Part shown: piece after piece, positions 1 to 64,000 of the stretch
Layout of the letters: each line of letters opens with the position of its first letter
How positions within the stretch are numbered: the first letter of the stretch is position 1
Source: Candidatus Krumholzibacteriia bacterium
Lineage (GTDB): Bacteria; Krumholzibacteriota; Krumholzibacteriia; Krumholzibacteriales; Krumholzibacteriaceae
Assembly (NCBI GenBank): GCA_963836185.1
Contig: CAWIIQ010000001.1
Coordinates: forward strand, 2,163,309 to 2,227,308
DNA length: 64,000 bases
Direction of reading: 5' to 3'
Program-made: the position numbers and the translations under genes
Notes under the pieces: generated by a model
Told to the model about the DNA's origin: nothing
Database searches by the model: none
What the model saw: the letters and a program-made list of their open reading frames with translations, nothing else

Positions 1-675
1 GGTCAGGCCGGAATCAAAGACCATCCTTACAGGCGGATCGAGCGGCCGCTCGTATAGCCGCCTGTCGAGAGAGGGATCGTCCGCTCTCAGCGTACCCGAT
101 CCGACAGCTATCGCCTCGAGCTTCGCCCTGAGGCCGTGAACGCATTCGAGCGATCCTGAACATGTTATGTATTTCTCGTCACCGAGGGTGATCTTTCCAT
201 CGAGCGTGACTGCGAGCTTGAGCAGCACGAAAGGTGAGCCGGAGATAGAGCGATGGATGTACGGAAGATTGAGCTCGAGGGTCTCTCTCGCCATGACGCC
301 GGTCTCCACCTCGATGCCGTTTTCCCTCATCTGCCGCGCTCCCCCGCCCCGTACCCGCTCGTCCGGGTCGAATATACCGAAGACGACGCGCGATATCCCC
401 GCTTCGATGATAGCGTCGGTACAGGGAGGCGTCCTGCCGTGATGACAGCACGGTTCGAGATTGAGATAGAGGTCGGCGCCCCTGGCCTTCTCCCCGGCTG
501 CGGCGATCGCTTCTATCTCCGCGTGCGGCTTTCCCGCTCCTGCGTGGAAGCCCTCTCCAACTGTCTCGCCGCTGGAGACGATGACAGCTCCGACGAGAGG
601 ATTCGGAAAGGTCAGGCCTGTGCCGCGGGCGGCCAGTTCGAGGGCCCTTTCCATATACTTACGGTCGTCGTTCAT
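1..675 (-). CDS. ribD: riboflavin biosynthesis protein RibD (deaminase/reductase); C-terminal part runs off the window edge
   Basis: Minus-strand translation from ATG at 675: MNDDRKYMERALELAARGTGLTFPNPLVGAVIV...GKPHAEIEAI...LNLEPCCHHGRTPPC (deaminase zinc motif), continuing in frame into reductase-like sequence to position 1. Absent from ORF track because no stop lies inside the window. Confidence 0.85.
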   Translation of the reverse strand, partial: MNDDRKYMERALELAARGTGLTFPNPLVGAVIVSSGETVGEGFHAGAGKPHAEIEAIAAAGEKARGADLYLNLEPCCHHGRTPPCTDAIIEAGISRVVFGIFDPDERVRGGGARQMRENGIEVETGVMARETLELNLPYIHRSISGSPFVLLKLAVTLDGKITLGDEKYITCSGSLECVHGLRAKLEAIAVGSGTLRADDPSLDRRLYERPLDPPVRMVFDSGLT

Positions 676-770
676 AGCGCGGACGCGCCTTCCTGCCTGC
701 TGTACTATCGGGTAATAAGGGGAGAGGACGGACACGCACGGCGCGCACCCGCAGGGGGATCGTATCTCGA

Positions 771-890
771 ACCACCTTCTCCCATCCAGACTGTAACTGT
801 CGGCTCCGGAATTTCACCGGATCGGTGAGCCTTTCGGCCCATTCGCGGGCTTTGACCGCCGGTGGGGAATCTCACCCCGCCCCGAAGGTT
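771..890 (-). promoter_or_regulatory. FMN riboswitch (RFN element) in ribD leader
   Basis: Minus-strand RNA CUUCGGGGCGGGGUGAGAUUCCCCACCGGCGGU...AGCCGACAGUUACAGUCUGGAUGGGAGAAGG matches the conserved RFN cores (UUCGGGGCAGGGUGAAAUUCCCGACCGGCGGU and AGCCGACAGUGAAAGUCUGGAUGGGAGAAGG) and sits directly upstream of ribD. Confidence 0.8.
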
Positions 891-896
891 GTAATT

Positions 897-1817
897 TCAT
901 ATAAATCTACACGAGTCGCAGCTCTGTGTCAAGCCTCTGACGGGCCGCATCAGGGCCGAGATGAACTCGGAATGATCGAACGGTTCGAGGTCGTCGGCGC
1001 TCTCGCCGACCCCGACGAAGAGCACGGGGACGCCGAGCTTCTGCTGTATGGGGATAACGGCACCGCCCTTGGCCGTGCTGTCGAGCTTGGTGAGGACTAT
1101 GCCTGTCACGGGCAGCCCGTTAGTGAAGGCCTCTGCCTGCCGAAGCGAGTTCTGCCCCGAGTTGGCGTCGATGACGAGCCATGCCTCGAGAGCTATTCCA
1201 TCCATCCTGTCCCGCAGGACCCTGAAAATCTTGCCAAGTTCCTCCATCAGGTTGACCTTTGTGTGCAGCCGCCCTGCGGTATCGACGATGACGATGTCTA
1301 TTCCCTTCGCTTTGGCAGACTGCACGGCGTCGAAAGCGACCGCCGCAGGATCGGAGCCCATATTCTGCCTGACGACCGGCGTTCCTGTCCTCTTGCCCCA
1401 CAGTTCGAGCTGGTCTATCGCCGCCGCGCGGAAGGTGTCGCACGCGGCGAGCATCACGCTCTTTCCCTCTTCCTTGAACCTCGCTGCCAGCTTGCCGATC
1501 GTCGAGGTCTTGCCGACGCCGTTAACGCCGACGATCACAATCACCCTCGGGCTCCCCTCGGGAAGGGGAGGCGCTGGGATCTCGTCGATTATCGAGAGGA
1601 GCTCATCGGCCACCGCCTGCATGTGGTCACCCGCTCCGCGCAAGCGGATGCTCTCGACGATCCGCTCGGTCGCCTCCACGCCGAGATCGGCGGAATAGAG
1701 GATCGACTCCGCCTCCTCGATAGCTTCGTCGTCCAGCTCGCCGGATGACAGGGCTTCACGCAGAGGGCGCAGAAAACGCTCCCTGGTCTTCCTCAATCCC
1801 TGGAAGATGCGTTTCAT
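897..1817 (-). CDS. ftsY: signal recognition particle receptor FtsY
   Basis: 306 aa ORF with SRP54-type GTPase motifs (GVNGVGKTSTIGKLA, DTAGR, TKLD) and an N-terminal helical domain; C-terminal tail is slightly longer than typical. Confidence 0.9.
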   Translation of the reverse strand: MKRIFQGLRKTRERFLRPLREALSSGELDDEAIEEAESILYSADLGVEATERIVESIRLRGAGDHMQAVADELLSIIDEIPAPPLPEGSPRVIVIVGVNGVGKTSTIGKLAARFKEEGKSVMLAACDTFRAAAIDQLELWGKRTGTPVVRQNMGSDPAAVAFDAVQSAKAKGIDIVIVDTAGRLHTKVNLMEELGKIFRVLRDRMDGIALEAWLVIDANSGQNSLRQAEAFTNGLPVTGIVLTKLDSTAKGGAVIPIQQKLGVPVLFVGVGESADDLEPFDHSEFISALMRPVRGLTQSCDSCRFI

Positions 1818-1832
1818 CGACCGTTGATTCTC

Positions 1833-4800
1833 CTAGTTGGACGATACCGGAGCCGCCTCGGGCTCCTTCTTCTTCGGGGCCGGCTGCCGCCTGGCGAGCA
1901 GGTCCTCGATCTCGGTGAGGTCGACCGAGACCAGCCTGGAAACACCCTTCTCCTCCATCGTCACCCCGAAGAGCTGGTCCGCGGCCGCCATCGTCCGCTT
2001 GTTGTGAGTGATGATGATGAACTGCGTCTCCACGGAGAACTTCTTCAGCATCTTTACGAACCTCTGGATGTTCGCGTCGTCGAGAGGCGCGTCGACTTCG
2101 TCGAAGATGCAGAAGGGGCTCGGCTTTGCCTTGTAGAGAGCGAACAGGAGGGCGAGCGCGGTAAGGGCACGTTCACCGCCCGAGAGGAGCGAGATGTCCT
2201 GTATACGCTTGCCCTTGGGCCTGGCCCTGATGATGATATCCGCCTCGAGAGGATCGCTTCCCTCTCCGAGATGAAGATCGGCCTCGCCGCCCTCGAAGAG
2301 CACTGTGAATATCTCTGAGAAATGACCCTTCACCGCGGTGAAGGTATCGAGGAACATCTTTCTCGCGCGCCTGTTTATCTTTTTTATCGCTTCGTCCAGT
2401 TCCTCCCTCGCCTTGACAAGGTCATCCTTCTGGGTAGTGAGGAACTCGAAGCGCTGGTTCTTTTCTTCATACTCCTCGACGGCGGCCAGGTTGACCGGCC
2501 CGAGGCTCTCGAGTTTGCGTTTCTCCCCGTCGAGCATCTCCTTCGTTATCATCTTCTCTTCCTCGGTCAGAGGGATCTCGACTCCCTCGAGGTAGCCGCC
2601 GAGTTCCTCCTCGTACAGCTCCCTCCCGCGATCGACGAGGTCGTTCATACGGGTCTCGACCGATGACAGGCTTACACGCAGGTCGTTTATCTTCTCGAAG
2701 ATCGATTCGCGCTCAGCCTTGCGTTCCTTCAGGGCTCCCTCGATACCGGATATAAGCTCTCGTTTCTCCTCGAGCAGGTCGTGCATCCTGCCGAGTTCCT
2801 CCTCACAGGCGGTCTCCTCATCGAGGAAAGTCTTTACCCCCGCCCGTTCTTCCCCTATCGAGCGCTCGAGCCTCGCCGTCTCTTCCTTCGCCGAGCTGAT
2901 CTCGACACTTCTCTGCTCGATGATCGCCCGGAACTGTTTCTCCATCTCGCCATGGCCCCGAAGCTCCTCGTTCTGCCTGTCGAGAGTTCCCTGCAGAGAG
3001 GCGTGCCTGACCTTGCGGGAAGTGAGCTCCGCATCGAGTTCCTCCCTGTTCTTCCTGTAATCCGAAAGCTCGGATTCGAGCCTCTCGGAATCAGAAATAT
3101 CGCCTGAGCTCTGCTGCATGGCGAGAGCGAGCTTCGCTTCTTCGAGCTTTGACAGCATCTCTACACGGCCGTTCTCGAGCTCGTCTAGAGACTTCATCAT
3201 CATCGAGGTCTTCTCTTTGCCCATGATGAATTCGCGCTCGACCTCCTGGAATGCTTCGCGCCTCAGTCCGAGTTCCTCTCGGCCCCGGGTGGACAGTCTC
3301 GCGATCTCCTCGATCCTCTCCCTCAACGACTCCTTCTCGCCGCGCAGGGATCCGCCTTTCTTCTCGAGGCCGTCGATCTCCTTCTCGAACTCGTTTATCT
3401 CACCGGCAAGTCTTTCGATCTCGCCGGTCCTGCCCAGTATCGAAACTTCTTCTCCGGGCGAACCTGAGAAATAGATCCCCCTGCCTCTCGAAAAGTAGAT
3501 CCCGGAAAGCGTCACCGCTCCCGCCGCGTTTCCATCACCGGACGCGATGAAAGCGAGGGCGTTCTCTATCGTATCGAAGAGGAATATCCCGTCGAGCAGC
3601 TGGTCGATCGCTCTCTTCGCACCTGATGGAGTATCGACAAAGGAAGCGAGAGCGCCCAGCATCCCGGCCGCTTCAGGCCCGTCCGCTCCTGGCGCTTTCC
3701 AGCCCGGATCGTCGGCGAGCAGCCTGGCCCCTCCGAATTTTCCCTCGGAGAGTTCCCTGGCGAGATCGACCGCTCCGCCGAGACTGTCGATCACGACTCC
3801 GTCCATCAATCCGCCCATAACGGCTTCGAGCGCCGCGCGGTATTCCTTCTTCGTCTTTATCATATCGGCAAGGGGGCCCCTGACCCTGGAGTCGCCCTTC
3901 TTGAGAACGTGCCTGGCCCCGCCCGGGAATCCTTCAAGATCTTCTTTCATCCTTATGAAGAGCTCATGCCTGCTCCTCATCGCGGCGATCGATTCTTTCT
4001 TTTCCGCGGCTGCCGCCGCATTCGAGGCGATCTGGGTTTCGACCGTTTCGAGTCTCGCGGTCCGTTCTATGTTTTCGCTTTCGAGAGACGAGAGCACCCG
4101 TTGAGCGTCACTGAGAGCTCCCTGCCTGGCGTCGCGCTCGCCTGCAAGCTCGGCCGTCTCCGATTCGAGGGAGACGATCTGCTCGCGCATGTTCCCCGCC
4201 CTCTCATTGAGATCGGCAAGTATCTTCTCGAAGTGCTCAACCGAACTCTTGACCCGCGCCTGGTCCTGGATGAAATCGAGCTGAGTCTGCTTCAGGTCGA
4301 TGAGCTCCACCTGTATCCGTTCCATCTTTATGGAGATCTCCTCGAACAGGCCGCCCAGCTTCTTGATCTCCGCCTCTTCCGAAGCCATCGATTCACTCGT
4401 CACGGCGACCTCGGTCGCCACTCCCTCCATCCGCTCCGCGATCCTTCCGAGACGCGTCTTAGCCTCCTCGATCTCGCGGCCCGCACGGTCGATCAGGCGT
4501 TCCGCTTCGCCCTTTCGCTCGCTGAACTGGATCGTCTTTTCCTCGGCGCCCTGGATCTTTCTCCTGACCTCGTACCGCCTGTTCTGCAGATCGGTGTTCT
4601 TCTTCTCCAGATCGATGAGCAGCAGCTTCTCTTTCTCGACCTTCTTCTCGCTTTCCTCGAGCGACACATCATCACGGTCGGTGAGCTCCCGGCTGCCGGA
4701 GAGTTCCTTCTCCGCCTCTCTCTTCTCGGCCAGAAGCCCGGAGAGGCTTCTTCGAAGATGAACGATGCCGTACTCACGGATCCTTTCGCTTATCGTGCGG

Positions 4801-5444
4801 TAGCGCCTGGCCTTTCCAACCTGGTATTTCAGGGCCCGGACGTTCTTGCCCAGTTCCTCGAGTATGTCATCGAGCCTGAGAAGGTCGTTCTCAGTCAGCT
4901 TGAGTTTCCTCTTCGCCTCTTCGCGCCGCATCCTGTATTTGACGATACCGGCCGCTTCCTCGAACATCTCTCTTCGTTCGCCGTGCGCATCGTTGAGAAC
5001 ATATTCGACCATCTCCTGCTCGATGACCGAGTATGAATGGCTGCCCGTTCCCGTATCGGCGAAGAGTTCCCTGATGTCCTTGAGCCTGCAGGGTGATTTG
5101 TTGATGAAGTACTCGCTGATACCCGACCGGTAGACCTTTCGCGTTATCGTGATCTCAGCATAATCCAGCGGGAAGGCGCCTCTCTCGTTGCTCACGGTCA
5201 TATTTACGAGGGCGAAGCCGGTCGGTTTGTGGACCTCGGTGCCGTTGAAGATGACATTCTCCATCTTCGTACTTCGAAGCTGCCTCGCGCTCTGCTCACC
5301 GAGCACCCACCTGACGGCGTCGACTATATTGGTCTTCCCGCATCCGTTCGGACCGAGGATGCATGTGATGCCGTTCCTGAGATTCAGTGTGGCGGGATTC
5401 ATGAATGATTTGAATCCGACTAGTTCCAGTCTGGATAGACTCAC
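1833..5444 (-). CDS. smc: chromosome segregation protein SMC
   Basis: 1203 aa; N-terminal Walker A (GPNGCGKTN), long coiled-coil arms, hinge, C-terminal signature LSGGERALTALALLFAL and Walker B (IFDEVDAPLD). Confidence 0.95.
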   Translation of the reverse strand: MSLSRLELVGFKSFMNPATLNLRNGITCILGPNGCGKTNIVDAVRWVLGEQSARQLRSTKMENVIFNGTEVHKPTGFALVNMTVSNERGAFPLDYAEITITRKVYRSGISEYFINKSPCRLKDIRELFADTGTGSHSYSVIEQEMVEYVLNDAHGERREMFEEAAGIVKYRMRREEAKRKLKLTENDLLRLDDILEELGKNVRALKYQVGKARRYRTISERIREYGIVHLRRSLSGLLAEKREAEKELSGSRELTDRDDVSLEESEKKVEKEKLLLIDLEKKNTDLQNRRYEVRRKIQGAEEKTIQFSERKGEAERLIDRAGREIEEAKTRLGRIAERMEGVATEVAVTSESMASEEAEIKKLGGLFEEISIKMERIQVELIDLKQTQLDFIQDQARVKSSVEHFEKILADLNERAGNMREQIVSLESETAELAGERDARQGALSDAQRVLSSLESENIERTARLETVETQIASNAAAAAEKKESIAAMRSRHELFIRMKEDLEGFPGGARHVLKKGDSRVRGPLADMIKTKKEYRAALEAVMGGLMDGVVIDSLGGAVDLARELSEGKFGGARLLADDPGWKAPGADGPEAAGMLGALASFVDTPSGAKRAIDQLLDGIFLFDTIENALAFIASGDGNAAGAVTLSGIYFSRGRGIYFSGSPGEEVSILGRTGEIERLAGEINEFEKEIDGLEKKGGSLRGEKESLRERIEEIARLSTRGREELGLRREAFQEVEREFIMGKEKTSMMMKSLDELENGRVEMLSKLEEAKLALAMQQSSGDISDSERLESELSDYRKNREELDAELTSRKVRHASLQGTLDRQNEELRGHGEMEKQFRAIIEQRSVEISSAKEETARLERSIGEERAGVKTFLDEETACEEELGRMHDLLEEKRELISGIEGALKERKAERESIFEKINDLRVSLSSVETRMNDLVDRGRELYEEELGGYLEGVEIPLTEEEKMITKEMLDGEKRKLESLGPVNLAAVEEYEEKNQRFEFLTTQKDDLVKAREELDEAIKKINRRARKMFLDTFTAVKGHFSEIFTVLFEGGEADLHLGEGSDPLEADIIIRARPKGKRIQDISLLSGGERALTALALLFALYKAKPSPFCIFDEVDAPLDDANIQRFVKMLKKFSVETQFIIITHNKRTMAAADQLFGVTMEEKGVSRLVSVDLTEIEDLLARRQPAPKKKEPEAAPVSSN

Positions 5445-5497
5445 CTTGCAGCACCTCCACGCTCATTGGCGTAAATCAGTTGTTATTATCCCTTGAT

Positions 5498-6991
5498 CTA
5501 ATCCTTTAACGTCACGACTTTCGCGTAACCGATCTGACGAAGATCGAGAAGATCCAGCCTCGTCGCCACGGCCTCCTCCTTCGTCCGGAACTCTCCGACG
5601 TAGACCCTGTACCATTTCTGCCCGTTGACCTCAGTCTCAAGAACGATCGAGTCGTATCCGTTCTTCTCGAGATAGTCCGTCTCCGTACCGGCCCTGCTCA
5701 TCTCCCTGAAAGAAGCTACATGGACCGAATAGTGCGAACCTTCCGGCGCGGGCGTGACGGTACCGGGTTTTGAGACTGGCTGAGTCACGGCGGGTTCTGT
5801 ATCACCTCCGCCGGTCACGGCTTCGTCCGTCTTCTCTTCAACCGGTTTCTCGACCGTTTCCCCGGCAGGCCCGGGTTCCGTGACAGTCTCGACACTGTCT
5901 TCTTCCGCGCCGGTGACGGCAGCGCCATCATCCTGCCCGCGGTCCTTTTTCTCCTGGACATCACGCTGCTTCTGCACGAGCTCCGCGGTCCTGCTTTCAC
6001 CTTCCTTGTTGCTTATCGACTTGTGGATCTTGAACCACCAGACAAGGAATATTACGACGACGACAACAACGACCGAAGTGACGACTCTCGGAAGGCTCAT
6101 CCCGCCGCCTCTATGTTTTCCGTCGCTGTCGAGGTCGGCTGTCTTTTCTATCGCGCCCGCTTCATACCGCTCCTCGCCTTTTTCCTCATCTCCGGCCCCT
6201 TCTTCCCCGGACCCGTCATCGATGCGGACAGGCGGCATGAACGACCCTTCCCCCGGGGAACCCGAGGCATCCTCTCCGAAACAGACAAGATCGGCAGGAG
6301 GAAGATCTGCGCCCAGGTCTCCGAGGTTCTTCTGAAGCTGGCCCTCGGGCATCTCCTCTAGCCTGCACGAAAGGAAAATAGCGTCTGCGAGCGACGCGAG
6401 CGGATTGACCGCCCCGTCATCGGTATAGAGAGTCGAGCAATATATGATAACGTCATGGCTGCGGCTGAGAAAATCTCTCACTTTTGTGAATTCCTTCTTC
6501 GCGAAGGGGATCGTGCGTGAGACGGGGAATGAACCGGGGCCTACCACGGTCACGCCGTCGATACCAGTCGGCCGGGCGATCGTTTTAAGCGAACTTCCGT
6601 AGAGCAGCAGGTCCAGGAACCCCTGATCCTCCGTGTTCTCCACAAGGCCGCTGAGCCCCGGCGAGAGAAAATCGAAGTCGACGATCAGGACATCCCTGCC
6701 GTGCTTCGCGAGGATATGAGCGATCTGCAGAACGGCGAAGTCCCTCGCCAGCCTGTTCTCCCCGACAGACATCGCCAGGATGGAACGGTTTCCTTCCTCC
6801 GTGAATCTTCCCTCGATCCTCGCACCGAGTTCTATGAACCGGTCCAGTTCACGAGCCGATGAAAAATCTCCCGATGACATGAACGCCCTGATGCTCTCCT
6901 CGCCAAGCAGGATCGAGAACCCGCCTTCGACGTGATCGCCCTTTCGTCCTTCGTCGGGCATTCCGCGTTCTTCATCGCCCATGTGGATCAC
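5498..6991 (-). CDS. membrane protein: degenerate ParA/MinD-like N-terminal domain, one TM helix, C-terminal SPOR domain
   Basis: N-terminal region resembles a P-loop ParA/MinD fold but lacks a canonical Walker A (SILAMSVGENRLARDFAVLQ...VLIVDFD); acidic linker; TM helix VVTSVVVVVVVIFLVWWF; C-terminal SPOR-like sequence YSVHVASFREMSRAGTETDYLEKNGYDSIVLETEVNGQKWYRVYVGEF. Start overlaps selA stop by 4 nt. Confidence 0.7.
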   Translation of the reverse strand: MIHMGDEERGMPDEGRKGDHVEGGFSILLGEESIRAFMSSGDFSSARELDRFIELGARIEGRFTEEGNRSILAMSVGENRLARDFAVLQIAHILAKHGRDVLIVDFDFLSPGLSGLVENTEDQGFLDLLLYGSSLKTIARPTGIDGVTVVGPGSFPVSRTIPFAKKEFTKVRDFLSRSHDVIIYCSTLYTDDGAVNPLASLADAIFLSCRLEEMPEGQLQKNLGDLGADLPPADLVCFGEDASGSPGEGSFMPPVRIDDGSGEEGAGDEEKGEERYEAGAIEKTADLDSDGKHRGGGMSLPRVVTSVVVVVVVIFLVWWFKIHKSISNKEGESRTAELVQKQRDVQEKKDRGQDDGAAVTGAEEDSVETVTEPGPAGETVEKPVEEKTDEAVTGGGDTEPAVTQPVSKPGTVTPAPEGSHYSVHVASFREMSRAGTETDYLEKNGYDSIVLETEVNGQKWYRVYVGEFRTKEEAVATRLDLLDLRQIGYAKVVTLKD

Positions 6992-8406
6992 TCCTTCTCT
7001 TTCACATCATTCATCGCCGAAGCGAGACTTTCGATAAGCATATCTTCCTGATCGGAGGGTACCGTTCTGAGGTCCACGAATACGGAGTCACCCCGTACCC
7101 TCGCCAGCACCGGCGGATCGAGCCTTCTCAATCCGCGCTCGAGCCGCTGCGGCCCGCCGGTTGTGAGATTAATCCGCAAAAGCACCGTCCGCAAGGGATT
7201 AATAGGAAAGCTTCCCCCGCCGATCGATGATTCCCCTTCTAATACCTCGATCCCGAACCCTTCAGGCGTCATCTTTTCGAGTTTCTCCGCCGCCCGGCGC
7301 GTACGTCCCTCAAGCCCGCTCAGGTCCTCGAGTATCATCCCGAGGGCCGGGATCCGTTCTATCTCTCCGTTCCAGTAGTGGACGAGCACCTGCTCGAGCC
7401 CCGCAAGCGTCATCTTGTCGATGCGAAGCGCCCTCGACAGATGGTTACCGCGCATCCTGCCGATCATGCCCGCCTCCCCGAGGAGTATCCCCGCCTGCGG
7501 GCCGCCGAGTACCTTGTCGCCGCTGAACGAAACGATATCGACTCCCGTGTCGAGCAGGGGAAGGAGGCTCTCCTCTCCTTCGAATCCCTCATTCTCGACG
7601 GGATAGAGGATACCGCTCCCCTGATCGTACATCACGGGGATATTTCTTTTCCGCCCCAGCTCCGCCAGGGCGGCGACCGGTACCTCGTCTGTATATCCGA
7701 CTACCTTGTAATTGCTCGTATGCACCTTGAGGAGAAGAGTGGCTCCCTCGTCTATCGCCCTCTCGTAATCCCCGAGGTTGGTCCTGTTCGTCGTCCCCAC
7801 CTCGATGACCCTCCCCGCGGCCCGGGTAAGGATCTCGGGAAGCCTGAAGCTCCCTCCTATCTCGACGAGTTCTCCTCGCGAGACGGCGACCGCACCTTCA
7901 CGGGCGAATGTATCGACGGCAAGAAGGACGGCGGCCGCGTTATTGTTCACGACCAGGGCCCCTTCGCACCCCGCGATCGCGCGGAGCAGGGCGGTGACCC
8001 TTCTCGAACGGCTCGCTCTCGAACCTGTCGCGACATCCATCTCCAGGTCTGTGTACCCGGAAGCGGCAGTCAGTACCGCCGATGCCGTCGCCGAATCGAG
8101 CACTGCCCTGCCGAGGTTGGTATGGAGGATGACTCCCGTCGCGTTGATCACGCGGCGCTGCCTGTCAGCGACCAGGGATCCGATCTCCTTCGCGGCCGCG
8201 GCGACGATACTCTCAAGGATAAGGCCGGCATCCTCGACAGCCTCTGCCCGGCCGCTGACGATCCCCTGCCTGTACGATTCTATCCTGTCCCTTACGATAC
8301 GGGTTATGCCGCGGCGCGAGACAAAGTTGACCCGCGCGGCGATCCTCTCGTCTTCGAGAACCCGTTCGACCGAGGGTAAATTCCTCAGAGAGGCATTCCT
8401 GTCCAT
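6988..8406 (-). CDS. selA: L-seryl-tRNA(Sec) selenium transferase SelA
   Basis: SelA-like throughout, including the PLP-lysine region FSGDKVLGGPQAG; start placed at internal ATG (MDRNASLRNLPSVERVL) that aligns with SelA N-termini; the longest ORF extends to 8451. Confidence 0.88.
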   Translation of the reverse strand: MDRNASLRNLPSVERVLEDERIAARVNFVSRRGITRIVRDRIESYRQGIVSGRAEAVEDAGLILESIVAAAAKEIGSLVADRQRRVINATGVILHTNLGRAVLDSATASAVLTAASGYTDLEMDVATGSRASRSRRVTALLRAIAGCEGALVVNNNAAAVLLAVDTFAREGAVAVSRGELVEIGGSFRLPEILTRAAGRVIEVGTTNRTNLGDYERAIDEGATLLLKVHTSNYKVVGYTDEVPVAALAELGRKRNIPVMYDQGSGILYPVENEGFEGEESLLPLLDTGVDIVSFSGDKVLGGPQAGILLGEAGMIGRMRGNHLSRALRIDKMTLAGLEQVLVHYWNGEIERIPALGMILEDLSGLEGRTRRAAEKLEKMTPEGFGIEVLEGESSIGGGSFPINPLRTVLLRINLTTGGPQRLERGLRRLDPPVLARVRGDSVFVDLRTVPSDQEDMLIESLASAMNDVKEKE

Positions 8407-8646
8407 TCCACCCCTGCCCGTTCTCCTGTTAATCCTGCCATTTTCTACCATATGTTGTGGTGCCCGTCAACTGTTTTAACAATATATTGTAAGCGGGTTT
8501 GTCGGTTTTCTTTACATCTCTTTGCAGGGGAGGTACGGGCCGTCTGGAGGACCTTCCCTGGGCGCGGCGAAATTTGCCGCTTGATGAATGAGGGGACTAT
8601 CTGATACACAGCAGATGTAACGAGTTACGGACCCGGGGAGGAACTG

Positions 8647-10740
8647 ATGAAACGCACGGTCATTACCATATCGATCTCGCTGCTGCTGGCGGCCGCCCTT
8701 CTTGCGGGGTGCGGAGGGCGCAGGACTGCATACGATTCACTCTACGCCGAACTCTCCGAGGACCTTTCCGGTTCCGATCCTTCCGTCCTTGCCGGGCGCA
8801 GGATCGTCATCGACCCGGGGCATGGCGGTGAATACAACGGCGCCATCGGAGCCGACAGCCTGAGTGAGGCCGAAGTCAATCTCGGCGTCGCACTATACCT
8901 CTGGGGCCTGCTCGAGGAAGCGGGGGCCGAGGTCCACATGACGAGGTCGTCGGACAGGGACTTCCTTCCCGAGGGCTCTTCGGAACCCGGAGCCGACCTT
9001 GCCGCCCTGCTCAGGGACGACCTTGAGGCCCGGATCGAGAAGGCGAACGAATTCGAGCCGGAGGTATTCATCTCGATCCACCACAATTCGAACATCGCTC
9101 TCGACCGTGAACGGAACGGTATCGAGATATACTACAGAGGCACCGATCACGGAGCCTCCCTCGAACTCGCCACCGATCTTCATACTCACCTGGCGAGAAA
9201 CCTCGGCATATCTGTCACGACTATCAAAACGGGGAACTACTACGTCCTTCGAAACTCGAAGGCCGGCGCCGCAGCGCTGGGCGAGGCGAGCTATCTTTCC
9301 AATCCGGGCGTGGAGGAAAAACTCAAGCTGTCGGCCAAGCAGAAGCTCGAGGCCGAGGCATATTTCCTCGGCCTGGTCGAATACTTCTCCAGGGGCGTCC
9401 CGGTGATAGAGATGACCGGGGCGGACACGGATACATTTACAGCGCCGGCGAGGCTCGAGTTCTTCGTCGAACCCGGCGCGGGAGTCCCTCTCGATCCGGC
9501 ATCGTTCGAAGCGAGGATAAACGGGAAAAGGAGGGCCTGCTTCCAGCCTGAAGATGGCGGGAACCCCTTCTGCCGGATGCCGGCCTCGATGCCGAACGGG
9601 ATATTCTCAGTCACCTTCTCGGCAGGAAGCGTCAAAGGGGCGACGGCGACATACGGGCCGAAGAAGATGCTGCTCGACCGTCCCTTGAGATTCTTCCTTC
9701 CGATGGCCCCGACAACGAGTTCTGACGGGTCGAAACGCCTCGAAGTGCTGGTACTCGATGCTGGGGGACGGCCGGTCTCCGACGGAAAGGCGATATCCCT
9801 GGTCGGAGAGGATGGAAAGAACAGGAGCACCTCGTTTACGAAGAAGGGAATCGCCCACTTCATCAGCGGTACGGCAACCGGATCCTTTTTCGTTTCCTCT
9901 GGTACTTCCATCGACACACTGAGATTCGATGAAGGAGGAGCGGGATCGGTCCTTTATACAGTCGCGGTGAACGACCTTACCGACAGCCCGATCCCTGGCG
10001 CGATCCTTCGTTTCGCCGATGGAAGTACGGCAGAGAGCAACAGGAAAGGACAGATCATCTCGGCGCCGGCGGAAACAGCCGGAGCCATCCTCTATGCGCC
10101 TGGATATGAACCGGCGCCAATCGGATCGATGGACTCGGAAGCCTACATGGATCGCGTCCTCTTCACGAGGATGACCCCTCTCTACGGAGGAGCCCTGCTC
10201 GGAAAGAAGGTCGTCATCGATCCCGCCGGAGGAGGCACGGACGACGCGGGCAGGGGCGCGGGAGCACTGCGCGGCGCCACTGTCAACCTGCGCCTCGCGA
10301 GAGGACTCGAAAAGCTGCTCACTGCAGCAGGGGCATCAGTCCTCTTAACGAGGGCGGGCGAGGAGCAGCTCTCAGATCAGAACAGGATATTCAGGGCAAA
10401 CAGGGTCGGGGCACACATGGCGATCGGGCTTAGATTCGGAGGTGCTGAAGTTACGGACGCGGGATGCTCCGTCTACCACTATCCGGGCAGCGTCAAGGGA
10501 ACAGCGTTCGCAGACAGCCTTGTCTCAAGCCTCTCCGGCATGCCTCCATGCGAATCGTTCGTCAAGGCCGGATCATCCGATCTCTTCCTCCAGCAGACGA
10601 ACTGTCCGGCGGTATTGTTATCTGGCGGCTCGCTCTCCGATGCCGGGACCGAGAATATCCTCGGCTCACCAAAGTGGATCCGGCTTGAGTCGGAAGCGAT
10701 CCTGAGAGCCCTTGCCGGATACTTCGGCGGCGGAGACTGA
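8647..10740 (+). CDS. N-acetylmuramoyl-L-alanine amidase lipoprotein with two Amidase_3-like domains
   Basis: Lipoprotein signal (LLAGCGG); two amidase_3-type domains (VIDPGHGG...ISIHHNS near the N-terminus, VVIDPAGGG...HMAIGLRFGG near the C-terminus). Confidence 0.8.
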   Translation: MKRTVITISISLLLAAALLAGCGGRRTAYDSLYAELSEDLSGSDPSVLAGRRIVIDPGHGGEYNGAIGADSLSEAEVNLGVALYLWGLLEEAGAEVHMTRSSDRDFLPEGSSEPGADLAALLRDDLEARIEKANEFEPEVFISIHHNSNIALDRERNGIEIYYRGTDHGASLELATDLHTHLARNLGISVTTIKTGNYYVLRNSKAGAAALGEASYLSNPGVEEKLKLSAKQKLEAEAYFLGLVEYFSRGVPVIEMTGADTDTFTAPARLEFFVEPGAGVPLDPASFEARINGKRRACFQPEDGGNPFCRMPASMPNGIFSVTFSAGSVKGATATYGPKKMLLDRPLRFFLPMAPTTSSDGSKRLEVLVLDAGGRPVSDGKAISLVGEDGKNRSTSFTKKGIAHFISGTATGSFFVSSGTSIDTLRFDEGGAGSVLYTVAVNDLTDSPIPGAILRFADGSTAESNRKGQIISAPAETAGAILYAPGYEPAPIGSMDSEAYMDRVLFTRMTPLYGGALLGKKVVIDPAGGGTDDAGRGAGALRGATVNLRLARGLEKLLTAAGASVLLTRAGEEQLSDQNRIFRANRVGAHMAIGLRFGGAEVTDAGCSVYHYPGSVKGTAFADSLVSSLSGMPPCESFVKAGSSDLFLQQTNCPAVLLSGGSLSDAGTENILGSPKWIRLESEAILRALAGYFGGGD

Positions 10741-10813
10741 CCGCTCAGCCCTGCGCGCGTTTTACCCATCCTTGACCTTTTCGTCTTTCATCGCGATATT
10801 TACAGAGAACAAC

Positions 10814-11479
10814 ATGGTAGAGAAGATAAAACAATATGACCGCAAGTGGAGAAAGAGGCTGATCTACCTCCTTCCAGTCTCCATCCTTCTGCTCATCATC
10901 ATAGTGCTGAGCGTTGAAAAGACCGGTATAGCAGACAGGATATTCAACGTCGGATATGAAGGCCCGATGGAGATCCTTCCCCAGATCACGATCCTCGAAG
11001 ACGCCGGTATAGAGGCGGAGATCTTCGAAAAGGAGAGGCACGACATGGTCGCTCGCGAGGTAGAGGTCTACAGCGAGGAGATCGAGGACGAGAACGAGGA
11101 AGCGGAGACATCGCTCTCCCCTAAGGAGGATCCCGAGGAACCGATATACGACGACTTTGAAGGATACGACCCGATCCGCACATACGAATCTCACGCCTCC
11201 GTTCCCTACAGGGAAGACTACGTCATCAAGAAGATGATCGAGCCCGTCTATCCGTCGCAGGCGATGCTCCTCGGCCACGAAGGGTATGTGCTCGTAGAGG
11301 TCTACGTCAACGACGAGGGTTTCGTTCAGGAAGCCTGGGTAAGGAAGATCAAGGGGGACGAGAGTTTCGAGGAGGCCACCCTCGATGCGGTCAGGCAGTT
11401 CGAGTTCAGGCCCGTCATGGAAAGGGGAAAGCCTATATCGTTCTGGCTGAGTTTTCTGGTGAGATTCGAACTGAACTGA
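10814..11479 (+). CDS. TonB C-terminal domain protein
   Basis: Internal ATG (MVEKIKQYDRKWRK) followed by a TM helix (LIYLLPVSILLLIIIVL), acidic linker and TonB_C-like end (YPSQAMLLGHEGYVLVEVYVNDEGFVQEAWV...FRPV); ORF extends upstream to 10712. Confidence 0.7.
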   Translation: MVEKIKQYDRKWRKRLIYLLPVSILLLIIIVLSVEKTGIADRIFNVGYEGPMEILPQITILEDAGIEAEIFEKERHDMVAREVEVYSEEIEDENEEAETSLSPKEDPEEPIYDDFEGYDPIRTYESHASVPYREDYVIKKMIEPVYPSQAMLLGHEGYVLVEVYVNDEGFVQEAWVRKIKGDESFEEATLDAVRQFEFRPVMERGKPISFWLSFLVRFELN

Positions 11480-11484
11480 CCCGG

Positions 11485-13218
11485 TCAGCGGACCGGTGCC
11501 GAAATGGTCACAAATTCCTCTACCTTTTCCCCCCTCACGATATTGAACCTGATCCCGTCACCGGACATCAATTCTATGAAGTTGTGCTGCTTCTCCATGA
11601 GCATCCTCTCCATCTCATCGCGCAGCGATTCTTCGGATGCGGAGGATGCAGCCATCGCCTCAAGCACCTTCCTCACCCCGTCGTATCCTCCCGTGACGAA
11701 CCTGTTGATATCGCCCCCCTCGTACCCTGTCAGCACCGCCGCGGCCAGGTATCTCTCCTCGCTCGAACCAGATATGTCTTCGGCGGGGAAGACAGCTCCC
11801 TCCAGGTCGCGGCCCGTCATCCTCAGGAGCTTGCTCGAGTTCCACGACGATGTGCCGAGCAACTGAACACCGAACTCATAGAATGAAAGCTGCGGAAGGA
11901 TCAGAACGAGATCCTCGGAATCCGGCGGGAGGAAGAGCGCTTCAGGAACGGCATCCCTTATCCTCTCGATATCGTATCTGAAATCGGTGCTGCCCGGCTC
12001 ATAGAAGTCCGCGATGCAGAGCGTCCCTCCGAGCCCCTCGACCTCGAGCCTCAGAAGCTCGGCGAGAGAATGCCATCTCGGTGAATCCTCGGCCATGAAG
12101 GCGATCCTGCGTATGCCCATCTCGAGGATGGCCACTCTCGCTACGGCAGCTATCTCCGTCTCGTAATCCTGCGAATGCTGGAATATATACGGGCCTATCC
12201 CCGTTATCCCCTCCTCCGACGCCACGGGAGAGTAGAGGACCGTTCCGGCATACTCCGCAGCCTGCGCCGCGGCTATCGTCGTAGAACTGAGAACGCCCCC
12301 TACGATAGCGTCTACATTCTCCTCCTCTATCAGGACGACAGCGGCACTTCTCGCATCGAGCGCGTTAGACCGCGTATCTCCTACGACCAGTTCCACTCCG
12401 GTCACGCCGTACTCTCTCGCCTCGCGTATCGCTATGGTCGCGCCGCGCAGAAATTCCCTGCCCAGAGGTGCGAACCTGCCGCTCAGGGGGCAGAGCAGTC
12501 CTATCGAACCGGCAGCCTCGCCAGCGCCCGGATCTCTCGGCCTTACTGCTCCCGGTGCGACCGTCCTTCCCGGGATAGGCGCGATCGTCGTCTCCATCGT
12601 GTCGAGCTCCGCGATGTGCGACCTGATCTCCCTCACAGAAGCTGTATCTCCGGCCGCCTCGGCTATCAGGAGCGAACCTTCGTATACAAGCTCGATGCCA
12701 GGAGCTGCCGGGTACGTCTCCTCCAGGCCTGCCAGCTGGCTTCCTGACAGAAGTGGTACTATCTGCGACAAGCCCGCCCTGGCCTCCCCGCTTACCGAGG
12801 GATCGAGGGCCATTGCGGTCATGAAACGTGCTGCTGCGTCCTCGAATCTACCCTTGTCCCTGTCTATCCCGGCCAGAAGGATGTTCACCTCAGCGGCAGT
12901 CCCGGCGCCGGTCTCGGGAGAGGCCAGCGGCGAAAGGATCTCATATGCCTCTTCGGAGAATCCGAGCTCGATGCAGGATCTTCCTGTCTCCAGGCTTACC
13001 TCTCCGGCGGCATCCGAATCGGGATATGTATCGAGAAATTGCTTTCCGGACTTGCGAACGGCACGATCATTACCGCTCGAGACATATGAACGCAGCTCTT
13101 CGAGTTGCTCATCCTGTATCTGCTGAGGGGATACTTCTGTCTCGACAGACGCCTTCTTCGTCGCGCACGAAGTCAGCAACAGCAGGATGAGTCCAGGTAT
13201 GAAGATCTTTTTCATCAT
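11485..13218 (-). CDS. lipoprotein with TPR-like N-terminus and periplasmic-binding-protein (LivK/LpoA-like) C-terminal domain
   Basis: Signal plus lipobox (LLLLTSC); C-terminal half resembles type-I periplasmic binding fold; overall architecture like penicillin-binding-protein activator LpoA. Confidence 0.55.
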   Translation of the reverse strand: MMKKIFIPGLILLLLTSCATKKASVETEVSPQQIQDEQLEELRSYVSSGNDRAVRKSGKQFLDTYPDSDAAGEVSLETGRSCIELGFSEEAYEILSPLASPETGAGTAAEVNILLAGIDRDKGRFEDAAARFMTAMALDPSVSGEARAGLSQIVPLLSGSQLAGLEETYPAAPGIELVYEGSLLIAEAAGDTASVREIRSHIAELDTMETTIAPIPGRTVAPGAVRPRDPGAGEAAGSIGLLCPLSGRFAPLGREFLRGATIAIREAREYGVTGVELVVGDTRSNALDARSAAVVLIEEENVDAIVGGVLSSTTIAAAQAAEYAGTVLYSPVASEEGITGIGPYIFQHSQDYETEIAAVARVAILEMGIRRIAFMAEDSPRWHSLAELLRLEVEGLGGTLCIADFYEPGSTDFRYDIERIRDAVPEALFLPPDSEDLVLILPQLSFYEFGVQLLGTSSWNSSKLLRMTGRDLEGAVFPAEDISGSSEERYLAAAVLTGYEGGDINRFVTGGYDGVRKVLEAMAASSASEESLRDEMERMLMEKQHNFIELMSGDGIRFNIVRGEKVEEFVTISAPVR

Positions 13219-13754
13219 CGCTTCTTAGGCGGCAGCCCGGCCGTCCCTTTACCGAGATAGGACAGTGCGAGCTCGTAATATTCCATTGACTGCCCGATCA
13301 GTCTCTCGATGACCGCATCGTCGACCTGCCTGCGTACCTTTCCCGGCACACCGGCAACGAGCGATCCCGGCGGTATCCCGGTCCCTTCGAGCACTACCGC
13401 GCCAGCCGCGATTATACTTCCTTTTCCTATCCTGGCGCCATCAAGAATTACGGCTCCCATTCCGATCAGTGCCCCGTCCTCCACCGTACAGGAATGGAGG
13501 ATCGCCCCGTGCCCTACGGTCACGTTGTCACCGACAACGAGTCCGGGGCCGCCTGTCGTACAATGACATACGCAGACGTCCTGTACGTTCGAATATCTGC
13601 CGATGGTAATCGGTCCGCAGTCGCCCCTTACCGACGCTCCGTGCCATACACTCGATCCGTCCCCTATGGTGACGTCGCCGATGACGCTGGCGCTCGGCGC
13701 GATGAATACATCCTTCCCAACTACCGGTATCATCCCCTGTAATTCCTCTATCAT
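13215..13754 (-). CDS. gamma-carbonic-anhydrase family protein (hexapeptide repeat)
   Basis: Left-handed beta-helix hexapeptide repeats (IAPSASVIGDVTIGDGSSVWHGASVRGD...), CaiE/PaaY/YrdA-like; start chosen at internal ATG. Confidence 0.8.
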   Translation of the reverse strand: MIEELQGMIPVVGKDVFIAPSASVIGDVTIGDGSSVWHGASVRGDCGPITIGRYSNVQDVCVCHCTTGGPGLVVGDNVTVGHGAILHSCTVEDGALIGMGAVILDGARIGKGSIIAAGAVVLEGTGIPPGSLVAGVPGKVRRQVDDAVIERLIGQSMEYYELALSYLGKGTAGLPPKKR

Positions 13755-13779
13755 ACCCGTCCCTGCCCTGTCAGGAATC

Positions 13780-14244
13780 CTACAGCTCCCCGGGATCGAT
13801 CTCCTCCAGACCGTTCCCGCCGGCTCCATCCTCGACCCTTCCTATCTGGAGGTTTCGCTTGTACTTCTCGAAAAGTTCTTCCTCTACCTGTATGGTCGAT
13901 CCTGCCCGAAGCGCCAGAGCGACGGCGTCGCTCGGACGGGCGTCGAGGTAGAAGAGCTCCTCGCCCCGTCCCAAGACGATCCTTGCGAAATATGTGTCCT
14001 CGTGGATACCGGTGATCTCTATCCACTTGACCTCGCCGCCAAGTTCCTCTACGACGAGTTTCAGGAGATCGTGCGTCATCGGCCGCTCGAATGTCTTCCC
14101 CGCCAGAACGGTGTAGATAGCGGTGGCCTCCGCCGCACCGATCCAGATCGGCAGGACCTCCTCACCCTCTTCCGATCTGATGAGGACGACTGGAAACTCC
14201 CTCTCGCGGTCGAGGGCGATTCCGCTCACATATACCTCTTTCAT
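13780..14244 (-). CDS. bifunctional nuclease family protein (DUF151)
   Basis: MKEVYVSGIALDREREFPVVLIRSEEGEEVLPIWIGAAEATAI...ARPSDAVALALRAGSTI matches the BFN/DUF151 fold; start at internal ATG. Confidence 0.7.
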   Translation of the reverse strand: MKEVYVSGIALDREREFPVVLIRSEEGEEVLPIWIGAAEATAIYTVLAGKTFERPMTHDLLKLVVEELGGEVKWIEITGIHEDTYFARIVLGRGEELFYLDARPSDAVALALRAGSTIQVEEELFEKYKRNLQIGRVEDGAGGNGLEEIDPGEL

Positions 14245-14254
14245 GTTCACCCTG

Positions 14255-15466
14255 TCAGTCCTTGCCGCTCTTGTCTTCCTCAATATGGTCCTTCATCTGA
14301 TCGACCGACTCGAACCTGGGATGAGGTTTGTCGAGGTTCTCTATCATCCACTTCGCCGACTCCGCCACTTCCGTATCCGGGTATTCTCTGATGAGCTCTT
14401 CGAAGGCCCTTCTCGCCGATACGAGATCCATCAGTTCCTCGGCATAGACGAAACCGATCATGAACAGGGCCTGAGGGGCAAACTTGTGATCGGGATACCT
14501 GTTGACCAGATTTCTGTAGTACTGGATCCTCGTATAGTTAGCATCCTCTTCCTGGGCGATCTCCCAGAGTTCCTCGGGCGATCTCGTCGTCTCAATGATC
14601 CTCTCGCGAACGAAGTTTTCCGGTTTGTACTCCTGCCTCAGACTTTCGATCTCAGCCTTCAGGCCGACCTTGGCCTTTTCGCCGCGGAGACGATCGGATA
14701 TATCATTCCTGACCTCGGAGAGCGGTTTGAGGTTCTCGGGCTTCTTGTCCGATATCTTGACGATCGAATATCCCTTCTTGGTAACGACGACATCGCTTAT
14801 CTGGCCGATATTGAGATGTTTTATCTGGTCGGAGAACTCCTCCGAGTCCCCGTAGAATTTTACATATCCGCCGGGATTGAAGTACCCGAGTTCACCATTT
14901 GCCTGAGCGGTCGTCCGGTCCTCGCTCTCGTACTTGGCTATCTTGTTGAACTTCTCACCGTCATCAAGCCTCTTCTTCCATTCCGCGACCTTCGCACTGT
15001 CTGTGGAGAAGGCGTGCTGAGCCTTGATGATAGCCTTGTTCGTAAACTCTTCCCAGTGGTCTTCATAGTACTTCTGTATCTCCTCGTCGGTCACATCTAC
15101 TTTCTGCCTGATCGTCTTGTCGTAGTATGAGGTGATCAGGATGTTCTTTTCAGCCTGCCGTATCTGCTTTTTTACATCCTCATCGTACATGAGATCGGAC
15201 TTTCCCGCCGCCAGGTACAGAAGCTCCTCGTCAATCAGGGCATCGACGAGTTTGGCGCGGCCGCTCTTGCCCTTGTACTGCGCTTTAAGCTGCGGAGGCA
15301 TAGACTCGAGCCTGTCGTCGATATCCTTTGCCGTGATCTTGTTGCTGCCTACCCGGGCATCCAGGCCCTGGTTCACCTCTATCTTGTTGCTTTGTTCAGA
15401 GCATGAGGCCGCGATCAGGGAGATCGATACCACCAGCGCCATGAAAACTGCCATCCTCTTCGACAT
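14255..15466 (-). CDS. peptidyl-prolyl cis-trans isomerase lipoprotein (parvulin type, SurA/PrsA-like)
   Basis: Lipoprotein signal (LIAASC), SurA-like N-terminal chaperone region, parvulin domain (GELGYFNPGGYVKFYGDSEEF), TPR-like C-terminus. Confidence 0.75.
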   Translation of the reverse strand: MSKRMAVFMALVVSISLIAASCSEQSNKIEVNQGLDARVGSNKITAKDIDDRLESMPPQLKAQYKGKSGRAKLVDALIDEELLYLAAGKSDLMYDEDVKKQIRQAEKNILITSYYDKTIRQKVDVTDEEIQKYYEDHWEEFTNKAIIKAQHAFSTDSAKVAEWKKRLDDGEKFNKIAKYESEDRTTAQANGELGYFNPGGYVKFYGDSEEFSDQIKHLNIGQISDVVVTKKGYSIVKISDKKPENLKPLSEVRNDISDRLRGEKAKVGLKAEIESLRQEYKPENFVRERIIETTRSPEELWEIAQEEDANYTRIQYYRNLVNRYPDHKFAPQALFMIGFVYAEELMDLVSARRAFEELIREYPDTEVAESAKWMIENLDKPHPRFESVDQMKDHIEEDKSGKD

Positions 15467-15491
15467 CGGGTCCTCCTTTTGTCAGTCGATC

Positions 15492-16562
15492 TTACAGGTG
15501 TTCCTTACTGTTATTTCTCTCGAGTCTTTCGAGTATCTCACGGACTCTCTGGCTGTCGCCCTTTCTGCAGACAAGGACTCGTCCGCCGCTGACAGCCACG
15601 ATGACGTCATCGACGCCTATCGTCGCGGTAAATCCGCCGGGATTATAGATGATATTACCTTTTGAATCGATCAGCTCCATCTCGCCGGCCCTCGCGTTGC
15701 CTGCCGCGTCCAGGGGCAGAATGTCACCGAGGGCGTCCCATGAGCCGACGTCGCTCCAGCCAAAAGAGACGGGCAGGACCACGACATTTCCGGCCTTTTC
15801 CAGTATCCCGAAATCGACCGAGATCGACGGCATCGAGCCGTAGTGCTCTCCCGCTTCTTCGTCGAGACGGCCCTGCGCCGCGGCGGTCTCCAGGCCGAGA
15901 AGGGGACCTTTCCCCTCGGGCAGGAACGAGTTCCACGCCTCGATGAATACAGAGGGTCTCCAGACAAAGATGCCGCTGTTCCAGAAGTAATTTCCGCTGT
16001 CGAGATATCGACGCGCTGTCTCACGGTCAGGTTTTTCATGGAACTTCTCGACCCTCAGGGGAACGGGAGTCTCTCCCGCAGGCATATCCGTTGATGTCTC
16101 TATATAACCATAGCCGGTCTCCGGCCCGGACGGTTCTATGCCGAATGTCACGAGTACATCCCCGCCGGACGCGGCATCGGCCGCTGTCCGCACGGCTTCC
16201 AGGAAACCGGCCTCATCCCGGATAAGATGATCCGAGGGACAGCAGAGGATAGGATCATCGGAGCCTCTCGCTCTTATCATGATCGCGGCCGCCGCAAGAG
16301 ATGGAGCTGTATTGCGCGATACTGGCTCAGCGAAGAGGTTCTCAACGGGAAGTCCGGGAAGGTCCTGCCTGACCGATTCCGCCTGGTCGGCGGCAGTCAG
16401 TACGAGTATCCGTTCAGCGGGGAGAAAAGAGCGCATCCGCTCCCATGTGAGGGAAAGCATGCTCCCTTCTCCTGTAATATCGAGGAACTGCTTCGGGGTC
16501 CCGGCAGTGCTTGCCGGCCAGAACCTTGTTCCTTTTCCTCCTGCGAGGATCGCAGCGTACAC
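15492..16562 (-). CDS. manC: mannose-1-phosphate guanylyltransferase
   Basis: N-terminal nucleotidyltransferase motif MYAAILAGGKGTRFWP and overall ManC/GMP-like sequence. Confidence 0.85.
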   Translation of the reverse strand: MYAAILAGGKGTRFWPASTAGTPKQFLDITGEGSMLSLTWERMRSFLPAERILVLTAADQAESVRQDLPGLPVENLFAEPVSRNTAPSLAAAAIMIRARGSDDPILCCPSDHLIRDEAGFLEAVRTAADAASGGDVLVTFGIEPSGPETGYGYIETSTDMPAGETPVPLRVEKFHEKPDRETARRYLDSGNYFWNSGIFVWRPSVFIEAWNSFLPEGKGPLLGLETAAAQGRLDEEAGEHYGSMPSISVDFGILEKAGNVVVLPVSFGWSDVGSWDALGDILPLDAAGNARAGEMELIDSKGNIIYNPGGFTATIGVDDVIVAVSGGRVLVCRKGDSQRVREILERLERNNSKEHL

Positions 16563-16598
16563 GGGCCACCCCCTGGTCTACGCCCGCCTGCGGGCGGA

Positions 16599-17999
16599 TT
16601 AATCAGAGTACAGTCCGGAGACGTCAATATGACCGGTCAGCGCGTCAGCGAACGCCTTGCGTATCTCTTCGAGAGATTCCCTGTCGTCCGCCTCGAACCT
16701 GAGAACAAGCACGGGCTGAGTATTTGACGCCCTGATCAATCCCCAGCCCTTATCGAAATCTACGCGGGCGCCGTCGACATCATTTACCTTGTTGGTCTTT
16801 CTGAAATGGTCGGCCACCTGTTCCACTACACCGAATTTCTTCTCGTCAGCGCATTCGACCCTGATCTCGGGAGTGCTCTCGTATTTCGGATAGTCGGCGA
16901 GCATCTCGCTGAGACTCAATTCACTCTTCGAGACGATCTCCAGGATCCTGCACGCGGCGTATATCGCGTCATCGAATCCGAAGTACCTGTCGGCGAAGAA
17001 CTGGTGCCCGCTCATCTCGCCCGCCAGCGGAGCGTTCTCGTCGCGCATCTTCTTCTTAATAAGTGAATGCCCGGTCCTCCACATTATCGGCCTGCCGCCG
17101 CGTTTCTCTATCTCCTCGGGGAGGGCTTTTGAGCACTTCACCTCGAATATGACAGCCGCGCCGGGATTCGTCGCCAGCACGTCCCTCGCGTAAAGAGCGA
17201 GAAGGGTGTCGCCCCAGATTATCTCACCCTTTTCATCGATGACTCCTATCCTGTCCGAATCACCGTCAAATCCTATCCCGAGTTCCAGCCCGCCATCGAT
17301 GACCGCCTGTCTCAGGTCGACGAGATTCTTCGCGACGGTGGGATCGGGATGATGATTGGGAAAGTTCCCGTCAGGCTCCATGTAGAGAAGTACCGGATCG
17401 CATCCGAGCTTCATGAAGAGTTCCGGAGCGGCCAGGCCGGCCGTCGCGTTCCCGCCATCGGCGGCAAAGCGTACCGGCCTCTCGAGATGTATGTTGTCAG
17501 CGAGATAATCGATGTACTCGGCGGTCGCACCCCGGGAGGTCATCGATCCCTTATTTTCCGCCGGCGCTGCGCTTCCCAGAAGGGTATGGAGCTCGGTTAT
17601 ATCTTCACCGTATATCGTACCTTCGCCGCGCAGGATCTTGAACCCGTTGTATTCGGCGGGATTGTGACTGGCCGTGATCATTACCCCGCCCTTTATATCC
17701 CACTTCTTTGCCGCGAAGTAGAATATCGGAGTCGGGACAACGCCTATATCGACGACATCGATACCGCCCGCCATCAGGCCGGCGGTAAGAGCCTCGAAAT
17801 AGAGATCACCGCTCAACCTGACGTCCCTGCCTACAACGGCGGTTGTGATCCCTTCACGCGATAAAGTGGAAGCGATCGCCAGGCCGAGGCCGCTTACCCC
17901 GTCGGGGGTCAGATCCACGTCTACTAGCCCGCGGATATCATATTCCCTGAATATCTTTCCAGGCAGTTCGATGACCGGCCTCCCTTCGATCCTGTCAAC
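16599..17999 (-). CDS. manB: phosphomannomutase/phosphoglucomutase
   Basis: IFREYDIRG N-terminal motif, active-site TASHNPAEYNGFK, metal-binding GFDGDSDR and sugar-binding GEMSGH; start approximate (alternative start codon just downstream of rplI). Confidence 0.85.
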   Translation of the reverse strand, partial: VDRIEGRPVIELPGKIFREYDIRGLVDVDLTPDGVSGLGLAIASTLSREGITTAVVGRDVRLSGDLYFEALTAGLMAGGIDVVDIGVVPTPIFYFAAKKWDIKGGVMITASHNPAEYNGFKILRGEGTIYGEDITELHTLLGSAAPAENKGSMTSRGATAEYIDYLADNIHLERPVRFAADGGNATAGLAAPELFMKLGCDPVLLYMEPDGNFPNHHPDPTVAKNLVDLRQAVIDGGLELGIGFDGDSDRIGVIDEKGEIIWGDTLLALYARDVLATNPGAAVIFEVKCSKALPEEIEKRGGRPIMWRTGHSLIKKKMRDENAPLAGEMSGHQFFADRYFGFDDAIYAACRILEIVSKSELSLSEMLADYPKYESTPEIRVECADEKKFGVVEQVADHFRKTNKVNDVDGARVDFDKGWGLIRASNTQPVLVLRFEADDRESLEEIRKAFADALTGHIDVSGLYSD

Positions 18000-18030
18000 T
18001 CGCCCCGAATCGCGGTCAGGCGACAGAGGG

Positions 18031-18474
18031 CTATTCCTTGACGACCCAGACCTTTGCCTGGATCTCGATATCCTTGTGAAGCTGTACCGGCACAGTATAT
18101 ACACCGAGAAGCTTGATGTGTTCCTCGAGCTTCACCATGTTATGATCGACAGCGTATCCGAGCTCGGTGATGGCGCGCGCGATATCGTACTCGCCCACCG
18201 AACCGTACAGCTTGTCCTCTTCGCCGGCCTGAACCACGATCGTGACCGAGAGATCTTTCATCTTCGCGGCCGTTTCGAGGATGGTCCGTTTTTCCTTGTC
18301 GTCCCTGATGTCACGAAGCTTGTTCTCTTCGTTCATCACCTTTTTCATCGCCTTGGTGGCGGGAAGGGCCATCTTGCGCGGCAGCAGGTAGTTTCTCGCG
18401 TAACCGTCCTTTACCTTGACGATCTCGCCGCGGCTGCCGAGGCCCTCTACGGACGTGGTAAGAATGATATCCAT
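18031..18474 (-). CDS. rplI: 50S ribosomal protein L9
   Basis: MDIILTTSVEGLGSRGEIVKVKDGYARNYLLPRKMA is a typical L9 N-terminus. Confidence 0.93.
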   Translation of the reverse strand: MDIILTTSVEGLGSRGEIVKVKDGYARNYLLPRKMALPATKAMKKVMNEENKLRDIRDDKEKRTILETAAKMKDLSVTIVVQAGEEDKLYGSVGEYDIARAITELGYAVDHNMVKLEEHIKLLGVYTVPVQLHKDIEIQAKVWVVKE

Positions 18475-18486
18475 ATTCCTGTCTCC

Positions 18487-18747
18487 CTACCTGTAATAGA
18501 TCTTCACGAAAGGCAGAATGGCGATCGCCCTGGCGCGCTTGATGGCATGAGCGAGCGCCCTCTGGTGCCTGGCGCACGTCCCCGTGATCCTGCGCGGAGT
18601 GATCTTGCCCCTGTCCGTGACGAATCTTCTGAGAAGGGCCTCATCCTTGTAGTTGATCGACAACTTGTCCGCACAGAACCTGCACGGTTTGTTGGTGGTC
18701 CTCTTCTCCTTCTTCTTCTTTCCTTTATTGGATGGCGTCTTCGACAT
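18487..18747 (-). CDS. rpsR: 30S ribosomal protein S18
   Basis: [42 protein letters not shown] is the S18 signature. Confidence 0.93.
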
Positions 18748-19085
18748 TATCCTGTCTCCTCAGTTTCTCCGGCGGACTCGGCCGGCTGTTCGGTAACGGG
18801 ATCCTCATCGATGACGATAAGATGCCTGAGCACCATGTCGTCGAACCTGTAGACACGGTTAAGCTCGTTCAGGATCTCGTTGTCACCGTCGAAACACATG
18901 AGGATGTAAGTGCCCTCGAAGCGCTTGGCGATCGGATAGGCCAGCTTGCGCTTGCCCCAGAGATCTACCTTGCGGACCGTTCCTCCCCTGGAGGTGACGA
19001 TCTCATTGAACTTCTCCGTCTTTTCCTTAACGGCAAGTTCTTCAAGGGTTGGATCGAGGATATAAACGCACTCATAAGCACGCAT
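18747..19085 (-). CDS. rpsF: 30S ribosomal protein S6
   Basis: [16 protein letters not shown]... is a typical S6 N-terminus; stop overlaps the rpsR start. Confidence 0.9.
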
Positions 19086-19187
19086 TGGGTTGCTCCTCCC
19101 TTCGGACTCATTCGACCTTCCCCGTCCCGGGCGGGACTGGAAGGTAGGGATTTATGTACCGCTCCCCGCAAAGGGGTGCGGATGCGA

Positions 19188-19216
19188 AATATAGCAGAAC
19201 CGCCCGGCCGAGTCAA
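19188..19216 (-). promoter_or_regulatory. sigma70-like promoter for rpsF-rpsR-rplI
   Basis: Minus strand TTGACT-N17-TATATT about 100 nt upstream of the rpsF start, followed by a structured GC-rich leader. Confidence 0.45.
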
Positions 19217-19246
19217 CCCCGCCTTTGAGGGCCATATCCGGGATCT

Positions 19247-19843
19247 TTACTCCTCTTCTGCCTCACCCTTGCCGCCGCCGGGCGCTTTCCTGTTATAACG
19301 GCCCTGCGCAGCGGCCAAGCCGCGTATAAGCATCAGTTCCACGGCATCGGCCGCGTCGGAAGCCATTGCGCTCACTGCCTCGGCCTCGCTTTCCTCGAAC
19401 CTCCCCAGGACAAAGTCGCTCCAGAGAGCTCCCGTGGGCGCCGGGCCGGCTCCAAGCCTCAGCCGGGCGAAACCCGGGGTGCCGAGAGTATCGGTGATCG
19501 ATTCGAGCCCTCGATGCCCCCCGCTCCCCCCGCCCGCTCTTATCCTTATCAGCCCGACGGGCAGATGTATATCGTCACATACCACTAGAACGGAATCGGG
19601 GGAGGCGCCGGTGATCCTCAGCGCGTCCCCCGAAAGATTCATGAATGTAAGAGGTTTGAGCAGTGTGATGTGCCGGCCGGCGAACCGCCATCTCGTCTCC
19701 AGCGCCAGCCCCCCGCGTTCGTTCCAGCCGAGCCTGTGCCTCCTGGCCAGTTCATCCAGGGCGCCATAGCCCAGATTATGCCTCGTGCCGGCGTATTCCT
19801 GTCCCGGATTGCCTAGTCCAAGAACTAGAGTGATCTCCGGCAT
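19247..19843 (-). CDS. pth: peptidyl-tRNA hydrolase
   Basis: LGLGNPGQEYAGTRHNLG and the conserved His region match Pth. Confidence 0.9.
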   Translation of the reverse strand: MPEITLVLGLGNPGQEYAGTRHNLGYGALDELARRHRLGWNERGGLALETRWRFAGRHITLLKPLTFMNLSGDALRITGASPDSVLVVCDDIHLPVGLIRIRAGGGSGGHRGLESITDTLGTPGFARLRLGAGPAPTGALWSDFVLGRFEESEAEAVSAMASDAADAVELMLIRGLAAAQGRYNRKAPGGGKGEAEEE

Positions 19844-19849
19844 CCGCTA

Positions 19850-20536
19850 TCAGGCTTCCTCTCCGCCCTCTGCGGCGCCCTCGCCTTCGGCTCCTTCGCC
19901 CTCCTCGACGCCCTCGGCTCCTTCTGCTGCGGCGGCAGCCTCGATTTCCTCGGCGGTGACCTCCAGCTTCTTCGGCGGAGATACGTGAGCGAGGTTGATA
20001 TGTCCCTCATCAAGGAAATCAATGGCGGGGTACAAGACCGCGAGGTCCGATACGTGGATCGTATCGTTTATCATCAGGTGCGATACGTCGATCTCGAGAT
20101 GCTCGGGAACGCTCGAGGCGGTCGTAGCGACCATGACCTCCCGGACACCCTGGTCGAGGATTCCGCCGAATTCCTTGACTCCCCTGGCAACACCGGTCAG
20201 AAGCACGGGGATACCGACCTTGATGGCCTCGTCCATCGATATCCTCTGGAAATCGACATGCAGGATATCTCCGGAAACGGGGTGGTGCTGTACGTCGCGG
20301 ACGAGCGTCGTATGTTCTTCCATATCCACTCCATCGACTTCGAGCTCGATGATGAGATGCTCGCTTGTCGCGCTGTGCAGGATGGTCCAGAAATCGTGCT
20401 CGGGAATCGCCAGGTGAACGGGATCCTTTTTGTGCCCGTAGAGAACTCCGGGAATCTCGCCTGCCTTGCGCAGGCCGTGAACGTTCTTCTTACTGGCTTC
20501 TTTCCGTATGCGTGCTTTCAACTTGATCGATTCCAT
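19850..20536 (-). CDS. rplY: 50S ribosomal protein L25 / general stress protein Ctc
   Basis: Start at internal ATG (MESIKLKARIRK) preceded by GGAGG; L25/Ctc beta-barrel sequence with acidic Ala/Glu/Gly-rich tail. Confidence 0.85.
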   Translation of the reverse strand: MESIKLKARIRKEASKKNVHGLRKAGEIPGVLYGHKKDPVHLAIPEHDFWTILHSATSEHLIIELEVDGVDMEEHTTLVRDVQHHPVSGDILHVDFQRISMDEAIKVGIPVLLTGVARGVKEFGGILDQGVREVMVATTASSVPEHLEIDVSHLMINDTIHVSDLAVLYPAIDFLDEGHINLAHVSPPKKLEVTAEEIEAAAAAEGAEGVEEGEGAEGEGAAEGGEEA

Positions 20537-20549
20537 CTTTTCCTCCGTA

Positions 20550-21482
20550 TTACACGAACAACATGCTGATTGATTCTTCCGTATGGATCCTCTTGATGGC
20601 CTCTCCGAGAAGGGGCGCCACATCGAGGATCTTGACCTTGCTGCACTCCCCGTTGTCTTTGAACGGTATCGAGTTTGTGACCACCGTCTCCTCGATACAC
20701 GATTTCTCCAGCCTCTCGAGAGCCTTTCCGGAGAATACGGGATGCGTGGCCATCGCCATTATCCTGCCAGCCCCGGCATCCTTGAGGACCCGGGCGGCCT
20801 GCGTTATGGTGCCGGCCGTACTGATGATATCATCGAGGATGATGATATCGCTGCCAGCCACCTCGCCGATCACATTCATCACTTCAGACTCGTCGGCCCC
20901 GGTCCTGCGTTTGTCGACTATCGCGAGGTTCGCGTCGAGTCTCTTGGCGAAGGCCCTGCCCATCTTGATCCCGCCGACATCCGGGGATACGACGGTCAGG
21001 TCATGGAAATTTTTCTCCCTAATATATTCAAGCATGACCGGCGCCGCAAAAAGATTATCGACCTGGATGTCAAAAAATCCCTGTATCTGGGCGGCGTGCA
21101 GTTCGAGGGCCAGGACTCTGTGAGCTCCGGCCGTCTCGATCAGGTTGGCGACGAGCTTGGCCGTTATCGGGACCCGGGGCTGGTCCTTCCTGTCCTGTCT
21201 CGCGTACCCGTAATACGGCATGACCGCAGTTATACGGTTCGCCGAAGCGCGGTAACAGGCGTCTATGAGGATAAGCAGTTCCAGAAGGTTGTCGCCGGGC
21301 GGGAGAGTGGGCTGGATGATGAATACATCCTTGCCCCTGATATTCTCATGGATATTGATCCGGATCTCCCCATCGGAAAACCTGCCTACCTCGACATCAC
21401 AGAGTTCCCTGCCTAGATACGAGGCGATCTTCCCGGAAAGCTCCTTGTTGGCGTTCCCGCTCATCAATGTAACAAGATCCAT
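20550..21482 (-). CDS. prs: ribose-phosphate pyrophosphokinase
   Basis: PRPP synthetase motifs (DLHA-like ALELHAAQIQGFF, PRPP-binding IILDDIISTAGT). Confidence 0.92.
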   Translation of the reverse strand: MDLVTLMSGNANKELSGKIASYLGRELCDVEVGRFSDGEIRINIHENIRGKDVFIIQPTLPPGDNLLELLILIDACYRASANRITAVMPYYGYARQDRKDQPRVPITAKLVANLIETAGAHRVLALELHAAQIQGFFDIQVDNLFAAPVMLEYIREKNFHDLTVVSPDVGGIKMGRAFAKRLDANLAIVDKRRTGADESEVMNVIGEVAGSDIIILDDIISTAGTITQAARVLKDAGAGRIMAMATHPVFSGKALERLEKSCIEETVVTNSIPFKDNGECSKVKILDVAPLLGEAIKRIHTEESISMLFV

Positions 21483-21547
21483 CTTTGCTGTTCCTCCGAA
21501 TCCTCCGAAAAAAAAGTGACCTGTCCGGCCACCGGTCCATCCTTGAA

Positions 21548-21621
21548 TGGTTGGGGCGGGAGGATTCGAACCTCCGATCCAGGAACCAAAATCCTGTGTC
21601 TTGCCACTTGACGACGCCCCA
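21548..21621 (-). tRNA. tRNA-Gln (anticodon UUG)
   Basis: Minus strand UGGGGCGUCGUCAAGUGGCAAGACACAGGAUUUUGGUUCCUGGAUCGGAGGUUCGAAUCCUCCCGCCCCAACCA: U1-A72 pair, anticodon loop UUUUGGU, T-loop GGUUCGAAUCC, encoded CCA. Confidence 0.85.
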
Positions 21622-21639
21622 AGCAGTTCTGTTGTATTT

Positions 21640-21933
21640 TTACTGCTCAGCTACTTCGATCCCAGCCTCTGTCTCGGTGTTCTCGAGCTCCTCCTTGTAG
21701 GCCTCCAGTATCAATCCCTCCATCCAGTCCCTGGTCTCGTTATTGATAGGATGAGCGACATCCTGATACGTGCCATCAGGCCTCTTGCGGCTGGGCATAG
21801 CGACGAAAACGCCCTTGGCGCCCTCGATGATCTTCAGTCCCCTGATAACGAAACAGTCATCTAGGGTGATACTCGCAAAAGCCTTCAGCTTGTTGTCGTC
21901 CCGAAGTGAAATCCTGATCTCAGATATCTTCAT
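21640..21933 (-). CDS. spoVG: septation protein SpoVG
   Basis: MKISEIRISLRDDNKLKAFASITLDDCFVIRGLKIIEGAKGVFVAMPSRK is near-canonical SpoVG. Confidence 0.9.
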   Translation of the reverse strand: MKISEIRISLRDDNKLKAFASITLDDCFVIRGLKIIEGAKGVFVAMPSRKRPDGTYQDVAHPINNETRDWMEGLILEAYKEELENTETEAGIEVAEQ

Positions 21934-21955
21934 GTGGCCCCCCCTGAATTCTTGC

Positions 21956-22840
21956 TTACTCCCTTTCTGGGAGTTCCATTGTCCGTCTGGCGGGATGTAC
22001 GATCCAGGCTGAATGGCCTTCGTCGGACATCAGGGCCCTCACCCTTGACGCCGTTGTATCGTCTTCGTAAAGCGCGAAACACGCCGACCCGCTTCCGCTC
22101 ATCGAACTGAGCCGCGCGCCCTCACGCTCCAGGAGAACCAGGATCTGCTCTATTACCGGATACTCTTCAGCAACGACTTCCTGAAAGCTGTTGCACGTTT
22201 CAAGAGCGACATCCGGAAATTCCTTCAATCCCCCCAGCAGACAATTCAGTTTATGACCGCCCCCAGACCTTGTCAATATTAAATTGGGATTTTGATAAGC
22301 CCACCTCGTGGAAACATTTATATCCGGTTTGACAATCAGTATCGTACCGTTTCTCAATCCCTCGATCTTCTCGAGGATCTCACCCCTGCCCCTCCCCGTC
22401 GCCGGTGAACCGAACAGAAAAAACGGGACGTCGGAACCTATCTCGAGCCCCATCTCCATCAGGCGCGAGCGTTCCACTCCCAGGCCGAGCAGCTCGTTTA
22501 TACCGGCGAGGACCCCTGCGGCATCCGAACTGCCGCCACCGAGTCCCGCCCCGGCAGGTATCCTTTTTTTCACGTCTATAGAAACGCCGTGCGATCCGGC
22601 AGCTTCGCTGAGCAGAAGCGAGGCCGCCTTCCAGCAGAGATTCGAGTCGTCCCACGCTATATCCCGGTCATCGCCCGTAAGCGAGATGCCGCCCGGCGTG
22701 CGCCCGATGAATATGGTGTCGTGGAGGGTCACAGGCTGAAAAACGGTCTCGATATCATGAAATCCGTCATCCCGCCTGCGGATGACGTCGAGGTAGAGGT
22801 TTATCTTTGCGAAGCATCTGACCGTGATCTGGTCGGTCAC
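21956..22840 (-). CDS. ispE: 4-diphosphocytidyl-2-C-methyl-D-erythritol kinase
   Basis: GHMP kinase motif (KRIPAGAGLGGGSSDAAG); start assigned to GTG at 22840, which overlaps the upstream gene's TGA (GTGA); ORF extends without stop to 23143. Confidence 0.85.
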   Translation of the reverse strand: MTDQITVRCFAKINLYLDVIRRRDDGFHDIETVFQPVTLHDTIFIGRTPGGISLTGDDRDIAWDDSNLCWKAASLLLSEAAGSHGVSIDVKKRIPAGAGLGGGSSDAAGVLAGINELLGLGVERSRLMEMGLEIGSDVPFFLFGSPATGRGRGEILEKIEGLRNGTILIVKPDINVSTRWAYQNPNLILTRSGGGHKLNCLLGGLKEFPDVALETCNSFQEVVAEEYPVIEQILVLLEREGARLSSMSGSGSACFALYEDDTTASRVRALMSDEGHSAWIVHPARRTMELPERE

Positions 22841-23910
22841 CTGTAGCTCTCCCAGAGATCGCCCCACTTGGTCTTTCTGAATTTCCTTATCTTCGAGCGC
22901 CCTACAGTCGGATACCAGAAGAAATCGTGGTAGATATTGCTCGCCATCGGCGCCCAGCCGACCAGGGGCGAATGCAGAGCCGGCTTCTCGAGGAACTGGA
23001 GGGGTCCTTTCCTCAACATCTGGTCGCCCCAGATGACGAAACTCTTTTTCACGGAGAACTCGAAGTTCAGTTCTTCGATATCCTCTCCGACTATTTCGAG
23101 ATTCTCGATCCTCGCCTCGCCCAACCCCCTCTCTGTCGACCACCTCAGGTAATCGATCGACATCGGGTCAAATCCCATAATCTTCGCTGCGACCGCGTCT
23201 ATCGCCACCGAATCGGCACTCGCAAGGATCAGGTCACCCTCGTAAGGATCCATCGTCCTCGGGCCGGCGCCGTTGCCGCAGACCGTGCCGTCCATGACGG
23301 CGAATATATTAGGATGAAGTTCACGCTGCATCAGCAGCAGGTCGACGAGGACCTCGTGCATATATTTATGGGCATAGTGCCTGACCTCCTTGAGCAATCC
23401 GCCGAAGGAGTTCTTGATAGCTCCCGTCGTCGTCGAATGGCCATGCGTCTTGACGGTCGGAAGGTGCATCACATCCCTGCCGATATACATCTTGGGAATC
23501 TCGATCCCCTCCGGGAATATCTCGCCGAGCTTGAGCAGCTTGGAGCGAAACTCGTAGACTGTCCATTCGACCTCGGTCAAAGGGGTGAACGGCAGCCCAT
23601 ACCTGTCGAGGACGGGCATCCAGAGGTTGTTTACCGCGCCCTTTCGAGGATCGGTGACGACGGTCCTGTTTTCTACCGGGATAAGCGAGTCCTTCGTGTA
23701 ACCCCTGCCGAGAAGGTCCCTGACAACGCCTTCGAGCTGCCATGGCTGACTCGAGCAGGAGGGGAAGTATTTTGTCCACGAGAGGTTGAGTTTCAGCAGC
23801 AGGTCCCGTTCGGCGGTCAGGATATCTCCGGCGCCGGCCATCTCCATCAGTCTGTGGTAATCCTCTACTACTGTTTCAGGAACCGTCCTTAGAACCGCTA
23901 CTTTGCTCAT
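22837..23910 (-). CDS. DUF362 domain protein
   Basis: 357 aa, resembles the DUF362 family (function unknown) from recognition of the translation; no catalytic motif assigned. Confidence 0.6.
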   Translation of the reverse strand: MSKVAVLRTVPETVVEDYHRLMEMAGAGDILTAERDLLLKLNLSWTKYFPSCSSQPWQLEGVVRDLLGRGYTKDSLIPVENRTVVTDPRKGAVNNLWMPVLDRYGLPFTPLTEVEWTVYEFRSKLLKLGEIFPEGIEIPKMYIGRDVMHLPTVKTHGHSTTTGAIKNSFGGLLKEVRHYAHKYMHEVLVDLLLMQRELHPNIFAVMDGTVCGNGAGPRTMDPYEGDLILASADSVAIDAVAAKIMGFDPMSIDYLRWSTERGLGEARIENLEIVGEDIEELNFEFSVKKSFVIWGDQMLRKGPLQFLEKPALHSPLVGWAPMASNIYHDFFWYPTVGRSKIRKFRKTKWGDLWESYR

Positions 23911-23958
23911 AATATCATCTTCTCTCCATATTAACTGCCCAGGCGACAGAGGGCCCGA

Positions 23959-24846
23959 TCATCTGACGATTATATATATAACTACCGCGAACCAGAGAAA
24001 GAGATCGATGATGATCGCTTTTTCAGTGAGCAGGACACCCGACGGATCGCCGCCCTCGTGCCTGCTGTATACGAGATAGAGATACCTCATGATCCCGAAG
24101 ACGACGAAAGGTATCGTGTAGACCAGGTCCCTCGTGCCGAACTTCAGCACTGTCGAGGGCCAGACCGTGTAGATCGAATACGAGATGATCGATGCGGTCG
24201 CGGAAAGGCTGACGAGCTGGTCGAGCAGCGTCACGGAGTAGTCCCTCAGTGACGTACGGTGATCACCCGCCGATACGAGATGCGTGATCTCGTTGCGCCT
24301 CTTGCAGATCGCCAGAAAGAGGGAGAGAAACAGTGTGCAGATCCAGAGCCAGGGCGAGAACTCGAGGTCAGGAATAACCGGGTGAAGCACCGCTACTCCC
24401 GATGCCGCCCTGATCAGAAAACTGAACGAGATCGCGATAACATCGAGTATGACGACATTGCGGAATATCAGTGAATAGGCGAGGTTGACTGTTACAAACG
24501 CCACGGACAGATAAAAGAACTCGCGTCCCAGGGTCCACGCGACGGGGAGCAGTACCGCAGTCACGAGTATCGCAATACTGGCCGCGAGACGCGGACTTAT
24601 CTTCCCCGCAGCTATCGGCCGGGCCGTCTTCTTCGGATGCTCCTTGTCCCTGTCTCTGTCGAAGACGTCATTGAGAATATAGATCGCACCGGACAGGCCG
24701 CAGAATACGAGAAATCCGTAGAGACTCAGACGGACGAGCTCAGGATCGGTAAATCTCTTGGAGAATACGATGCCGGCGAAAAGAACCAGGTTCTTGGTCC
24801 ACTGCTTGGGGCGCATCGAGATTATCAGGTACCAGATCTTGTTCAT
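23959..24846 (-). CDS. UbiA-family prenyltransferase (decaprenyl-phosphate phosphoribosyltransferase-like)
   Basis: Polytopic membrane protein with the UbiA Asp-rich motif NDVFDRDRDKEHPKKTARPIAAG; start at internal ATG (MNKIWYL). Confidence 0.7.
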   Translation of the reverse strand: MNKIWYLIISMRPKQWTKNLVLFAGIVFSKRFTDPELVRLSLYGFLVFCGLSGAIYILNDVFDRDRDKEHPKKTARPIAAGKISPRLAASIAILVTAVLLPVAWTLGREFFYLSVAFVTVNLAYSLIFRNVVILDVIAISFSFLIRAASGVAVLHPVIPDLEFSPWLWICTLFLSLFLAICKRRNEITHLVSAGDHRTSLRDYSVTLLDQLVSLSATASIISYSIYTVWPSTVLKFGTRDLVYTIPFVVFGIMRYLYLVYSRHEGGDPSGVLLTEKAIIIDLFLWFAVVIYIIVR

Positions 24847-24866
24847 GTCGGCAAATATACACATCC

Positions 24867-26084
24867 TTACGGCTGCCGGTCAAGAGGCGCGGTCGACACC
24901 CCTGCTCCATTCCCTCTGTACACGGCCGCGCAGAGGCCGACAATGATCAGCATCATCGTCAGTACCTCGGCGTCGCCGAAGTTCCAGTCGAACAGCCCGT
25001 TGATGATGAAACCTGTCAAGGCTCCGAGGGACCCGGCTGCCAGTGCTCTTTCAGGCGGCGGCAGGTCGAGGCGCAGGTTCCTCCCCACGATAATAAACAT
25101 CGCGGCGAGGAGCCAGACGAAAGCGGCGAGCCCGACCGATCCCAGGGTGACCGCCACCTGGAGGAAGATGTTGTGCATGTGGCCATGCACATGGACTGCC
25201 TCCGGAGGCATGTTCTCCCTGTATATGTCCCCGAGGTCCACCGGCCCGGTGCCGATCACGGGGTGCTGCCTGAATATGGAGGCCCCGCCCCTGATCATGT
25301 TGATTCTCTGGACATTCGTCCTGTATTGCGGATCCCAGATCGTCCTGATCCTTTCACGGTAGGGCTCCGGCGCGAACAGCACCAGGGCGACGGCGGCAGC
25401 GGCATAGAAAGGGATCCAGCGCCTGCGCACGACCGCAAGTATCGCCATGCCGGAAACGAACATTGCGAGCCATGAGGATCTTGTCTGGGTGAGCAGAAGT
25501 GCCGCGGAGGCCGCGGCAGCCGCGGCGATCGAGAATATCCTCAGTTTTCGAGGTATCCGCGGGGCGACTGACACTCCCGCGTAGAGAGAGAGCAGCAGCA
25601 TCATGATCCCGCCGAATGTCATCTCGTTGGAGAATGCTCCCGGTGTCCTGCCCATGCTTCCCCTGCCCATCCCAAGGAAATACAGCATGATACCGTAGAT
25701 GGCCGAACCCGTCCCCGAGACGAGCAGGACGAGGTATATCTTCTCGCGGACCGTCCGATCGACGGCCAGTGAAGCCGCGAGCCAGACCGTTACGAACAGC
25801 GTGTAGTTCTTCATGTTGCCGATAGCACCGGCCGGATCGCCTGAGAGCAGGGATGATAATATAGAGACAAGTGTGAATGCCGCCAGAGGCAGAGCGAGCG
25901 GCAGCCATCCCGGCCTCATCGAGCGGTCGAGCAGACATAGAACTGTCCAGAGAAGGACCGTGATCACGAGGGATGTCTGGTTGGCGGCAATCGAGAAGGT
26001 CGACGTGAAGATGAAGATCCCGAAGAAGAGAAGGGTCACCTGTCTCAGGCGGACGACGGCCGTGCGGCCGTCAGCCCTTCTCAT
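24867..26084 (-). CDS. O-antigen ligase / polymerase family membrane protein (Wzy_C-like)
   Basis: Multi-TM protein with a large periplasmic loop between helices, typical of the O-antigen ligase family; start uncertain (ORF runs to 26240). Confidence 0.6.
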   Translation of the reverse strand: MRRADGRTAVVRLRQVTLLFFGIFIFTSTFSIAANQTSLVITVLLWTVLCLLDRSMRPGWLPLALPLAAFTLVSILSSLLSGDPAGAIGNMKNYTLFVTVWLAASLAVDRTVREKIYLVLLVSGTGSAIYGIMLYFLGMGRGSMGRTPGAFSNEMTFGGIMMLLLSLYAGVSVAPRIPRKLRIFSIAAAAAASAALLLTQTRSSWLAMFVSGMAILAVVRRRWIPFYAAAAVALVLFAPEPYRERIRTIWDPQYRTNVQRINMIRGGASIFRQHPVIGTGPVDLGDIYRENMPPEAVHVHGHMHNIFLQVAVTLGSVGLAAFVWLLAAMFIIVGRNLRLDLPPPERALAAGSLGALTGFIINGLFDWNFGDAEVLTMMLIIVGLCAAVYRGNGAGVSTAPLDRQP

Positions 26085-28314
26085 GTTCCTCCACCCCGAT
26101 ACTGTTCGCAAAGTCGAGGAGGATACCTGATACCTTCCCGGATCCGCCTTCGGCCATCGCTCTCGAAATCTCCATGAGAACGCTGGATACATCCTCCGGA
26201 ACAGGAACAGGATCAGCCGGATTGAAACGCACCTTTCCATCGCCGGCCGGCGCCCCCGCTTCCCATACAGTCCCCTCCGCCCCGGAGAGCCGCCCCGCCG
26301 CGTCGGCCAGGCTCGCTGTACCGGCCATACCGTCTGTGCGGATGATCACGAGATCCTCAACCGAGTCCCTGAACAGGTTGCGCAAGAGAGTCTCACCGAG
26401 TAGAGAGGCGCGCCTGATATCATCGCTGCTGTGCGTTCCTCCACGGCTGATCACGACAAGTCTCGAGCCCGCAAGTACAGCAGCCGCCCCCAGCCTCTCG
26501 AGCGGCATGACGACCTTGCGGATGCAGGCGTCGAGCGGATTCGAGAGCTCGCGCGCGGGCATGTCGAAATCTGCGACCATCACGTCGGGGGATATCTCCT
26601 CGACGAGCCTGATCGTAGCCGGCCGGTCCTCCAGCAGGCCAAGATATACCCCGGCGGGAGACTCGAGGCAGGCGGAGCTCTCCCTTACGACGAACAGGTC
26701 GTCCGTGATCACCGACAGGCTCGCAGCCGTGCCGAATCTCGCGGGAGCCCCTCGTACGATCGGCCCGTTGCCGGCTGCCGCCACCTTCATCCCGGCAAAC
26801 GGCCCTTTTCCCGCGGATACGGTGCCGGCCGATTCCGATGGATCGCCGAGGATCCTGACAGGAACGCCGTAGCGCTCGAGCTGGTCGAATCTTTCCGGCG
26901 GGATCCGGCCCGCGTAGGTAGCCGAGATGACCACTTCATCGACTCCGTGATGGGCGGCGATACTCTCGATCTCACCCATGCTGCCGAGGACGGGTATACC
27001 ATGTATCCTTCTTCCATGCATCGAGCGCCTGTCGTCGAGCCAGCCGACAGGGTGCAGCCCCTTCGTCTGCTTAACCCGGTGAAGGACCGCCTCGGCGACA
27101 TGTCCCGTTTCACCGATGACGACTCTGCGCCCCTCGACCTCCTCGTGAGCGGGGAGCTCGTGGAACCAGCGTGTCACGACCCTCGCCCCCGCCATGAATA
27201 CTGTCAGTATGAAGAGGTCGATAAGAAAGACCGAGCGCGGGAAGGACTGAAATCTGAACAGGAATGTGAAAAGGACCACCATGATCGCCGAACCGACTGC
27301 GACCGCCTTGAATATCCTTACGATATCGTCAAATGTAGTATAACGCCAGACTGCCTTGTACAGGCCGTAGTAATAGAAGACAGCCGTCCTTATCACGACC
27401 GCTATCGGAAGGCTCACCATCATCGTGCGGGTCTCCGCCTCGGGGAAAGTGAAGTTGAGGCGGATCATATAGCTGAGGATGTAGCTTCCTCCGATCAGAG
27501 CGAGATCGGTCAGGGCGGCTGCGAAGATCCTCCTCGCGCTGCCCGCCTCACCCCCCTTTTCGAGTTTCCTGATCTTGAAGACTGCCCAGAGAAAGAATCC
27601 CGTCCAGATGACCGCCAGGCCCGAGATGAATTCGCTCTCGCCGCTCACAAGGAGAAACGCGCTCCCCCCCAGCAGGGCCGCGATGAAGTATTCGAGCAGC
27701 GTGACCTGCTTGTGTGAAAGGCCGAGATCGGTCAGCCTCTGGTAATAATGCGTCCTGTGTGCTGTAAATATCCTCTTTCTCTGTATCGTCCTTCTCGCCA
27801 GAGTCAGGGCAGCGTCGATGAGCACCCCCCCCATCAGGAGGATCGTTATGAAAGCGGGAACGCCGTGCCGGGCCCCGGCGACTGAGAGAACGGCGAACAT
27901 GAATCCGATAAACGTCGATCCGCAATCACCCATGAATATCCTGGCAGGCGGAAAATTATAGCGGAGAAAACCGAAGAGCACGCCGGCAATGGCGGCATAG
28001 ACTATCCCCAGGGCCGGATCTCCGACCGCGAACCCGAGCAGTACGAGAAAGACGGCAGCGATCATACCGACGCCGGCCGCCAGCCCGTCGAGCCCATCGA
28101 CGAAATTGTAGAAGTTGACGATAGCGGTGATCCAGACGATCGTCACCGGAATCGCCGCCGGTCCGAGTGAAACGGTCCCTACCAGGGGGATCATGACTTC
28201 ATCAAGCACGACGCCGGAGGCTATGACAGCACCCGCCGCAACGAGCTGCGCTGCCAGTTTCAGCCTCGCGTCGAGGCCGCGAAGATCATCCAGGAGCCCG
28301 ATCGCAGCTATCAT
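26071..28314 (-). CDS. fusion protein: WecA/MraY-like phosphoglycosyltransferase, PglF/CapD-like 4-TM plus CoA-binding domain, uncharacterised Ala/Gly-rich C-terminal domain; N-terminus displaced by a frameshift
   Basis: NFVDGLDGLAAG...RIFMGDCGSTFIGF (GT4 phosphoglycosyltransferase), then TM helices and RRVVIGETGHVAEAV...VGWLDDRR...GIPVLG (CoA_binding_3-like), then about 300 aa of unknown fold. The ORF begins mid-WecA domain. Confidence 0.65.
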   Translation of the reverse strand: MIAAIGLLDDLRGLDARLKLAAQLVAAGAVIASGVVLDEVMIPLVGTVSLGPAAIPVTIVWITAIVNFYNFVDGLDGLAAGVGMIAAVFLVLLGFAVGDPALGIVYAAIAGVLFGFLRYNFPPARIFMGDCGSTFIGFMFAVLSVAGARHGVPAFITILLMGGVLIDAALTLARRTIQRKRIFTAHRTHYYQRLTDLGLSHKQVTLLEYFIAALLGGSAFLLVSGESEFISGLAVIWTGFFLWAVFKIRKLEKGGEAGSARRIFAAALTDLALIGGSYILSYMIRLNFTFPEAETRTMMVSLPIAVVIRTAVFYYYGLYKAVWRYTTFDDIVRIFKAVAVGSAIMVVLFTFLFRFQSFPRSVFLIDLFILTVFMAGARVVTRWFHELPAHEEVEGRRVVIGETGHVAEAVLHRVKQTKGLHPVGWLDDRRSMHGRRIHGIPVLGSMGEIESIAAHHGVDEVVISATYAGRIPPERFDQLERYGVPVRILGDPSESAGTVSAGKGPFAGMKVAAAGNGPIVRGAPARFGTAASLSVITDDLFVVRESSACLESPAGVYLGLLEDRPATIRLVEEISPDVMVADFDMPARELSNPLDACIRKVVMPLERLGAAAVLAGSRLVVISRGGTHSSDDIRRASLLGETLLRNLFRDSVEDLVIIRTDGMAGTASLADAAGRLSGAEGTVWEAGAPAGDGKVRFNPADPVPVPEDVSSVLMEISRAMAEGGSGKVSGILLDFANSIGVEEHEKG

Positions 28315-28340
28315 CGCCGCCGCCCCGAGGATCCCGGCCT

Positions 28341-28568
28341 TCAGTCGACGCCTGGAAGGGGATCGAATCCGGCTATCCTTGCCGTAAGTATCGTCAGGTA
28401 GAAGTCGAGGACGATGGCGACCCCGCCGAGACGCGGTTTGGGCACCTCGTGGGAGCCGCGGTCGGTCGGCATATCGAGCAGGGACCGGCGAAGCGAATAG
28501 CGGAGTATCGCTCCTGTCATCAGGAACGAGATGAGTAATGCTTCCAAAAAGAACAGAAGTTCACGCAT
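28341..28568 (-). CDS. N-terminal fragment of the WecA-like phosphoglycosyltransferase (different frame from 26071..28314)
   Basis: MRELLFFLEALLISFLMTGAILRYSLRRSLLDMPTDRGSHEVPKPRLGGVAIVL is a WecA N-terminus; separated from the downstream part by a frame change near 28340-28370. Confidence 0.6.
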   Translation of the reverse strand: MRELLFFLEALLISFLMTGAILRYSLRRSLLDMPTDRGSHEVPKPRLGGVAIVLDFYLTILTARIAGFDPLPGVD

Positions 28569-28765
28569 GCCGAGCTTCCCGGGCGAAATGCCGCTTTCCG
28601 CAAAGCCTGATAATACTTTATGAGAGGGGGGCGGACAAGCGATTTCGGGCGTTCTCGCGCATCCCGGGCACGGACTCAATTAATAACCTTGCCGGTGTGC
28701 CGGATGCCTATTAATATGCTCCGGGATCAGGATATCTGACACCCTTTCCCCGGATCTGCAGCTTT

Positions 28766-29939
28766 ATGAAGGACAGGATATCAGTCGCGCATCTGATAAC
28801 GGGCACCTCTACCGGAGGCGCCGAGACGATGCTCCATAAGCTCGTCTCGAGGATCGACAGGGAAAGCTTCGACGTCAGCGTGATCTCGCTGACGACGGCC
28901 GGAGAGATAGGCAGGAGGATGATCGAGGAGGGTGTCCCTTTCCATTCGATCGAAGCATCGAGAAGCGGGCTCGACCCCGCGGCGCTCGCCAGGCTGATCC
29001 GGCTCCTGCGCCGGGCCCGTCCAGATATACTTCAGACGTGGATGTATCACGCCGACCTGGCCGGCGGACTGGCCGCCAGGTTCGCGCGCTCGATCCCCGT
29101 CGCCTGGAACATCCGCCACAGCGACCTCGATCCCGGCCACATGAAAAAACGTACGATACAGATCGCGAAATTGTGCTCCCGCCTGTCCCGGCGCCTCCCC
29201 GACAGGATCGTCTGCTGCTCGCGAGCCTCATGGAGACACATGCGGCGATTGGATACGACAGGGAGAGGATGGTAGTCATACCGAACGGATTCGACACATC
29301 TCTCTTCGTTCCCGACAGCGGAGCGCGGAGCTCGGTCCGCGAAGAGCTCGGCCTCGACAGGGACACGCCCCTGGTCGGCCTCGTCGCCAGGTACCATCCA
29401 CAGAAGGACCACGCGACATTCATCCAGGCGGCCGGCATCCTGCGCTCCGAGATGCCCTGAGTGCGCTTCGTCCTCTGCGGAGAGGGAGTGTACGGCAGAG
29501 AACGGCGACCTTGCCGGTATGATCGAAGGGGCCGGGCTGCGATGAATGCGGCCTTTCTCCTCGGACGCCGTTCCGACATCCCGCGGATACAGGCGTCACT
29601 CGATATCGCTTCGTCCTCCGCTTCGAGCGGTGAGGGGTTCCCCAATATCATCGGAGAGGCGATGTCGTGCGGGGTCCCCTGCGTCGTGACCTCTGTCGGC
29701 GATTCGGCCGAGATCGTGGGAGATTGCGGCATCGTGGTCGAGCCCGGGGACCCGGAAGGCACTAGCCGCGGGATGGAAGAAGATACTCACTATGAGAAGC
29801 GGGGACCGGAGCGCGCTCGCTCGGCAGGTGCCGCGAGAGGATCGAAAAAAAGTTCGAGATAGGCGCCGTGACCGCCCGGTACGAAGTGATGTATCTCGGG
29901 ATGTGCGGGAAACGCGGAAGATCCGGCAGCGGCGCGTGA
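28766..29939 (+). pseudogene. GT4-family glycosyltransferase, disrupted (at least two frameshifts and one in-frame TGA)
   Basis: GT4 N-terminal domain in frame 2 (28766..29275), middle in frame 1 (to 29460), in-frame TGA at 29458..29460, EGFPNIIGEAMSCGVPCVVTSVGD (GT4 E-x7-E region) in frame 1, C-terminal tail in another frame ending at TGA 29937..29939. Confidence 0.65.
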
Positions 29940-29951
29940 GGATCCAGTCAA

Positions 29952-31095
29952 TTACGCCCGGTAAGTGAGATCGAGCCTTTCGACCTGAAGCCGTGTCACG
30001 CGGTGTTCGTCGAAGTGATCGAGGACCCTCTGCCTGCCGGCCCTTCCCATCCCTGCTGACATATCGGCGTCCGAGAGGATCTTCAGCATCGCCTCTCCCA
30101 GGGCATAGTGATCACGGGGCGGCACGAGAAGCCCGGTCTCGCCGTCGACGACCTCCTCCCTGCACCCCCTGATATCGGTCGCGGCCACAGGCAGGCCGCT
30201 GGCCATCGCCTCGAGCAGCGAACGAGGCATCCCCTCGCGATAGCTCGGCATCGCGAATAGATCGAGCAGCGAGAGGATCGCAGGGACGTCCTCCCTGTAT
30301 CCTGTCATAACAAGCCGTCCAGACAGCCCCTCGCTCTGCACCAGGCCCTCGATCTCCGCGAGGCAGCCGTCGCGGTCGCTCTCGAGAGGGGCTCCGATCA
30401 TGATGAACATCGAACCGGGAAGCTCGCGCGAGACTATCCCCGCCGCTTTTACGAACTCGACCGCTCCCTTCTCCCTGACGATCCGCCCGGTGAACCCCGC
30501 GACAGGGGCGCTGTCGATACCTAGCTCTTCCCTCAGAACAGCTGCCGCCGAGGCGTTCGCCTCACGTCCGAAGAGGGAAGGATCGACACCGTTTCCGATA
30601 TGTACGAGCTTTTCCACCGGCGCGATCCGGGACTCGACCGCTTCCTCGAGGTCTTCGCCGCTCTGTACGAAGACAGGTCGCATATCGATGCCCCGAATCG
30701 TTCGATCGAGCGCATCACACGGCGCTGCGTTCCGCGCATGTCCTCGTGGAAATAAAACCCGTGGGCGGTATACACGACCCATTTCACACGGGCCATCCTG
30801 GCCGCCACCCGCCGAGCAGCCCCGCGACGGGAGTATGGGTATGTACTATATCGAATCTTTCCCGGAGCATCAGACGGTACAGACGGACAAGCGAGATTGT
30901 ATGGGAGAAGATATTGTACGACCTCGAGACAGGGATCCTGAATACGCTGAAGCCCTCCTGCTCCAGGCGATCGAGCCCCCTGCCCGGTGAGCAGCAGAAC
31001 GACACCTCATAACCCGAATCACGAAGAGCGAGGCCGAGAGGCCTGAGAAGATGGTATGCAGTAAAATCGACAGCGCAGAGCTGCAGGATCTTCAT
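29952..31095 (-). pseudogene. GT4-family glycosyltransferase, disrupted (two frameshifts)
   Basis: N-terminal domain (MKILQLCAVDF...HTHTPVAGLLGG) in ORF 30784..31278, middle (MARVKWVVYTAHGFYFHED) in ORF 30533..30808, C-terminal domain (REKGAVEF...PSYREGMPRSLLEAMASGLPVAATD) in ORF 29952..30782: three frames for one gene. Confidence 0.65.
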
Positions 31096-31126
31096 TCCGC
31101 CCCTCCGCCATGGGACCGGCCGGCTC

Positions 31127-31730
31127 TCACGCCTGGCCGGGAGAAGAAAGAATCTCCTCGACCAGCCCGCAGAGGATATGCCCGAGGGCCATATGGATCT
31201 CCTGTATGCGGGCGAAATCGTCATCCGGCACGATGATAGCGAGATCGGCCTGTCCGGCCATAGCTCCGCCGCCTGCACCGGTAAACGCGAGCGTCTTCAT
31301 GCCGAGACTCGCCGCCATCGACAGCGCCTCGACGCAGTTGGCCGAGTTGCCGCTCGTCGACAGCGCCAGCAGCACGATCGCCTTCGCTGCCGAGCGCCTC
31401 TATCTGTTTGGAAAAGACATCGTCGTAACCGAAATCATTCGCGATCGCCGTGACGACCGAGCTGTTCGTTGTCAGAGCGAATGCCTTGTATCCACTGAGT
31501 TTCTTTCTGCGGAACCTTCCGACGAGCTCGCCGGCGATATGCTGCGCGTCCGCCGCGCTTCCGCCATTGCCGCATGTGAGGACGACCTTGCCCGATCTCG
31601 ATCGCGCGAGACATAAGTCCGCCATCTCGACAAGAATCACGGCCTGCTCGCGAGGAAACGATTCGAGAGCACGCCTGAGGGCATCGATCTCGCCGAGTAC
31701 CTGTTCGATATATCCGTCACTCTTTTCCAT
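31127..31730 (-). CDS. gmhA: phosphoheptose isomerase (SIS domain), interrupted by a +1 frameshift near 31385
   Basis: N-terminal part [11 protein letters not shown]...[19 protein letters not shown]...EALGSEGD in one frame, C-terminal part [16 protein letters not shown]...[19 protein letters not shown] in the next; one extra base in ggcgatCgtgctg. Confidence 0.75.
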
Positions 31731-31752
31731 ATTCTCACCCTTATCGCAGAGG

Positions 31753-33237
31753 CTATGACCGTGACAGCGCCACGATCGAGATAACGAGCGTTCCGACCCC
31801 GATGAGCCCTGTAAAGATGTCTGCGAATATCCTCGTCTTGCTCCGCTTGATGATGATGACGTCTCCGCTGTTCGGCCGGTAGGTGCTGTCAGTACCGATC
31901 GAAGTCCCATCTTTCGAAATGACTATGACCCTGTCGATACTGCCCTCGTGCGTGGGGCCTCCCACCGCGCCGACATACTGCGCGACTGTCCAGTTACTGA
32001 CGAACATCACTTTCCCCGGCAGCTGGACCTGGCCGCCGACAGCCACGGTCTGTTCGACAGTCGGAATGTGCAGGATGTCTCCATCTATCAGGGGGATATC
32101 CTCTGCTGTGCTCGGCGGCACGAATGACTTGAGGTCGACCGGTATCAGCTCACCCGTCGTCCTCTCGAGCGTCGCGGCGGTAAGGTCGGCATTCGGATTA
32201 TAGATCGCCACGCGGCCGAGGAGGCTCCGGAGCCCCTCCCCCTCGGTGATATAATAATCGCCCGTCTGCTGAGTCGCTCCGAAGACAAAGACCCTGCTCG
32301 TACCGGTCATCCCGTCTATCACATTCACCTCGTCGCGGTCATCGAGGATCATGTCGAATTCGGAGGACGGGACCTGCATCGTCGTTACCGAACCGTCTTC
32401 GTGGATCCTCGTGAGCAGGACCCTGTCCCTCAGCGCCTCCGCCCTGAATCCCCCGGCGAGGTCGATCAGGTCGCCGACCGTCTCACCCGGCAGGATCTCG
32501 TAGTTAAGCTGTTTATGTACCGCACCTCTGATCGAGGCGTGCCGCCTGGCGACCGGGACGTGTATCCGGTTACCGTTTGAGAGGAATGGATTGGTTGAGA
32601 AATCACCTTTCAGGACATACCGCAGGATATCCACTTCGAGAGTGTCGGCATCCCTGTACAGAAGGACCCGCCTGTTCGACCCCTCTGATATTATGCTGCC
32701 CGCGAGCTCGACCGCGTCCGATACACGCTGCACCGCCGAGACATTGACGGCCCCCGGAGTCGAGACCTCGCCGGTCACGAAGACCCTGAACACACGCGGT
32801 TCCTGCAGGTAACAGAAGATCCGCACGTTCTTGAAGAACCTGTTGACCTCCTCGTCAAGCCTCTTCCTGAACTCGTTGAGGGTCAGACCGTCCGCCTTTA
32901 TCGCGCCGACACTTGGAACGAAAACGTCGCCTTCCGGCAGGACCACCATGGCGAAGGTCCTCGACTCTGTCCCGATGACGTTGACAAGAAGCCTGTCGTA
33001 CGGTCCGAGGACATACTGGTCGGGGTCGATCGCTTTTTCGAGTTTCGGGATGTCATAACTCGATCTCTGCCGTTCGACGACCTGGCCGTAACCTGATTCC
33101 TTCTTTTCCAGCTCTACCTGGCTCGTCGGGTCCTGCAGCTGTGTGTCGATGCTCTGTGCCGGAGCGCCTACGGTCGAAAGTGCCACCGCGGCGCAGACGG
33201 CGGCGATCATAACGAGTATACGTTTCATTTTCCTCAC
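31753..33237 (-). CDS. polysaccharide export protein (Wza-like)
   Basis: Signal peptide, Poly_export-like N-terminus and repeated SLBB-type segments, C-terminal hydrophobic helix; sits in the polysaccharide locus. Confidence 0.75.
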
Positions 33238-35915
33238 CGTCCGTTGATCAATCTCTCAACTAATCCGGGGATAGCCTCGAAGACCCGCTGCTCACTGTCG
33301 AGTTCCTTCGTGCCCAGCTGGGCGAGATGTTTCTTCCCGCCCCCTCCTCCTCCGGCCAGGGGACCGAGTTCCTTGACGATATCGACAGCTGTGACTCCCT
33401 TTCCGACAAGATCGTCGGTAACGGTGATCACGAAATGCATCTTTCCCTTGTCCGGCATCGAGAGGACCGCGACACCAGAGGGCACCTTCTCCCTGAACGA
33501 GTCGGCAAGGCCCCTCAAGGCTCCAGCGTCTCTCGCGCCCGGCCTGCCCGTCGCGATCATGAATCCCGAGATCTCATTCGCCTCTCTTATGATATTATCG
33601 AGCTGGCTGCCGCCGCCCTTCTCGAGTATCTTTATCTCCTTCTTCATCTCTTCCACTGTCTCGAGCATCGCCCCGATCCTAGCCTTCATCTCTGCCGGGG
33701 TCGTCCTGAGAAGGGACGCCGCTTCTTCCTCACGGTCGAACGAGTCGTGGACATGGCGCAGGGCTCCCTGTCCGGTCACGGCCTCGATCCTGCGCACCCC
33801 GGCCGCGACACTGCTCTCCGACACTATCAGGAAAAGTCCTGCCTGGCCAGTCGATGAGAGATGAGTGCCGCCGCACAGTTCGGTAGACACGTCTCCCATA
33901 TGGACCACGCGGACCTTCGTCCCGTACTTCTCGTCAAAAAGGGCGATGGCTCCGGAATCGATCGCTCCCTGGTAGTCCATCAGCTCTGTTCTCACCTCGA
34001 GAGCGTCCCGGATCCACCGGTTGACGAGTTCCTCTATCCTTCTCTTTTCCTCACCGGTGACCGCCTGGAAATGATTGAAATCGAATCTCAGCCTGTCCGG
34101 CCCGACGAGCGAGCCGGCCTGCGCGACGTGCCCGCCGACGATCTCCCGCAGCGCGGCATGAAGCAGGTGAGTCGCGGTATGGTTTGCCGCCGTCGCCAGC
34201 CTCGCCTCGTTATTGATATGAAGTGTTATCTTTGGATCCTTCTCTACCAGTTCCCCGATACCGGAAATATCATCGGCAGCCTCGGCAAGGTGGATTATCT
34301 CTCCGCCTCTCTTGAATACGTCGCGGATCTCCAGCCTGCCGCCGGTCATCTCGATCCAGCCGCTGTCGGCCATCTGCCCGCCCGATGTGGCGTAGAACGG
34401 AGTCCTGTCGAGGACGAGTTCGACCGCGGGAGTATTCGCCCGGGACCATGTGACATCTTTCCTCTCCGCTTTATCGAGCACCCTGTACCTGCGCACCTCG
34501 GCCTCGCCGCCGACGCTCTCGTACCCGGTGAAGATCGAACTCTCCCCCTCGGACAGTTCTGTCATCTCGACAAGCGCCTGCTCGCCCGCGTCGAAGGCGC
34601 TGCTCCTCTGAGCGCGTTTCCGCTGCTCCTCCATGGCGGCAGCGAAACCTTCCTCATCGACTTCGAGCCCTTCTTCCGCAGCGAGGGCGATCGTCAGTTC
34701 AAGAGGGAACCCGTACGTATCATAAAGTAAAAATGCCTGTTCGCCTGCGATCGCCTTGCCCTTGTCGTTCCTTATATCATCGACGATGACGGCGAACCTC
34801 GACTTGCCGTCCTCCAGGGTCCTGTAGAAGCTCTCCTCCTCCGCCCTGATTATCATCGCGGTGTCAGGCGCCCTCTCGACAAGCTCGGGATAGTCCTCTC
34901 CCATCACCCTGACTACCTCGTCGACCATGCCGTAGAGGACCGGCCCGTCGATCCCGAATGTATGAAGCCGCGTCAGCGCACGCCTCAGTATCCTTCTGAG
35001 TATATATCCCCTGCCTTCGTTCGACGGGTATATCCCCTCTGAGATCGTGAATGTCAGCGCCCTTGCATGATCGGCGATCATGTTGATACCGAGTTTCGCC
35101 TCGCCGGCCGTATCGGTGCCTTCGGGAAGAAGCGCGATAACGGCATCGACGAGGGGCTGGAATATATCTGTGTGAAAATTGTCCTCGGCCCCCTGCATGA
35201 TCATCGCGATCCGCTCGAGGCCGGCGCCCGTATCGATACCAGGTTTCTCAAGGGGCCTGTACGTCCCGTCCTCCTCTAGGAAGAACTGCGGGAATACGAG
35301 GTTCCAGAACTCGAGATAGCGGTCGCAGTCGCATCCCGGGGCGCACTCCGCGCTTCCGCATCCCCTGGCCTCGCCCGCGTCGTAATAGATCTCCGAACAG
35401 GGGCCGCAGACACCGGTACTGCCGACGGGGCCCCAGAAATTGTCCTTGCGGCCGAGCCTGACGATCCTGTCGGCAGGCACTCCTATCTTCTCGTTCCATA
35501 TCCCGTAAGCCTCGTCGTCATCCTCGAAGATGCTGACGTAGAGACGGTTCTCGGGGAGCTGGAGCACATCGATGACAAACTCCCAGGCCCATTCGATCGC
35601 CTCGACCTTGAAATAGTCGCCGAAACTGAAATTACCGAGCATCTCGAAGAAGGTATGGTGGCGAAGCGTCCTGCCTACGCTCTCGAGGTCTCCGGCCCTG
35701 AGGCATTTCTGGACGCTGACCGCCCTAGTATAGGGAAGGTTGTCGGGCGAGAGGTAGAAATCCTTGAACTGCACCATCCCGGCGGAGGTAAAGAGGAGCG
35801 TCGCGTCGCCCTTCGGCACCAGCGGCGCGCTAGGCACCTCAGTGTGCTTCCTCTCGAGGAAGAAATCGAGGTAGGCTTTCCTTATATCGTGAGCTGTCCT
35901 GATATTACTGTTCAT
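33234..35915 (-). CDS. alaS: alanine--tRNA ligase
   Basis: 893 aa with class II aaRS catalytic domain (FTSAGMVQFK), editing-domain zinc motif (HTATHLL...CGGTH) and C-terminal C-Ala-like region. Confidence 0.95.
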   Translation of the reverse strand: MNSNIRTAHDIRKAYLDFFLERKHTEVPSAPLVPKGDATLLFTSAGMVQFKDFYLSPDNLPYTRAVSVQKCLRAGDLESVGRTLRHHTFFEMLGNFSFGDYFKVEAIEWAWEFVIDVLQLPENRLYVSIFEDDDEAYGIWNEKIGVPADRIVRLGRKDNFWGPVGSTGVCGPCSEIYYDAGEARGCGSAECAPGCDCDRYLEFWNLVFPQFFLEEDGTYRPLEKPGIDTGAGLERIAMIMQGAEDNFHTDIFQPLVDAVIALLPEGTDTAGEAKLGINMIADHARALTFTISEGIYPSNEGRGYILRRILRRALTRLHTFGIDGPVLYGMVDEVVRVMGEDYPELVERAPDTAMIIRAEEESFYRTLEDGKSRFAVIVDDIRNDKGKAIAGEQAFLLYDTYGFPLELTIALAAEEGLEVDEEGFAAAMEEQRKRAQRSSAFDAGEQALVEMTELSEGESSIFTGYESVGGEAEVRRYRVLDKAERKDVTWSRANTPAVELVLDRTPFYATSGGQMADSGWIEMTGGRLEIRDVFKRGGEIIHLAEAADDISGIGELVEKDPKITLHINNEARLATAANHTATHLLHAALREIVGGHVAQAGSLVGPDRLRFDFNHFQAVTGEEKRRIEELVNRWIRDALEVRTELMDYQGAIDSGAIALFDEKYGTKVRVVHMGDVSTELCGGTHLSSTGQAGLFLIVSESSVAAGVRRIEAVTGQGALRHVHDSFDREEEAASLLRTTPAEMKARIGAMLETVEEMKKEIKILEKGGGSQLDNIIREANEISGFMIATGRPGARDAGALRGLADSFREKVPSGVAVLSMPDKGKMHFVITVTDDLVGKGVTAVDIVKELGPLAGGGGGGKKHLAQLGTKELDSEQRVFEAIPGLVERLINGR

Positions 35916-36585
35916 CTGCCTCTCCGGTGATCTCTCCTCTCAATATCCCCGCGCATATGCTTCCGACGACACCGGACGCGAAGCCTCTACGGGAGAGATA
36001 GCCTCCTATCCTTCGCGCCGCCTTTTCCCTGCCGGACCTGGATTCAGCCGCTGCGGCGCGCGCAAGCCTGTCCAGGGCCATCTTCGAGGCCAGCCTCTCC
36101 TCCTCGCCGGGAGGAAAAGCGTCTGAGAGCAGTTCGTCTATGACCTCGGCCTCGACCCCGGCCCCCGACAGCTTCCTTCTCAGAAGAGCCGGCCCGGCGG
36201 GGTTGTGCCTCAGCCTGTATCCTATGAGCTCCGAAGCGAACCGCCTGTCGTTCAACAGGTTCTTCCTCTTGAGCGTCTCGACAATATAATCCATCGAGGC
36301 CGGATTATCTATACCTTCCGCCTCGAGTTCCTCGCGCACCTCATGCTCGGTCCGTTCGCGTCTTGACAGGAAACTGAGGGCGCGGGCCATTCCCGCCTGC
36401 CGGGCTACCGGCCCCTCAAGCTCCTCGATGTCGCCGGGGTCGAGCACGGCGCCTTCCTCGAGGAAACGCTCCGTCGCGGGGGTCTTCAGGACGAGATAAA
36501 TCTTTCCCGACGAGGTCGTTACCCTGCGGAGCGACCCGGTGCTTCTCGATACCGATACTATCTCAGTGCTGCTGCTCAAGGTCAT
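35905..36585 (-). CDS. recX: regulatory protein RecX
   Basis: Directly downstream of recA; helical-repeat protein of RecX size and composition. Confidence 0.7.
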   Translation of the reverse strand: MTLSSSTEIVSVSRSTGSLRRVTTSSGKIYLVLKTPATERFLEEGAVLDPGDIEELEGPVARQAGMARALSFLSRRERTEHEVREELEAEGIDNPASMDYIVETLKRKNLLNDRRFASELIGYRLRHNPAGPALLRRKLSGAGVEAEVIDELLSDAFPPGEEERLASKMALDRLARAAAAESRSGREKAARRIGGYLSRRGFASGVVGSICAGILRGEITGEADEQ

Positions 36586-36594
36586 GGTCCGGGC

Positions 36595-37761
36595 CTACAC
36601 CTGTTTCAGATCGGCCTCGCCGCCGTCACCAGCAGGAGCCGCCGTCTCTTTCGCCACGGTAGAAGCAGGTGCGGCAGCGGGGACCGGCGAAGCGTCAAGC
36701 CCGTAGTGCTCGCGCACACTGGTCTCTATCTCGGCTCGTATATCGGTGTTCTCCTTGAGGAAAATCCGGGTATTGTCCTTGCCCTGGCCGAGTCTTGTCT
36801 CTCCCCAGGAATACCAGCTGCCCATCTTCGTCAGTATGCCGGAGACTACGCCCAGCTCGATCAGGTCGCCCTCGAGGCTGATACCCTCGCCGTAGAGTAT
36901 CTCGAATTCGGCCTGGCGGAATGGCGCGGCGACCTTGTTCTTGACGACCTTGACCCTCGTCATGTTCCCGATGATGCTCTCGCGGTCCTTTATCTGTCCG
37001 ATGCGGCGGATGTCCATCCTCATCGTCGCGTAGAACTTCAATGCGTTTCCACCCGAAGTAGTCTCGGGATTACCGAACATCACGCCGATCTTCATCCGGA
37101 TCTGGTTGGTGAATATCATACATGTGCGCGATTTTGAGACCGCGCCCGCTATCTTTCTGAGGGCCTGCGACATCAGCCTCGCCTGGAGGCCGACATGCGA
37201 GTCACCCATATTGCCCTCGATCTCGGCCGAAGGCACGAGTGCCGCGACCGAGTCGATCACTACAACGTCGATCGCGTCGCTGCGGATGAGGACCTCGGCG
37301 ATCTCGAGCGCCTGCTCGCCCGTATCAGGCTGGGATATGAGAAGGTTGTCGATATCGACCCCTATCTTCCTCGCGTAACCGACGTCGAGAGCATGCTCGG
37401 CATCGATGAAAGCAGCCACGCCTCCGAGCTTCTGCGCGTTCGCGACTATCGAGCAGGCAAGGGTCGTCTTGCCCGATCCCTCGGGCCCGTAGATCTCCAT
37501 CACCCTGCCCCGCGGCACTCCCCCGATCCCCGCCGCGATATCGAGCGCGAGGCTGCCGGTAGGAATAGCCTCTATCTCCTGGTGCGCGCCTTCCTCGCCC
37601 AGGCGCATGATCGCTCCTTTTCCGAACTGTTTCTCTATCTGGTCGACAGCAAGCTCGATCGCCTTGCCCTTGTCGCCCTGTTTCAAAGCCGGTTTTGTGC
37701 TTTTTACCATCTTTGACACCTTCTGGGTCCTTGTCTTTTTACCGAATCTGTCCGCGTTCAC
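36595..37761 (-). CDS. recA: recombinase RecA
   Basis: Canonical RecA ([16 protein letters not shown], Walker [13 protein letters not shown]1/L2 loops). Start is either GTG 37761 (preceded by GGGAGG) or ATG 37710. Confidence 0.95.
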
Positions 37762-37923
37762 TTTCTTCCTCCCACTTCTTCCCCCGATCTATCATGCGGC
37801 TGATTTATCCCGGGCCGCCACGGCGGCGGCCCGTCAGACTGCTTTTATATCACCAACCTGTCGATTGTTCAATGAATTTCACGATTTTGAGGGAAGGTGT
37901 TTTCCCGTGTCTTTCGCCCGATA

Positions 37924-38484
37924 TCAGCGTCCGAGCTCGAATTCTCCGGCTTCTTCGTATAATGCGCCTGAAGGGGTCAAACGGCTGCTCATCAGCGTAA
38001 AATGGCCGGCATCGAGAAAGGCGGCTGCATCCAGGGGCGGGAAGGACCGCAGGGCACAGAGGGCCTCATCTCCGGGAGGGCGTTTTACCCGGGCGAGAGT
38101 CAGGTGGGCCCTGAATCTCTTTTTATCCCTCTCGAACCCGATCTTTTCACATTCATCCTCTATCCGCCCGGCAAGATCCCTGAGCTTCTCGAATCCACTG
38201 TCGATACCATAGTAGATCACCCGAGGATCATCAAGATCGGGGAACCCGCCGATACTCCCCATCGTCAGGCGGAACGGCTCCGTCCCCGATGCCGCGCTCC
38301 TCGCCGCTTCATGGATCGACGGAAGCATACTGCCGTCGACCTCTCCGAGGAATTTCAGTGTGAAGTGATAGTTCTCCGGCCGGATCCATCTCCACGGAGC
38401 GCGGCGGATGCTGGAATCCTCTATGATACGCGAGATCCGCCCCGCTATCGATTCTCCCGCATGAAGGGCGAAGAAGAGCCTCAC
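37924..38484 (-). CDS. thpR: RNA 2',3'-cyclic phosphodiesterase (2H family, ThpR/LigT)
   Basis: Two H-x-T/S-x motifs (HFTLKFLG and HLTLARV); start at GTG overlapping the cinA stop (GTGA). Confidence 0.75.
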   Translation of the reverse strand: MRLFFALHAGESIAGRISRIIEDSSIRRAPWRWIRPENYHFTLKFLGEVDGSMLPSIHEAARSAASGTEPFRLTMGSIGGFPDLDDPRVIYYGIDSGFEKLRDLAGRIEDECEKIGFERDKKRFRAHLTLARVKRPPGDEALCALRSFPPLDAAAFLDAGHFTLMSSRLTPSGALYEEAGEFELGR

Positions 38485-39699
38485 GGGTACCGGCCCTCCT
38501 GTCCGAGCAACCTCCGCCTCAGCATATCGAGGCAGGTGCAGGCGGTCCTGAGCCTGATCACTTCCCGCCACCCGGCCATCTTTCTCTTCCGGCACTCAGT
38601 CATGCCGGCAAAGGCCAGTCCCATCCAGCACAATCCCACAGGCTTGCCTTCGACAGCTCCGCCGGGGCCGGCTATCCCTGTCGTCGAGAGTCCGATATCC
38701 GCTCCCGAGATCCTCGCGGCACCCTCGGCCATCTGCCCGCAGACCTCCTCGCTTACCGCCCCTTCAGTGGCTATGGCAGTCTGCCCGACGCCGAGGATCC
38801 TCGTCTTCGATTCGTTGCTGTAGGTTATATATCCTTCGAGGAATGTCTCGCTCGCACCCGGCACCGAGACGATCAGCGAGGCAAGCATGCCCCCCGTCAG
38901 GGATTCGGCTGTTGCAAGGGTCAGCTTCCTCTCACGAAGCATGCCGACGACTACATCTTCGAGCCTGTCCCTCCCCTCACCGAACAGATCGTCCCCGAGG
39001 CTCTCCGAGGCCCGCGCGGCGATCTCCTCATCGATACCGGGAGGAAGATATACACTGATCCCGGAGGGGGACGAGATTATCGAGAGATGCTCGAGGAGGT
39101 CTTCCCCGAGCACTGGCGCCAGCCTCTCCTCCACGGCTGTCTCCATCAGGCCGAAGACCCGCAGTACTTTTCTCCGGTCTTCCGAGCCGGATACCAGGCG
39201 TGGAAGGACGAGGCGTTCGAACATATCTTCCATCTCGCCCGGAACGCCGGGGAGAAGGAAGATGCCGCACTCCTCCCGCCTCGATCGCGAGACCGGGCGC
39301 CGCTCCCACCAGGTTCTCGAGAAGTTCCGCGCCCGCCGGGACCCGCGCCAGATCCCTGTAACCTTCAGGCATCGTGAATCCCAGCTCGGTGAAACGCCGC
39401 TCGATCCCGGCTATGATCCCGTCACGGATCTCTACTTCCCCCCCGAACGCGTCGATGGCCGCCTGCCGCGTCACATCGTCCACGGTCGGGCCGAGCCCGC
39501 CCGTGACCACGACGGCGTCGCTCCTCTCCGCCGCAGCGGCGAGCTCATCGCGGATAAGATCTGTCCTGTCGGGAAGAGCCGTCGTCCTCCACGGAGAGAT
39601 CCCGGCCGATGTAAGGGATATGGAAAGCCATACTGTGTTGTTTTTAACTGTCTCGCCGCGGAGGACCTCGTCCCCGACCGTGATTATCTCGACCCTCAT
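38481..39699 (-). CDS. cinA: CinA family protein (MoCF-binding domain plus nicotinamide-nucleotide amidohydrolase domain), interrupted by a frameshift near 39236
   Basis: N-terminal domain (MRVEIITVGDEVLRGE...VVTGGLGPTVDD) in ORF 39028..39699; C-terminal domain (LATAESLTGGMLAS...TGIAGPGG) in ORF 38481..39233; junction at GVRH / IFLLPGVPGEM. Confidence 0.8.
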
Positions 39700-40156
39700 A
39701 GCAGTTCCGTGAAATGTCTCAGCAGTACCATCACCGCCAGAGCGTAGAGCCCCGCGAGTATATCATCGACCACTACGCCCACTCCTCCCGGAAGTCTCTG
39801 GGACCTGCCGGCGGGAAATGGTTTCGCGATATCGAATATCCTGAACAGTACGTATCCGACAAGCCCGGCCCTGAGGGTGACTGGCGACAGGAGCAGGGTG
39901 ATCTGCATACCGACGACCTCGTCGATCACGATACAGGAAGCGTCCTCGCCATAATATTTCTCCATGATGTGTGAGATGATGATCGCAACGGGGATCAATC
40001 CGGCGATGACGGCCCAATGAGTCATCCAGTGCCCGCCAGGTACAAAGAGCCAAACGAGCAGCCAGACCATACTGGCAAACGACGCGGGTGCGAACGGGAA
40101 GAACCCCGTATAAAAAAAAGAGCCGAAGATCGTGACGAAGAACCGTTTCATCTGCA
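39696..40156 (-). CDS. pgpA: phosphatidylglycerophosphatase A
   Basis: FGSFFYTGFFPFAPASFASMVW...IVIDEVVGMQITLL...GLVGYVLFRIFDIAKPFP is PgpA-like; start at internal ATG. Confidence 0.8.
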
Positions 40157-40240
40157 TCCTTTGACAGGTACAGATGTCAGGATATAGACAAGGGCGGGAA
40201 TCGGCAATCAAATAATCACCGAAAGGCGGGCAGGATCTGC

Positions 40241-40819
40241 CTACGAGAGATTACGAAGGACTCCCTTTGCCACCGCTTTCAGCGTGTCAAACACGCCTAC
40301 ACCCTTGACCGCGACGGCCTCGAAAGCGGGGTAGTGCTTGGGATTGAGCTCCTCTTCGAGATCTGGCACCTCGATCAGATCGGGCAGGTCCCTCTTGTTG
40401 TACTGGATCGCATAGGGAAGTTCGTCGATCTTGAGATTGTACTCGGCGAGGTTCTCGTGAAGGTTGTAAAGGCTCTCGATGTTCGCGTCATACCTGTTTG
40501 TCTGGGAGTCGGCGACAAAGACGACACCGTCTGTCCCGCGAAGGATAAGTTTCCGTGACGCGTCGTAATAGACCTGTCCCGGCACCGTGTAGAGGTGGAA
40601 CCTGGTCTTGAATCCCTTGACCGTTCCAAGTTCCAGAGGCAGGAAATCGAAGAAGAGCGTCCTGTCCATCTCGGTGGCGAGCGTGATCAGCTTGCCCTTG
40701 GTATCGGGAGACACCTTGTCATAGATGTACTGGATGTTCGTCGTCTTCCCGCACAGCCCCGGTCCGTAGTAGACGATCTTTACGTTGATCTCACGCGAGG
40801 AGTAATTTATCAGCGACAA
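40241..40819 (-). CDS. mglA: MglA-type Ras-like small GTPase
   Basis: INVKIVYYGPGLCGKTTN (P-loop), TLATEMDRTLFFDF (switch region), NKRD (G4); strongly MglA-like. Confidence 0.85.
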   Translation of the reverse strand: MSLINYSSREINVKIVYYGPGLCGKTTNIQYIYDKVSPDTKGKLITLATEMDRTLFFDFLPLELGTVKGFKTRFHLYTVPGQVYYDASRKLILRGTDGVVFVADSQTNRYDANIESLYNLHENLAEYNLKIDELPYAIQYNKRDLPDLIEVPDLEEELNPKHYPAFEAVAVKGVGVFDTLKAVAKGVLRNLS

Positions 40820-40836
40820 CTCAGGCCCCTCCCCGT

Positions 40837-41337
40837 TCAGTCTGAGAACAGACTGTCTATCTCCATCTCGGCCTCGGCGGTAAATTCTTCACCGAGCTCC
40901 TCGTGGTATTCCTCGTTTTCATACTCGAGCTTGTCATACAGGCCCCTGATGACAGCGGCGAGTCCCTCGACCGCTTTTTTCGTCCTGAGCCTGACAAGGC
41001 CGAGCGTGGTCTTCTTGTCGAACAGCACTACCAGGATGATATCCTTCTCTACCCTTGCCAGGTACATACTCTCGTTGCTCCCCTGATGATACAGGGTCGA
41101 GAAATCCTTTTCCCCGATCAGCTTGGCCAGCTGTGCGTTAGCCTCGAAATCGGCTGCGCAGAGAGAAGCGAAGCTGTACATATCGAACCGCGGTTCTTCT
41201 CCCACGCTCGAGATCAGCTGACCAGTCTTGTCGAGAAGGATCACGCTGGTAGCGTTCGAGTTCTTCAGTAATTCCTGGAGCGTCGTACTGATCGCCCAGT
41301 AATCCTCTTCGAATACTTTCCAGTTCGTTCTGACCAT
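40837..41337 (-). CDS. mglB: MglB-type Roadblock/LC7 domain protein (GAP partner of MglA)
   Basis: Roadblock/LC7 fold sequence with acidic C-terminal tail, immediately upstream of mglA. Confidence 0.75.
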   Translation of the reverse strand: MVRTNWKVFEEDYWAISTTLQELLKNSNATSVILLDKTGQLISSVGEEPRFDMYSFASLCAADFEANAQLAKLIGEKDFSTLYHQGSNESMYLARVEKDIILVVLFDKKTTLGLVRLRTKKAVEGLAAVIRGLYDKLEYENEEYHEELGEEFTAEAEMEIDSLFSD

Positions 41338-41364
41338 TCTGCTTTCTCTCTCCCTTGCCCGGGA

Positions 41365-41967
41365 TCAATCGACCAACTCTCGCCCATCGAGGGCCTTGCT
41401 TATCGTACCTCTGTCGACGAACTCGAGGGAACTGCCGAGGGGTAGTCCCCTTGCCGGCCTCGTCACCTTCACATCGCATTCCCTGAACATCCGCGCGATG
41501 TAGAGTGTCGTCGTATCTCCCTCGACGCTCGGGTTTGTCGCTATGATGAGTTCAGTTATCTCTTCCTTTTCCACCCGCTCCTTCAGCACCGCCAGGTTCA
41601 ACTGCTCTGGTCCCACTCCATCAAGTGGTGAAAGAACTCCGTGTAGAACATGGTAGCGGCCCCTGAAATGGCCCGATCTTTCAAGAACGTAAAGGTCAGC
41701 GGGCCGTTCAACGACGCATAACACTCCTTCGGTTCTTCCCGGGTCGCCGCAGATCGAGCAGATATCACCTTCTGCGAGACTCCCGCATCTGTTGCAATAT
41801 CCGATTTCTTCTTTGACTCGCCTGAGCGCTTCGGCAAAACTCCTGACCTCCCCCTCGTTCATGTCGAGGATGGCAAATGCCAGTCTTCGCGCCGTTTTCT
41901 CCCCTACTCCAGGCAGTTTCCTGAAATGTTCTATCACTTCCTGAAGCAGCGGAAGACCCTGATCCAT
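41365..41967 (-). CDS. recR: recombination protein RecR
   Basis: HhH motif (LPGVGEKTARRLAF), C4 zinc finger (CNRCGSLAEGDICSIC), Toprim domain; start at internal ATG. Confidence 0.9.
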   Translation of the reverse strand: MDQGLPLLQEVIEHFRKLPGVGEKTARRLAFAILDMNEGEVRSFAEALRRVKEEIGYCNRCGSLAEGDICSICGDPGRTEGVLCVVERPADLYVLERSGHFRGRYHVLHGVLSPLDGVGPEQLNLAVLKERVEKEEITELIIATNPSVEGDTTTLYIARMFRECDVKVTRPARGLPLGSSLEFVDRGTISKALDGRELVD

Positions 41968-42073
41968 TGCTTTCTCCCTGTGTTTAGCAAGAATCTTGCC
42001 TTGTTTCATGTTCTGAGGCACGATGGGAAAAGATAAGCCGCGAAAAAGAATGGTGTTCCCTGCGGCGGAAGGT

Positions 42074-42385
42074 CTAGAACATCCCTGGCAGGCCCATTCC
42101 GCCGGTTATCGAGCTCATCCCGTCCTTCAGCATCTCTTCAATACGGCTGGCCGCCTCTGTAACCGCCGCGGCTACGAGATCTTCGAGCATCTCCACATCC
42201 TGCGGATCCACGACTTCCGGATCGATCGTCACGGAGACTACCTCGTGTCTGCCGTTCATGACCACCTTGACCATACCGCCCCCGGCTGAGGCCTCAACGC
42301 TCTTTTCAGCCAGTTCTGCCTGCATCTGGGCCATTTTCGCCTGCATCTGCTGCGCCTGTTTGAGAAGCTTGCCCATGTCCTTCAT
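42074..42385 (-). CDS. ybaB: nucleoid-associated protein YbaB/EbfC
   Basis: MGKLLKQAQQMQAKMAQMQAELA...GMGLPG is YbaB-like. Confidence 0.88.
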   Translation of the reverse strand: MKDMGKLLKQAQQMQAKMAQMQAELAEKSVEASAGGGMVKVVMNGRHEVVSVTIDPEVVDPQDVEMLEDLVAAAVTEAASRIEEMLKDGMSSITGGMGLPGMF

Positions 42386-42434
42386 TATGTTCTCCCCGTC
42401 TTTCTTGTTTATTGTTTTCTCCGGGACCGCCGAA

Positions 42435-44301
42435 TCAGTCCAGGAGCTCCGCGTCCAGGCTCTTCATGATCCGGTCCAGTGCCGGGCTTTCGGTTTTTGC
42501 GGCTCCGGCTTTCTTTTTAGCGGCGCGGGGGCCCTTTTTCCCGGGCTTCGCTCCGGCAACCTGCCTGTCTGCCGGCTCAGGACCCTCTTCTGCCCCTTCC
42601 GGCTCTTTGCCGCCCGGACGCGGTTTTGTCCGCGCGTCTATCTCCATCTTTGCCTGGTTGTCGGGACTGCCCACTTTGATATCGACCGTTTCACATGTCT
42701 CCACGGTAAATTTTCTTCCATAGAACTTTTCGAGATGATCCTCTATCAGCCGCCTGTTCTTCGCGTCTCTTATCATCGCCATGGCGAACCTGTTCTGCGG
42801 CGAAAAGGAGAGGATCAGGTTCCCATCCTCGATACCGGCGACCTCCGCCGACATCAGCCATATACCGACGGTGAGCTTCGCTTCCCTGACCTGCGCGAGA
42901 AACCGCTCCCACTCATCCCTGCCACCGAGAGCTTCAAGAAGGGGATTCTCCCTGACCGGTATCTCGGGGGTCCCGGATGGCCCTGCCGCCGGTTCTTCCG
43001 CCGGGGATGCCCCGGCCGCGGGCGAGTCGGACGGCGCGGCAGCGTCGACCATTGCCGACGACATCGCCGGCCCGGATCCTTCCGCTGCTCCCGGCCTTTC
43101 AGCCTGTCCCCGCCTGGCGGCTCCGCTGCCGTTCGCCGCGCTCCCTGATACCGCGGATGCGCCACCCTCTCCGGACTCGAGCCTGCTGATAAGTTCGCCT
43201 ATCTCCACCGCCGATTCCCAGGATGCGGCTTCCGCCACGGCTGCTTCAATATGATATCGCGGATTGCTCGTACCCTTTAGCTCACGGTGCGCCCTCGACA
43301 TCGAGCGGAAAATAAACAGCAGGTCCTCTATCTCGAACTTCTCCGCGATCGCGGACAGTTCCTCTATCTCGCCCGAAGTGAGGTCGAGCCAGTCGGTCCG
43401 GCCTGCCGATACCGAGATGACCAGCAGATTCCGTATCCCTTCGATGAAGCCGATGAAGAACTCTTCGAGATCCATGCCGGAAGCGGTCACCCGGTCCACT
43501 ACCGAAAGCGCCTCGTTCCTGTCACGGCGGCTCACCGCGTCGAGCAGTCCGGAGACGATCTGTGAATCGACCAGTCCCAGGACCTTCCGGACGGTATCGA
43601 GGTCGATCTTTTCTTCGGCGGCCGAAATACACTGGTCCAGCAGTGATTCCGCGTCGCGCATCGAACCGTCGGCCCTTCTGCATATCAATGTCAGCGCTTC
43701 AGCGATCGTACTTTATCTTCTCGGAATCGCATATCCTTTTGAGCTGCCCGGAGAGTTCGGACAGTTCGAGCCTCTTGAAATTGAATCTCTGGCAGCGCGA
43801 CAGGATCGTAGCGGGGACCTTGTGCGGCTCTGTCGTCGCGAATATCAGGTAGACATGTCCCGGGGGTTCCTCGAGAGTCTTGAGCAGGGCATTGAAAGCC
43901 TGCTGAGTGAGCATGTGGACCTCGTCGATGATATAGATCTTCGAGCTGGACTGCGAGGGGGCGTACCCGATCTTCTCCCTCAGGTCCCTTATCTCATCGA
44001 TCCCCCTGTTGGATGCACCGTCGATCTCTATCATGTCGAGATGGTTGCCGCTGTTTACGGAGACGCATGAGGAGCACTTGTTGCATGGCTCGCCGTTGTC
44101 GGGTTCCTCGCAGTTGATGATCTTCGCGAGCAGCCGAGCCGTCGTGGTCTTGCCGCAACCGCGCGGTCCAGAAAAGAGATAGGCATGCGCCAGCCTGCCC
44201 TTCTCGTAGGCCTTCTGGAGTGTGGACGTGACATGGTCCTGGCCGACTACCTCGGCGAAGGTCCCGGGTCTCCATTTTCTGGCAAGCACGAGATAAGACA
44301 T
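42435..44301 (-). CDS. dnaX: DNA polymerase III subunit gamma/tau, interrupted by a 1-nt frame change near 43695
   Basis: N-terminal AAA+ module (GPRGCGKTTTARLLA, zinc module CNKCSSC, SRCQRF) in ORF 43699..44301; continuation (IAEALTLICRRADGSMRDAESLLDQ...) in ORF 42435..43688; reading is restored by inserting one A in tacgat^tcgctg. Confidence 0.9.
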
Positions 44302-44379
44302 GAGCGCAGTCCCCCGGTAAGAAGTTCAGGAGACCGTGCACCCGGAATCGAAAGGCACCCCCGGCTCTTGCGTCAGGGT

Positions 44380-44495
44380 TAGCTCCTGTCAGGATACCCG
44401 CGGCACATAAGAATGACTGCGTACCGCTGCTACCTTCCGGTCCTGACGGGGTTGGCAGGTTCTCATTGCGCGGGTCCTGGCACTCAACACCACTT
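44380..44495 (-). ncRNA. ffs: signal recognition particle RNA (small, 4.5S type); boundaries approximate
   Basis: Minus strand GUCAGGACCGGAAGGUAGCAGC (44447..44426) matches the conserved domain IV motif GUCAGGUCCGGAAGGAAGCAGCC; location immediately upstream of dnaX is the conserved ffs-dnaX-ybaB-recR synteny. Confidence 0.75.
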
Positions 44496-44611
44496 CCCGC
44501 CGCCGATCGCTCGGAGACAACGCTCCCTCAACCGGGAATTCGGCCCCGCTATAGCGGATTGCGGGTGCAGGGCACCGCTAATTCCCCGCCTAGCACGATC
44601 TCTGATAGAAA

Positions 44612-44687
44612 TGGTGGAGATGATCGGATTCGAACCGACGACCCCCTCGTTGCGAACGAGGTGCTCTCCCAGCTGAGCTACATCCCC
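44612..44687 (-). tRNA. tRNA-Ala (anticodon CGC)
   Basis: GGGGAUGUAGCUCAGCUGGGAGAGCACCUCGUUCGCAACGAGGGGGUCGUCGGUUCGAAUCCGAUCAUCUCCACCA; G3:U70 identity pair; anticodon loop UUCGCAA. Confidence 0.9.
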
Positions 44688-44740
44688 ACCCTTTATTATC
44701 AACGCCGGCCCGCTTACCACGGCCCGGCAGTCCAATCCAA

Positions 44741-44830
44741 TGGCGGAGAGAGAGGGATTCGAACCCTCGGAGGAGTTGCCCCCTCAACGGTTTTCGAGAC
44801 CGTCCCGTTCAACCGCTCCGGCATCTCTCC
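44741..44830 (-). tRNA. tRNA-Ser (anticodon CGA)
   Basis: Type II tRNA with long variable arm; anticodon loop CUCGAAA; T-loop GGUUCGAAUCC; encoded CCA. Confidence 0.88.
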
Positions 44831-44839
44831 GTCGGGAAC

Positions 44840-44866
44840 TATATATAATCGGCGCCAAGATATCAA
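44840..44866 (-). promoter_or_regulatory. candidate sigma70-like promoter for tRNA-Ser(CGA)/tRNA-Ala
   Basis: Minus strand TTGATA-N15-TATATA ending about 10 nt upstream of the tRNA 5' end. Confidence 0.35.
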
Positions 44867-44900
44867 TAGCGGAGAGTCGTATTGTCTGCTGATTATGTGA

Positions 44901-44990
44901 ATTAATGGCCGGGACGGACATAATTAATGGCCGGGACGGACATGATTTACGCCAGGATTGGATATAATTTATGCCGGGATGGACATAAAA
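44901..44990. repeat. four tandem copies of a roughly 22-bp repeat (ATTAATGGCCGGGACGGACATA and diverged copies)
   Basis: ATTAATGGCCGGGACGGACATA / ATTAATGGCCGGGACGGACATG / ATTTACGCCAGGATTGGATATA / ATTTATGCCGGGATGGACATAAAA in direct tandem, in AT-rich spacer between two tRNA-Ser genes, ending at the 3' end of tRNA-Ser(GGA). Confidence 0.8.
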
Positions 44991-44991
44991 A

Positions 44992-45082
44992 TGGCGGAGA
45001 GAGAGGGATTCGAACCCTCGGAGGAGTCACCCCCTCACACGATTTCCAATCGTGCCGATTAAGCCAGCTCTCGCATCTCTCC
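44992..45082 (-). tRNA. tRNA-Ser (anticodon GGA)
   Basis: Type II tRNA with long variable arm; anticodon loop UUGGAAA; encoded CCA. Confidence 0.88.
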
Positions 45083-45090
45083 GCTAATAA

Positions 45091-45140
45091 TCTGTCAGGG
45101 ACCAGTCCACGCAGTATCGGAGACCAGTCCACGCACCATC
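45091..45140. repeat. two direct copies of GACCAGTCCACGCA, 23 bp apart, immediately upstream of tRNA-Ser(GGA)
   Basis: gGACCAGTCCACGCAgtatcggaGACCAGTCCACGCAcc read directly from sequence; lies between tadA stop and the tRNA 5' end. Confidence 0.7.
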
Positions 45141-45165
45141 GAGTGTCATATCAACCGGGTGCGTC

Positions 45166-45615
45166 TCAGTCCTCACGTAATCTAGTAAAAAACTTCCTCA
45201 GAAGCAAAAGACATTCTTCCTCGAGCACCCCGCTCTTGACGATCAGCCTGTGACCGTACAAGTCCGCGTGGTGAAGGTCACCTACAGATCCGCAGGCGCC
45301 GCTTCTAGGCTGCCTCGCCCCGTAGACGACACGTTCCGCCCTGGCGAGATACAGAGCCCCGAGGCACATGTGACACGGCTCGGATGTGACATAGACGCTG
45401 CAGCCGTCGAGTCTCCAGTCTCCCGTCACGGCTGAAGCGCTGTCGATCGCAAGGATCTCGGCGTGAGCCGTAGCGGTCTTTCTCGTCTCGACCTCGTTAC
45501 GGCCCCTCCCTATAACCTCGCCGCCACGGACCACGACGGCGCCAACCGGCACTTCACCCGCCTCAAGGGCCAGCGCAGCCTCGGCCAGCGCCTCCTTCAT
45601 CCATCTCTCATCCAT
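45166..45615 (-). CDS. tadA: tRNA-specific adenosine deaminase
   Basis: CDA zinc motifs HAEILAI and SEPCHMCLGAL; size and sequence typical of TadA. Confidence 0.9.
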   Translation of the reverse strand: MDERWMKEALAEAALALEAGEVPVGAVVVRGGEVIGRGRNEVETRKTATAHAEILAIDSASAVTGDWRLDGCSVYVTSEPCHMCLGALYLARAERVVYGARQPRSGACGSVGDLHHADLYGHRLIVKSGVLEEECLLLLRKFFTRLRED

Positions 45616-45655
45616 CGGGTATATCTTTCAGCGTGCCTGCCGGCTGTCACCTCTG

Positions 45656-46369
45656 TCAGGAGCCCGATTTTTCGGGTATCGCCCCGACGAGCGACTCCAG
45701 GACAAGGACCACCACATCATCGAACGGAGGCGCCGCGTAGATATCTCCTCCCGATATCGAGGTCCCTGATACCCTCCTGTCGATACCTGCGGATGAGGAC
45801 TGGACCCTGTCCCCTTCACTCCGGACCGATTCCTTGTAATTCTCATCGGTCGCGTCCCAGAGAACATGCCCGTTGCCCGGATCTATCAGGCTGAGCGTCA
45901 TGCCTACCTGAGTCACCGATGCAGCCGCAGCTTCACGATAATCCGTCTCGTCCTTGTGCCACAGATATACTACGGGGACGAGCAGCAGGTCTACGTCCAG
46001 TTCCGCCTTGATCGCCCGGCACAGGTCCATATGCACTATATGCTCCCGGCTCCACTTGGTCTTGAATTCCTCGGACCTCTCCGCGAGGTCCGCTTTCGCG
46101 ACGACCATCCTGAACTGCTCCGGCGAAAGGAACTTGTAATCGTATCTATCGGAAACGAACTCCCAGAGGACCCTGTTGGGGATCCTCTCCGAATCGCGCT
46201 TCGGATCCTCGCCCCTGGTGATAGTGCTTATCGTCGGCAGGACCAGTATCGTCGTGTATTCTCCCGGGTTGAAATCAGGTTCGGCCTCTATGCTCACCGG
46301 ATGCTTCGATTTGCATCCGGCCATCGCGAGCAGTACGAGCGCGATTACTGATATTACTGTTTTTTTCAT
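45656..46369 (-). CDS. hypothetical lipoprotein
   Basis: Signal peptide with lipobox (LLAMAGC); no recognisable catalytic motif. Confidence 0.55.
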   Translation of the reverse strand: MKKTVISVIALVLLAMAGCKSKHPVSIEAEPDFNPGEYTTILVLPTISTITRGEDPKRDSERIPNRVLWEFVSDRYDYKFLSPEQFRMVVAKADLAERSEEFKTKWSREHIVHMDLCRAIKAELDVDLLLVPVVYLWHKDETDYREAAAASVTQVGMTLSLIDPGNGHVLWDATDENYKESVRSEGDRVQSSSAGIDRRVSGTSISGGDIYAAPPFDDVVVLVLESLVGAIPEKSGS

Positions 46370-46723
46370 CTTCCACTCCGGTTTCCAGTTGAAGGACTAG
46401 AATATCGCTCTGAAAGATACCAGTGTGATTATCGCAGTGTCAATCCGTATCAGGGCAAGACGTACAGGAATGAACTTCAGTATCAGGATCACCGGATCTA
46501 TCTATTACTGTACAGTTGCGCCTCCAGTCAAACTGCTCCATAAGATAATTTGGAAATCTTTCTTAATTTCTATATTGACAACATTTTGGAGGTATTTTTC
46601 GACCCGTCCGGACAGGCCTGCGGGATACCCGCCAGAGCGATACAGGCGGCCCGGGAGACCCGCCGGGGGAACAGGCCATCATCTCTTTTTCGCCTCCCAC
46701 AGGAAAACGCCTCTACGTTCTCC

Positions 46724-46753
46724 TGTCACGTCCCCGGGATCCCGTGTTATAAT
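46724..46753 (+). promoter_or_regulatory. candidate promoter (TGTCAC-N18-TATAAT with extended -10 TGT) upstream of the HNH gene
   Basis: cctGTCACgtccccgggatcccgTGTTATAATg about 40 nt upstream of ATG 46791, which has a GGAGG ribosome-binding site. Confidence 0.45.
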
Positions 46754-46790
46754 GTCTGTGCGTGGTGGGTGGACAATGGGAGGTGGAAGT

Positions 46791-47969
46791 ATGAACGACT
46801 CAATCCGGCTCGATTCCCTGGGCACTCTTTCAGACAACAGGCTGATACGACAGCTCGAATCCCTGAGGGGGAAGGAACGCATGCTCCTCGCTGCGGTCCT
46901 TCGGCACCTTCTGGAGATGGAACGTCGAAAGCTCTACCTGCCAAGGGGATATTCGTCTCTGTTTGAATTCTGCACTCAGCACCTGAAATATTCGAGATCC
47001 GCCGCAGGGAGAAGGATCGCAGCTGCCAGGACTATCGGGAAGTTTTCTTCTCTCGAGGGATATCTCCTCAACGGCGAGATCAATCTCTATTCCCTGTCCC
47101 TCATCTCGGGGATCCTGACCAGGGAGAATTTCAGGGAGATCGTCCAGGGGATCAGGAACAGGCCGACCCGTGAGGTCGAGGCCTTCGCGGCTGCGTACAG
47201 GCCCGCCCGCGTCCTGAAGGACCGAGTCAAGCCGGTCTGCGTGATGGTGCCCGCTGCCGCAGACGGAAAAACCGCCCGTCCGGGAAGGACCTCTTCCAGT
47301 CCCGGCACCGGTTCCAGTCACGGCACCGCCGGGTTCGACCCCACTCCCGGTGCCGGGAGTGCCGGATCTACTCCCGGCGCCGGGAGTGGAAAATTCCCCG
47401 CACCGGGATCGGGAAGACCGGGGCCCGAGATTTTCGAACATGTAAGGATCAGCAGGAAGTTCAAGTTCGAATTTGCCGTAAACAACGAGTTCAAGAAAAA
47501 GTTCGACCGCATGAAGGCCCTGCTCTCTAGCAGATATCCCCAGGGTATCAGTTTCGAGGCTCTCTTCATGTTGCTGATGGACGAATACATCGAACGTCAC
47601 AGCCCTGAGGGAAGAGCCGCCAGGCGGGAAAAACGACTGGCAGCGGGGACCAGCTGCGGGACCGGATCGTCAAACGCCGTCAATGGATCGGGCGGCGGCG
47701 ACAGATCCGGCCGGAGAACGCGCAACATACCGGCAAAGGTCCGCGACGAGGTCTTTCTACGCGACGGAGGGAGATGCACCTTCAAAGGCTCAGATGGCAA
47801 AAGATGTAACTCTAAATGGAACCTGCAGATAGACCATATCGTACCTTTTGCGCTCGGCGGGGACGATTCACCCGGGAACCTCCGGCTGCTGTGCGGGAAA
47901 CACAACCGGCTGGAAGCGGAGCGCGTCTTTGGAAGCCGGCACATGGAAAGGTTTAAAAAACGGGAATAA
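46791..47969 (+). CDS. HNH endonuclease with DUF222-like N-terminal domain and Gly/Pro/Ser-rich linker
   Basis: C-terminal HNH motif (CTFKGSDGKRCNSKWNLQIDHIVPFALGGDDSPGNLRLLCGKHN); N-terminal region resembles DUF222; start at ATG 46791 with GGAGG upstream (the upstream in-frame extension is low-complexity). Confidence 0.75.
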   Translation: MNDSIRLDSLGTLSDNRLIRQLESLRGKERMLLAAVLRHLLEMERRKLYLPRGYSSLFEFCTQHLKYSRSAAGRRIAAARTIGKFSSLEGYLLNGEINLYSLSLISGILTRENFREIVQGIRNRPTREVEAFAAAYRPARVLKDRVKPVCVMVPAAADGKTARPGRTSSSPGTGSSHGTAGFDPTPGAGSAGSTPGAGSGKFPAPGSGRPGPEIFEHVRISRKFKFEFAVNNEFKKKFDRMKALLSSRYPQGISFEALFMLLMDEYIERHSPEGRAARREKRLAAGTSCGTGSSNAVNGSGGGDRSGRRTRNIPAKVRDEVFLRDGGRCTFKGSDGKRCNSKWNLQIDHIVPFALGGDDSPGNLRLLCGKHNRLEAERVFGSRHMERFKKRE

Positions 47970-48114
47970 GGCAGGATCATCGAGCGCCATCTGATAACAT
48001 ACTTAAATAATATTGATTACTGTCTTGATTATCAGGTACGCGTGGTATAGCATCATGGCGTCTGAGGTCGCCCCGCCGGCAATACCACAGTGCCCTATGC
48101 TCTGGAGGTCTCAC

Positions 48115-49416
48115 ATGCACCGTATCATCCCGGTCCTGGCCATAACACTAGTCGTACTCTCAGGATGCGGAGACGATTCTACGAATCCCGGTGAAAACGG
48201 CGGAGGTTCGACTGTTACCGGTGAATATGTCGTATTCGCCTGGAACGATCTCGGGATGCACTGCCTTAACGACACATACGATCAGGCAGTGATCCTTCCC
48301 CCCTACAACAATGTCTGGGCCCAGGTGATCGAACGGGGCGACCCGCCCCGGATAGTCACGGCCGGCCTTACGGTCGACTTCAGGCTGGACAACAACACAT
48401 ACTCTTACGGCAAGGAGGAGTACGGGGGATTCTGGGATAATGCTGACGCTCTTTTCCGGTTCGTCCCCGGATTCACAGCCCCCGCCAATAATATCGGCCT
48501 GACGGGAACGGGGCTCTCCGGCCATATGGAAAATGCCTCCGACCATTTTGTCGCCGAAGGGATACCGGTCGTGCCCGTCAGCGATTCATCCGATTACAGC
48601 GCGTACCAGACGGGGATAATCACGGTGAAGGACAACGAGGGGAAGACTGTCGCATCGACGAGGGCGACTGTACCGGTCTCGGACGAGATCACCTGTTCGA
48701 AGTGCCATACCGCCGACGCGTGGACCGATGTCATCGCCGACCATGACCGCCTTCACATGACGAGCCTAGCCGATTCGGTACCCTTCCTCTGCGCTTCCTG
48801 CCATGGAAGCCCCGCGCTGGGCACGGTCGGTACCGGCAGCGCCGGCATATACCTCTCGGAAGCTATTCACGGGGCCCACGCTTCCCGGGAGGCCACATGC
48901 TACGATTGCCACCCGGGGATAAACACGAAGTGCATGAGAAGCGAAAAACACACGGCGGCAGACGGCAATTGTGAGACCTGCCACGGTGACCTGGCCGAGA
49001 TGGCTTCATCGATCGTAGAAGGCCGGGTACCCTGGGCCAACGAGCCGTCATGCGGATCGTGCCATACCGGTGTGCCGGGGATGGAGCCGTCGGGCACCCT
49101 CTTCCGCAACGCCATGGGACACGGTTCTGTCTACTGCGCTGCCTGCCATAACTCGCCTCACGCAATGTACCCCTCGACGCTGATGGCCGACAACTACCAG
49201 CCTATCGAGTACCAGGGCGGAGCAAAGACGATCGGAAGCTGCGGCGTGTGTCATGAGGATTCCAGAGGCGACGTCGACGATATACACGAATTCGAGGAAA
49301 AGCACGGCACCGCCGATCCCGACAGGATCATCAACTGCCATGTGTGCCATACAGTGGTCAGGGACAATACGATGAGCTGGCCACACCAGTGGAAGTGGAA
49401 CAACAGCAACGACTGA
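48115..49416 (+). CDS. octaheme c-type cytochrome lipoprotein
   Basis: Signal peptide plus lipobox (VVLSGCG); eight CxxCH motifs (CSKCH, CASCH, CYDCH, CETCH, CGSCH, CAACH, CGVCH, CHVCH); heme-free N-terminal domain of about 190 aa. Confidence 0.8.
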   Translation: MHRIIPVLAITLVVLSGCGDDSTNPGENGGGSTVTGEYVVFAWNDLGMHCLNDTYDQAVILPPYNNVWAQVIERGDPPRIVTAGLTVDFRLDNNTYSYGKEEYGGFWDNADALFRFVPGFTAPANNIGLTGTGLSGHMENASDHFVAEGIPVVPVSDSSDYSAYQTGIITVKDNEGKTVASTRATVPVSDEITCSKCHTADAWTDVIADHDRLHMTSLADSVPFLCASCHGSPALGTVGTGSAGIYLSEAIHGAHASREATCYDCHPGINTKCMRSEKHTAADGNCETCHGDLAEMASSIVEGRVPWANEPSCGSCHTGVPGMEPSGTLFRNAMGHGSVYCAACHNSPHAMYPSTLMADNYQPIEYQGGAKTIGSCGVCHEDSRGDVDDIHEFEEKHGTADPDRIINCHVCHTVVRDNTMSWPHQWKWNNSND

Positions 49417-49440
49417 TCATCAGGCTCTGGATATATCTAC

Positions 49441-49480
49441 AAAAAGGGACCGCTCCTGTGAGCGGTCCCTTTCATTTGTC
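49441..49480. terminator. bidirectional rho-independent terminator between convergent cytochrome and porB genes
   Basis: aaaaaGGGACCGCTCctgtgAGCGGTCCCtttcatttg: 10-bp GC-rich stem flanked by an A-run and a T-run. Confidence 0.65.
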
Positions 49481-49504
49481 ATACTGACCTCGGAATCGAC
49501 CCGC

Positions 49505-50410
49505 CTATTCCATCCCGGGGATGGCCGCCATCATCTTTTCCTTGGCGAGCAGCCTCTGCCATTTTCTCTCGACATCCTTCTCGATCCCGTCGAGTTCCTC
49601 GTCGGTCAGGTGCCTGAAGCGCCCCTGCGGCTTGAGGTATTCGCGTACCGATGTCGGCTCGAAGTCCTTCCAGACCTCGAGCTTCTCGCCGTACTCGGTG
49701 ATCTCGAGGATCGGGAAAACACGCGATGTGACGGCCCTTCTCGCGCTCTGGATCGAGAGCTCGGGAGCGAGCTTCCAGCCTGTCGGGCATGGCGCGAATA
49801 TATGGATGTACCTCGTTCCCTTCATCTCCTTCGCCTTGCGGAACTTGTTGATCACGTCCTCGGGCCATGCGACCGAACAGGTTGCGATGTAGGGGATCGA
49901 GTGAGCAGCCATGATATCGATCATGTTCTTCTTCGGCTCTCTCTTGTAGTTATCGACCGGCGTTGTGGTGGTCCATGCCCCGACAGGTGTCGAGGATGAG
50001 CGCTGGATACCGGTGTTCATGTACGCCTCGTTGTCGTAGCAGACGTAGATGATGTCTTCGTTACGCTCGGCGGCGCCGGAGAGGGCCTGAAGACCGATGT
50101 CGTACGTGCCTCCATCGCCCGCCCAGGCCATCACGGTCGTCTCGCTGTCGCCCCTCATCTCGAGCCCGGCCTTGAGACCGGCGGCCACGACCGCGGCCGT
50201 CTCGAACGCCGTATGGAATATCGGCAGGTTGACGGCCGAGTGGGGAAACGTGCCGTCGATCACTGCCCAGCAGCATGCCGGGATGGTGAGCGCGGTCTTC
50301 GGACCGAGCGCCTTGAGGGCAAATCTCATAGCCTGAGTAGCTCCGCATCCCTGGCAGGCGAGATGCCCGGAGCCCATCAGCTCTTCCATCGGAATACGCG
50401 GCGCTTTCAT
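49505..50410 (-). CDS. porB: 2-oxoacid (pyruvate):ferredoxin oxidoreductase beta subunit (TPP-binding)
   Basis: Cys ligands for the [4Fe-4S] cluster (CQGCG...PACCW) and the TPP-binding GDG region (AWAGDGGTYDIG). Confidence 0.85.
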   Translation of the reverse strand: MKAPRIPMEELMGSGHLACQGCGATQAMRFALKALGPKTALTIPACCWAVIDGTFPHSAVNLPIFHTAFETAAVVAAGLKAGLEMRGDSETTVMAWAGDGGTYDIGLQALSGAAERNEDIIYVCYDNEAYMNTGIQRSSSTPVGAWTTTTPVDNYKREPKKNMIDIMAAHSIPYIATCSVAWPEDVINKFRKAKEMKGTRYIHIFAPCPTGWKLAPELSIQSARRAVTSRVFPILEITEYGEKLEVWKDFEPTSVREYLKPQGRFRHLTDEELDGIEKDVERKWQRLLAKEKMMAAIPGME

Positions 50411-51559
50411 ATCTTCACTCCTATCCAGTTGATATATCTCTCCGGATCCTTGTCGCCGATCGCCTTGTCGGCGATCTCGCGGACGACCTTCGGCGTGATG
50501 TCGCGGCCACCGAGGCCCGCGATATAGCCGAGGATCGGGATGTCGGTTCGGCCGTAAAGAGCACTCTTGATCTCCTGGTAGAAGATACCGTGCGCTCCGA
50601 ACGAGATGTTACGGTCGATCACGGCGACCTTCTTAGCCTTCGAGAGGACCGCGAAAACCTCTTCGATCGGGAAGGGCCTGAAGACCCTTATCTTCAGCGA
50701 CCCGGCCTTGATCCCCTCGTCGCGGAGATCATCGATAACGACCCTCGTCGTAGAGGCCACGGTGCCCGAGGTCACGAATATGATCTCGGCATCGTCGCAG
50801 CGATAGGGCTCGATGAGCCCGTATCCGCGGCCGAACATCTCTTTGAATTCATTGTCGACCCTCTTGATCACCTCGAGGCCCCTGTCCATCGCTTCCTGGA
50901 TCATGTAGCGCAGCTCCATGTAGTGGTCGGGACCCGCCAGGTTGCCGAACGAATGCTGATCGGCCGTATCGATCTTGATATCGGGCTCGTACGGCGGCAG
51001 AAATTTCCTGACCTCTTCCTTCTCGATGATATCTACGATCTCGTATGTATGAGAGAGGAAGAAGGCGTCCATGACGAGCATCACGGGCATCTGGAGTTCC
51101 TCGGCTATCTTGAAGGCCTGGGGAACTGTATCCTGTGTCTCCTGGTTAGACTCGCAGTATATCTGAAGCCAGCCGACGTCTCTCTGGGAAAGGGAATCGT
51201 TCTGGTCGGTCCAGATCGACCACGGAGGCCCGACGGCCCTGTTGACATTAGCCAGCACGATCGGGAGCCTCGCGCCCACGGCCCAGTGAAGCATCTCGTG
51301 CATGAGGAGCAGTCCCTGGGACGATGTCGCCGTGAAGGTCCTCGATCCGGCGGCCGACGCTCCGACGCAGGCTGCCATCGCGCTGTGTTCCGATTCCACC
51401 TTGATGAACTTCGCGTCCAGTCTCACCGTTCGCACACATCTCGGACAGGAGCTCCACGATATGGGTCTGCGGCGTGATCGGATAGGCCGAGATGACCTTG
51501 GCCTCAGAAGCTTTTACGCCGTAACTGACGGCGTGGTTTCCCATGATGACCTTCTTCAT
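50407..51559 (-). CDS. porA: 2-oxoacid (pyruvate):ferredoxin oxidoreductase alpha subunit, interrupted by a frameshift near 51440
   Basis: N-terminus MKKVIMGNHAVSYGVKASEAKVISAYPITPQTHIVELLSEMCANGE in ORF 51248..51598; remainder (LDAKFIKVESEHSAMAACVGASAAGSRTFTATSSQGL...) in ORF 50407..51435; one extra base at gagActggac. Confidence 0.85.
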
Positions 51560-53235
51560 TTTCCCTCCTCCCGTATCGATATGGCGTTGCGCGGGCACTC
51601 GAACGCGCAGACGAGACAGCCTTTGCAGTAATCGTAATCGAATTCATATTCGTCCTCGTGCCGCTTGATGGCGACGTCGGGACAGTATACCCAGCAGTTA
51701 TCGCAATAATTGCACACACCGCACGAGAAGCACCGGTCCGCCTCAGCGGCGAGCAGCTCCGGTGTGAACCCCGTCTTTATCTCCGAGAATCCAGCCTTCG
51801 CTTCGGATGTCGAGATACCCGGAACGAGGTTCCTCTTCGAGTGGGTAAAATAATCCGTGTTCATATCCTCTATGCCGACAGTCTTCGGCTCCTCGATCTC
51901 CGGCTCTGCCTGACCGGCAAGCATTCGGCCGATCTTCCCGGCTGCCTTGCGTCCGGCTGCGATGGCTTCGACCACACTAGCCGCTCCGGTTACTACATCG
52001 CCACCGGCGAAGATCTTCGGATTGGAAGTATCGCCTGTCTCGCCGCCTGTCTTTATAAGGTTCCATTCAGTCTCGACCGAAGATTCGATCCCTTCGAGAT
52101 CGGCCTGTTCACCGATCGCGGTGAAGAGCCTGTCCACCTCGAGCTCTATCGTCTCGCCCTCGACCGGTACCGGCCTGCGCCTTCCCGAATCGTCGGGCTC
52201 GCCGAGCTCCATCTTCTGGAAGATACCCCGAACGAGCTTTCCGCTCTCGATAACGAGTTCCTTCGGAGCGGCGAGGAAATGGAACGCCACTCCCTCTTTC
52301 TCCGCTTCCTCTATCTCCTCGGCGATCGCCGGCATCTCGTTTCTAGTACGGCGGTATACGACCGTGACCTCACTGCCTGACCGGAGTGCGCACCTGGCGA
52401 CATCCATCGCGGTGTTCCCGCCTCCGACCACGACTACCTTCGCGCCCGGATCGACCTTCTCGCCGCTGTTGACCCTGCGGAGGAAATCGAGGCCGGGCTC
52501 GATCCCTTCCTTGTCCTCGCCATCCACTCCGAGGCCGCGGCTGCTCATCAGTCCCAGGCCTAGGAAAACGGCGTCGTAATCCTTCTCAAGCTGATCGAAA
52601 GTGATATCTGTCCCGACCTTGACACCGGCCTTGACCTCGATCGGCCCCGAGTCGAGGATCTGTGAGACGACCCTGTCGAGGAGTTCATTGGGGAGCCTGT
52701 ACTCGGGTATTCCCCACCTGAGAACGCCGCCGAGAGCCTTGTCCCTCTCGAACAGAGTCACGGCGTATCCCTGCCTGGCGAGATAGAAGGCGCACGATAG
52801 CCCGGCGGGGCCGCTTCCTACGACTGCCACCTTTTCTTTCTTTCCCGCCTTCGTCTTTTCCATCCAGCTGCCGTTCTCGAGACCAAGGTCCCCGAGTGAC
52901 CTCTCGATAGCGTTGATGTTTACTGCCTCATCGTAATCCTTCCGTGTGCACTTCGTCATACACGGATGAAAACAGACCCTGCCCGTCACCGCGGGCATCG
53001 GGTTGCTGTCGATGATCGTCTTCCATGCCTCCTCGTACTTTCCCAGCGTAACGAGATAGATGTACTGCTGTATATTCTCGTTAGTGGGACATCCGAGGAT
53101 GCACGGTGACGTCTTGAAATCGTAGAGAGGCCTTACGTTCCGCCACGATCCGGTGAGGTTCCACATCATGGAACCTGTCGTCATCGGACGGATCGGCATC
53201 TCTTTGTAACTCTCGAATTCGATTTTCTTGACCAT
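51556..53235 (-). CDS. GltD-like NAD(P)H-dependent FAD oxidoreductase fused to a C-terminal 2x[4Fe-4S] ferredoxin (PorD-like)
   Basis: N-terminal Fe-S region and GltD-like FAD/NAD(P) Rossmann motifs (VAVVGSGPAGL, VVVVGGGNTAMD); C-terminus CFSCGVCNYCDNCWVYCP...CKGCLVCAFECP; occupies the slot where porD normally lies between porG and porA. Confidence 0.8.
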   Translation of the reverse strand: MVKKIEFESYKEMPIRPMTTGSMMWNLTGSWRNVRPLYDFKTSPCILGCPTNENIQQYIYLVTLGKYEEAWKTIIDSNPMPAVTGRVCFHPCMTKCTRKDYDEAVNINAIERSLGDLGLENGSWMEKTKAGKKEKVAVVGSGPAGLSCAFYLARQGYAVTLFERDKALGGVLRWGIPEYRLPNELLDRVVSQILDSGPIEVKAGVKVGTDITFDQLEKDYDAVFLGLGLMSSRGLGVDGEDKEGIEPGLDFLRRVNSGEKVDPGAKVVVVGGGNTAMDVARCALRSGSEVTVVYRRTRNEMPAIAEEIEEAEKEGVAFHFLAAPKELVIESGKLVRGIFQKMELGEPDDSGRRRPVPVEGETIELEVDRLFTAIGEQADLEGIESSVETEWNLIKTGGETGDTSNPKIFAGGDVVTGAASVVEAIAAGRKAAGKIGRMLAGQAEPEIEEPKTVGIEDMNTDYFTHSKRNLVPGISTSEAKAGFSEIKTGFTPELLAAEADRCFSCGVCNYCDNCWVYCPDVAIKRHEDEYEFDYDYCKGCLVCAFECPRNAISIREEGK

Positions 53236-53294
53236 TCAGCCTCCAGCCTTATCTGATCCCTCTTCGGGACCGGGCCTGTTGTACGGCCCCGGAT

Positions 53295-53855
53295 CTATTT
53301 TTTGGAGATGATCTTCACCCCGTTGAAGGCGTCCTCTGCCGCCTGCATATTCGCTTCCTTCTTGAACGGAACGAAGCCCTCGATCGCCTGTTTGACCGCG
53401 TCGAGTCCGACCAGGCCGGTCGCTCCGGCGAACGCGCCGATGATCGACGTGTTCACGATCGGAGCTGCGAGCGATCCGAGCTTGTGACTCAGCGCTATCT
53501 TAGCCGCGTCGACCGTCGCGATGCTGAACTTCTCGAGCAGTTCATCGTCATCGCACTCCATGTTCGTGTTAATCACGATCCAGCCGCCGTCCTTCAGCCC
53601 GTCTGTTATATTGACGGTCTTCAGAAGCACGCGGTCGAGGACAATGAGATGATCGGGCTCGTAGATCTGACACCTCTCGCGGATCTCACCCTCTGAGGCG
53701 CGGGTGAATGCCATCACGGGAGCGCCCCTGCGCTCGACACCGAAGGCCGGAAACGCCTGGACAAACTTCCCTTCGTGGAAGAAAGCATCTGCCAGGATCT
53801 CCGAAGCGATCACCGAGCCCTGGCCACCCCGGCCATGGGTCCTGATTTCCAGCAT
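53295..53855 (-). CDS. porG: 2-oxoacid (pyruvate):ferredoxin oxidoreductase gamma subunit
   Basis: MLEIRTHGRGGQGSVIASEILADAFFHEGKFVQAFPAFGVERRGAPV is the canonical PorG N-terminus. Confidence 0.88.
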   Translation of the reverse strand: MLEIRTHGRGGQGSVIASEILADAFFHEGKFVQAFPAFGVERRGAPVMAFTRASEGEIRERCQIYEPDHLIVLDRVLLKTVNITDGLKDGGWIVINTNMECDDDELLEKFSIATVDAAKIALSHKLGSLAAPIVNTSIIGAFAGATGLVGLDAVKQAIEGFVPFKKEANMQAAEDAFNGVKIISKK

Positions 53856-54149
53856 ATCCTGTCCCTTTCCAGTGGGTTGACGGTTACCCGTTTCTTTGTG
53901 AATTTTTCTGATAATAACCGGGTTTCCCCGGACGGGAAAAACCCGAAAAAAGACTACAATGGCCCTATACCGCCCGTCAAGTGCTTTTTTGTTATCTCTT
54001 ATAAATTAATGTTTATTTGTATCCGGCGCAAGATATTACCGCCATCTCCCGCAGGGAATCTCCCGAAGGGTTTCACGGTATCCACATGCACCACGGCTCG
54101 GATACCACATGACCCTCCAAGCATATAATCTTCTAACAATAACATTCCA

Positions 54150-54180
54150 AACGACATTCGGCGGCCCGAAGGCCGCCGAA
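54150..54180 (-). terminator. candidate terminator hairpin after the tRNA-Arg/tRNA-Ser cluster
   Basis: Perfect 11-bp stem ATTCGGCGGCC-cgaa-GGCCGCCGAAT; only a weak U-tract (GUCGUUUGG) follows on the minus strand. Confidence 0.45.
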
Positions 54181-54189
54181 TGCGATTAA

Positions 54190-54263
54190 TACGCCCAGGA
54201 GGATTCGAACCCCCAACCTCCTGGTCCGTAGCCAAGCGCTCTATCCAATTGAGCTATGGGCGC
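54190..54263 (-). tRNA. tRNA-Arg (anticodon ACG)
   Basis: GCGCCCAUAGCUCAAUUGGAUAGAGCGCUUGGCUACGGACCAGGAGGUUGGGGGUUCGAAUCCUCCUGGGCGUA; anticodon loop CUACGGA; CCA not encoded. Confidence 0.8.
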
Positions 54264-54290
54264 ATATTCTGTCGAAACTATCTCAAATAG

Positions 54291-54382
<92 letters not shown>

Positions 54383-54401
54383 GCTTGACTTCATCTTTTC
54401 A

Positions 54402-54488
54402 TGGCGGAGGGCGAGGGACTCGAACCCCCAAGGGCTTACGCCCGGCGGATTTCAAATCCGCTGCCTTACCAATTAGGACTAGCCCTCC
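54402..54488 (-). tRNA. tRNA-Ser (anticodon UGA)
   Basis: GGAGGGCUAGUCCUAAUUGGUAAGGCAGCGGAUUUGAAAUCCGCCGGGCGUAAGCCCUUGGGGGUUCGAGUCCCUCGCCCUCCGCCA; anticodon loop UUUGAAA; long variable arm; atypical D-arm. Confidence 0.8.
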
Positions 54489-54520
54489 AAAAAAAACCGC
54501 TTCCGCAGACCCGCGGAAGG
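54489..54520 (-). terminator. hairpin plus U8 tract immediately 5' of tRNA-Ser(UGA); candidate terminator of the upstream metalloprotease gene
   Basis: Minus strand CUUCCGCgggucuGCGGAAGcgg followed by UUUUUUUU, ending one base before the tRNA 5' end. Confidence 0.45.
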
Positions 54521-54528
54521 TACCGGTT

Positions 54529-54557
54529 AGTATAAGAAGTGCCCGTCAGGCTGTCAA
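54529..54557 (-). promoter_or_regulatory. sigma70-consensus promoter (TTGACA-N17-TATACT) upstream of the tRNA-Ser/tRNA-Arg cluster
   Basis: Minus strand cTCTTGACAgcctgacgggcacttctTATACTaacc; exact -35 hexamer and 17-nt spacer. Confidence 0.55.
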
Positions 54558-54580
54558 GAGCAGACAGGCATCAGGCAGTT

Positions 54581-55582
54581 TCAATGCTCCGACCGGGACG
54601 CAGGGTCCTCCATCTCCCACTCTTCGACCCTCTTTCTGCTTCTGTTTCTCTTGATCAGGTATGCAAGCATGAAAAGGAGCGATAGTGTAAGACCATAAGG
54701 AGAGATATTGAGGAACAGCGCCGTCTTCCGATACCTGTTTCTCATGGCCGCTTCGAACCTGCCTGAAAACTCACTGGCCGTTTCCCCGAAAGTCAGCGTG
54801 AAAGCCTTCTCGAAATCTCCGCTGTCCCTGAGAAAAGCGGTAAACGTTACCAGGTCCCTCTCTTCTCCCCCGATCAGTTCGTCGACCGCGGCGTAGCTGA
54901 TCCGGTAGGCCATGGCCGCCTTCCCCGCGTTCTTCGGGAACCTGCCCCTTATGTCCTCGAGGCGCGGCGCGTCATCCCTCGCCACGGACAGTGCGAGGCG
55001 CCACTGATCGCCCATAGTCCACTCCCTCGACTGCCGCATCGCTACCCCCTCGACAAACCAGGAGGGGCAGCGTGCTCCCGCCGTCCGCTGCGCCAGGAAT
55101 ACATGTGAAAGCTCATGCAGGATGACAGTCCTGACCGGCCGGTTCGACATCAGGATCCGGGAAGCGTCGATGCCGATGATCATTCTGCGCGAATCCCCGA
55201 ACGCCTCACCCCACTCCGGAAGGCGGCCGCCGTGCAGCAGCCTGAATGACGGTGTATCAGGAGCTATGATGAAGGCTATAGGGGCGACTTCCTCGAGCCC
55301 GATGCCGGCTGCTACATCGCCCGCCGACCTGCATACTATCTTCTCTATCTCGCCGGCAAGCTTCTCCCCACCGTCCGCGAAGCAGATGACATATGTTCCG
55401 CACGTTGCGGATCTCTCGTAATACCCTTCGAGACCGTCGACGAATCTTCTGTCGTACGCTTCGGCCGGTTGGGCCGGAAGAAGGATCGAAAGCAGAACGG
55501 AAAGGATCAGAAGCACTGCGCAGCCGCGGCTTGAATATTCACGGCCGAAGTATTCTGAAAGAGATCCAGTCGGATTGGTCAA
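54581..55582 (-). CDS. putative zinc metallopeptidase (HExxH) with N-terminal signal and C-terminal TM anchor
   Basis: HELSHVF motif with a downstream Glu (SWFVEGVAMRQ); N-terminal hydrophobic signal; C-terminal helix LTLSLLFMLAYLI. Confidence 0.6.
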   Translation of the reverse strand: MTNPTGSLSEYFGREYSSRGCAVLLILSVLLSILLPAQPAEAYDRRFVDGLEGYYERSATCGTYVICFADGGEKLAGEIEKIVCRSAGDVAAGIGLEEVAPIAFIIAPDTPSFRLLHGGRLPEWGEAFGDSRRMIIGIDASRILMSNRPVRTVILHELSHVFLAQRTAGARCPSWFVEGVAMRQSREWTMGDQWRLALSVARDDAPRLEDIRGRFPKNAGKAAMAYRISYAAVDELIGGEERDLVTFTAFLRDSGDFEKAFTLTFGETASEFSGRFEAAMRNRYRKTALFLNISPYGLTLSLLFMLAYLIKRNRSRKRVEEWEMEDPASRSEH

Positions 55583-55586
55583 GAGA

Positions 55587-56769
55587 TCAGCTCTCTCCCT
55601 TTATGGGGGACAGCTCGCGAAGCCTTTTGACTACTTCGGGGAAGGTATCCAGGAATGCGTCGACATCCTCGTCTGTATTGCAGATGCCAAGGCTGATCCT
55701 GAGCGCGCCCTGCGCCTCGACGGGATCAAGGCCCATCGCCTTGAGGACATGGCTCGGTTCGGGGTCCCCGGTCGCGCAGGCGCTGCCGCTCGAAAGGGCA
55801 AAGCCGAGCATGCTGAGATTGAGTGACATCGCCTCGCCTTCTATGCCTGGAACTGTGACGTTACATGTATTCGGAACCCGCGGAGCTCCATCGCCGTTTA
55901 TATGCACATTGGGCACTTTCTCGAGTATTCCCTCCTGGAGCCTGTCGCGCAGGGCGCATAACCTCGCCATCTCCTCCTCGAGATTCTCCTCGGAGAGCCT
56001 GCACGCCTCGCCGAATCCTACGATTGCGGGGATATTCTCCGTGCCGGGCCTGAGGCCTTCTTCCTGGTGGCCGCCAGTGTATACCGGCTCCAGCGGCGTG
56101 CCGCGCCTGACGTACAGTGCCCCTACACCCTTCGGCCCATAGAACTTGTGGGCCGAAATCGAGAGCAGATCGACTATGGGATCGCCAACATCGACCGGTA
56201 TCTTCCCCATGCCCTGGACGGCATCAACGTGAAGGATGATCCCACGTTCCTTTACGATCCTCGATATCTCCTGCAGCGGCTGGATGACGCCGGTCTCGTT
56301 ATTCGATGACCATTATACTGGCCAGGATGGTGCGGTCGGTCACGGCCGCTTCGAGATCAGCGGCATCGACGGAACCGTCCCTCCTGCAAGGAAGGTAAGT
56401 GACGGTCACGCCTTCTTTTTCCAGAGCTTCACATGTCCTCAGGACCGCCGGGTGCTCTATCGCGGATGTGATGAGGTGCGGCTCGGGGACCTTTTCTCGA
56501 AGCGCCTTTACGACTCCCCTTATCGCCATGTTGTCCGACTCGGTACCGCCCGATGTAAATATGACCTCGGAAGGTTCAGCTCCTATGAAGGAGGCGACGT
56601 GACCACGGGCCTCATCGATGACGCCGCGGTTCTCCTGCCCGAAAAAATGCAGGCTGCTCGCATTGCCGAATCTCGTATGCAGGAAAGGAAGCATCGCCTC
56701 GATTACTTCCTCCCGCATATAGGTGGTGGCGTTATGGTCGAAATAGACCCTGCGCTTCGAATCGTTCAT
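55587..56769 (-). CDS. iscS: cysteine desulfurase (IscS/NifS family), interrupted by a frameshift near 56298
   Basis: N-terminal part (VYFDHNATT...FTSGGTESDN...ASIMV) in ORF 56299..56826; C-terminal part (NNETGVIQP...HVDAVQGMGKIPVDVGD...SAHKFYGPKG...SSGSACA) continues upstream of the annotated ORF 55587..56210; one extra base at gtcAtcgaat. Confidence 0.85.
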
Positions 56770-56864
56770 ATCTTGATTATCCCTGGTGGCAATGATAGTC
56801 CCCAACGCCGGTACTGGCACTGGCACTCTGCTGCAGATATCATCCTGTGGCCGGCGACGCAGTG

Positions 56865-57305
56865 TCAGTCGGCCTTTTCCATGTCGAACAGCCCTTGTAT
56901 ATCAGACAGGTTATACGACGAAAGGACGTTCGATATATCACCCTCGAGTTTCTTCAGCATCGGCACTACTGTGCAGTCTTCGAATTTATCACAGGGATTC
57001 TCATTTTCTCCCTCGCAATCCCCGTTGAGACAACTCGCGACGTAGAATGGCCCTTCCAGAGCCTCTACGACATCGCCGATCTTGATCTCCTCGGGAGGCC
57101 TCTTCAGCCGGAATCCGCCTCCCGGCCCTCTCACCCCTACGATGATCTCATGTCTACGAAGGTGGGCGAGAAGCTGCTCGAGAAAGCTGGAAGAGATATC
57201 CTCCTTTTCCGATATCTCCTTCGCCGATACGGGCTGTCCTCCGTACCTCTCGGACATGACAGCCAGAGCCCTCAGACCATACCTGAACATAGCGGTAAAT
57301 CGCAT
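56865..57305 (-). CDS. iscR: Rrf2-family transcriptional regulator (IscR-like)
   Basis: N-terminal wHTH typical of Rrf2 (MRFTAMFRYGLRALAVMS...SAKEISEKEDISSSFLEQLL) and three Cys (C-x5-C-x7-C-like, CLNGDCEGENENPC) for an Fe-S cluster; directly upstream of iscS. Confidence 0.8.
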   Translation of the reverse strand: MRFTAMFRYGLRALAVMSERYGGQPVSAKEISEKEDISSSFLEQLLAHLRRHEIIVGVRGPGGGFRLKRPPEEIKIGDVVEALEGPFYVASCLNGDCEGENENPCDKFEDCTVVPMLKKLEGDISNVLSSYNLSDIQGLFDMEKAD

Positions 57306-57351
57306 TCTTCGTCCTTCATGTTACGGTCCAGTCATCGCTCGCAGCCATATA

Positions 57352-57381
57352 TATATACCTGAAAGTGGGTTCTCAGGTCAA
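57352..57381 (-). promoter_or_regulatory. candidate promoter of iscR (TTGACC-N17/18-TATATA)
   Basis: Minus strand cacTTGACCtgagaacccactttcagGTATATATATatgg; a second TTGACC box lies 43 bp upstream (57424..57419). Confidence 0.4.
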
Positions 57382-57457
57382 GTGCCTGACCGCATCCGAA
57401 GGACAAAAATATTATATAGGTCAATACCCCTATCCATGCATGTCTGATCTTCATCAG

Positions 57458-58084
57458 CTATTCAACGAACTTTATCTCTTCTATCTTGGCTCCCTTCTCG
57501 ACTTTCATCACTACATCCATCCCCTCGACCACGCACGCAAAGATCGTGTACTCGCCGTTGAGTGCATTCTTGCACTCCTTGAGGATGTAGAACTGAGTGG
57601 ATCCAGAGTCATAATCGTCAGGATAGCGGGCCATGCCTACCATCCCCTTGTCGTGTTTGAGGCTCTGGAAGAACATCTCGCCCTCGATCGGCTCGAGATC
57701 TGTATCCTTCTTGCCTGTCTGGATCAACCACGACTCCACCCTGTGGAACTTGAGCCCGTTGTAGAAGCCGTCATTCACCAGCAGGGTGAACCGCTCCACG
57801 GTAAGAGGCGCCTCCTTCGGCATGAGTTCAATCACGATCTCGCCCCCTTTGTCGAGGACGATCACGACCCTCTGACCCGCGGGCGCCTCCGGACCCTCTT
57901 CTTCATCATTAGCGGCCGCTGGCGCGTCAGCCTGCGGCGCTTCCTGCTGCGGTGGAACTGATTCGGTAAGTACGGCATTGGTATCGGCGGCAGTAACGGG
58001 AACCGTAGCGGCAAACATCAGAACGATGAGCGCTGCCAACGGTACTCCCGGACGGCGCCTGCGCGTCTTCCCGGAAGAGACCAT
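57458..58084 (-). CDS. peptidyl-prolyl cis-trans isomerase, cyclophilin type, secreted
   Basis: Signal peptide (LAALIVLMFAATVPVTA) and cyclophilin-like core (GFYNGLKFHRV...MVGMARYPDD...STQFYI); start at internal ATG. Confidence 0.75.
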   Translation of the reverse strand: MVSSGKTRRRRPGVPLAALIVLMFAATVPVTAADTNAVLTESVPPQQEAPQADAPAAANDEEEGPEAPAGQRVVIVLDKGGEIVIELMPKEAPLTVERFTLLVNDGFYNGLKFHRVESWLIQTGKKDTDLEPIEGEMFFQSLKHDKGMVGMARYPDDYDSGSTQFYILKECKNALNGEYTIFACVVEGMDVVMKVEKGAKIEEIKFVE

Positions 58085-58178
58085 CGATCTCACCTCCGTC
58101 CAGTAAAAGACGGAGCCTCCCCACTCTTTGGGGAGGCTCCGGAAATGAGCACTGGTCATATAAGGATCAGGAATGGGT

Positions 58179-59349
58179 CTATTCGTACTGTTCCTGCTCC
58201 TTCTTGGCCTCCCGTATCTTGATCAGTTTCTGCTGACGGTCGACCTGCTTGGCCGCAGGGCCGGACCATAGAGGATCACCCATACCGGCGACCTTTTCAA
58301 ACTTGGCGATCGCGCCTTCATAATCGTTCATCTTGGAAAGCGCCTCGCCCCACTGATAGTTGAGGAAAGCGAGCTCACCGCCGTTGAGGGCGACACCGGC
58401 CTTCGCCGCGTCAGCCGCCTTCTGGTACATCTTGTTCTCATTGTAGATCTTCGCAATGATCGCGTATGTAAAGGCGTCTCCGCCACTGAGCTCGATCGCT
58501 TTCTCCAGCTCGGCCGGCGCCTCGGCTTTCCTGTCGGTCTGCGAAAGCGCGAATCCAAGCCTCTGATGATAGTTGGCGTCATCGGGAAATTCCGTCACGA
58601 GCGACTCATAGAGAGGAATAGCATTCTCATAATCCTTCTCGTTGAAGTACGCCTTCGCCAGCTGCTTCTTGAACTGATGGTTCTCCGGCGCCGCCTCTAT
58701 GGCCATGTGGAGATACTCGTATTTCTTTTCCTTGTTGCCGAGAGTTCCGTACAGGGAAGCGAGCGTACCCATCGTCGTCGCGTCCCCTGGATTCGTCTTC
58801 AGCGCCCGCTCGTAGTAGGTGATCGCCCCGCGTGTATCGTCGCGCCTCTGCGCGATGAAGGCGAGGTTGACATTGCCGTTGTAGTTGAGCGTGTCTTCCT
58901 CGACAAGCATCAGGTAGTAGATCTCGGCGTTGTCGAAATCATCGAGGTTGAGATAGTTGTATCCTATCGAGGCGATCAGCGCCTCGTTGTCGGGAGACAG
59001 CTCGAGAGCTTTCTGGTAGGCGGCTATCCCTTTCTCGTAATCTTTCCTGTCGGTGTATGCCCTGCCCAGGTCGGACCACGCCGCGAGATATGTCGGCTTG
59101 ATGGAGACCGCTTTTTCCAGGTTCGCGATCGCTTCGGTGTAGTTGCCGGCCGACATGAACTGTTTTGCCGACTGGTAGGCGATCTCCGCCGGGCCCGAGG
59201 TTTCGCTCGAATCCCTGTGAATCGGTCGAGGAGTCGCCCGTGTTCGCGGCAGGATCGGTCTCGACGGAGCTGTCCTCCGCTCGATCCCGCCGCACCCCGC
59301 GAACAAGGCGATCAGCCAGAAGGTCAGTACAGATCAAGGTTCTTATCAC
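58179..59349 (-). CDS. tetratricopeptide-repeat lipoprotein, frameshift inside the signal peptide near 59330
   Basis: Multiple TPR units; joining ATG 59349 (MIRTLI) to the main frame by removing one base gives a perfect lipoprotein signal MIRTLIVLTFWLIALFAGCGG. Confidence 0.7.
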
Positions 59350-59460
59350 GATCCCATCCTTTCACACACATGGGTATTCATCTGGATTTCCACTCATAAT
59401 AACCCTTTACCCTGTTTAAATCTAGAAAAAGCTTCCTGAACTGTCAAGATGAAGATTGAA

Positions 59461-60145
59461 TCAATGTTCGGGGTGCCAGTCGCCGTCCGGAGAAGGAGAT
59501 TCGAGCGCTTTCTGCAGCATTACTATGTTGTCCCGGGCCTTGGCGGCGAGAAAACCCTCCGGTTCGAGCTCCATGACCGTCTCCCATTCCCTCATGGCCT
59601 CCCTGAATATCCTCGCCTCCCAGAAGAATACCGCGAGATAGAAATGCGGCTGAGGATGGCCGGGATCGAGCTCGAAGGGCCGCGTCAAGGTGGTTCCATG
59701 CCTCCCTGTGATCCCCGTTCTGGTGGAGGAGAAAGGCGAGGTGAGAATGGGCGAGGACATCTTCCGGATTAAGAGTAGCCGCCATGGCGAAACTCTGGAT
59801 CGCACGGGCATAGTCGCCCTCATCATCGAAGATGACTCCCTTGTTCACATGAGATTTGAAATCATCGGGGGCTATCGCGATCGTCCTGTCATAATAATAC
59901 AGGGCTGAATCGGTCAGGCCGAGCTCGTGAAAGGCGACAGCGGTCTGGAACATCACATCGGCATCTACGCGCCCCTGTCGGGCCAGGTGACGCAGATAGG
60001 CAAGCCTCGGCTCGGGCCCCAGCCCTTCAAGCTGCTGGGAAAGCGGCATCTCGCCGGCCTCTCCGGAAGACTGACCCGCGGAGATACCCGGCGTCACACC
60101 GATCGCCGCTGACATGATCATGATCGTGAATACTGCCGATCTCAT
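59461..60145 (-). CDS. secreted TPR-repeat protein, frameshift near 59650
   Basis: Signal peptide then TPR units in ORF 59444..60172 up to ...EAWNHLDAALR; TPR continuation (LDPGHPQPHFYLAVFFWEARIFREAMREWETVMELEP...) is in the frame of ORF 59461..59826. Confidence 0.65.
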
Positions 60146-60161
60146 CTTGTCCCTGTCTGTC

Positions 60162-61375
60162 CTACGCATCAATGCCTCTCGTCTTGCGCTTTGACCAGGG
60201 CTCGGACAGGCTGAAACTCAGCCCGAACCGGAAGATGTTCTCCTCGACGAAGTTCTCCTCCTTCGATCCCGTCCGTCCGAACTCCAGGGTAAAGTCGATC
60301 GCTCCGTGCGAATCGCCCAGCGGTATTGCCGACCCCGCGGTCAGGAACATCGAGTTGACTTCCTGTCCCGCCGGGAACTGCAGATGCCAGGTGTCCGTAT
60401 AGAATCCCAGCCTGATCGGAATCTGGTTGAGGACGTTCCCTTCCAGTGCCCGCTCTTCGCTCGATGCCGATCCCGATATGCGTCTCGTCCCCCACATTCC
60501 CCTCGAGCTGGGAATAACCGACCGGGGCCGCCGCCGACCTCGTCCAGTACGATGACGGAAAGCCACCACCGTCCGAAGGGTTGAAGCGAGAGCCCGACAT
60601 CCCAGGCGAGGGGCAGCTTATAATCGTATGTAAGATTGGTGTCGCGCTCGGAAACAGTATTTTCGATCGACTCTTCCACCCGGTAGTCGACCGCTCCGTC
60701 GACATTGCCCCCCAGCCACAGGCGGGGGTGCGCCTCCCATAGCAGGGCGGCTCCCCATGACAGGCCGGTGTAGCTCCTCGTGCGTTTCGAATCGACATTC
60801 TTGTAGTTCAGGTCGTCAAACCAGACATTGACCTTATCGATGATCGAACCGAGATTGAACTGCGCTTCGCCCGCGACGCGGAGGGAACTGAAAGGCTTCC
60901 AGGCTACGATCACGGGGATCATGTACATGTTGCTGTCGAGCTTGTAGTTCTGGTACCCGGTCGGCGCCCCTTCGATGTCGATCTGGTAGGCGAAATCCGC
61001 CCTCCCATAATATCTGGTCCTGTATCCCGAAGTAAGGACCAGCCCCTCTCTGAACGGGAATGAGGCGGTGAAAGTCGGAACCGTGTATCTCGTCTGTTTT
61101 GAGGTATATTCGAGATAGTAGACCCTGCTCGCGCTGAGTACCTGCTGTACGGTCAGGGTGACCATCCGCAGATCCGCGGTCGAGGCGGGATTGGCGGTCA
61201 CCGAGTTGCTCGTATCCTGTACGGCGATCGCGGAGTAGCCGAGGGCCTCGTGCCTCGAGCTCCCTAGATGAACGGCTTCGCCGATATAGTTCATGCCGTA
61301 TATCGACTGCGCCCTCGCGCCGCATGGAAGAAGAAGGGTGAGAAGGGCGGCCGCGTATAATACGACTGTCCTCAT
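60162..61375 (-). CDS. outer-membrane beta-barrel-like protein, hypothetical, with two frame changes in the C-terminal third (60440..60560)
   Basis: Signal peptide MRTVVLYAAALLTLLLPCGARAQ; alternating aromatic/hydrophobic beta-strand pattern; the C-terminal region is split across three frames (ORFs 60341..61375, 60169..60798, 60162..60569). Confidence 0.55.
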
Positions 61376-62580
61376 TTCTTCCCCCCGAAATCGGTCGGCA
61401 TGGTGTAGATGACTTCAAGGTACGGCCTCAGGGAGTCACCCGATGCCGAGTCATAGATCGCCAGGATCTGGATCCTCGAGGCCTCTAGGTCGGACTGCAG
61501 AACAAGGCCGTGATTTACTCTCGTTCCGTCAAGGATGTCGATCGTATACTGCCCAAGGGGTATCTTGATCTTCGCGTCGATATTGACAGGGATCACGTTC
61601 GATGAGACACCTGTACCCTTCAGGATCGCGGGATCGTCCGGATCTGATGAGTCAGGCGTGTAGAGGTAATATGAAAAATCGGTAGTCGCCCCGAGAAGCT
61701 GTTCACCGTATGTAGCCCCGAGTCCCGATGATCCCTCGGTGTGAAAGACAAGGGACGAGTAGTGAAGAGACGCCAGCTCCGGGACCCCGGCCAGATCGAA
61801 TTCAAAGAATAATCTGCGCGCGGTCCCCCCCGCCGCGGCCAGGGCCGTGATCTGGTCAGAGGTGACCGCGTAGTCCGAGATATCGGGAAGCCTCACTACT
61901 TCGCCTCCCTCGAATATCACCTTTATAAGGGGAGGGTTGGATCCATAGTTTCGCGAATACATCTCGATAAGGCCGAGCGTGTCGGGTTGATAGGCCCAGT
62001 TGATCGAGATCCCGTTCGCCCAGGGGTCCAAGGTCCCGTCGATCCATCCCTGAACGATCGTCTTGTCGATACTGAACTCTGTTCTCTCGAAACTGATATC
62101 CCTTACAGTCTCTCCGTGAGCCCCGGGAATCGGATCGGGATCGTATGCCGGGGGCGAAGTGATCGTATCTTCCTCGGCAAATCCTTCCAGAAGTTCGTTG
62201 AAGGTCACTCCTAGATGAAACAGTGTGTCCTGAACGATGATCACAGGCAGGTCGAGGATCACCGAATCGACAGTCATCCCCTCAAAGTTGACGAGGGAAT
62301 CGTAACTGAACTGCATCAGCAGGGTCGTAAAGACCACACCCTGCGTCTCGCCGAGCTTCAGGGTCGAGCTCGCTCCCAGACCCATCGGGATCTCGATCAT
62401 CGATACGCTGCGCAGCGTATCGATGTATCTCTCCGTATCCCCTGCCAGGGGGGAGTACCAGCCCGATTCGTGGAACGGCCTGGTGACCGGCCCCTCGGCA
62501 TCGGTACCACAGCCGGCCGTCAATCCAAGGACACCGAAAGCGGCGACAATAACGTATGCAATATATATTCGTTTCATCAC
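61372..62580 (-). CDS. hypothetical lipoprotein
   Basis: Signal plus lipobox (VLGLTAGCG); 402 aa with no recognised motif; stop overlaps the start of the downstream outer-membrane-protein gene (ATGA). Confidence 0.6.
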   Translation of the reverse strand: MMKRIYIAYVIVAAFGVLGLTAGCGTDAEGPVTRPFHESGWYSPLAGDTERYIDTLRSVSMIEIPMGLGASSTLKLGETQGVVFTTLLMQFSYDSLVNFEGMTVDSVILDLPVIIVQDTLFHLGVTFNELLEGFAEEDTITSPPAYDPDPIPGAHGETVRDISFERTEFSIDKTIVQGWIDGTLDPWANGISINWAYQPDTLGLIEMYSRNYGSNPPLIKVIFEGGEVVRLPDISDYAVTSDQITALAAAGGTARRLFFEFDLAGVPELASLHYSSLVFHTEGSSGLGATYGEQLLGATTDFSYYLYTPDSSDPDDPAILKGTGVSSNVIPVNIDAKIKIPLGQYTIDILDGTRVNHGLVLQSDLEASRIQILAIYDSASGDSLRPYLEVIYTMPTDFGGKK

Positions 62581-62685
62581 TTTTCCGTTCGGCCCCGCAC
62601 CGCGGGGCGCCTGTGGAAGTTACATCAGCGGGTATGCCCCGTCAAGGCGGAATGCCCCGGCACGGCGTCGGCCACCGCCTTTAGA

Positions 62686-63486
62686 TCATCCCTTTTTACG
62701 CAGAACCGCTGTTACCGTTCCGGTAAAGAGTTCGCCGAGGCGGGGAATAGACGTCAGTGGACCGAGGACCCTGAATCGAGGCGGCTTGAGCTCTTCGAAT
62801 ACTGTCTCCAGCGAAGGAACGCCCTCAAGGATGCTCCGGTAGGACGCTACATCGATCCTGTTGTTCCCTGCCCGGTATTCAGCCATCATCCTCGCCGCAT
62901 CTCCCGCCGGGTCACTGTTCCCCAGCCGCTGAAGAGAGAGTTCGAGGAGCTGTTCGAGCATCCTCTCGCTGTAAATAAGATGGCACCAGGGTGTATGGAT
63001 ATGGTCGTACAGATGGGATGCCAGGGGAGAGCCCCACGGGGTAAAGAAGAGAAAGACCAAGCCTCCGGCCCGGGTCACCCTTGCGAATTCCGCGAGGGCA
63101 GGCGCCGGCCTCGAGAAATGTTCCATCGAATCGTTCGCGATGACCAGGTCGAAAGAGCCTTCGAGAAAGGGAAGGTCGGCCGCGTCGCCAGTAACGACTT
63201 CTATCGGGCTGCCTCTCTTTATAGCGTAGCCCAGCGCGCCGGCAGCATGCACGGGATCGAGATCCACACCCGTCACCCCGGCACCGGCCTCGGCATAAGC
63301 GACCGATTTTCCGCCGAGGCCGCACCCGATATCGAGCACCCTCTTCCCCTCGAGGGCGCCGAACCATTCCGAATATTCTTCGAGAAGGGATTTCCCGATT
63401 CCGTATTCCCACTCGGAGTAGGCCTCGTGAGAATCCCTGCCGCCGACCCTCGGCCCGGGAAGGATCCGGTCGACGGCATATATCAT
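62686..63486 (-). CDS. class I SAM-dependent methyltransferase
   Basis: Motif I VLDIGCGLGGKS and post-I acidic residue (VTGVDLD), Rossmann-like methyltransferase fold; start at internal ATG. Confidence 0.75.
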   Translation of the reverse strand: MIYAVDRILPGPRVGGRDSHEAYSEWEYGIGKSLLEEYSEWFGALEGKRVLDIGCGLGGKSVAYAEAGAGVTGVDLDPVHAAGALGYAIKRGSPIEVVTGDAADLPFLEGSFDLVIANDSMEHFSRPAPALAEFARVTRAGGLVFLFFTPWGSPLASHLYDHIHTPWCHLIYSERMLEQLLELSLQRLGNSDPAGDAARMMAEYRAGNNRIDVASYRSILEGVPSLETVFEELKPPRFRVLGPLTSIPRLGELFTGTVTAVLRKKG

Positions 63487-63534
63487 CCTCGCTGCTGGTC
63501 CGGCCACTTTCACATCCCTCTTGTCGTCCCGGCC

Positions 63535-64000
63535 CTAAGCGGCCCTCTTCGAATCCCAGTAGACATAGAAGCAGAGGCCCGCGAAGAGGATCACGCTGAG
63601 GACCTCTCCGAAAGCGGTCTCACCAAGCCCCGTATGGAGTATCGTGTCCCATTCAAAGAACGCGATCAGCGCGCTCACGACTCCCATAAGTGCGCCGCCC
63701 GCGATGAATCCCGAAGCAATGAGCGTACCGCGCTCCTTCCGCCTGTTGCTGATCTCGGAATCGCTGCTGCTGTTGATGACGAAGTGGGATACGAGTCCGC
63801 CGATGAGGATCGGTGTGTTGAGCTCTATCGGCAGGTACATACCGAGAGCGAATGCCAGGGGCGATATCTTCAGGAACTCGAGGATCAACGCCATGAATCC
63901 GCCGGCGATGTATAGACCCCACGGTGCGCTGGCGTCCGACATCAGCGTCTTGATGACCGCCGCCATCGCGTTTGCCTGCGGGGCGGCCAGCTTACTGTCG
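63535..64000 (-). CDS. OPT-family oligopeptide transporter, C-terminal part (gene continues beyond window end)
   Basis: Polytopic membrane sequence (LYIAGGFMALILEFLKISPLAFALGMYLPIELNTPILIGG...) resembling the C-terminus of OPT transporters; ORF is open to position 64000. Confidence 0.6.
   Translation of the reverse strand, partial: DSKLAAPQANAMAAVIKTLMSDASAPWGLYIAGGFMALILEFLKISPLAFALGMYLPIELNTPILIGGLVSHFVINSSSDSEISNRRKERGTLIASGFIAGGALMGVVSALIAFFEWDTILHTGLGETAFGEVLSVILFAGLCFYVYWDSKRAA

Follow-up and report, generated by a model that had tools for sequence, protein, structure and literature searches.

What kind of protein is encoded by the gene that lies between selA and smc in the window analysed here (the whole 64,000-nucleotide stretch of Krumholzibacteriota DNA), and what might it do at the site of cell division? 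The initial annotation had proposed a catalytically degenerate ParA/MinD-like domain, joined through one membrane helix to a periplasmic SPOR domain. SPOR proteins are the main known bacterial readout of septal wall processing, and nearly every known protein with a BY-kinase fold belongs to a polysaccharide export system. As described below, the two meet in this protein, and a region of 220 aa that carried no annotation can now be given a fold and a family definition.

A conserved gene encodes a bitopic membrane protein

The open reading frame at 5498..6991 (minus strand) is a genuine and conserved gene whose product crosses the membrane once, as the list of open reading frames and the homologue search both bear out. 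Its true start is probably the ATG at 6982 rather than the GTG at 6991 (497 aa, with three extra residues), since the public gene call P0001 has 494 aa and is 100% identical to the ATG product, the conserved N-terminus MGDEER fits this start, and a Shine-Dalgarno-like AAGGAG box (6996-6991) precedes the ATG by 8 nt. Counted from this ATG, as are all residue numbers used here, the gene spans 5498..6982 (minus strand; stop codon 5498-5500) and codes for 494 aa. A start at 6982 leaves a 5-nt gap after the selA stop and therefore no 4-nt overlap, so that the overlap on which translational coupling to selA had been proposed is probably a start-codon artefact of the GTG; the tight junction stands either way, and in homologues it takes the form of a 4-nt overlap or a gap of 2-5 nt. 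In public records the family is named "SPOR domain-containing protein", or mislabelled as FtsN, DedD or DamX.

Five parts, all encoded on the minus strand, follow one another from the N- to the C-terminus: a cytoplasmic P-loop domain, an acidic disordered linker, a transmembrane helix, a second disordered linker in the periplasm and a SPOR domain. The cytoplasmic domain, modelled with high confidence as a BY-kinase fold, covers aa 17-236 (6275..6934). The cytoplasmic linker that follows (aa 237-295; 6098..6274) contains 17 Asp and Glu residues, 6 Lys and Arg residues and one Tyr, and its AF2 pLDDT falls below 50 over aa 240-294. Within it lies the motif IEKT (aa 278-281), in which E279 and K280 are conserved in at least 90% of members; AF2 does not confidently predict a contact between this motif and the folded domain (pLDDT <50). 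A hydropathy scan places the transmembrane helix at aa 297-319 (6026..6094), within an AF2 helix that runs from 297 to 349, and this is the one hydrophobic helix between the N-terminal domain and SPOR, as had been described. R299, F312 and W316 of this segment are invariant in both the close and the second-tier alignments, and the pattern S..PR / F..WW persists down to about 20% identity. Beyond the membrane, AF2 secondary structure and pLDDT define a periplasmic juxtamembrane helix and a disordered linker rich in Glu, Pro and Thr (aa 320-414; 5741..6025); the ELVQKQRD sequence of the helix is conserved within the close family only, and not in relatives at 20-28% identity. The SPOR domain (aa 415-494; 5501..5740) completes the chain. 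The structure prediction that had been suggested as a check thus returned a folded N-terminal domain, disordered linkers and a membrane helix. With no signal peptide, and with the P-loop domain N-terminal to the one membrane helix, the protein is a bitopic inner-membrane protein whose N-terminus is inside and whose C-terminus is outside.

The C-terminus proved to be a genuine SPOR domain. It matches PF05036 at 44.7 bits, above the curated Pfam cutoff of 21 (E=1.8e-11; aa 418-478), and has the RNP-like beta-alpha-beta-beta-alpha-beta fold. H421, S424, W457 and R459 align to FtsN Q251, S254, W283 and R285, beta-sheet positions that FtsN requires for localisation to the septum and for glycan binding; S424, W457 and R459 match FtsN and are invariant, and the Q251 position is taken by an invariant His, which stands where Gln contacts MurNAc in RlpA, FtsN and DamX.

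The architecture is conserved across uncultured phyla

Homologue searches recovered 191 proteins at E<=1e-3, with E<=1e-117 among the matches listed. More than 190 close members belong to the Krumholzibacteriota, and about 74 cluster representatives at 20-28% identity have the same architecture; those distant relatives that carry names, which cover only part of the set, come from Latescibacterota, UBP1 and Chitinivibrionia metagenome-assembled genomes (MAGs), and every named member comes from an uncultured MAG. The domain order is kept down to about 20% identity, and together with the number of homologues it lies far beyond chance. The most diverse alignment contains no conserved stretch of 7-10 columns, and searching with the third-tier alignment brought up 23 proteins, none of them with a taxon name. 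Among 10 distant members looked up by cluster, hardly any bore a name. One distant relative is labelled as a capsular exopolysaccharide synthesis family protein. Two further proteins, P0211 and P0215, combine an intact EGK[ST] Walker A motif with SPOR (Pfam CbiA/AAA_31 plus SPOR); as candidate orthologues they were rejected, because their genomic contexts differ.

The cytoplasmic domain is a degenerate BY-kinase fold

The N-terminal domain belongs to the MinD/ParA/BY-kinase (SIMIBI) group of P-loop folds but lacks GK[ST], and the fold is specifically BY-kinase-like. Of the ParA/MinD-like assignment made initially, the membership of this related P-loop group was retained, while ParA/MinD itself gave way to the BY-kinases, which are closer in both profile-to-PDB and structure searches. 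Run on the full protein, Pfam found SPOR alone, with no match to CbiA, ParA or AAA_31 at E<=1, and NCBIfam returned BY-kinase and KGGVGR-AAA matches below threshold only. The proposed Pfam check on both halves of the protein was therefore borne out for SPOR but not for CbiA/ParA; since Pfam is blind to the N-terminal domain, such a test would have failed here had it not been joined by profile-to-PDB and structure searches.

The degeneracy of the catalytic motifs, which the initial annotation had read from the lack of an intact Walker A lysine, extends further and is fixed across the family: the Walker A Lys is replaced by Arg, the adjoining Ser/Thr by Asp, and the Walker B Asp by Tyr. HMM alignment to 3la6 and 6z0p locates the degenerate Walker A region at SVGENRLARDF (aa 72-82; 6737..6769, minus strand), where, set against GxxxxGK[ST], R80 occupies the position of Wzc K540, D81 that of T541, and A79 (A or S in the family) that of the Gly preceding this Lys. 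Each of 60 close members has R80, and Arg is found in 66/74 distant ones. A Walker A'-like motif, VLIVDFDFL (aa 98-106; 6665..6691, minus strand), is retained: compared with the hhhhDxDxR pattern both Asp residues are present and the Arg position is L106, with D102 and D104 invariant in close members and kept in 69/74 and 57/74 distant members, respectively. On the strand equivalent to the Walker B pattern hhhhDxxP, HDVIIYCSTL (aa 176-185; 6428..6457, minus strand; alignment to BY-kinases), the catalytic Asp position is an invariant Y181; the position is aromatic or aliphatic in every member, and Asp occurs there in 0/74 distant members. The C-terminal Tyr cluster is also absent, a single Tyr (Y273) lying between the domain and the membrane helix. 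The most conserved signatures of the family, QGFLDLLLYGSSL (aa 120-132) and GPGSFPVSRTIPFA (aa 148-161), fall within 6500..6625 (minus strand) and include the invariant residues G121, D124, Y128, G129, S131, G150 and S151.

Across the N-terminal domain the mean column identity is 68%, and its 44 invariant columns cluster at the former motif positions, a pattern from which we conclude that the domain is under strong purifying selection. In sequence and fold the domain matches the definition of a BY pseudokinase in PMC12004946, the fold without catalytic motifs or a Tyr tail. Because the canonical catalytic motifs have been lost and yet conservation across the protein peaks at the former active-site cleft, the job of the domain is likely to be non-catalytic, and the retained Arg and DxD could still allow the binding of some ligand or nucleotide.

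Gene order around the locus

The gene adjoins selA and lies directly upstream of smc and ftsY on the same strand, as had been noted. Immediately upstream is selA (6988..8451, minus strand; Pfam SelA 2.1e-123; TIGR00474 502.7 bits against a cutoff of 267.9). The smc gene begins 53 nt downstream (1833..5444, minus strand; Pfam SMC_N and SMC_hinge), and ftsY is the last co-oriented gene (897..1817, minus strand; TIGR00064 314 bits against a cutoff of 260.7), followed by an FMN riboswitch (770-893; Rfam RF00050, 115.6 bits). Divergent from selA, a lipoprotein gene (8647..10740, plus strand) encodes two Amidase_3 domains (Pfam Amidase_3 7e-54, two stretches); it is present in nearly all related loci, and its product could plausibly generate the ligand of the SPOR domain.

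To determine how far this arrangement extends, we retrieved 66 genome loci using the two signature peptide patterns given above. The order selA, SPOR/pseudokinase gene, smc, ftsY was found in virtually all of them, and it recurs beside relatives with about 22% identity, where smc itself is just 33-35% identical. Over about 70 loci the neighbours comprise selA, smc, ftsY, the amidase, a TonB_C protein and a binding-protein-like lipoprotein (Peripla_BP_6), and the conserved neighbourhood of these loci includes no Wzz/PCP, Wza, Wzx/Wzy or glycosyltransferase genes; PCP-2 and EPS genes are likewise absent from it.

We infer co-transcription with selA, smc and ftsY. Terminator-like sites between the gene and smc are not above chance. 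As the counts from promoter and terminator scans equal those of shuffled controls, with a sigma-70 consensus that may not apply to this lineage, internal signals are neither supported nor excluded. Of the connection to chromosome segregation proposed initially, what stands is a deeply conserved adjacency to smc; the connection itself was drawn from that adjacency and is not established by it. Gene order is weak evidence of shared function here, because the frozen block also holds selA, ftsY, the amidase, the TonB_C protein and the lipoprotein.

A candidate scaffold at the division septum

We propose, with moderate confidence, that the protein is a septum-targeted, non-catalytic cytoplasmic scaffold, in which a SPOR anchor carries a BY-pseudokinase head. 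In this model the periplasmic SPOR domain would bind denuded, amidase-processed glycan strands and, because SPOR binds such strands, the protein would be expected to concentrate at the constricting septum, as do FtsN, DamX and DedD; this septal localisation is predicted from the known behaviour of SPOR domains. The cytoplasmic domain, a BY-kinase-fold pseudoenzyme that would lack canonical P-loop catalysis and Tyr autophosphorylation, could then act as a docking platform at the septum, recruiting or organising a partner on its cytoplasmic side, with the transmembrane helix and the juxtamembrane IEKT motif perhaps making further contacts. The scaffold role itself is suggested by analogy with EcpK and HfsB.

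Several other readings can be weighed against this scaffold. The conserved selA-gene-smc-ftsY order, which persists even at about 22% identity, and the lack of an above-chance terminator-like signal ahead of smc would suit a protein that couples chromosome and septum, in which the SPOR-held pseudokinase engages a nucleoid factor such as SMC or ParB so that chromosome clearance is timed with constriction. Such a role would have a precedent in the CpsD-ParB pair, where a septal BY-kinase-fold protein is reported to act on chromosome segregation (PMC4574921). We nevertheless regard it as rather unlikely: selA is part of the block and an FMN riboswitch with rib genes lies past ftsY, none of them functionally tied to SMC; the order may simply be frozen; and the protein showed no motif for binding DNA or SMC. 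Moreover, smc-ftsY adjacency is widespread without this gene, as in the rnc-smc-ftsY operon of B. subtilis. More specific, and quite unlikely, is the proposal that the family represents a hitherto unrecognised part of the divisome in the Krumholzibacteriota, Latescibacterota and related candidate phyla of the FCB group. Septal denuded glycan would position a pseudokinase platform beneath the closing septum, on its cytoplasmic face, and the platform would engage the co-transcribed SMC (or ParB) and so couple chromosome clearance to constriction; if true, this would be a signalling route from peptidoglycan to nucleoid that model bacteria do not have. The topology, on the other hand, is that of FtsN (N-terminus in, one membrane helix, a disordered linker and a C-terminal SPOR), R299, F312, W316 and the ELVQKQRD helix are conserved, and public pipelines name homologues FtsN, DedD or DamX. 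It is conceivable that the essential activity resides in the juxtamembrane helix or the membrane segment, which would activate septal peptidoglycan synthases, and that the cytoplasmic domain binds FtsA or FtsZ, which would make the protein the FtsN analogue of these phyla. This we judge unlikely: the TIGR02223 match (E=2.4e-5) is weak, at 24 bits against a cutoff of 107.65, and spans the linker and SPOR alone; the periplasmic helix is not kept in relatives at 20-28% identity; inspection revealed no W/Y/L-type motif of the EFtsN kind; and the cytoplasmic part is a folded domain of 220 aa rather than a short basic tail.

The remaining alternatives concern the chemistry and pathway of the cytoplasmic domain. 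At about 20% identity R80, D102 and D104 are still its best-conserved residues (kept in 66/74, 69/74 and 57/74), and they might bind a nucleotide or another phospho-ligand so as to regulate septal oligomerisation, as an active, non-canonical switch or kinase; relatives with an intact EGK[ST] and SPOR exist (P0211, P0215), and an active ancestor of the architecture is therefore plausible. Yet the P-loop glycines are lost, the Walker B Asp is replaced in all members and the Tyr cluster for phosphorylation is absent, while alignment inspection showed that EX2RX2R, the ring-forming motif of BY-kinases, is not kept; activity of this kind seems distinctly improbable. Finally, the nearest folds are all polysaccharide BY-kinases, the known BY pseudokinases serve EPS pathways (PMC12004946) and a distant relative bears a capsular exopolysaccharide label, from which one might picture an EcpK/HfsB-like pseudokinase that scaffolds a capsule or EPS co-polymerase, with SPOR just placing export at the septum. 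We reject a role in polysaccharide export on gene neighbourhood, in which about 70 loci held none of the Wzz/PCP, Wza, Wzx/Wzy or glycosyltransferase genes, and the protein has its own membrane helix but lacks a PCP periplasmic domain; we consider this reading highly improbable.

As a septal scaffold, the protein would be a candidate organiser of the cytoplasmic side of the septum in lineages that have no FtsN-family match for it. The conserved SPOR fusion, with kinase chemistry lost and the cleft kept, suggests that the BY-kinase fold was adopted as a division-site module in phyla without a cultured model, and the invariant selA-gene-smc-ftsY arrangement provides a testable hypothesis of coupling to chromosome organisation.

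Comparison with known systems

In line with the initial annotation, the searchable literature yielded no characterised protein with a pseudokinase-TM-SPOR architecture. Like DamX, DedD and FtsN of E. coli, the protein has a type II single-pass topology and ends in a SPOR domain that a disordered linker in the periplasm connects to the membrane helix, and it shares with FtsN the conserved residues at the S254, W283 and R285 positions; the nearby amidase gene adds to the likeness with these three. It differs from them in its folded, BY-kinase-like domain of 220 aa, where FtsN and DedD have a short cytoplasmic tail and DamX a different, unrelated cytoplasmic region, and, unlike FtsN, it shows no EFtsN-like motif. 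The FtsN profiles score far below cutoff (TIGR02223, 24 bits against 107.65; NF008179, 13.3 against 525), as does that of DamX (NF008153, 16 bits against 256).

ParA/MinD proteins are not the closest structural neighbours of the N-terminal domain: it clearly resembles BY-kinases more, its alignment with ParA/MinD is shorter by about 55 residues, and, unlike in these ATPases, a regex scan and alignment revealed no deviant Walker A motif KGGxxGK[ST]. The fold is that of the catalytic domain of Wzc, Etk, CapB, BceF and VpsO. Unlike BY-kinases of the Wzc/CapB type, however, the protein has [SA]-R-D in place of the Walker A GK[ST] and Tyr in place of the Walker B Asp, and possesses neither a C-terminal Tyr cluster nor a PCP domain; its membrane helix comes after the domain, whereas theirs precedes it, and its gene lies beside smc and ftsY, whereas theirs lie in polysaccharide clusters.

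CpsD, the S. pneumoniae BY-kinase, is reported to lie at the division site and to be tied to chromosome segregation via ParB (PMC4574921). It shares the BY-kinase fold and is the best precedent for chromosome-septum coupling, although its septal position is reported and that of the present protein is predicted. CpsD also differs in being an active, soluble autokinase that is tethered by CpsC, encoded in a capsule locus and devoid of SPOR.

BY pseudokinases have already been described in EcpK of M. xanthus and HfsB of C. crescentus, both proposed to act as non-phosphorylating scaffolds (PMC12004946), and the present protein resembles them in having a BY-kinase fold without catalytic Walker motifs or a Tyr-rich tail (PMC12004946). 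EcpK stands alone as a protein, works with a PCP-2 partner, is encoded among EPS genes and also lacks Walker A' (PMC12004946); in contrast, the protein described here keeps the DxD, carries a membrane anchor and SPOR, and has no polysaccharide genes nearby. The fusion of a dead BY-kinase-like domain to SPOR is a new combination of two parts of known kinds, not described before in the searchable literature, and it extends the newly described class of BY pseudokinases past polysaccharide pathways.

Domain architecture of the SPOR protein

The initial annotation had proposed that one membrane protein joins a ParA/MinD-like domain, lacking an intact Walker A motif, to a SPOR domain. Pfam recognised only the second half of this product, here called the SPOR protein (PF05036, aa 418-478, E=1.8e-11, 44.7 bits against a cutoff of 21). 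Across aa ~62-226, NCBIfam gave sub-threshold matches only, to BY-kinase models (eps_fam, 1.6e-7; EpsG; Wzc) and a KGGVGR-variant AAA model, and current annotation misses this N-terminal domain altogether. An AlphaFold2 model built on 60 family members has two well-folded regions, aa ~17-236 (pLDDT mostly 80-95) and aa 415-494 (93-97), between which a continuous helix (297-349) containing the sole hydrophobic segment is flanked by disorder (240-294 and 352-405). Acidic residues dominate the cytoplasmic linker (17 D+E, 6 K+R), in which there is a single Tyr. The protein has just one TM helix and lacks a signal peptide, and its C-terminus is of a peptidoglycan-binding type, so the predicted topology must be N-in/C-out.

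A profile of 28 N-terminal domains, searched against PDB sequences, matched the BY-kinases BceF (5e-5), CapB (3.5e-4), Wzc (3.6e-3) and Etk, with Soj/ParA at only 0.035. The 50 top Foldseek matches in the PDB were likewise all BY-kinase catalytic domains, with E-values down to 6e-10 and target-normalised TM-scores of 0.64-0.77 for isolated kinase-domain chains. The degenerate P-loop of the initial annotation stands, but its nearest fold is that of BY-kinases and not ParA. In an HMM alignment, the Walker A motif of Wzc, GVSPSIG(K540)T, corresponds to SVGENRLA-R80-D81 (Lys to Arg, Thr to Asp, and the preceding Gly to Ala/Ser); Walker A' retains both Asp residues and has lost the Arg (VLLIDCDMR vs VLIVDFDFL); and in Walker B the Asp is replaced by Y181 (LVLIDTPP vs DVIIYCSTL). 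R80, D102, D104 and Y181 are invariant in the 60 close members. BY-kinases form rings through an EX2RX2R motif, which is not kept in this domain, and the Tyr cluster is absent from the protein. Taken together, profile searches and structural models identify the N-terminal domain as a predicted BY-kinase-fold pseudoenzyme.

In the SPOR domain, H421, S424, W457 and R459 align with FtsN Q251, S254, W283 and R285 (in alignments to DamX, CwlC and FtsN). The discussion in PMC6895207 names five FtsN residues at which mutation lowers septal localisation, and these positions are four of them. Within the family, S424, W457 and R459 are invariant, and the Gln position is an invariant His, which could hydrogen-bond the lactyl carboxylate in its place. 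This domain looks functional from its residues, and its original assignment as SPOR is borne out.

Gene start and conserved gene order

The SPOR-protein ORF spans 5498..6991 (-), or 497 aa counted from the first GTG. The identical public gene call, P0001, is 494 aa long and begins MGDEER, placing the start at ATG 6982, from which residues are numbered here; AAGGAG lies at 6996-6991, 8 nt 5' of this ATG. As the selA stop is at 6990-6988, use of ATG 6982 leaves a 5-nt spacer, and the 4-nt overlap described previously holds only if GTG 6991 is the start. In homologues the two genes are called as overlapping by 4 nt or separated by 2-5 nt, so tight coupling to selA is conserved whichever start is correct.

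Directly upstream lies selA (6988..8451, -; Pfam SelA 2.1e-123; TIGR00474 502.7 bits against a cutoff of 267.9). None of the window's 7 tRNAs found by ARAGORN is tRNA-Sec (four are tRNA-Ser), and while selA itself is present and conserved, selC, selB and selD must lie elsewhere in the genome, if present at all. Separately, a large-type bacterial SRP RNA (RF01854, 191 bits) adjoins a tRNA-Ala/Ser/Ser cluster (44334-44598 and 44612-45082, both -), placing the long, Alu-domain-containing form in this Krumholzibacteriota-like genome.

Downstream are smc (1833..5444, -; Pfam SMC_N and SMC_hinge) and ftsY (897..1817, -; TIGR00064 above cutoff). Between the SPOR-protein gene and smc there were no terminator-like sites beyond shuffled expectation, consistent with predicted co-transcription. 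An FMN riboswitch immediately after ftsY (770-893, -; RF00050, 115.6 bits) marks the 3' boundary of the run and the start of the next unit; in related loci ribD, a riboflavin synthase alpha-chain gene (Lum_binding), ribBA and ribH come next.

Divergent to selA is a gene for a 697-aa lipoprotein with a LAGC lipobox and two Amidase_3 domains (8647-10740, +), kept in nearly all related loci. Further along the block, a 577-aa lipoprotein (11485-13218, -) combines a helical/TPR-like N-terminal part with a Peripla_BP_6 domain; its NCBIfam matches are weak and only to ABC-transporter substrate-binding proteins, and we take its architecture to resemble that of the PBP activator LpoA.

When the window's neighbouring proteins were compared by tblastn with all fetched loci, essentially every sufficiently long locus contained genes for the Peripla_BP_6 lipoprotein, a TonB_C protein and the double-Amidase_3 lipoprotein, followed by selA, the SPOR-protein gene, smc and ftsY, with the TonB_C and amidase genes on the opposite strand. 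This order is kept even at 25-28% SPOR-protein identity (SMC 33-35%), and the still more distant P0193 and P0182 are also placed between selA and smc-ftsY. The seven-gene order (window 897-13218; loci L001-L071) is thus frozen across phylum-level divergence, which is unusual given the unrelated functions. One contig labelled 'Patescibacteria group bacterium' (L014, DATKWS010000016.1) has the whole Krumholzibacteriota-type block, its proteins being 47-69% identical to those of the window, and is probably mis-binned or mislabelled.

Family distribution and conservation

A word-indexed search returned 191 homologues at E<=1e-3; those listed (120) have E<=1e-117 and are nearly all full length. Where NCBI has a name for them it is 'SPOR domain-containing protein [Candidatus Krumholzibacteriota]', and JGI calls them FtsN, DedD, DamX or RodZ. 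An N-domain-only profile, scored against 1.84 billion cluster representatives, gave 974 matches at E<=1e-3 (97 at E<=1e-10). The best 150 of the 974 included ~74 distant proteins (20-28% identity) in which the N-domain, one TM helix and SPOR occur in this order; canonical Wzc-type kinases, whose kinase domain is C-terminal and whose Walker A is intact, enter the ranking only below about 1e-10.

Apart from the outliers P0211 and P0215, none of the ~74 has GK[ST] at the P-loop. Arg occupies the Lys position in 66/74, D102 is kept in 69/74 and D104 in 57/74, while each of G121, D124, G129, S131, G150 and S151 is present in 71/74 or more; the Walker B position is Asp in 0/74. On this pattern of retention and loss, the pseudoenzyme state is ancient and under selection rather than a recent decay of the kinase motifs.

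Scanning one genome for each GTDB species yielded 66 loci. Where a taxon is named, they come from MAGs of Krumholzibacteriota, Latescibacterota, UBP1 and Chitinivibrionia; no cultured organism occurs among the taxon-named loci.

In the outliers P0211 (L073/L074) and P0215 (L072), an intact EGK[ST] Walker A (Pfam CbiA/AAA_31) is joined to one TM helix and SPOR; their genes lie in contexts unrelated to selA-smc-ftsY (an epimerase; sensor-like genes). We treat them as paralogous evidence that putatively active SIMIBI-ATPase/SPOR fusions also exist; these appear uncharacterised.

A putative septal scaffold

On sequence, structural models and analogy, the best-supported reading is that the SPOR protein may act as a non-catalytic scaffold held at the septum. 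SPOR domains recognise glycans that amidases have denuded and that are enriched at this site (PMC6895207), and this domain would do likewise, anchoring the protein there. The conserved neighbouring amidase is a plausible producer of this ligand. This would gather the BY-pseudokinase domain on the cytoplasmic side of the septum. Conservation in the domain is strongest in the former nucleotide/substrate cleft, a hint that a site binding some ligand or partner has been preserved; R299, F312 and W316 in the TM helix and a juxtamembrane IEKT motif form further conserved surfaces. A mechanistic precedent exists in BY pseudokinases that serve as scaffolds (PMC12004946).

The coupling of chromosome to septum suggested in the initial annotation has a precedent in CpsD-ParB (PMC4574921) and is compatible with the invariant smc adjacency, which, with ftsY, does persist across the distant loci. 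However, the link rests on adjacency in a block where selA and further genes of unrelated function are fixed as well, and for this reason we consider it unlikely. An FtsN-like trigger role seems rather improbable, as the FtsN profile of NCBIfam scores sub-threshold and the periplasmic helix is not conserved beyond the close family. We give still less credence to a residual nucleotide-binding switch, and a polysaccharide role is very improbable because ~70 neighbourhoods contain no PCP, Wza or glycosyltransferase genes.

Comparison with known systems

Bitopic SPOR division proteins and BY pseudokinases are each known singly. The searchable literature describes neither their fusion nor a family restricted to uncultured phyla with a fixed place upstream of smc-ftsY, in agreement with the initial annotation, which was aware of no characterised protein of this architecture. 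As no cultured host is known, experiments will be hard. The family extends the BY-pseudokinase concept, with a function that we infer. Its likely N-in/C-out topology is that of FtsN, DamX and DedD, and its N-terminal domain fits the published definition of BY pseudokinases, exemplified by EcpK and HfsB (PMC12004946), except that the SPOR protein retains the DxD.

Follow-up and report, generated by a model that had tools for sequence, protein, structure and literature searches.

The frameshifts that interrupt four adjacent polysaccharide biosynthesis genes in Candidatus Krumholzibacteriia bacterium are best read as consensus artefacts of two collapsed alleles of a conserved glycan locus and not as mutations, a reading to which we assign a probability of about 0.85. 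In the living bacteria, the four genes that appear broken are almost certainly whole. The analysis concerns a stretch of 64,000 nucleotides, hereafter the window, for which three public short-read contigs from run ERR11523668, among them L088 and L001, were used as a near-identical reference. The relevant features are the following:

24867-26084, minus strand: Wzy_C (O-antigen ligase/polymerase-like) gene, intact, in the same conserved locus and identical to L088
26071-28568, minus strand: WecA/MraY-family polyprenyl-phosphate HexNAc-1-P transferase (Pfam PF00953 and PF13727)
27394-33103, no strand: allelic divergence hot spot with 73 SNPs between the window and the ERR11523668 contigs
28569-28765, no strand: divergent intergenic region between the WecA-like gene and GT4 A, with indels at 28670 (+1) and 28732 (+2) plus SNPs
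28766-29939, plus strand: GT4 glycosyltransferase A, 389 aa when repaired (Pfam on pieces, L001 comparison, outgroup alignments)
29948-31095, minus strand: GT4 glycosyltransferase B, 382 aa when repaired (Pfam on pieces, L001 and outgroup alignments)
31127-31730, minus strand: gmhA-like SIS-domain sugar-phosphate isomerase, 200 aa when repaired (Pfam on pieces, L001 and outgroup alignments)
31753-33228, minus strand: Poly_export/SLBB (Wza-like) polysaccharide export protein, intact, within the hot spot
43705, minus strand: 1-bp insertion in dnaX, with the Pfam match split between the AAA+ module and the lid domain

The disruption of four consecutive genes, which the original prediction had reported, is confirmed at these coordinates by open reading frames and by Pfam matches of the gene pieces. 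On read-through, the WecA-like gene encodes a protein of 832 aa in which a CoA_binding_3 domain (PF13727, E = 2.7e-13) is fused to the transferase domain (PF00953, E = 4.6e-38) and is followed by a C-terminal extension without a match in Pfam. Its sole lesion is a 1-bp deletion at 28344, which removes position 1 of codon 76 (relatives have ATG or TCx there): tblastn with the queries P0004, P0005, P0006 and P0008 places residues 1-75 in frame -3 and residues 76-832 in frame -2 with no further gap or stop, in agreement with the predicted N-terminus in a separate frame. Apart from this position, the protein is collinear and gap-free with 832-aa relatives (91% identity to P0004). For GT4 A at least two frameshifts and an in-frame TGA had been proposed; we find five indel events (29230, -1; 29492, +1; 29542-43, +2; 29760, +1; 29821, +1) and the stop codon at 29458-29460. 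GT4 B and the gmhA-like gene are likewise disrupted as predicted, but with more lesions than the two frameshifts and the single +1 frameshift counted for them: GT4 B carries three indels (30810, -1; 30674, -1; 29966, +1), and so does the gmhA-like gene (31620, -1; 31598, +1; 31375, +1). The pieces of both GT4 genes match consecutive parts of the family profiles in the right order (PF13439/PF13579 N-terminal, PF00534/PF13692 C-terminal), and the two gmhA-like pieces match positions 4-104 and 107-138 of the SIS_2 profile (families PF13580/PF01380). The label gmhA is taken over from the original prediction, and specificity for sedoheptulose-7-phosphate is putative.

In total, 12 small indels and one nonsense codon lie within the four genes over a span from 28344 to 31620, in addition to the two intergenic indels. 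All indels in the locus measure 1-2 bp, and neither deletions longer than 2 bp nor IS elements were found there. Outside the locus four frameshifts are confirmed, in cinA (~39273), dnaX (43705), the gene for the 2-oxoacid:ferredoxin oxidoreductase alpha subunit (OFOR-alpha, ~51421) and a class-V aminotransferase gene (~56304-56307), and one or two more may exist, compared with about six predicted for the other 58 kb. For a background of 4-8 lesions, 0.2-0.4 would be expected in the 3277-bp span in which 13 are seen (Poisson P = 3e-19 to 2e-15). The lesions thus cluster far above chance, as originally predicted, although the predicted number of about eight in the locus was too low, locally compensated pairs having been overlooked.

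The ERR11523668 contigs match the window with 100% identity in its two flanks, 21695-27393 (5.7 kb) and 33104-37100 (4.0 kb), and all differences fall in between: L088 aligns to 21695-27964 without gaps and with four SNPs, none of them before 27394, and L001 covers 28551-37100, where the 69 mismatched columns and 17 gap openings are confined to positions up to 33103. Divergence in this hot spot is ~1.4% overall and 3.2% in GT4 A, and the SNP density is 0.014 per bp as against 0.00009 in the compared flanks (~165-fold). Both k-mer contigs end inside the hot spot, at 27964 and 28551, as would be expected if two alleles branched the assembly graph. Gene calls on L001 recover unbroken gmhA-like (200 aa) and GT4 B (382 aa) genes, and the frame of GT4 A is open throughout; the L001 proteins are singletons in their clusters. 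The intact GT4 genes of L001 and of the related genome L087 carry all GT4 domains, and removal of the indels from the window yields full-length proteins that are 96-99% identical to the L001 copies. The Poly_export gene differs from L001 by 11 SNPs and by no indel. Random sequencing error as the origin of the substitutions was rejected in view of their distribution, with 40 of 69 synonymous and 41 of 69 at codon position 3. The underlying biology is an allelic hot spot centred on GT4 A between identical flanks, which is not new and fits the microdiversity of surface-glycan genes.

Comparison with related genomes, a check suggested with the original prediction, showed the locus to be whole in every Krumholzibacteriota relative examined: it is syntenic and intact in all six genomes that cover it completely or in part (L003, L005, L006, L007, L086 and L087). 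Its gene content is therefore not variable among these relatives, and the variation is allelic only. A GTDB scan yielded no conspecific genome (best alaS identity 88%), a scan of JGI metagenomes with a 38-mer from GT4 B found nothing, and exact-protein look-ups gave no match for the window's Poly_export (with two start codons), UbiA, RecA-like, OFOR-beta, PgpA and 192-aa proteins.

The position of the indels points to collapsed alleles. Every indel that can be compared with a near-identical reference falls within the SNP hot spot, except that of dnaX, which occupies an isolated variable site, and alignments with five to six outgroups reveal a two-allele pattern at the indels. At 31375 the window has C plus G where L001 has C and the outgroups G; at 29492 it has T plus A (L001 T, outgroups A) and at 29760 G plus C (L001 G, outgroups C); at 29542-43 it presents the union of CGA-GAT and CGT-AAT. 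Conversely, the deletions at 30810, 30674, 29230 and 31620 fall on the exact columns where L001 departs from all outgroups. Inserted bases equal the outgroup-majority allele of an adjacent column in five of eight cases (null 0.118, P = 9e-4); the outgroups fail to confirm the other three (29966, one of the 29542-43 pair, and 29821). All four testable deletions coincide with differences between L001 and the outgroups (null 0.179, P = 1e-3), and several indel pairs compensate each other locally.

We propose that the source population holds two alleles, one near the ancestral state (hapA) and one matching the ERR11523668 contigs (hapB), which would differ by ~1.4% overall and 3.2% in GT4 A within an otherwise identical chromosome. 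The assembler would have merged both into one sequence, probably from long reads since the source contig appears to exceed 1 Mb; this size is suggested by block lists, in which the alaS, YbaB and Wzy_C proteins of the window recur on a contig of >1 Mb. At most SNP sites a single base, usually that of hapA, would be chosen, but at about one in six the alleles would be handled as an insertion plus a deletion, so that the consensus retains the two bases in succession (+1) or drops both (-1) and the frame shifts each time. Because every such event shifts the frame at a SNP site, frameshift density would track SNP density, very high in the glycan locus and sporadic in dnaX, cinA, OFOR-alpha and the class-V aminotransferase gene. 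We infer that both alleles are present in the reads behind the window and that the consensus step introduced the error; hapA could not be seen directly, the GTDB scan having found no genome of the species. The tandem step follows from our reasoning about alignment-based consensus building and not from a paper: in the literature searched we found no description of the exact artefact with both alleles in tandem, and nothing specific on run ERR11523668. The original prediction had named a strain-variable population with a consensus collapsed by indels as one of two alternatives, and the indels on the SNP sites themselves together with the intact near-identical copies support it.

The same lesions could instead reflect generic long-read error, with a local drop in coverage leaving few noisy reads and random indels without any allelic mixing. 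The scattered frameshifts in housekeeping genes do show that the assembly has a floor of indel errors, and lower depth would be natural for a strain-specific segment. Random errors, however, would neither land on columns that distinguish L001 from the outgroups nor insert the ancestral allele (Fisher combined P = 1.4e-5 for the insertion and deletion tests), and they would add substitutions to the window, which is nearly free of derived changes. Moreover, nanopore consensus errors concentrate in homopolymers (PMC9262707). Here, 12 single-base indels can be compared with a near-identical reference, and in all of them the base differs from its neighbours; with 43% of window bases adjoining an identical base, the chance of this is 0.571^12 = 1.2e-3. 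By this neighbour-base analysis no unambiguous single-base indel lies inside a homopolymer, and Tandem Repeats Finder reports no tandem repeat at any lesion. Errors caused by methylation motifs or sequence context (GATC, CGATCG and TCGA occur near several lesions) were also considered and dismissed: k-mer enrichment around all 82 difference sites yielded no motif clearly above background. We regard generic error as unlikely.

The dnaX lesion serves as a control outside the locus. At 43705 the window reads GA-T-C where L084, a near-identical contig (99.9%), reads GAC and one relative GAT; L084 lacks the extra base, and its partial copy of dnaX continues past the site without a break. The essential dnaX gene carries the same type of lesion as the glycan locus. 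A programmed frameshift in dnaX is known from E. coli; such an event was rejected here on two grounds: the near-identical contig lacks the extra base, and the break separates the AAA+ domain from the lid domain. The other three frameshifts can also be read as tandem alleles, GGA/GGG in cinA and ACT/ACG in OFOR-alpha, both synonymous, and ACG/TCG (Thr/Ser) in the class-V aminotransferase gene.

Somewhat less probable still than generic error is genuine recent pseudogenisation, in which one strain would have inactivated WecA, both GT4 genes and gmhA and lost its surface glycan, for instance to escape phages or under relaxed selection. Four adjacent genes of one pathway are affected with clustering far above chance, one of the lesions is a simple change of TCA to a stop codon (TGA), and strain-level loss and variation are common in surface-glycan genes (PMC9426551). 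The record of substitutions speaks against this scenario: polarised by the outgroups, 53 are derived in L001 and only 11 in the window, with 25 and 2 nonsynonymous changes, respectively. At the indel-to-substitution ratio assumed for neutral decay, 15 indels should be accompanied by 75 or more substitutions derived in the window, and the observed number deviates with P < 1e-19. A history in which L001 is ancestral and the window decayed is likewise discarded, as the polarisation points in the opposite direction and the window holds the ancestral bases. Further, the indels sit on SNP sites and carry the alternative allele, several pairs compensate, none lies in the homopolymers or repeats where natural indels concentrate, dnaX and housekeeping genes are hit by the same type of lesion, and Poly_export and Wzy_C of the same pathway are unaffected. 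Decay under relaxed selection, the other alternative offered with the original prediction, hence finds no support: the repaired genes are full length, derived changes are few and dnaX is not spared.

The TGA in GT4 A stands apart. Relative to L001 it is a substitution, TCA to TGA, and as such it is unexplained by a mechanism that retains both bases or neither; it could be a mosaic codon of the two alleles or a real nonsense variant. The residue at this position varies among relatives (G/R/L/E/H/S), on which ground selenocysteine recoding was rejected. That idea had been prompted by selA, which is present in the window.

Very improbable, in our view, is that the indels are real on single molecules and that ~15 frameshifts inactivated the locus, each at a mismatch between alleles diverged by 1.4-3%. 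Error-prone heteroduplex processing after homologous recombination, for example, would then have left both alleles in tandem or neither. If true, this would amount to a recombination-coupled mutational mechanism of a kind that, to our knowledge, has not been described in bacteria. In some bacteria glycosyltransferase genes are textbook cases of phase variation, but slipped-strand phase variation or programmed ribosomal frameshifting in the glycan genes is effectively refuted here, where neither repeat tracts nor conservation are seen: none of the lesions coincides with a homopolymer or simple-sequence tract, single genes carry up to five events that include both insertions and deletions, the frames are uninterrupted in relatives and in the near-identical contig, and identical lesions occur in dnaX and cinA.

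Taken at face value, the window would suggest the loss of a conserved surface-polysaccharide pathway in a Krumholzibacteriota lineage, which would be the wrong biological conclusion; it would also inflate pseudogene counts and lower the apparent pathway completeness of the genome. Where strains are collapsed in a metagenome assembly, the density of frameshifts can reflect local strain diversity, and the loci of greatest variability and ecological interest are then the likeliest to be mis-annotated as broken. The signature is recognisable from sequence alone: the indels lie outside homopolymers, an inserted base represents the alternative allele of the base beside it, some indel pairs compensate each other locally, and the lineage has no excess of derived substitutions. 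Where no reads can be had, this signature could serve to flag such sites or to repair them.

Among known systems, the case resembles strain collapse. Long-read assemblers are reported to merge strains of ~97.6-98.7% identity into one consensus (Strainberry, PMC8302730), and here the merger would concern two alleles ~97-98.6% identical in a probable source contig of >1 Mb. It also resembles the frameshift errors of long-read assemblies, in which 1-2-bp indels split genes, essential ones included (proovframe, 10.1101/2021.08.23.457338; PMC9262707), but differs from the usual homopolymer-bound nanopore errors in that the indels fall on inter-haplotype SNPs and retain both alleles or neither. Glycosyltransferase and LPS biosynthesis genes have been reported as microdiversity hot spots with high pN/pS (PMC9426551), and the excess of SNPs over the flanks, centred on GT4 in a WecA/GT4/GmhA/Wza-like/Wzy_C locus, fits this picture. 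Unlike in O-antigen islands, the gene content is fully conserved across species, with no replacement of gene cassettes. In host-restricted bacteria, pseudogenes cluster in decaying surface-polysaccharide loci, and the window shares with these several adjacent glycan genes with interrupted frames. It differs from them in showing no derived or nonsynonymous excess, no deletion longer than 2 bp and no IS, and in that essential genes are also hit and intact copies are found in a contig with 100% identical flanks.

When we inspected the ORF map at 24-34 kb and searched the ORF fragments against Pfam, all four glycan genes turned out to be fragmented, with their fragments falling on successive stretches of the expected profiles: those of the WecA-like gene match Glycos_transf_4 (PF00953) and CoA_binding_3 (PF13727), those of each GT4 gene match Glyco_transf_4 / Glyco_trans_4_4 and then Glycos_transf_1 / Glyco_trans_1_4, and those of gmhA cover SIS_2 positions 4-104 and 107-138. 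Both results confirm the original prediction of four consecutive broken genes. Its description of the lesions was otherwise correct, but its count of about eight is too low because two indel pairs (29492 with 29542-43, and 31620 with 31598) compensate each other locally. The full list is as follows.

26071-28568, minus strand, WecA-like gene: -1 at 28344
28569-28765, intergenic: +1 at 28670; +2 at 28732
28766-29939, plus strand, GT4 'A': -1 at 29230; TGA for TCA at 29458-29460; +1 at 29492; +2 at 29542-43; +1 at 29760; +1 at 29821
29948-31095, minus strand, GT4 'B': -1 at 30810; -1 at 30674; +1 at 29966
31127-31730, minus strand, gmhA: -1 at 31620; +1 at 31598; +1 at 31375

Apart from the deletion at 28344, the WecA-like gene is an unbroken frame of 832 aa that aligns without gaps to its closest relative at 91% identity. 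It fuses a WecA/MraY-type transferase domain to CoA_binding_3 and a C-terminal stretch (about 290 aa) that no Pfam profile matches, an 832-aa architecture common to Krumholzibacteriota and Latescibacteria-like MAGs (homologues P0004-P0123).

The closest relatives of the alaS protein are found in Candidatus Krumholzibacteriota MAGs (84-88% identity); a genome of the same species was found neither in the GTDB representative set nor in JGI metagenomes. The gene order alaS, Poly_export, gmhA, GT4 'B', GT4 'A' (opposite strand), WecA-like, Wzy_C, UbiA is kept, with each gene in a single frame, in the related loci L005, L006, L007 and L087 as well as in the covered parts of L003 and L086, and most of it persists in more distant relatives. 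Since both gene order and intact frames are conserved, this is a core locus and not an island of variable gene content. Elsewhere in the window, a multihaem cytochrome c gene (48007-49413, plus strand; Cytochrome_C7 / MtrC-like domains) sits between an HNH-domain gene and an oxidoreductase operon; gene calls for the closest relatives, L082 and L083, show nothing there, which points to an insertion specific to the strain or species.

Searching for exact matches to the protein of the intact alaS gene (33234-35915, minus strand) led to L001, a contig of 8543 bp in the Logan assembly of run ERR11523668. It aligns with window positions 28551-37100 at 99.05% identity, and each of its proteins is a singleton within the protein collection. 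L001 has intact gene calls for gmhA (200 aa) and for GT4 'B' (382 aa), and its GT4 'A' is open throughout. Its differences from the window, 69 mismatched columns and 17 gap openings, are confined to positions up to 33103; 33104-37100 is identical. Two further contigs of the same run also match the window: L088 (6270 bp) aligns to 21695-27964 with zero gaps and four SNPs, all at or beyond 27394 (three synonymous, one Ala-to-Ser derived in L088), and L084 (1900 bp) differs from 42056-43956 by one SNP and one indel. The window and the ERR11523668 sample thus have essentially the same chromosome except for the 5.7-kb segment 27394-33103, in which SNP density is about 0.014 per bp, compared with 0.00009 per bp in the flanks.

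At the level of strains, this segment is a hot spot of divergence, which is highest in GT4 'A' (38 SNPs in 1.17 kb) and falls off on both sides towards identical flanks. Of the 69 substitutions between L001 and the window, 40 are synonymous, 28 nonsynonymous and one a stop, and 41 occupy codon position 3; this enrichment of synonymous changes marks them as real variation, not error. Glycosyltransferase and LPS genes are well known for high microdiversity, mostly ascribed to phage pressure (PMC9426551).

Polarizing the substitutions with five or six outgroups revealed a strong asymmetry: the ERR11523668 allele (L001 for 28551-33103, L088 for 27394-27964) carries 53 derived changes, the window 11 (binomial P = 1e-7), and for nonsynonymous changes the numbers are 25 and 2, the outgroups siding with the window at most sites. 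Derived changes of the ERR11523668 allele are biased from GC to AT, and the nonsynonymous ones are concentrated in GT4 'A'; at 17 of the 25 amino-acid changes, at most one outgroup deviates from the window base. That nearly all derived changes lie in one allele is not what a simple import by recombination would lead one to expect under a molecular clock; the pattern suggests accelerated or diversifying evolution of the ERR11523668 allele.

The same polarity bears on the proposal that the locus is decaying under relaxed selection, which is not supported: the window combines 15 indels with only 11 derived changes. For neutral change an indel-to-substitution ratio of 1:5 is assumed, at which 15 indels predict at least 75 substitutions in the window lineage; observing 11 or fewer has P < 1e-19.

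The context of the indels points the same way. Homopolymers are favoured by natural slippage and ordinary nanopore errors alike (PMC9262707). At the 12 single-base indels with a near-identical reference, the base never equals either neighbour, although 43% of all bases in the window are next to an identical one (0.571^12 = 1.2e-3), and no tandem repeats were found at the lesion sites. Instead, judged from the alignments, the indels appear to sit where the L001 allele departs from the outgroups, which we regard as the decisive pattern. At 31375 the window has GAT-C-G-TG against GAT CTG (Leu) in L001 and GAx GTG (Val) in every outgroup; at 29492 it has GTG-T-A-CG against TCG in L001 and ACx in every outgroup; at 29760 the window has G-G-C-A, L001 GGA and the outgroups GCG; and at 29542-43 the window ATGAAT is the union of AGAT (inferred for the near-ancestral allele) and TAAT (L001). 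At the sites of the missing bases (30810, 30674, 29230, 31620), A, C, C and T in L001 stand against C, G, A and G in the outgroups. Of the eight inserted bases, five match the allele that most outgroups have in an adjacent column (null 0.118, P = 9e-4), the outgroup alleles giving no confirmation for the other three, and all four deletions fall on differences between L001 and the outgroups (null 0.179, P = 1e-3); combined, P = 1.4e-5. This placement supports the alternative part of the original prediction, collapsed strain variation. Mutation is not known to leave both alleles of a SNP in tandem or to lose both.

Comparison with related loci and Pfam searches of adjoining ORF fragments confirmed four frameshifts elsewhere in the window, the remaining candidate junctions being plain adjacent genes:

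~39273, cinA: reads GGG-A-G-GAG
43705, minus strand, dnaX (42435-44301), 1-bp insertion: reads GA-T-C-GCT (L084 GAC GCT)
~51421, 2-oxoacid:ferredoxin oxidoreductase alpha subunit: reads AC-T-G-GAC
~56304-56307, class-V aminotransferase (iscS/nifS-like): reads GTC-A-T-CG-AAT

The predicted excess of lesions in the glycan genes holds: 13 lesions fall in 3277 bp, compared with 0.2-0.4 expected from 4-8 background lesions (P = 3e-19 to 2e-15); as a feature of the window sequence, the cluster is genuine. The background frameshifts share the form of the glycan-locus indels. Those in cinA and the oxidoreductase are consistent with synonymous pairs retained in tandem (GGA/GGG and ACT/ACG), that in the aminotransferase with an ACG/TCG (Thr/Ser) pair. 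The essential dnaX is split between its AAA+ module and lid domain, a position that rules out the programmed dnaX frameshift; the 99.9% identical L084 lacks the extra base, and one relative reads GAT at this site. Directly upstream of dnaX lie a large bacterial SRP RNA and two tRNAs (44334-44830, minus strand); like an FMN riboswitch at 770-893 (minus strand), they reach Rfam gathering scores and are ordinary.

We propose that the source population would contain two co-occurring alleles, a near-ancestral hapA and the hapB seen in ERR11523668, which the assembler would merge into a single sequence. The consensus would choose the hapA base at most SNP sites and output both bases or neither at about one sixth of the polymorphic sites, as might happen if a substitution between two piled-up haplotypes were encoded as an insertion plus a deletion. 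Local polymorphism would then be read out as frameshift density, which would account for both the extreme cluster and the sporadic frameshifts in housekeeping genes. If both alleles branched the assembly graph of ERR11523668, k-mer contig ends would be expected where they occur, at 27964 and 28551 within the hot spot. 

Once the indels are taken out, gmhA (200 aa), GT4 'B' (382 aa) and GT4 'A' (389 aa) regain their full length and are 96-99% identical to their L001 counterparts; one TGA remains, in GT4 'A' (29458-29460). The residue varies (G/R/L/E/H in relatives, S encoded by TCA in L001), and the TGA may be a mosaic codon (T from hapB TCA, GA from hapA xGA) or a real nonsense variant. Separately, the window encodes selA (L-seryl-tRNA(Sec) selenium transferase; 6991-8466, minus strand), so the organism probably uses selenocysteine, which affects how in-frame TGA codons in other parts of the genome should be read.

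Five independent lines (polarity, indel context, placement on SNP sites, form of the background frameshifts, and repair) point to artefacts rather than mutations; the disrupted locus is not real as a biological feature. Its main value is as a quality-control example, and the collapsed-strain reading now carries a specific, testable signature. The alaS, YbaB and Wzy_C proteins recur unchanged in a contig of more than 1 Mb, which suggests a long-read assembly, and long-read assemblers have been reported to collapse strains that are about 97.6-98.7% identical (PMC8302730).

Follow-up and report, generated by a model that had tools for sequence, protein, structure and literature searches.

Bacterial intergenic minisatellites, or VNTR loci, consist of units of 10-100 bp in non-coding DNA and are formed by slipped-strand mispairing. 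Next to tRNA genes, the distal repeats of the E. coli tyrT locus lie after the last tRNA gene and have units of ~178 bp, each of which contains ~19 nt of the tRNA end; the repeats start with this 3'-terminal tRNA stretch, and their origin is attributed to unequal crossing-over. Upstream of stable-RNA promoters, the Fis sites and the UP element of E. coli rrnB P1 serve as upstream activating regions, and such sites are conserved in related species and are found again at further promoters of rRNA and tRNA genes. tRNA-Ser genes are common attachment sites, and the attL/attR repeats of genomic islands flank kilobase-long elements, usually copying 15-50 nt of the tRNA. In the tRNA arrays of Entamoeba, short tandem repeats that vary between strains occupy the spacers of tRNA clusters (PMC2652664). 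Our literature search returned no paper on the tyrT repeats and none on repeats in Krumholzibacteriota.

Herein, we describe a tandem array of 22-bp units between two tRNA-Ser genes of a Candidatus Krumholzibacteriia bacterium, in a stretch of 64,000 nucleotides that was analysed as a whole (the window). The closest proteins to the TadA, DnaX, and RecR of the window are named Candidatus Krumholzibacteria or Krumholzibacteriota, which assigns the window to an uncultured member of this phylum. Read along the minus strand, the gene order is lipoprotein gene, tadA, tRNA-Ser(GGA), a 161-nt spacer, tRNA-Ser(CGA), tRNA-Ala(CGC), large SRP RNA, dnaX, and recR, and the features flanking the spacer are as follows.

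46369-45656, minus strand: lipoprotein gene
45166-45615, minus strand: tadA (tRNA adenosine-34 deaminase), from Pfam matches; conserved upstream neighbour
44992-45082, minus strand: tRNA-Ser(GGA), 91 nt, CCA encoded (ARAGORN; Rfam tRNA model, 50 bits)
44741-44830, minus strand: tRNA-Ser(CGA), first gene after the promoter (ARAGORN, Rfam)
44612-44687, minus strand: tRNA-Ala(CGC), second gene of the tRNA-Ser(CGA) unit (ARAGORN, Rfam)
44334-44598, minus strand: large bacterial SRP RNA, directly downstream of tRNA-Ala(CGC) (Rfam RF01854, 191 bits)

The whole-window Rfam run at the gathering threshold missed tRNA-Ser(GGA), which reaches 50 bits in a search of a shorter stretch; the miss is due to speed filters and reflects no defect of the gene. 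Beyond the lipoprotein gene, positions 46425-47969 of the plus strand encode a 514-aa protein with a C-terminal HNH domain. Its relatives, 374-410 aa long, lie beside tadA and the lipoprotein gene in a conserved arrangement. Matches of the HNH part to the IscB/Cas9 HNH models are weak (E 1e-5, far under the cut-offs), and the remainder of the protein has no family match.

The array occupies 44901-44990 and is composed of four head-to-tail units with lengths of 22, 22, 22, and 21 bp, with no unique DNA between them. The units were numbered from the tRNA-Ser(GGA) end (U1) toward the promoter of tRNA-Ser(CGA) (U4).

44967-44991, minus strand: U1 together with a T-run that lies directly 3' of the tRNA-Ser(GGA) CCA end
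44967-44987, minus strand: U1, 21 nt, plus-strand sequence ATTTATGCC-GGGATGGACATA, minus-strand sequence TTATGTCCATCCCGGC-ATAAA
44945-44966, minus strand: U2, plus-strand sequence ATTTACGCCAGGATTGGATATA, minus-strand sequence TTATATCCAATCCTGGCGTAAA; the most diverged copy, 16/23 to U4
44923-44944, minus strand: U3, plus-strand sequence ATTAATGGCCGGGACGGACATG, minus-strand sequence TCATGTCCGTCCCGGCCATTAA; 21/22 identical to U4
44901-44922, minus strand: U4, plus-strand sequence ATTAATGGCCGGGACGGACATA, minus-strand reading TATGTCCGTCCCGGCCATTAAT / TTATGTCCGTCCCGGCCATTAA; nearest the promoter, at about -70 to -91

Tandem Repeats Finder reported this array at 44900-44995 (period 22, 4.5 copies, 76% matches, score 99) as the top-scoring tandem repeat of the 64-kb window, and the best same-diagonal score was 23 at an offset of 22, whereas 2000 shuffles of the spacer reached 12 at most. 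The four tandem 22-bp repeats that an earlier note had picked out from the letters alone are thus real. That note had also described two near-identical and two diverged copies in an AT-rich spacer, and both descriptions were borne out. U3 and U4 agree at 21 of 22 positions and the other pairs at 16-19 of 22-23 (U1/U4 19/22, U1/U2 18/22, U2/U4 16/23), and the G+C content of the spacer is 43.5%, compared with 58.2% for the window. The positions conserved in the unit are T.AT.TCC...CC.G...T.AA, and the AT-rich halves of the units are mixed sequence without A-tracts.

A second, unrelated tandem duplication with the same period lies on the other side of tRNA-Ser(GGA).

45100-45141, minus strand: second 22-bp tandem duplication, 1.9 copies, 90% match (GACCAGTCCACGCA...), between the tadA stop codon and tRNA-Ser(GGA)

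One of the related loci, L172, has it as a single copy, whereas in L082, L085, and L086 tRNA-Ser(GGA) begins 4 nt past tadA and the spacer that holds the duplication is missing. The three top-scoring tandem repeats of the window all fall within 2.5 kb (44900-47330), with periods of 22, 22, and 18 and scores of 99, 70, and 63, respectively. The period-18 repeat (47294-47328) is inside the ORF of the HNH protein.

The unit was not recovered at any other place searched. When up to 3 mismatches were allowed, the 22-mer matched only the array within the 64-kb window (0.00 matches expected in window shuffles), and with up to 5 mismatches the unit had no match in 1.5 Mb of related loci or in the remainder of the window. 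A 20-mer of the unit gave 0 matches in 185,579 species genomes and an 18-mer gave 0 matches in IMG/VR. A dispersed repeat of the REP/BIME or MITE type does not fit the lack of further copies in the 64-kb window, related loci, species genomes, and IMG/VR. An 8-mer (CGGGACGG) common to the plus strand of the unit and the D/anticodon region of tRNA-Ser(CGA) was attributed to chance (~0.1 expected, hand estimate).

Both tRNA genes are encoded on the minus strand, so that the array comes after tRNA-Ser(GGA) and before the promoter of tRNA-Ser(CGA). A distance of 1-4 nt separates it from the 3' end of tRNA-Ser(GGA), where the earlier note had placed its end, but this is the only tRNA 3' end that it adjoins, and the several ends mentioned there are reduced to one. 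On the other side, a consensus scan found a sigma-70-like promoter, and the alignment of related spacers described below showed a partly conserved block upstream of it.

44838-44866, minus strand: sigma-70-like promoter, TTGATA-17-TATAGT, 10/12 matches to the consensus
44867-44905, minus strand: partly conserved upstream block, about -36 to -74 (...TTAATTCACATAATCAGCAGACAATACGACTCTCCGCTA)

The promoter lies between the array and tRNA-Ser(CGA) and is the sole promoter-like site in the surrounding 2 kb; the SRP RNA probably shares it with the two tRNA genes. With the putative transcription start taken at ~44831, the array extends from -70 to -159. Between the -10 hexamer TATAGT and the mature 5' end of tRNA-Ser(CGA) there are 7 nt (window 44831-44843), a spacing also kept in L001, L002, L005, L006, L085, L086, L168, L169, and L176. 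Given this short distance, transcription may start at or within 1-2 nt of tRNA +1, which would yield a nearly leaderless precursor.

To place the array in an evolutionary context, related loci were collected by a metagenome scan with TadA and by exact-protein look-ups, and RecR homologues added one complete locus (L176). A genome scan with the N-terminal part of DnaX had distant phyla but no close relative among the matches listed, and a protein search with this part yielded partial DnaX proteins only. The order tadA, tRNA-Ser(GGA), tRNA-Ser(CGA), tRNA-Ala(CGC) is conserved across the phylum, and tRNA-Ser(GGA) is 97-100% identical in all close relatives. In distant relatives, with TadA 55-69% identical, the spacers are mostly 38-70 nt and at most 102 nt long and do not contain the promoter block of the window's clade. 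Within this clade, spacers measure 85-194 nt, and TadA identity is 90-93% for the relatives whose spacer is complete.

Nine close spacers were aligned (alignment A1). Nearly all positions are invariant from just above the -35 hexamer to the tRNA, partial conservation extends upstream to about -78, and at the opposite end of the spacer the first trailer bases are conserved. In the upstream block, CTCTCCGCTA is invariant and the rest is common to the longer spacer type. The segment between the start of the trailer and the upstream block is variable in both length and sequence, and it is exactly this segment that the array fills. The array ends at the start of the block, and the repeat copies just 5-7 nt of the block edge, with the core excluded. 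The earlier note had suggested comparing this locus in related genomes and had regarded absence of the repeat, there and elsewhere, as a sign of neutral local duplication. This is what was found, because the array is present in none of the nine close relatives with a full spacer, each of which keeps the tRNA genes and the promoter, and the unit occurs neither elsewhere in the window nor in the other collections searched; Tandem Repeats Finder likewise detected no array in the spacers of the relatives.

The spacer also varies between strains that are otherwise nearly indistinguishable. L085 and L086 have identical tadA (450/450 nt) and tRNA-Ser(GGA) sequences and 97% identity across 600 nt downstream, yet their spacers of 103 and 178 nt, respectively, are unalignable. 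Similarly, L168 and L169 encode identical TadA proteins and have spacers of 85 and 154 nt. In L002, positions ~3190-3250 (spacer positions 70-135) carry a triplication with a 20-nt period, CATGAGACTATGGGGTATGT / CATGAGACCAAGAAGCCCTT / CATGAGACTAATTCGAAT... (CATGAGAC...). It lies at the place homologous to the array and has a different sequence, and its near neighbours L169 and L001 are single-copy there. Many contigs of the clade end at or near the tRNA-Ser(GGA) locus, which fits strain heterogeneity of the spacer, though short contigs are common anyway. Judged from these comparisons of sequence, the spacer after tRNA-Ser(GGA) is structurally unstable, beyond what drift would produce.

The borders of the array point to the DNA from which the units may have been built. 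U1 has its orthologue in the tRNA trailer of L086, L168, and L176 (TTTTTATATCCAGCCCGG...), which reads TTTTTATATCCAGCCCGGATG in L086 and TTATTATATCCAGCC(C/T)G... in L176 and L168. At the other end, the counterpart of U4 in A1 is the segment that borders the conserved block on its upstream side, e.g., GGCCTTCCGCGGCACTAATTC in L086. We consider it probable that the array is a young, lineage-specific neutral minisatellite that arose through slippage or unequal exchange in a spacer that is unstable and free of constraint. The ancestral 22-bp segment would have consisted of the 3' trailer of tRNA-Ser(GGA) fused to the distal edge of the tRNA-Ser(CGA)/tRNA-Ala/SRP RNA upstream region, a trailer-to-block junction that resembles the short spacer of L001. 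Replication slippage or unequal exchange would then have duplicated this segment in head-to-tail orientation three times or more, in the sole part of the inter-tRNA spacer that has no sequence constraint and is restructured from strain to strain. U1 and U2 would be the oldest copies and would since have drifted, and U3 and U4 would represent the latest duplication, which is nearly intact. At least two rounds of duplication are suggested by the graded identities of the units (21/22 against 16-19 of 22-23). The triplication in L002 and the second 22-bp duplication at 45100-45141 show that tandem duplication recurs in these unconstrained stretches. The array most likely has no sequence-specific function, and all that it certainly does is place an additional ~66 bp between the end of tRNA-Ser(GGA) and the downstream promoter.

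Several observations argue against neutrality. The array lies at -70 to -159 of a strongly conserved stable-RNA promoter, its period, like the 20-bp period in L002, is near two helical turns, and the two independent amplifications at one place could mean selection instead of a mutational hot spot. A likeness of the unit to the tRNA 3' end, described below, also counts against it. The units could instead be phased protein sites about two helical turns apart, bound by a nucleoid-associated protein or activator, with a copy number that tunes the promoter of tRNA-Ser(CGA), tRNA-Ala, and SRP RNA. The earlier note had raised this possibility as an array of sites for a dimeric DNA-binding protein, and the 22-bp phasing and the upstream position remain in its favour. 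The promoter concerned is invariant in the clade, the AT-rich and GC-rich halves of the units alternate along the array, and the E. coli upstream activating sites lie about where the array lies relative to the promoter. A weak dyad read from the sequence, ATGGCC-N5-GGACAT, pairs at 5/6 in U3 and U4 and more weakly in U2, and the independent 20-nt triplication of L002 stands at the homologous place. However, the L002 units differ in sequence from those of the window, so one shared protein cannot account for both arrays. The close relatives keep the promoter, yet all of them are without the array, and only the edge (5-7 nt) of the conserved upstream block was copied, not its core. The other promoter-bearing tRNA operon of the window (TTGACA-17-TATACT at about 54530-54560) has no similar array upstream of its promoter, and no additional copy of the unit occurs within the 64-kb window. 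At 2 mismatches, a 13-nt core of the unit had 8 matches outside the array in the 64-kb window, compared with 4.7 expected, which is no clear enrichment. The products of the adjoining genes are a deaminase, a lipoprotein, and an HNH protein, with no regulator gene nearby, and we know of no binding protein for such sites in the Krumholzibacteriota phylum. An array of binding sites is therefore an unlikely explanation.

A broader version would treat the spacer as a contingency-like region, in which units of ~20-22 bp were amplified independently in at least two lineages (that of the window and that of L002) and phased binding of a nucleoid protein would tune stable-RNA expression. Alternatively, the units would be arm-type sites of the integrase that brings defence islands to this tRNA. 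We regard these versions as improbable.

The latter version leads to mobile DNA. In L082 and L083 (GCA_004196295.1, contig SDBS01000145.1), a type I restriction-modification island of >10 kb begins 4 nt after the CCA of tRNA-Ser(GGA) and replaces the usual spacer (L082 10531-20435, L083 1886-11790). The island encodes SNase, HTH-HsdM, DUF1016/YhcG, HsdS, a 1088-aa KAP-family NTPase, and HsdR. The spacer of the window could accordingly be imagined as the remnant of an element integrated at the 3' end of tRNA-Ser(GGA), with the units as decayed att cores or integrase arm-type sites that were later amplified. Consistent with such an origin, the expanded promoter-bearing spacer is confined to the window's clade, and the tRNA-Ser 3'-terminal 23-mer is found in >120 viral contigs of IMG/VR, often at contig ends.

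Two short similarities to the tRNA end also bear on this origin. The motif CTCTCCGCTATT at 44865-44876, in the upstream block and beside or overlapping the -35 hexamer, agrees at 11 of 12 positions with the tRNA-Ser 3' end and two bases of trailer, and all close relatives keep it with 1-2 changes. No other such match occurs within the window except at 3 of the 4 tRNA-Ser 3' ends. A match of this type arose in 18 of 20,000 spacer shuffles (p about 0.0009; noticed post hoc). The 3' half of the unit, TCCCGGCCATT, resembles the tRNA end, TCTCCGCCATT, at 9 of 11 positions, a similarity seen in 159 of 20,000 composition-matched shuffles (p about 0.008; also post hoc). Both similarities could stem from a tRNA end that was duplicated long ago, whether by integration or by unequal exchange between the two tRNA-Ser genes, and CTCTCCGCTATT may be what is left of a tRNA 3' end that was displaced or duplicated. 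They do not, however, account for abutting 22-bp units. A decayed tRNA-Ser pseudogene in the spacer was considered, as the motif at 44865-44876 lies midway between the genes, but was rejected because the intervening sequence has no tRNA similarity.

Head-to-tail 22-bp units without intervening DNA are not a product of conservative site-specific recombination, and the tRNA likeness of the unit spans just ~11 nt, under the ~15-nt direct repeat expected for att. No integrase is encoded by the flanking genes of the window (tadA, lipoprotein, HNH, dnaX, recR) or in 10 kb of the island, and the same 10 kb holds no second copy of the tRNA end. Searches of IMG/VR and of 1 Mb of viral loci with the tRNA-Ser end gave no unit-like sequence, and none of the >120 viral contigs with the 23-mer has this trailer. 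The earlier note had offered a remnant of an integrase att site as its second functional reading. The tRNA-linked instability of the locus lends it circumstantial support, and the abutting units, the lack of a visible integrase, and the lack of a viral match speak against it. We consider a scar of mobile DNA to be quite improbable. In summary of the earlier note, the array is real, but neither functional reading gained real support.

The units might instead act in RNA, as trailer hairpins of the primary transcript that end transcription or guide or protect 3' processing. An 8-bp hairpin with -6.3 kcal/mol (z -3.9) can form in U1, two nt beyond the CCA end. The array taken as a whole also gives a more stable fold than its shuffles (z -2.7), and all relatives have a T-run 3' of the CCA. 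However, U2-U4 fold weakly (-1.2 to -3.4 kcal/mol, z -0.2 to -1.4, not significant), the orthologous trailers of the relatives fold no better than shuffles, and a scan of the minus strand found no terminator-like site. An Rfam search of 44700-45200 at a permissive threshold returned only tRNA models and chance sub-threshold matches, leaving the array without a family. After two other tRNA genes of the window, a G+C-rich hairpin is visible, in one case with a T-run (by eye, not scanned). A role of the units as trailer hairpins is thus very doubtful.

The near-identical U3/U4 pair could also have been created by the assembler. At least one 1-nt indel error is probable in the assembly, namely in dnaX, and many related contigs break at the tRNA-Ser(GGA) locus. 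The graded divergence of the four units is not assembler-like, so at most U3 or U4 would be affected, and the finding would be essentially unchanged. An assembly artefact is hence highly unlikely. Considering the dnaX indel, the exact copy number of the array is that of the assembly and is not verified by reads. The dnaX gene is split into two ORFs on the minus strand, 44301-43699 (200 aa) and 43688-42435 (417 aa), and at 43690-43710 it contains one extra base compared with L176 and L086 (TACGATCGCTGAAGC vs TACGAT-ACCGAAGC). The site is not slippery, which makes an assembly or sequencing indel likelier than programmed frameshifting.

If the array is a neutral minisatellite, as we favour, it is in itself of little consequence, being one more local tandem duplication in non-coding DNA. 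Of wider interest is the stretch behind tRNA-Ser(GGA), which is replaced, expanded, or occupied by an island even between strains with identical flanking genes, while the adjacent promoter is invariant. The spacer locus could thus be a possible strain marker, and its variability is probably the reason for the frequent breaks of metagenome assemblies of these organisms at this place. If copy number affected the promoter, the locus would be a rare bacterial case of repeat-based tuning of tRNA and SRP RNA.

Compared with known systems, the array resembles attL/attR repeats in its place beside a tRNA 3' end, in the defence island of a relative at the same site, and in the short similarities to the tRNA end, but its copies abut and no integrase is seen. 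It resembles Fis/UP regions in that AT-rich repeats in rough helical phase lie ~70-160 bp upstream of a strong tRNA promoter, but it occurs in one lineage and is missing at the other tRNA promoter of the window. With the tyrT repeats it shares tandem tRNA genes adjoining repeated DNA, but its units are 22 bp long, have a tRNA-end likeness of ~11 nt (9/11), and lie between the tRNA genes. The Entamoeba arrays are alike in having strain-variable repeats in tRNA spacers, and no evolutionary relation is implied. VNTR loci differ in that no copy-number variation of the array unit is seen here, as the relatives are without the unit altogether, and in that no phase-variable gene is attached to the array, the downstream genes being stable RNAs. 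Nevertheless, the array agrees with VNTR loci in its head-to-tail units in non-coding DNA, in a presence that differs between strains, in the graded divergence of its units, and in units that are not dispersed.

Follow-up and report, generated by a model that had tools for sequence, protein, structure and literature searches.

A widespread family of octaheme cytochrome lipoproteins with a highly conserved heme-free N-terminal domain, represented in a Krumholzibacteriota bacterium

Introduction

MtrC, MtrF, OmcA and UndA of Shewanella are lipoproteins of ~650-870 aa in which two beta-barrels and two pentaheme domains carry 10-11 hemes and a heme-free beta domain directly precedes a heme domain. 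Outside the Proteobacteria, OcwA of Thermincola potens (PDB 6i5b) is a stand-alone cell-surface multiheme cytochrome with nine hemes that has neither an N-terminal beta-sandwich nor a lipobox-type family signature. A heme domain is combined with an Ig-like beta-sandwich in MccSep of Geobacter, a pentaheme selenoenzyme that reduces polysulfide, carries a heme-ligating Cys and a selenocysteine at one heme, and forms a tetramer with an N-terminal heme cap and a C-terminal Ig-like stem (PMC13510729). Two further types of multiheme protein are relevant here. MtrA and DmsE (TIGR03508) are compact periplasmic ten-heme wires that use ~30 residues per heme, and MtrA-type proteins have a porin partner, while the c7-type triheme proteins, such as PpcA and the dodecaheme GSU1996, lack a beta-sandwich and serve as soluble carriers in the periplasm.

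Sediments, wastewater and anaerobic digesters harbour abundant environmental Bacteroidales, Krumholzibacteria and their relatives, for which electron exchange with minerals, humic substances or partner cells has often been suspected. We know of no molecular route for such exchange in these lineages, and our literature searches on such taxa returned only general statements that multiheme cytochromes are encoded. Here, we describe a gene for an octaheme c-type cytochrome lipoprotein in a 64-kb window (the whole stretch of DNA that was analysed) from a Krumholzibacteriota bacterium; Krumholzibacteriota belong to the FCB group, as do Bacteroidota. The gene represents a family that is, in our searches, without a name, a solved structure or a Pfam model for its N-terminal domain. 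Literature searches that covered the family itself, the LGMHC motif and the multiheme cytochromes of Krumholzibacteria, Prolixibacteraceae, DMER64 and Melioribacter returned no description of the protein, and cluster look-ups returned only the annotations "hypothetical", "multiheme c-type cytochrome" and "PKD domain-containing protein", all from metagenome-assembled genomes.

Results

The gene lies at 48115..49416 on the forward strand, stop codon included, and the open reading frame translates to 433 aa. An identical 433-aa protein was called independently on a different contig, the gene has full-length homologues, and the ATG at 48115 is aligned with the starts of 38 homologues. A Shine-Dalgarno-like GGAGG, read from the sequence (48104..48108, forward strand), precedes this ATG by 6 nt, and with these three lines of support a longer TTG-started frame from 48013 is unneeded. 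The upstream neighbour is an HNH endonuclease gene and the downstream neighbours are convergent 2-oxoacid:ferredoxin oxidoreductase genes. Between the convergent cytochrome and oxidoreductase genes, a hairpin with a 13-bp stem (49443..49472, no strand assigned), detected as a consensus match in a terminator-like scan, is probably the terminator closing the transcription unit. Its position past two tRNA genes and the HNH gene hinted at a genomic island or mobile element, an idea rejected on the basis of synteny with the closest relative (L006, 84% identity), which extends from recR and dnaX to the oxidoreductase genes. The cytochrome frame is the sole bearer of CxxCH in the window, the motif being absent from every other open reading frame of at least 60 aa, and a search of the window for genes of porin-cytochrome, periplasmic carrier and quinol dehydrogenase type found none near it.

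The first residues of the eight CxxCH motifs are 194, 226, 262, 286, 313, 341, 376 and 408. In 20,000 shuffles of the protein's own composition the mean number of such motifs was 0.04 and the maximum 2, so that the octaheme character proposed in the earlier note is well beyond chance. The octaheme domain, residues 191-433 (48685..49413, forward strand), is delimited by motif spacing, by two Pfam matches and by a profile alignment with MtrF, and its density of ~30 residues per heme is that of heme wires. PF22113 (MtrC/MtrF domain II/IV) matches residues 191-348 with 37.5 bits against a gathering cutoff of 30, PF14522 (Cytochrome_C7) matches residues 311-381, which hold hemes 5-7, with E 1.3e-11, and c3_2 is also among the Pfam matches. 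By sequence, hemes 1-5 thus resemble MtrC/MtrF domain II and hemes 5-7 resemble a c7-type triheme unit, while heme 8 is specific to the octaheme clade. Alignment A1 contains nine invariant His outside the motifs for eight hemes, and in alignment A2 (78 sequences) the seven-heme relatives, which are without heme 8, H279 and H397, have seven such His for seven hemes. Because the non-motif His suffice in both cases, no heme needs an open coordination site, and the count would allow bis-His ligation of every heme. A search of the window protein for variant heme motifs found no CxxCK, CxxxCH, CxxxxCH or other catalytic-type motif.

The part of the protein that precedes the hemes runs to residue 193, in line with the ~190 aa estimated earlier, and consists of a signal peptide, a tether and a confidently predicted beta-sandwich (residues 38-189 in the predicted structure). 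The lipoprotein signal peptide, residues 1-18 (48115..48168, forward strand), has the sequence MHRIIPVLAITLVVLSGC and closes in a lipobox, L-S-G-C, whose lipidated Cys18 is invariant in alignment A1. A hydrophobic N-terminus closing in Cys is present in almost all full-length homologues, and the lipoprotein signal reported before accordingly proves to be a family trait. It is followed by a flexible tether, residues 19-36 (48169..48222, forward strand), recognised by its low pLDDT, its low conservation and its composition after the Cys: the segment is rich in G, S, T and D, is disordered in the predicted structure, where pLDDT is <50 (residues 18-30 in particular), and has a column conservation of 0.28. 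The window protein continues from the lipid Cys as C-G-D-D-S; among 96 family sequences, S occupies position +2 in 41, position +3 holds K in 41 or D in 18, and D or E stands at +4 in 40. Published export signals of Bacteroidetes lipoproteins read SDDDD, SDDFE and K-(D/E)2, and the acidic start of the tether resembles such a signal, under a rule that is derived from Bacteroidetes and may not be that of Krumholzibacteriota. [quoted passage not shown]

The heme-free beta-sandwich domain, residues 37-190 (48223..48684, forward strand), is without a Pfam or NCBIfam family and is conserved to the same degree as the heme domain in terms of column conservation. The conservation peak of the protein, 0.89 in the 20-residue window 41-60, falls within it. 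This peak contains the top-conserved segment in alignments A1 and A2, W43-N-D-L-G-M48-H49-C50-L-N52 (48241..48270, forward strand), with the loop WNDLGMHC. W43, N44, L46, G47, M48, H49, C50, L51 and N52 are invariant in alignment A1, D45 is kept in at least 90% of its sequences, and alignment A2 retains M48 in 77/78 sequences and H49 in 73/78. Cys50 covaries perfectly with Cys273 (codon 48931..48933, forward strand), which lies between hemes 3 and 4 in the conserved motif C273-x-R275-S276-x-x-H279: both Cys are present in 67 of the 78 sequences of alignment A2, and both are missing in the other 11, while R275 is kept in 77/78. On this covariation, Cys50 and Cys273 probably form a disulfide or a joint redox site.

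The family comprises >3,500 sequence clusters and 353 GTDB species. Identity among full-length homologues from different phyla is 52-85%, and every full-length homologue keeps the eight CxxCH motifs and the lipobox. In all lineages examined the gene stands alone. When the open reading frames of 84 related loci were clustered all against all, synteny was lineage-specific and no universal partner emerged, and a conserved gene neighbourhood was rejected. A second frame with at least two CxxCH motifs lies within ~8 kb in only 2/84 of these loci, and porin-cytochrome, periplasmic carrier and quinol dehydrogenase neighbours are absent from 82/84; the lack of adjacent partner cytochrome and porin-cytochrome genes noted earlier for the window is therefore not peculiar to this genome. 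Larger relatives carry the core fused to further modules, all of them of extracytoplasmic or cell-surface type: of 69 larger relatives scanned, 9 have a C-terminal T9SS sorting domain, and SLH, PASTA, cohesin/dockerin, Ig, PKD, fn3, BACON, FG-GAP and CARDB domains also occur. PF22113 matches 30/59 larger relatives, with a best E of 3e-20.

Assignment to a known family was rejected. Both the single protein and a 78-sequence profile, when searched against Pfam, NCBIfam and PDB sequences, drew generic multiheme matches only, and fold searches of the window protein returned nothing specific. The best PDB profile matches are MtrF, OcwA, MtrA (6r2q_A), UndA, GSU1996, an archaeal cytochrome nanowire and MtrC. 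The window protein is like the Shewanella outer-membrane proteins in being a lipoprotein with a heme-free beta domain directly before the heme domain, and in the profile alignment with MtrF 178-308 five CxxCH motifs and three distal His are collinear, including the strand that leads into heme 1. However, it has one beta-sandwich and one eight-heme domain in 433 aa rather than the four-domain architecture of MtrC, MtrF, OmcA and UndA, it adds three hemes (6-8) after the pentaheme unit, and its fold match to the solved members is not significant. Unlike MtrC-type genes, it has no mtrA/mtrB-type neighbour in the 64 kb or at 82 of the 84 related loci, and its family is far more conserved across phyla than MtrC, MtrF, OmcA and UndA. 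OcwA gave a profile E of 2e-6, but the match consists of four short motif-centred fragments that are not collinear, and there is no fold match. Residues 193-415 align with positions 4-202 of the MtrA/DmsE model TIGR03508 (E 1.5e-10), and 6r2q_A is matched in the PDB profile search with E 2.5e-6; the TIGR03508 score, however, is 41 bits against a cutoff of 192.2, and the window protein has eight hemes, not ten, a lipid anchor and a beta-sandwich, and lacks a porin partner. Likeness to c7-type proteins is confined to hemes 5-7 (PDB matches include 3ov0, 1rwj and 3oue), the c7 unit being one module of the protein.

Catalytic families gave no comparable signal. The Pfam and NCBIfam matches with E <= 1 include none of NrfA, HAO, ONR, octaheme tetrathionate reductase (Otr) and MccA, and NrfH reaches 11 bits where its cutoff is 134. 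NrfA appears in the PDB profile search only over ~45-75 residues with E 1.5e-3 to 0.03, and no fold similarity to catalytic multiheme reductases was found. Nitrogen-oxide reduction, one of the functions suggested in the earlier note, consequently finds no support in these searches or in the heme motifs, and membership of a well-characterised reductase family, which the same note had asked about, came out negative in Pfam, NCBIfam, PDB sequence and fold searches. MccSep is alike by analogy only, with the reverse domain order, five hemes and Sec as opposed to eight hemes, a non-significant profile E of 0.37 and no fold match.

Discussion

We propose a model whereby the protein is a surface-exposed, lipid-tethered eight-heme electron-transfer module, to which, working from sequence and predicted structure, we give a probability of about 0.5. 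In this model, the protein would sit on the outer face of the outer membrane on a tether of ~20 residues, and its eight closely spaced hemes, each apparently held by two axial ligands, would together make a short wire that gives respiratory electrons to, or takes them from, extracellular or high-molecular-weight partners, the candidates being Fe(III)/Mn(IV) minerals, humic quinones and other cells. The heme-free beta-sandwich would pack on the heme domain and be tied to it via the Cys50-Cys273 pair, while the invariant G-M-H-C loop probably supplies an axial ligand to one heme or caps it. The earlier note had offered a periplasmic or an outer-surface electron-transfer protein; we favour the outer surface because the protein is distantly but collinearly similar to domain II of MtrF/MtrC, because acidic residues resembling an export signal follow the lipid Cys and because relatives are fused to surface and T9SS sorting domains. 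The family-level matches of the window protein (PF22113, Cytochrome_C7 and c3_2) are solely of the electron-transfer type. We infer, then, that the protein is at the surface and transfers electrons rather than catalysing a reaction, and the disulfide and the kind of partner are likewise inferred. Because no conduit, carrier or quinol dehydrogenase gene lies nearby, the route by which electrons would reach a surface protein is unexplained. Moreover, conservation of 52-85% that peaks in the Met-His-Cys loop near Arg275 counts against a surface wire and is more typical of an enzyme or of a specific docking partner. Known outer-surface cytochromes are generally regarded as fast-diverging (cf. PMC12977616).

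Anchored in the inner leaflet of the outer membrane or in the inner membrane, the protein could instead face the periplasm, where it would act as an electron shuttle or store linking a quinol dehydrogenase with periplasmic reductases, a tethered functional counterpart of the soluble periplasmic multiheme carriers. We consider this unlikely. A lipoprotein signal and tether without a secretion domain of its own would suit such a carrier, but the acidic residues after the lipid Cys match the surface-export pattern, and the core is repeatedly fused in relatives to T9SS sorting, SLH, cohesin/dockerin and BACON domains, that is, to modules located outside the outer membrane or at the cell wall. The weak similarity to periplasmic MtrA/DmsE points to the periplasm, yet it stays far under the TIGR03508 cutoff. 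A gene that stands alone in all lineages is what a general-purpose carrier would have, and there are enough His for all hemes to be hexacoordinate; an N-domain as conserved as the heme domain, on the other hand, is something a generic carrier would not need. Still further from our expectation, and very improbable, is a subunit of an extracellular cytochrome polymer or a homo-oligomeric surface array with hemes stacked between subunits. The profile match to the archaeal nanowire subunit 8e5g_A (E 9e-5) is weak and is joined by no fold match to OmcS-, OmcE- or OmcZ-type filaments. Although members of the family are multiheme proteins with ties to surface domains, the lipid anchor and tether favour a cell-bound monomer or small oligomer, in which the His of one chain are sufficient and a ligand from a neighbouring subunit is unneeded.

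The conservation pattern also bears on catalysis. The peak of the whole protein is a heme-free loop, the Cys50/Cys273 covariation is perfect, Arg275 and Met48 are each kept in 77/78 sequences, and identity of >50% between phyla is enzyme-like, which would fit a new extracytoplasmic reductase in which the G47-M48-H49-C50 loop, Cys273 and Arg275 make up a catalytic or redox-active centre at one heme that the other seven hemes feed with electrons; polysulfide, thiosulfate, tetrathionate or another small anion would be candidate substrates. MccSep offers a precedent by analogy, not homology (PMC13510729), and a five-CxxCH paralogue that shares loci with the octaheme clade suggests specialised functions. 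Nonetheless, we find a reductase doubtful: kinship to NrfA, HAO, Otr, MccA or MccSep is undetectable and no fold matches, a variant heme motif is absent, the His count permits bis-His ligation at every heme, and the simplest explanation of covarying Cys in an exported protein is a structural disulfide. In addition, both Cys are lost in 11/78 relatives that keep the rest of the core. It is tempting to speculate, at rather long odds, that the Met-His-Cys loop of a hitherto undescribed beta-sandwich domain, Cys273 and Arg275, placed as a redox-active centre on one heme of the eight-heme wire, define a new class of heme-thiol enzymes, or of redox-gated cytochromes, outside the cytoplasm. Bacteroidales, Krumholzibacteria and other anaerobes would then possess a stand-alone reductase without dedicated partner genes, for instance for polysulfide or some other oxidant that abounds in sediments.

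This one multiheme family is easy to recognise, occurs very widely and is conserved to an unusual degree, and its genes are never clustered with conduits of the Shewanella or Geobacter type. If its members are the surface electron outlet of these lineages, as in the surface-module reading that we prefer, the gene would be a useful marker and would raise the question of how electrons cross the outer membrane; should the Met-His-Cys loop instead be catalytic, the family would represent a respiratory enzyme of a new kind. On either reading, it offers a clearly defined target for expression, for spectroscopy and for solving a structure.

Finally, we note that the neighbourhoods of relatives show local associations. 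At ~20 Bacteroidales loci the gene shares its surroundings with genes for lactamase_B, PhzF, dCMP deaminase and succinate dehydrogenase, and a heavy-metal RND efflux cluster adjoins it at 9 loci. One T9SS-fused relative, whose setting counts in favour of the surface module, lies among other T9SS cargo genes and 7-9 kb from two genes that each combine multiheme and cytochrome-b parts (CbcL-like).

Architecture of the gene and protein

The octaheme cytochrome gene lies at 48115-49416 on the plus strand (433 codons plus a stop codon) and is real and intact. In the ORF list the frame reaches back to a TTG at 48013, but ATG 48115 is preferable as the start because it is preceded at a distance of 6 nt by GGAGG (48104-48108, plus strand), a typical signal peptide begins there, it aligns with the starts of 38 homologues, and the same start is called for the identical protein on an independent public contig. 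The eight CxxCH motifs claimed in the earlier note were all located, starting at residues 194, 226, 262, 286, 313, 341, 376, and 408, and 20,000 shuffles of the composition (19 Cys, 23 His) yielded a mean of 0.04 and never more than two. The N-terminus, MHRIIPVLAITLVVLSGC, terminates in a lipobox, and the lipobox cysteine does not vary across the family, bearing out the proposed lipoprotein signal peptide; the heme-free N-terminal domain is likewise present, the first CxxCH being reached only at residue 194. Both the description of the gene in that note and its hedged interpretation stand.

AlphaFold2 modelling on an alignment of 78 sequences gave high confidence (mean pLDDT 89.5, pTM 0.87). 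The model comprises an N-terminal signal helix, a disordered tether following the lipid cysteine (residues 18-30, below pLDDT 50), a beta-sandwich (residues 38-189, pLDDT 94-98), and a heme domain, made up mostly of helix and coil, that occupies the rest of the chain from residue 191 with one heme per ~30 residues. Among 39 full-length homologues, all eight CxxCH motifs and nine non-motif histidines (49, 210, 252, 255, 279, 336, 349, 397, and 424) are invariant; with nine such residues for eight hemes, a distal ligand is therefore available for each heme. No CxxCK or extended heme motif was found in the protein. In more distant relatives, which have seven hemes, heme 8 is missing together with His279 and His397.

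Mean column conservation is equal in the heme-free and heme domains (0.73 each), and the most conserved 20-residue stretch of the whole protein, residues 41-60, holds the heme-free loop W-N-D-L-G-M48-H49-C50-L-N. Cys50, in this loop, and Cys273, located between the third and fourth hemes, are not part of any heme motif; they covary perfectly, both being present in 67 of the 78 aligned sequences and neither in the remaining 11. The simplest reading of this pattern is a putative disulfide stapling the loop to the heme domain; alternatively, the two residues may form a joint redox or metal site. Met48 and Arg275 are near-universal (77/78 each).

Relation to known cytochromes and breadth of the family

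In Pfam, the protein matched generic multiheme families only, including PF22113 (MtrC/MtrF domains II/IV; 37.5 bits against a gathering cutoff of 30) and, over hemes 5-7, the c7 triheme model, while the best NCBIfam model, the DmsE/MtrA family, scored 41 bits where its cutoff is 192. The single sequence gave no match in the PDB; a search with the family profile returned weak but consistent matches, all of those listed being electron-transfer cytochromes: MtrF (E 1.2e-6), OcwA (2e-6), MtrA (6r2q_A; 2.5e-6), UndA (6e-6), GSU1996 (2.3e-5), an archaeal cytochrome nanowire subunit (9.1e-5), and MtrC (1.7e-4). Because the final beta-domain strand, five CxxCH motifs, and three distal histidines of MtrF 178-308 are collinear with the cytochrome, the alignment argues for a real, distant homology to the MtrC-family domain I-II junction and pentaheme unit. 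No membership in a characterised respiratory reductase family was found: nothing in the Pfam, NCBIfam, and PDB profile searches ties the protein to NrfA, HAO, MccA, or the octaheme reductases of nitrite or tetrathionate.

A word-indexed search recovered more than 3,500 clusters of relatives, of which the best 120 are full-length (~430 aa, 52-83% identity); those that carry an annotation are called hypothetical or 'multiheme c-type cytochrome'. Scanning one genome per species for a sequence pattern placed relatives in 353 GTDB species; the best 80 are all metagenome-assembled genomes, mostly of Bacteroidales and other Bacteroidota (Prolixibacteraceae, Rikenellaceae, Lentimicrobiaceae, Cytophagales) but also of Krumholzibacteriota, Eisenbacteria, Gemmatimonadales, Nitrospirae, and Holophagaceae. 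Exhaustive HMMER searching of representatives clustered at 50% identity gave 308 clusters below 1e-30, many of them consisting of longer proteins (500-1,250 aa) with the same core (query residues ~35-385). Nine of 69 larger relatives scanned carry a type IX secretion (T9SS) C-terminal sorting domain, and other modules among them are SLH, PASTA, cohesin and dockerin, Ig, PKD, fn3, BACON, FG-GAP, CARDB, and DUF11; all of these modules act outside the cytoplasmic membrane, most at the cell surface. The family is very large, unnamed, without a solved structure, and part of no characterised family; in it a new beta-sandwich domain is joined to an MtrC-like heme unit that is extended by three hemes.

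No other ORF of at least 60 aa in the 64-kb window contains a CxxCH, in line with the earlier claim that partner cytochromes are not adjacent, and another ORF with at least two CxxCH motifs lies within ~8 kb in only 2 of 84 related loci. On three Bacteroidota or Krumholzibacteriota contigs the neighbours of the cytochrome gene are mutually unrelated, a seven-heme relative likewise stands alone, and clustering of all ORFs in the 84 loci revealed lineage-specific synteny only. In two Bacteroidales-type loci (L035 7929-10993, L075 8001-13175), a paralogue of 476-491 aa with five CxxCH motifs that keeps the WNDLGMHC loop lies next to or near the octaheme gene, suggesting functionally distinct paralogues within one genome. 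Nine Bacteroidales loci (L005 9491-15592 and eight similar ones) have the cytochrome gene directly followed by a gene for an HMBD heavy-metal-binding protein and a Cus/Czc-type RND efflux cluster; this arrangement could reflect either a role in metal handling or synteny within the lineage. At L088 17438-23177, where the cluster members bear the name Marinimicrobia, a relative with PKD domains and a T9SS sorting domain as fusion partners sits among other T9SS cargo genes (Peptidase_C25, PAD_porph); 7-9 kb away are two genes, separated by a MerR regulator gene, in which multiheme c domains are joined to a membrane cytochrome b (Ni_hydr_CYTB). These fusions resemble quinol oxidoreductases of the CbcL type, and their proximity hints at a connection but does not amount to linkage.

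Interpretation

The most economical explanation, to which we assign a probability of about one half, is that the protein is a putative lipid-tethered, surface-exposed eight-heme electron-transfer module, and we class it, by inferred function, as an outer-surface multiheme cytochrome lipoprotein. It would be a compact MtrC-type relative that pairs a single beta-sandwich with a single, extended heme domain. We favor this reading because every heme can be hexacoordinate, homology signals point to electron-transfer cytochromes only, the fusion partners of relatives are cell-surface modules, and the acidic residues after the lipid cysteine (C-G-D-D-S here; S/K/D then D/E in the family) resemble the surface lipoprotein export signals SDDDD, SDDFE, and K-(D/E)2, which were defined in Bacteroidetes while the host here belongs to Krumholzibacteriota.

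Two other readings are retained because no electron route to the surface is visible, here or in the related loci, and because the conservation is unusual for an outer-surface cytochrome, with more than 50% identity between phyla and a peak in the heme-free Met-His-Cys loop, accompanied by the covarying cysteine pair and the invariant arginine. Such conservation would fit an enzyme, or a protein that docks to one specific partner. The protein might thus be a carrier facing the periplasm, which we consider rather unlikely given the surface modules of its relatives, or, with similarly low likelihood, a new reductase in which the Met-His-Cys loop would be the active site. For the latter, MccSep, a recently described pentaheme selenoenzyme of Geobacter, illustrates that a heme-thiolate/chalcogen active site can occur in a multiheme protein that also has an Ig-like domain (PMC13510729); it serves as an analogy only, because it is unrelated to the cytochrome in sequence, domain order, and heme number, its sole signal being a non-significant profile match (E 0.37). 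That the protein would form a polymer seems very improbable. The family is a clear and tractable target because it is broad and conserved, its genes stand alone, and it has a conserved loop outside the heme motifs.

Gene surroundings

The cytochrome gene sits in an ordinary chromosomal context with recR, dnaX, SRP RNA, two tRNA genes, and two small ORFs that match no family. A recent island is ruled out, since synteny with L006, the locus of the closest homologue (84% identity), extends over the entire region. Directly upstream on the same strand is an HNH endonuclease ORF (46425-47969, plus strand) with a C-terminal HNH motif and a long, G/P/S/T-rich middle of low complexity; the true start probably lies well inside this 514-aa ORF. 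The HNH gene also adjoins the cytochrome gene in L006 and is located elsewhere in the related locus L007. On the 3' side, a hairpin with a 13-bp stem precedes a convergent four-gene 2-oxoacid:ferredoxin oxidoreductase cluster (49505-53855, minus strand) encoding TPP-binding beta, alpha, a 559-aa NAD(P)H-flavin/4Fe-4S protein of the glutamate-synthase small-subunit type, and gamma; the inserted flavoprotein is unusual. Elsewhere in the window are genes for SMC, SelA, AlaRS, RecA, and functions in cell-wall and polysaccharide metabolism, and the presence of SelA (selenocysteine synthase; 6988-8451, minus strand; E 2e-123) indicates that the organism makes selenoproteins. RecA, of which a public contig carries an exact copy, has Krumholzibacteria as its named relatives (82-89% identity).

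Also on the minus strand, a bacterial large SRP RNA (44334-44598, 191 bits) and the tRNA genes (44615-44687 and 44744-44830) lie directly upstream of dnaX, which is split into two ORFs in different frames, one for the ATPase domain (43699-44301) and one for the lid, domain III, and C-terminus (42435-43688). Because dnaX in L006 is one ORF of 598 aa (L006 2796-4592), a frameshift or assembly indel within 42435-44301 is likely; the break, at about residue 200 inside the ATPase region, is unlike a programmed tau/gamma frameshift. A 207-aa Aminotran_5 ORF (55587-56210, minus strand) that matches profile positions 181-371 only is probably another truncated or frameshifted gene and hints at assembly indel errors.
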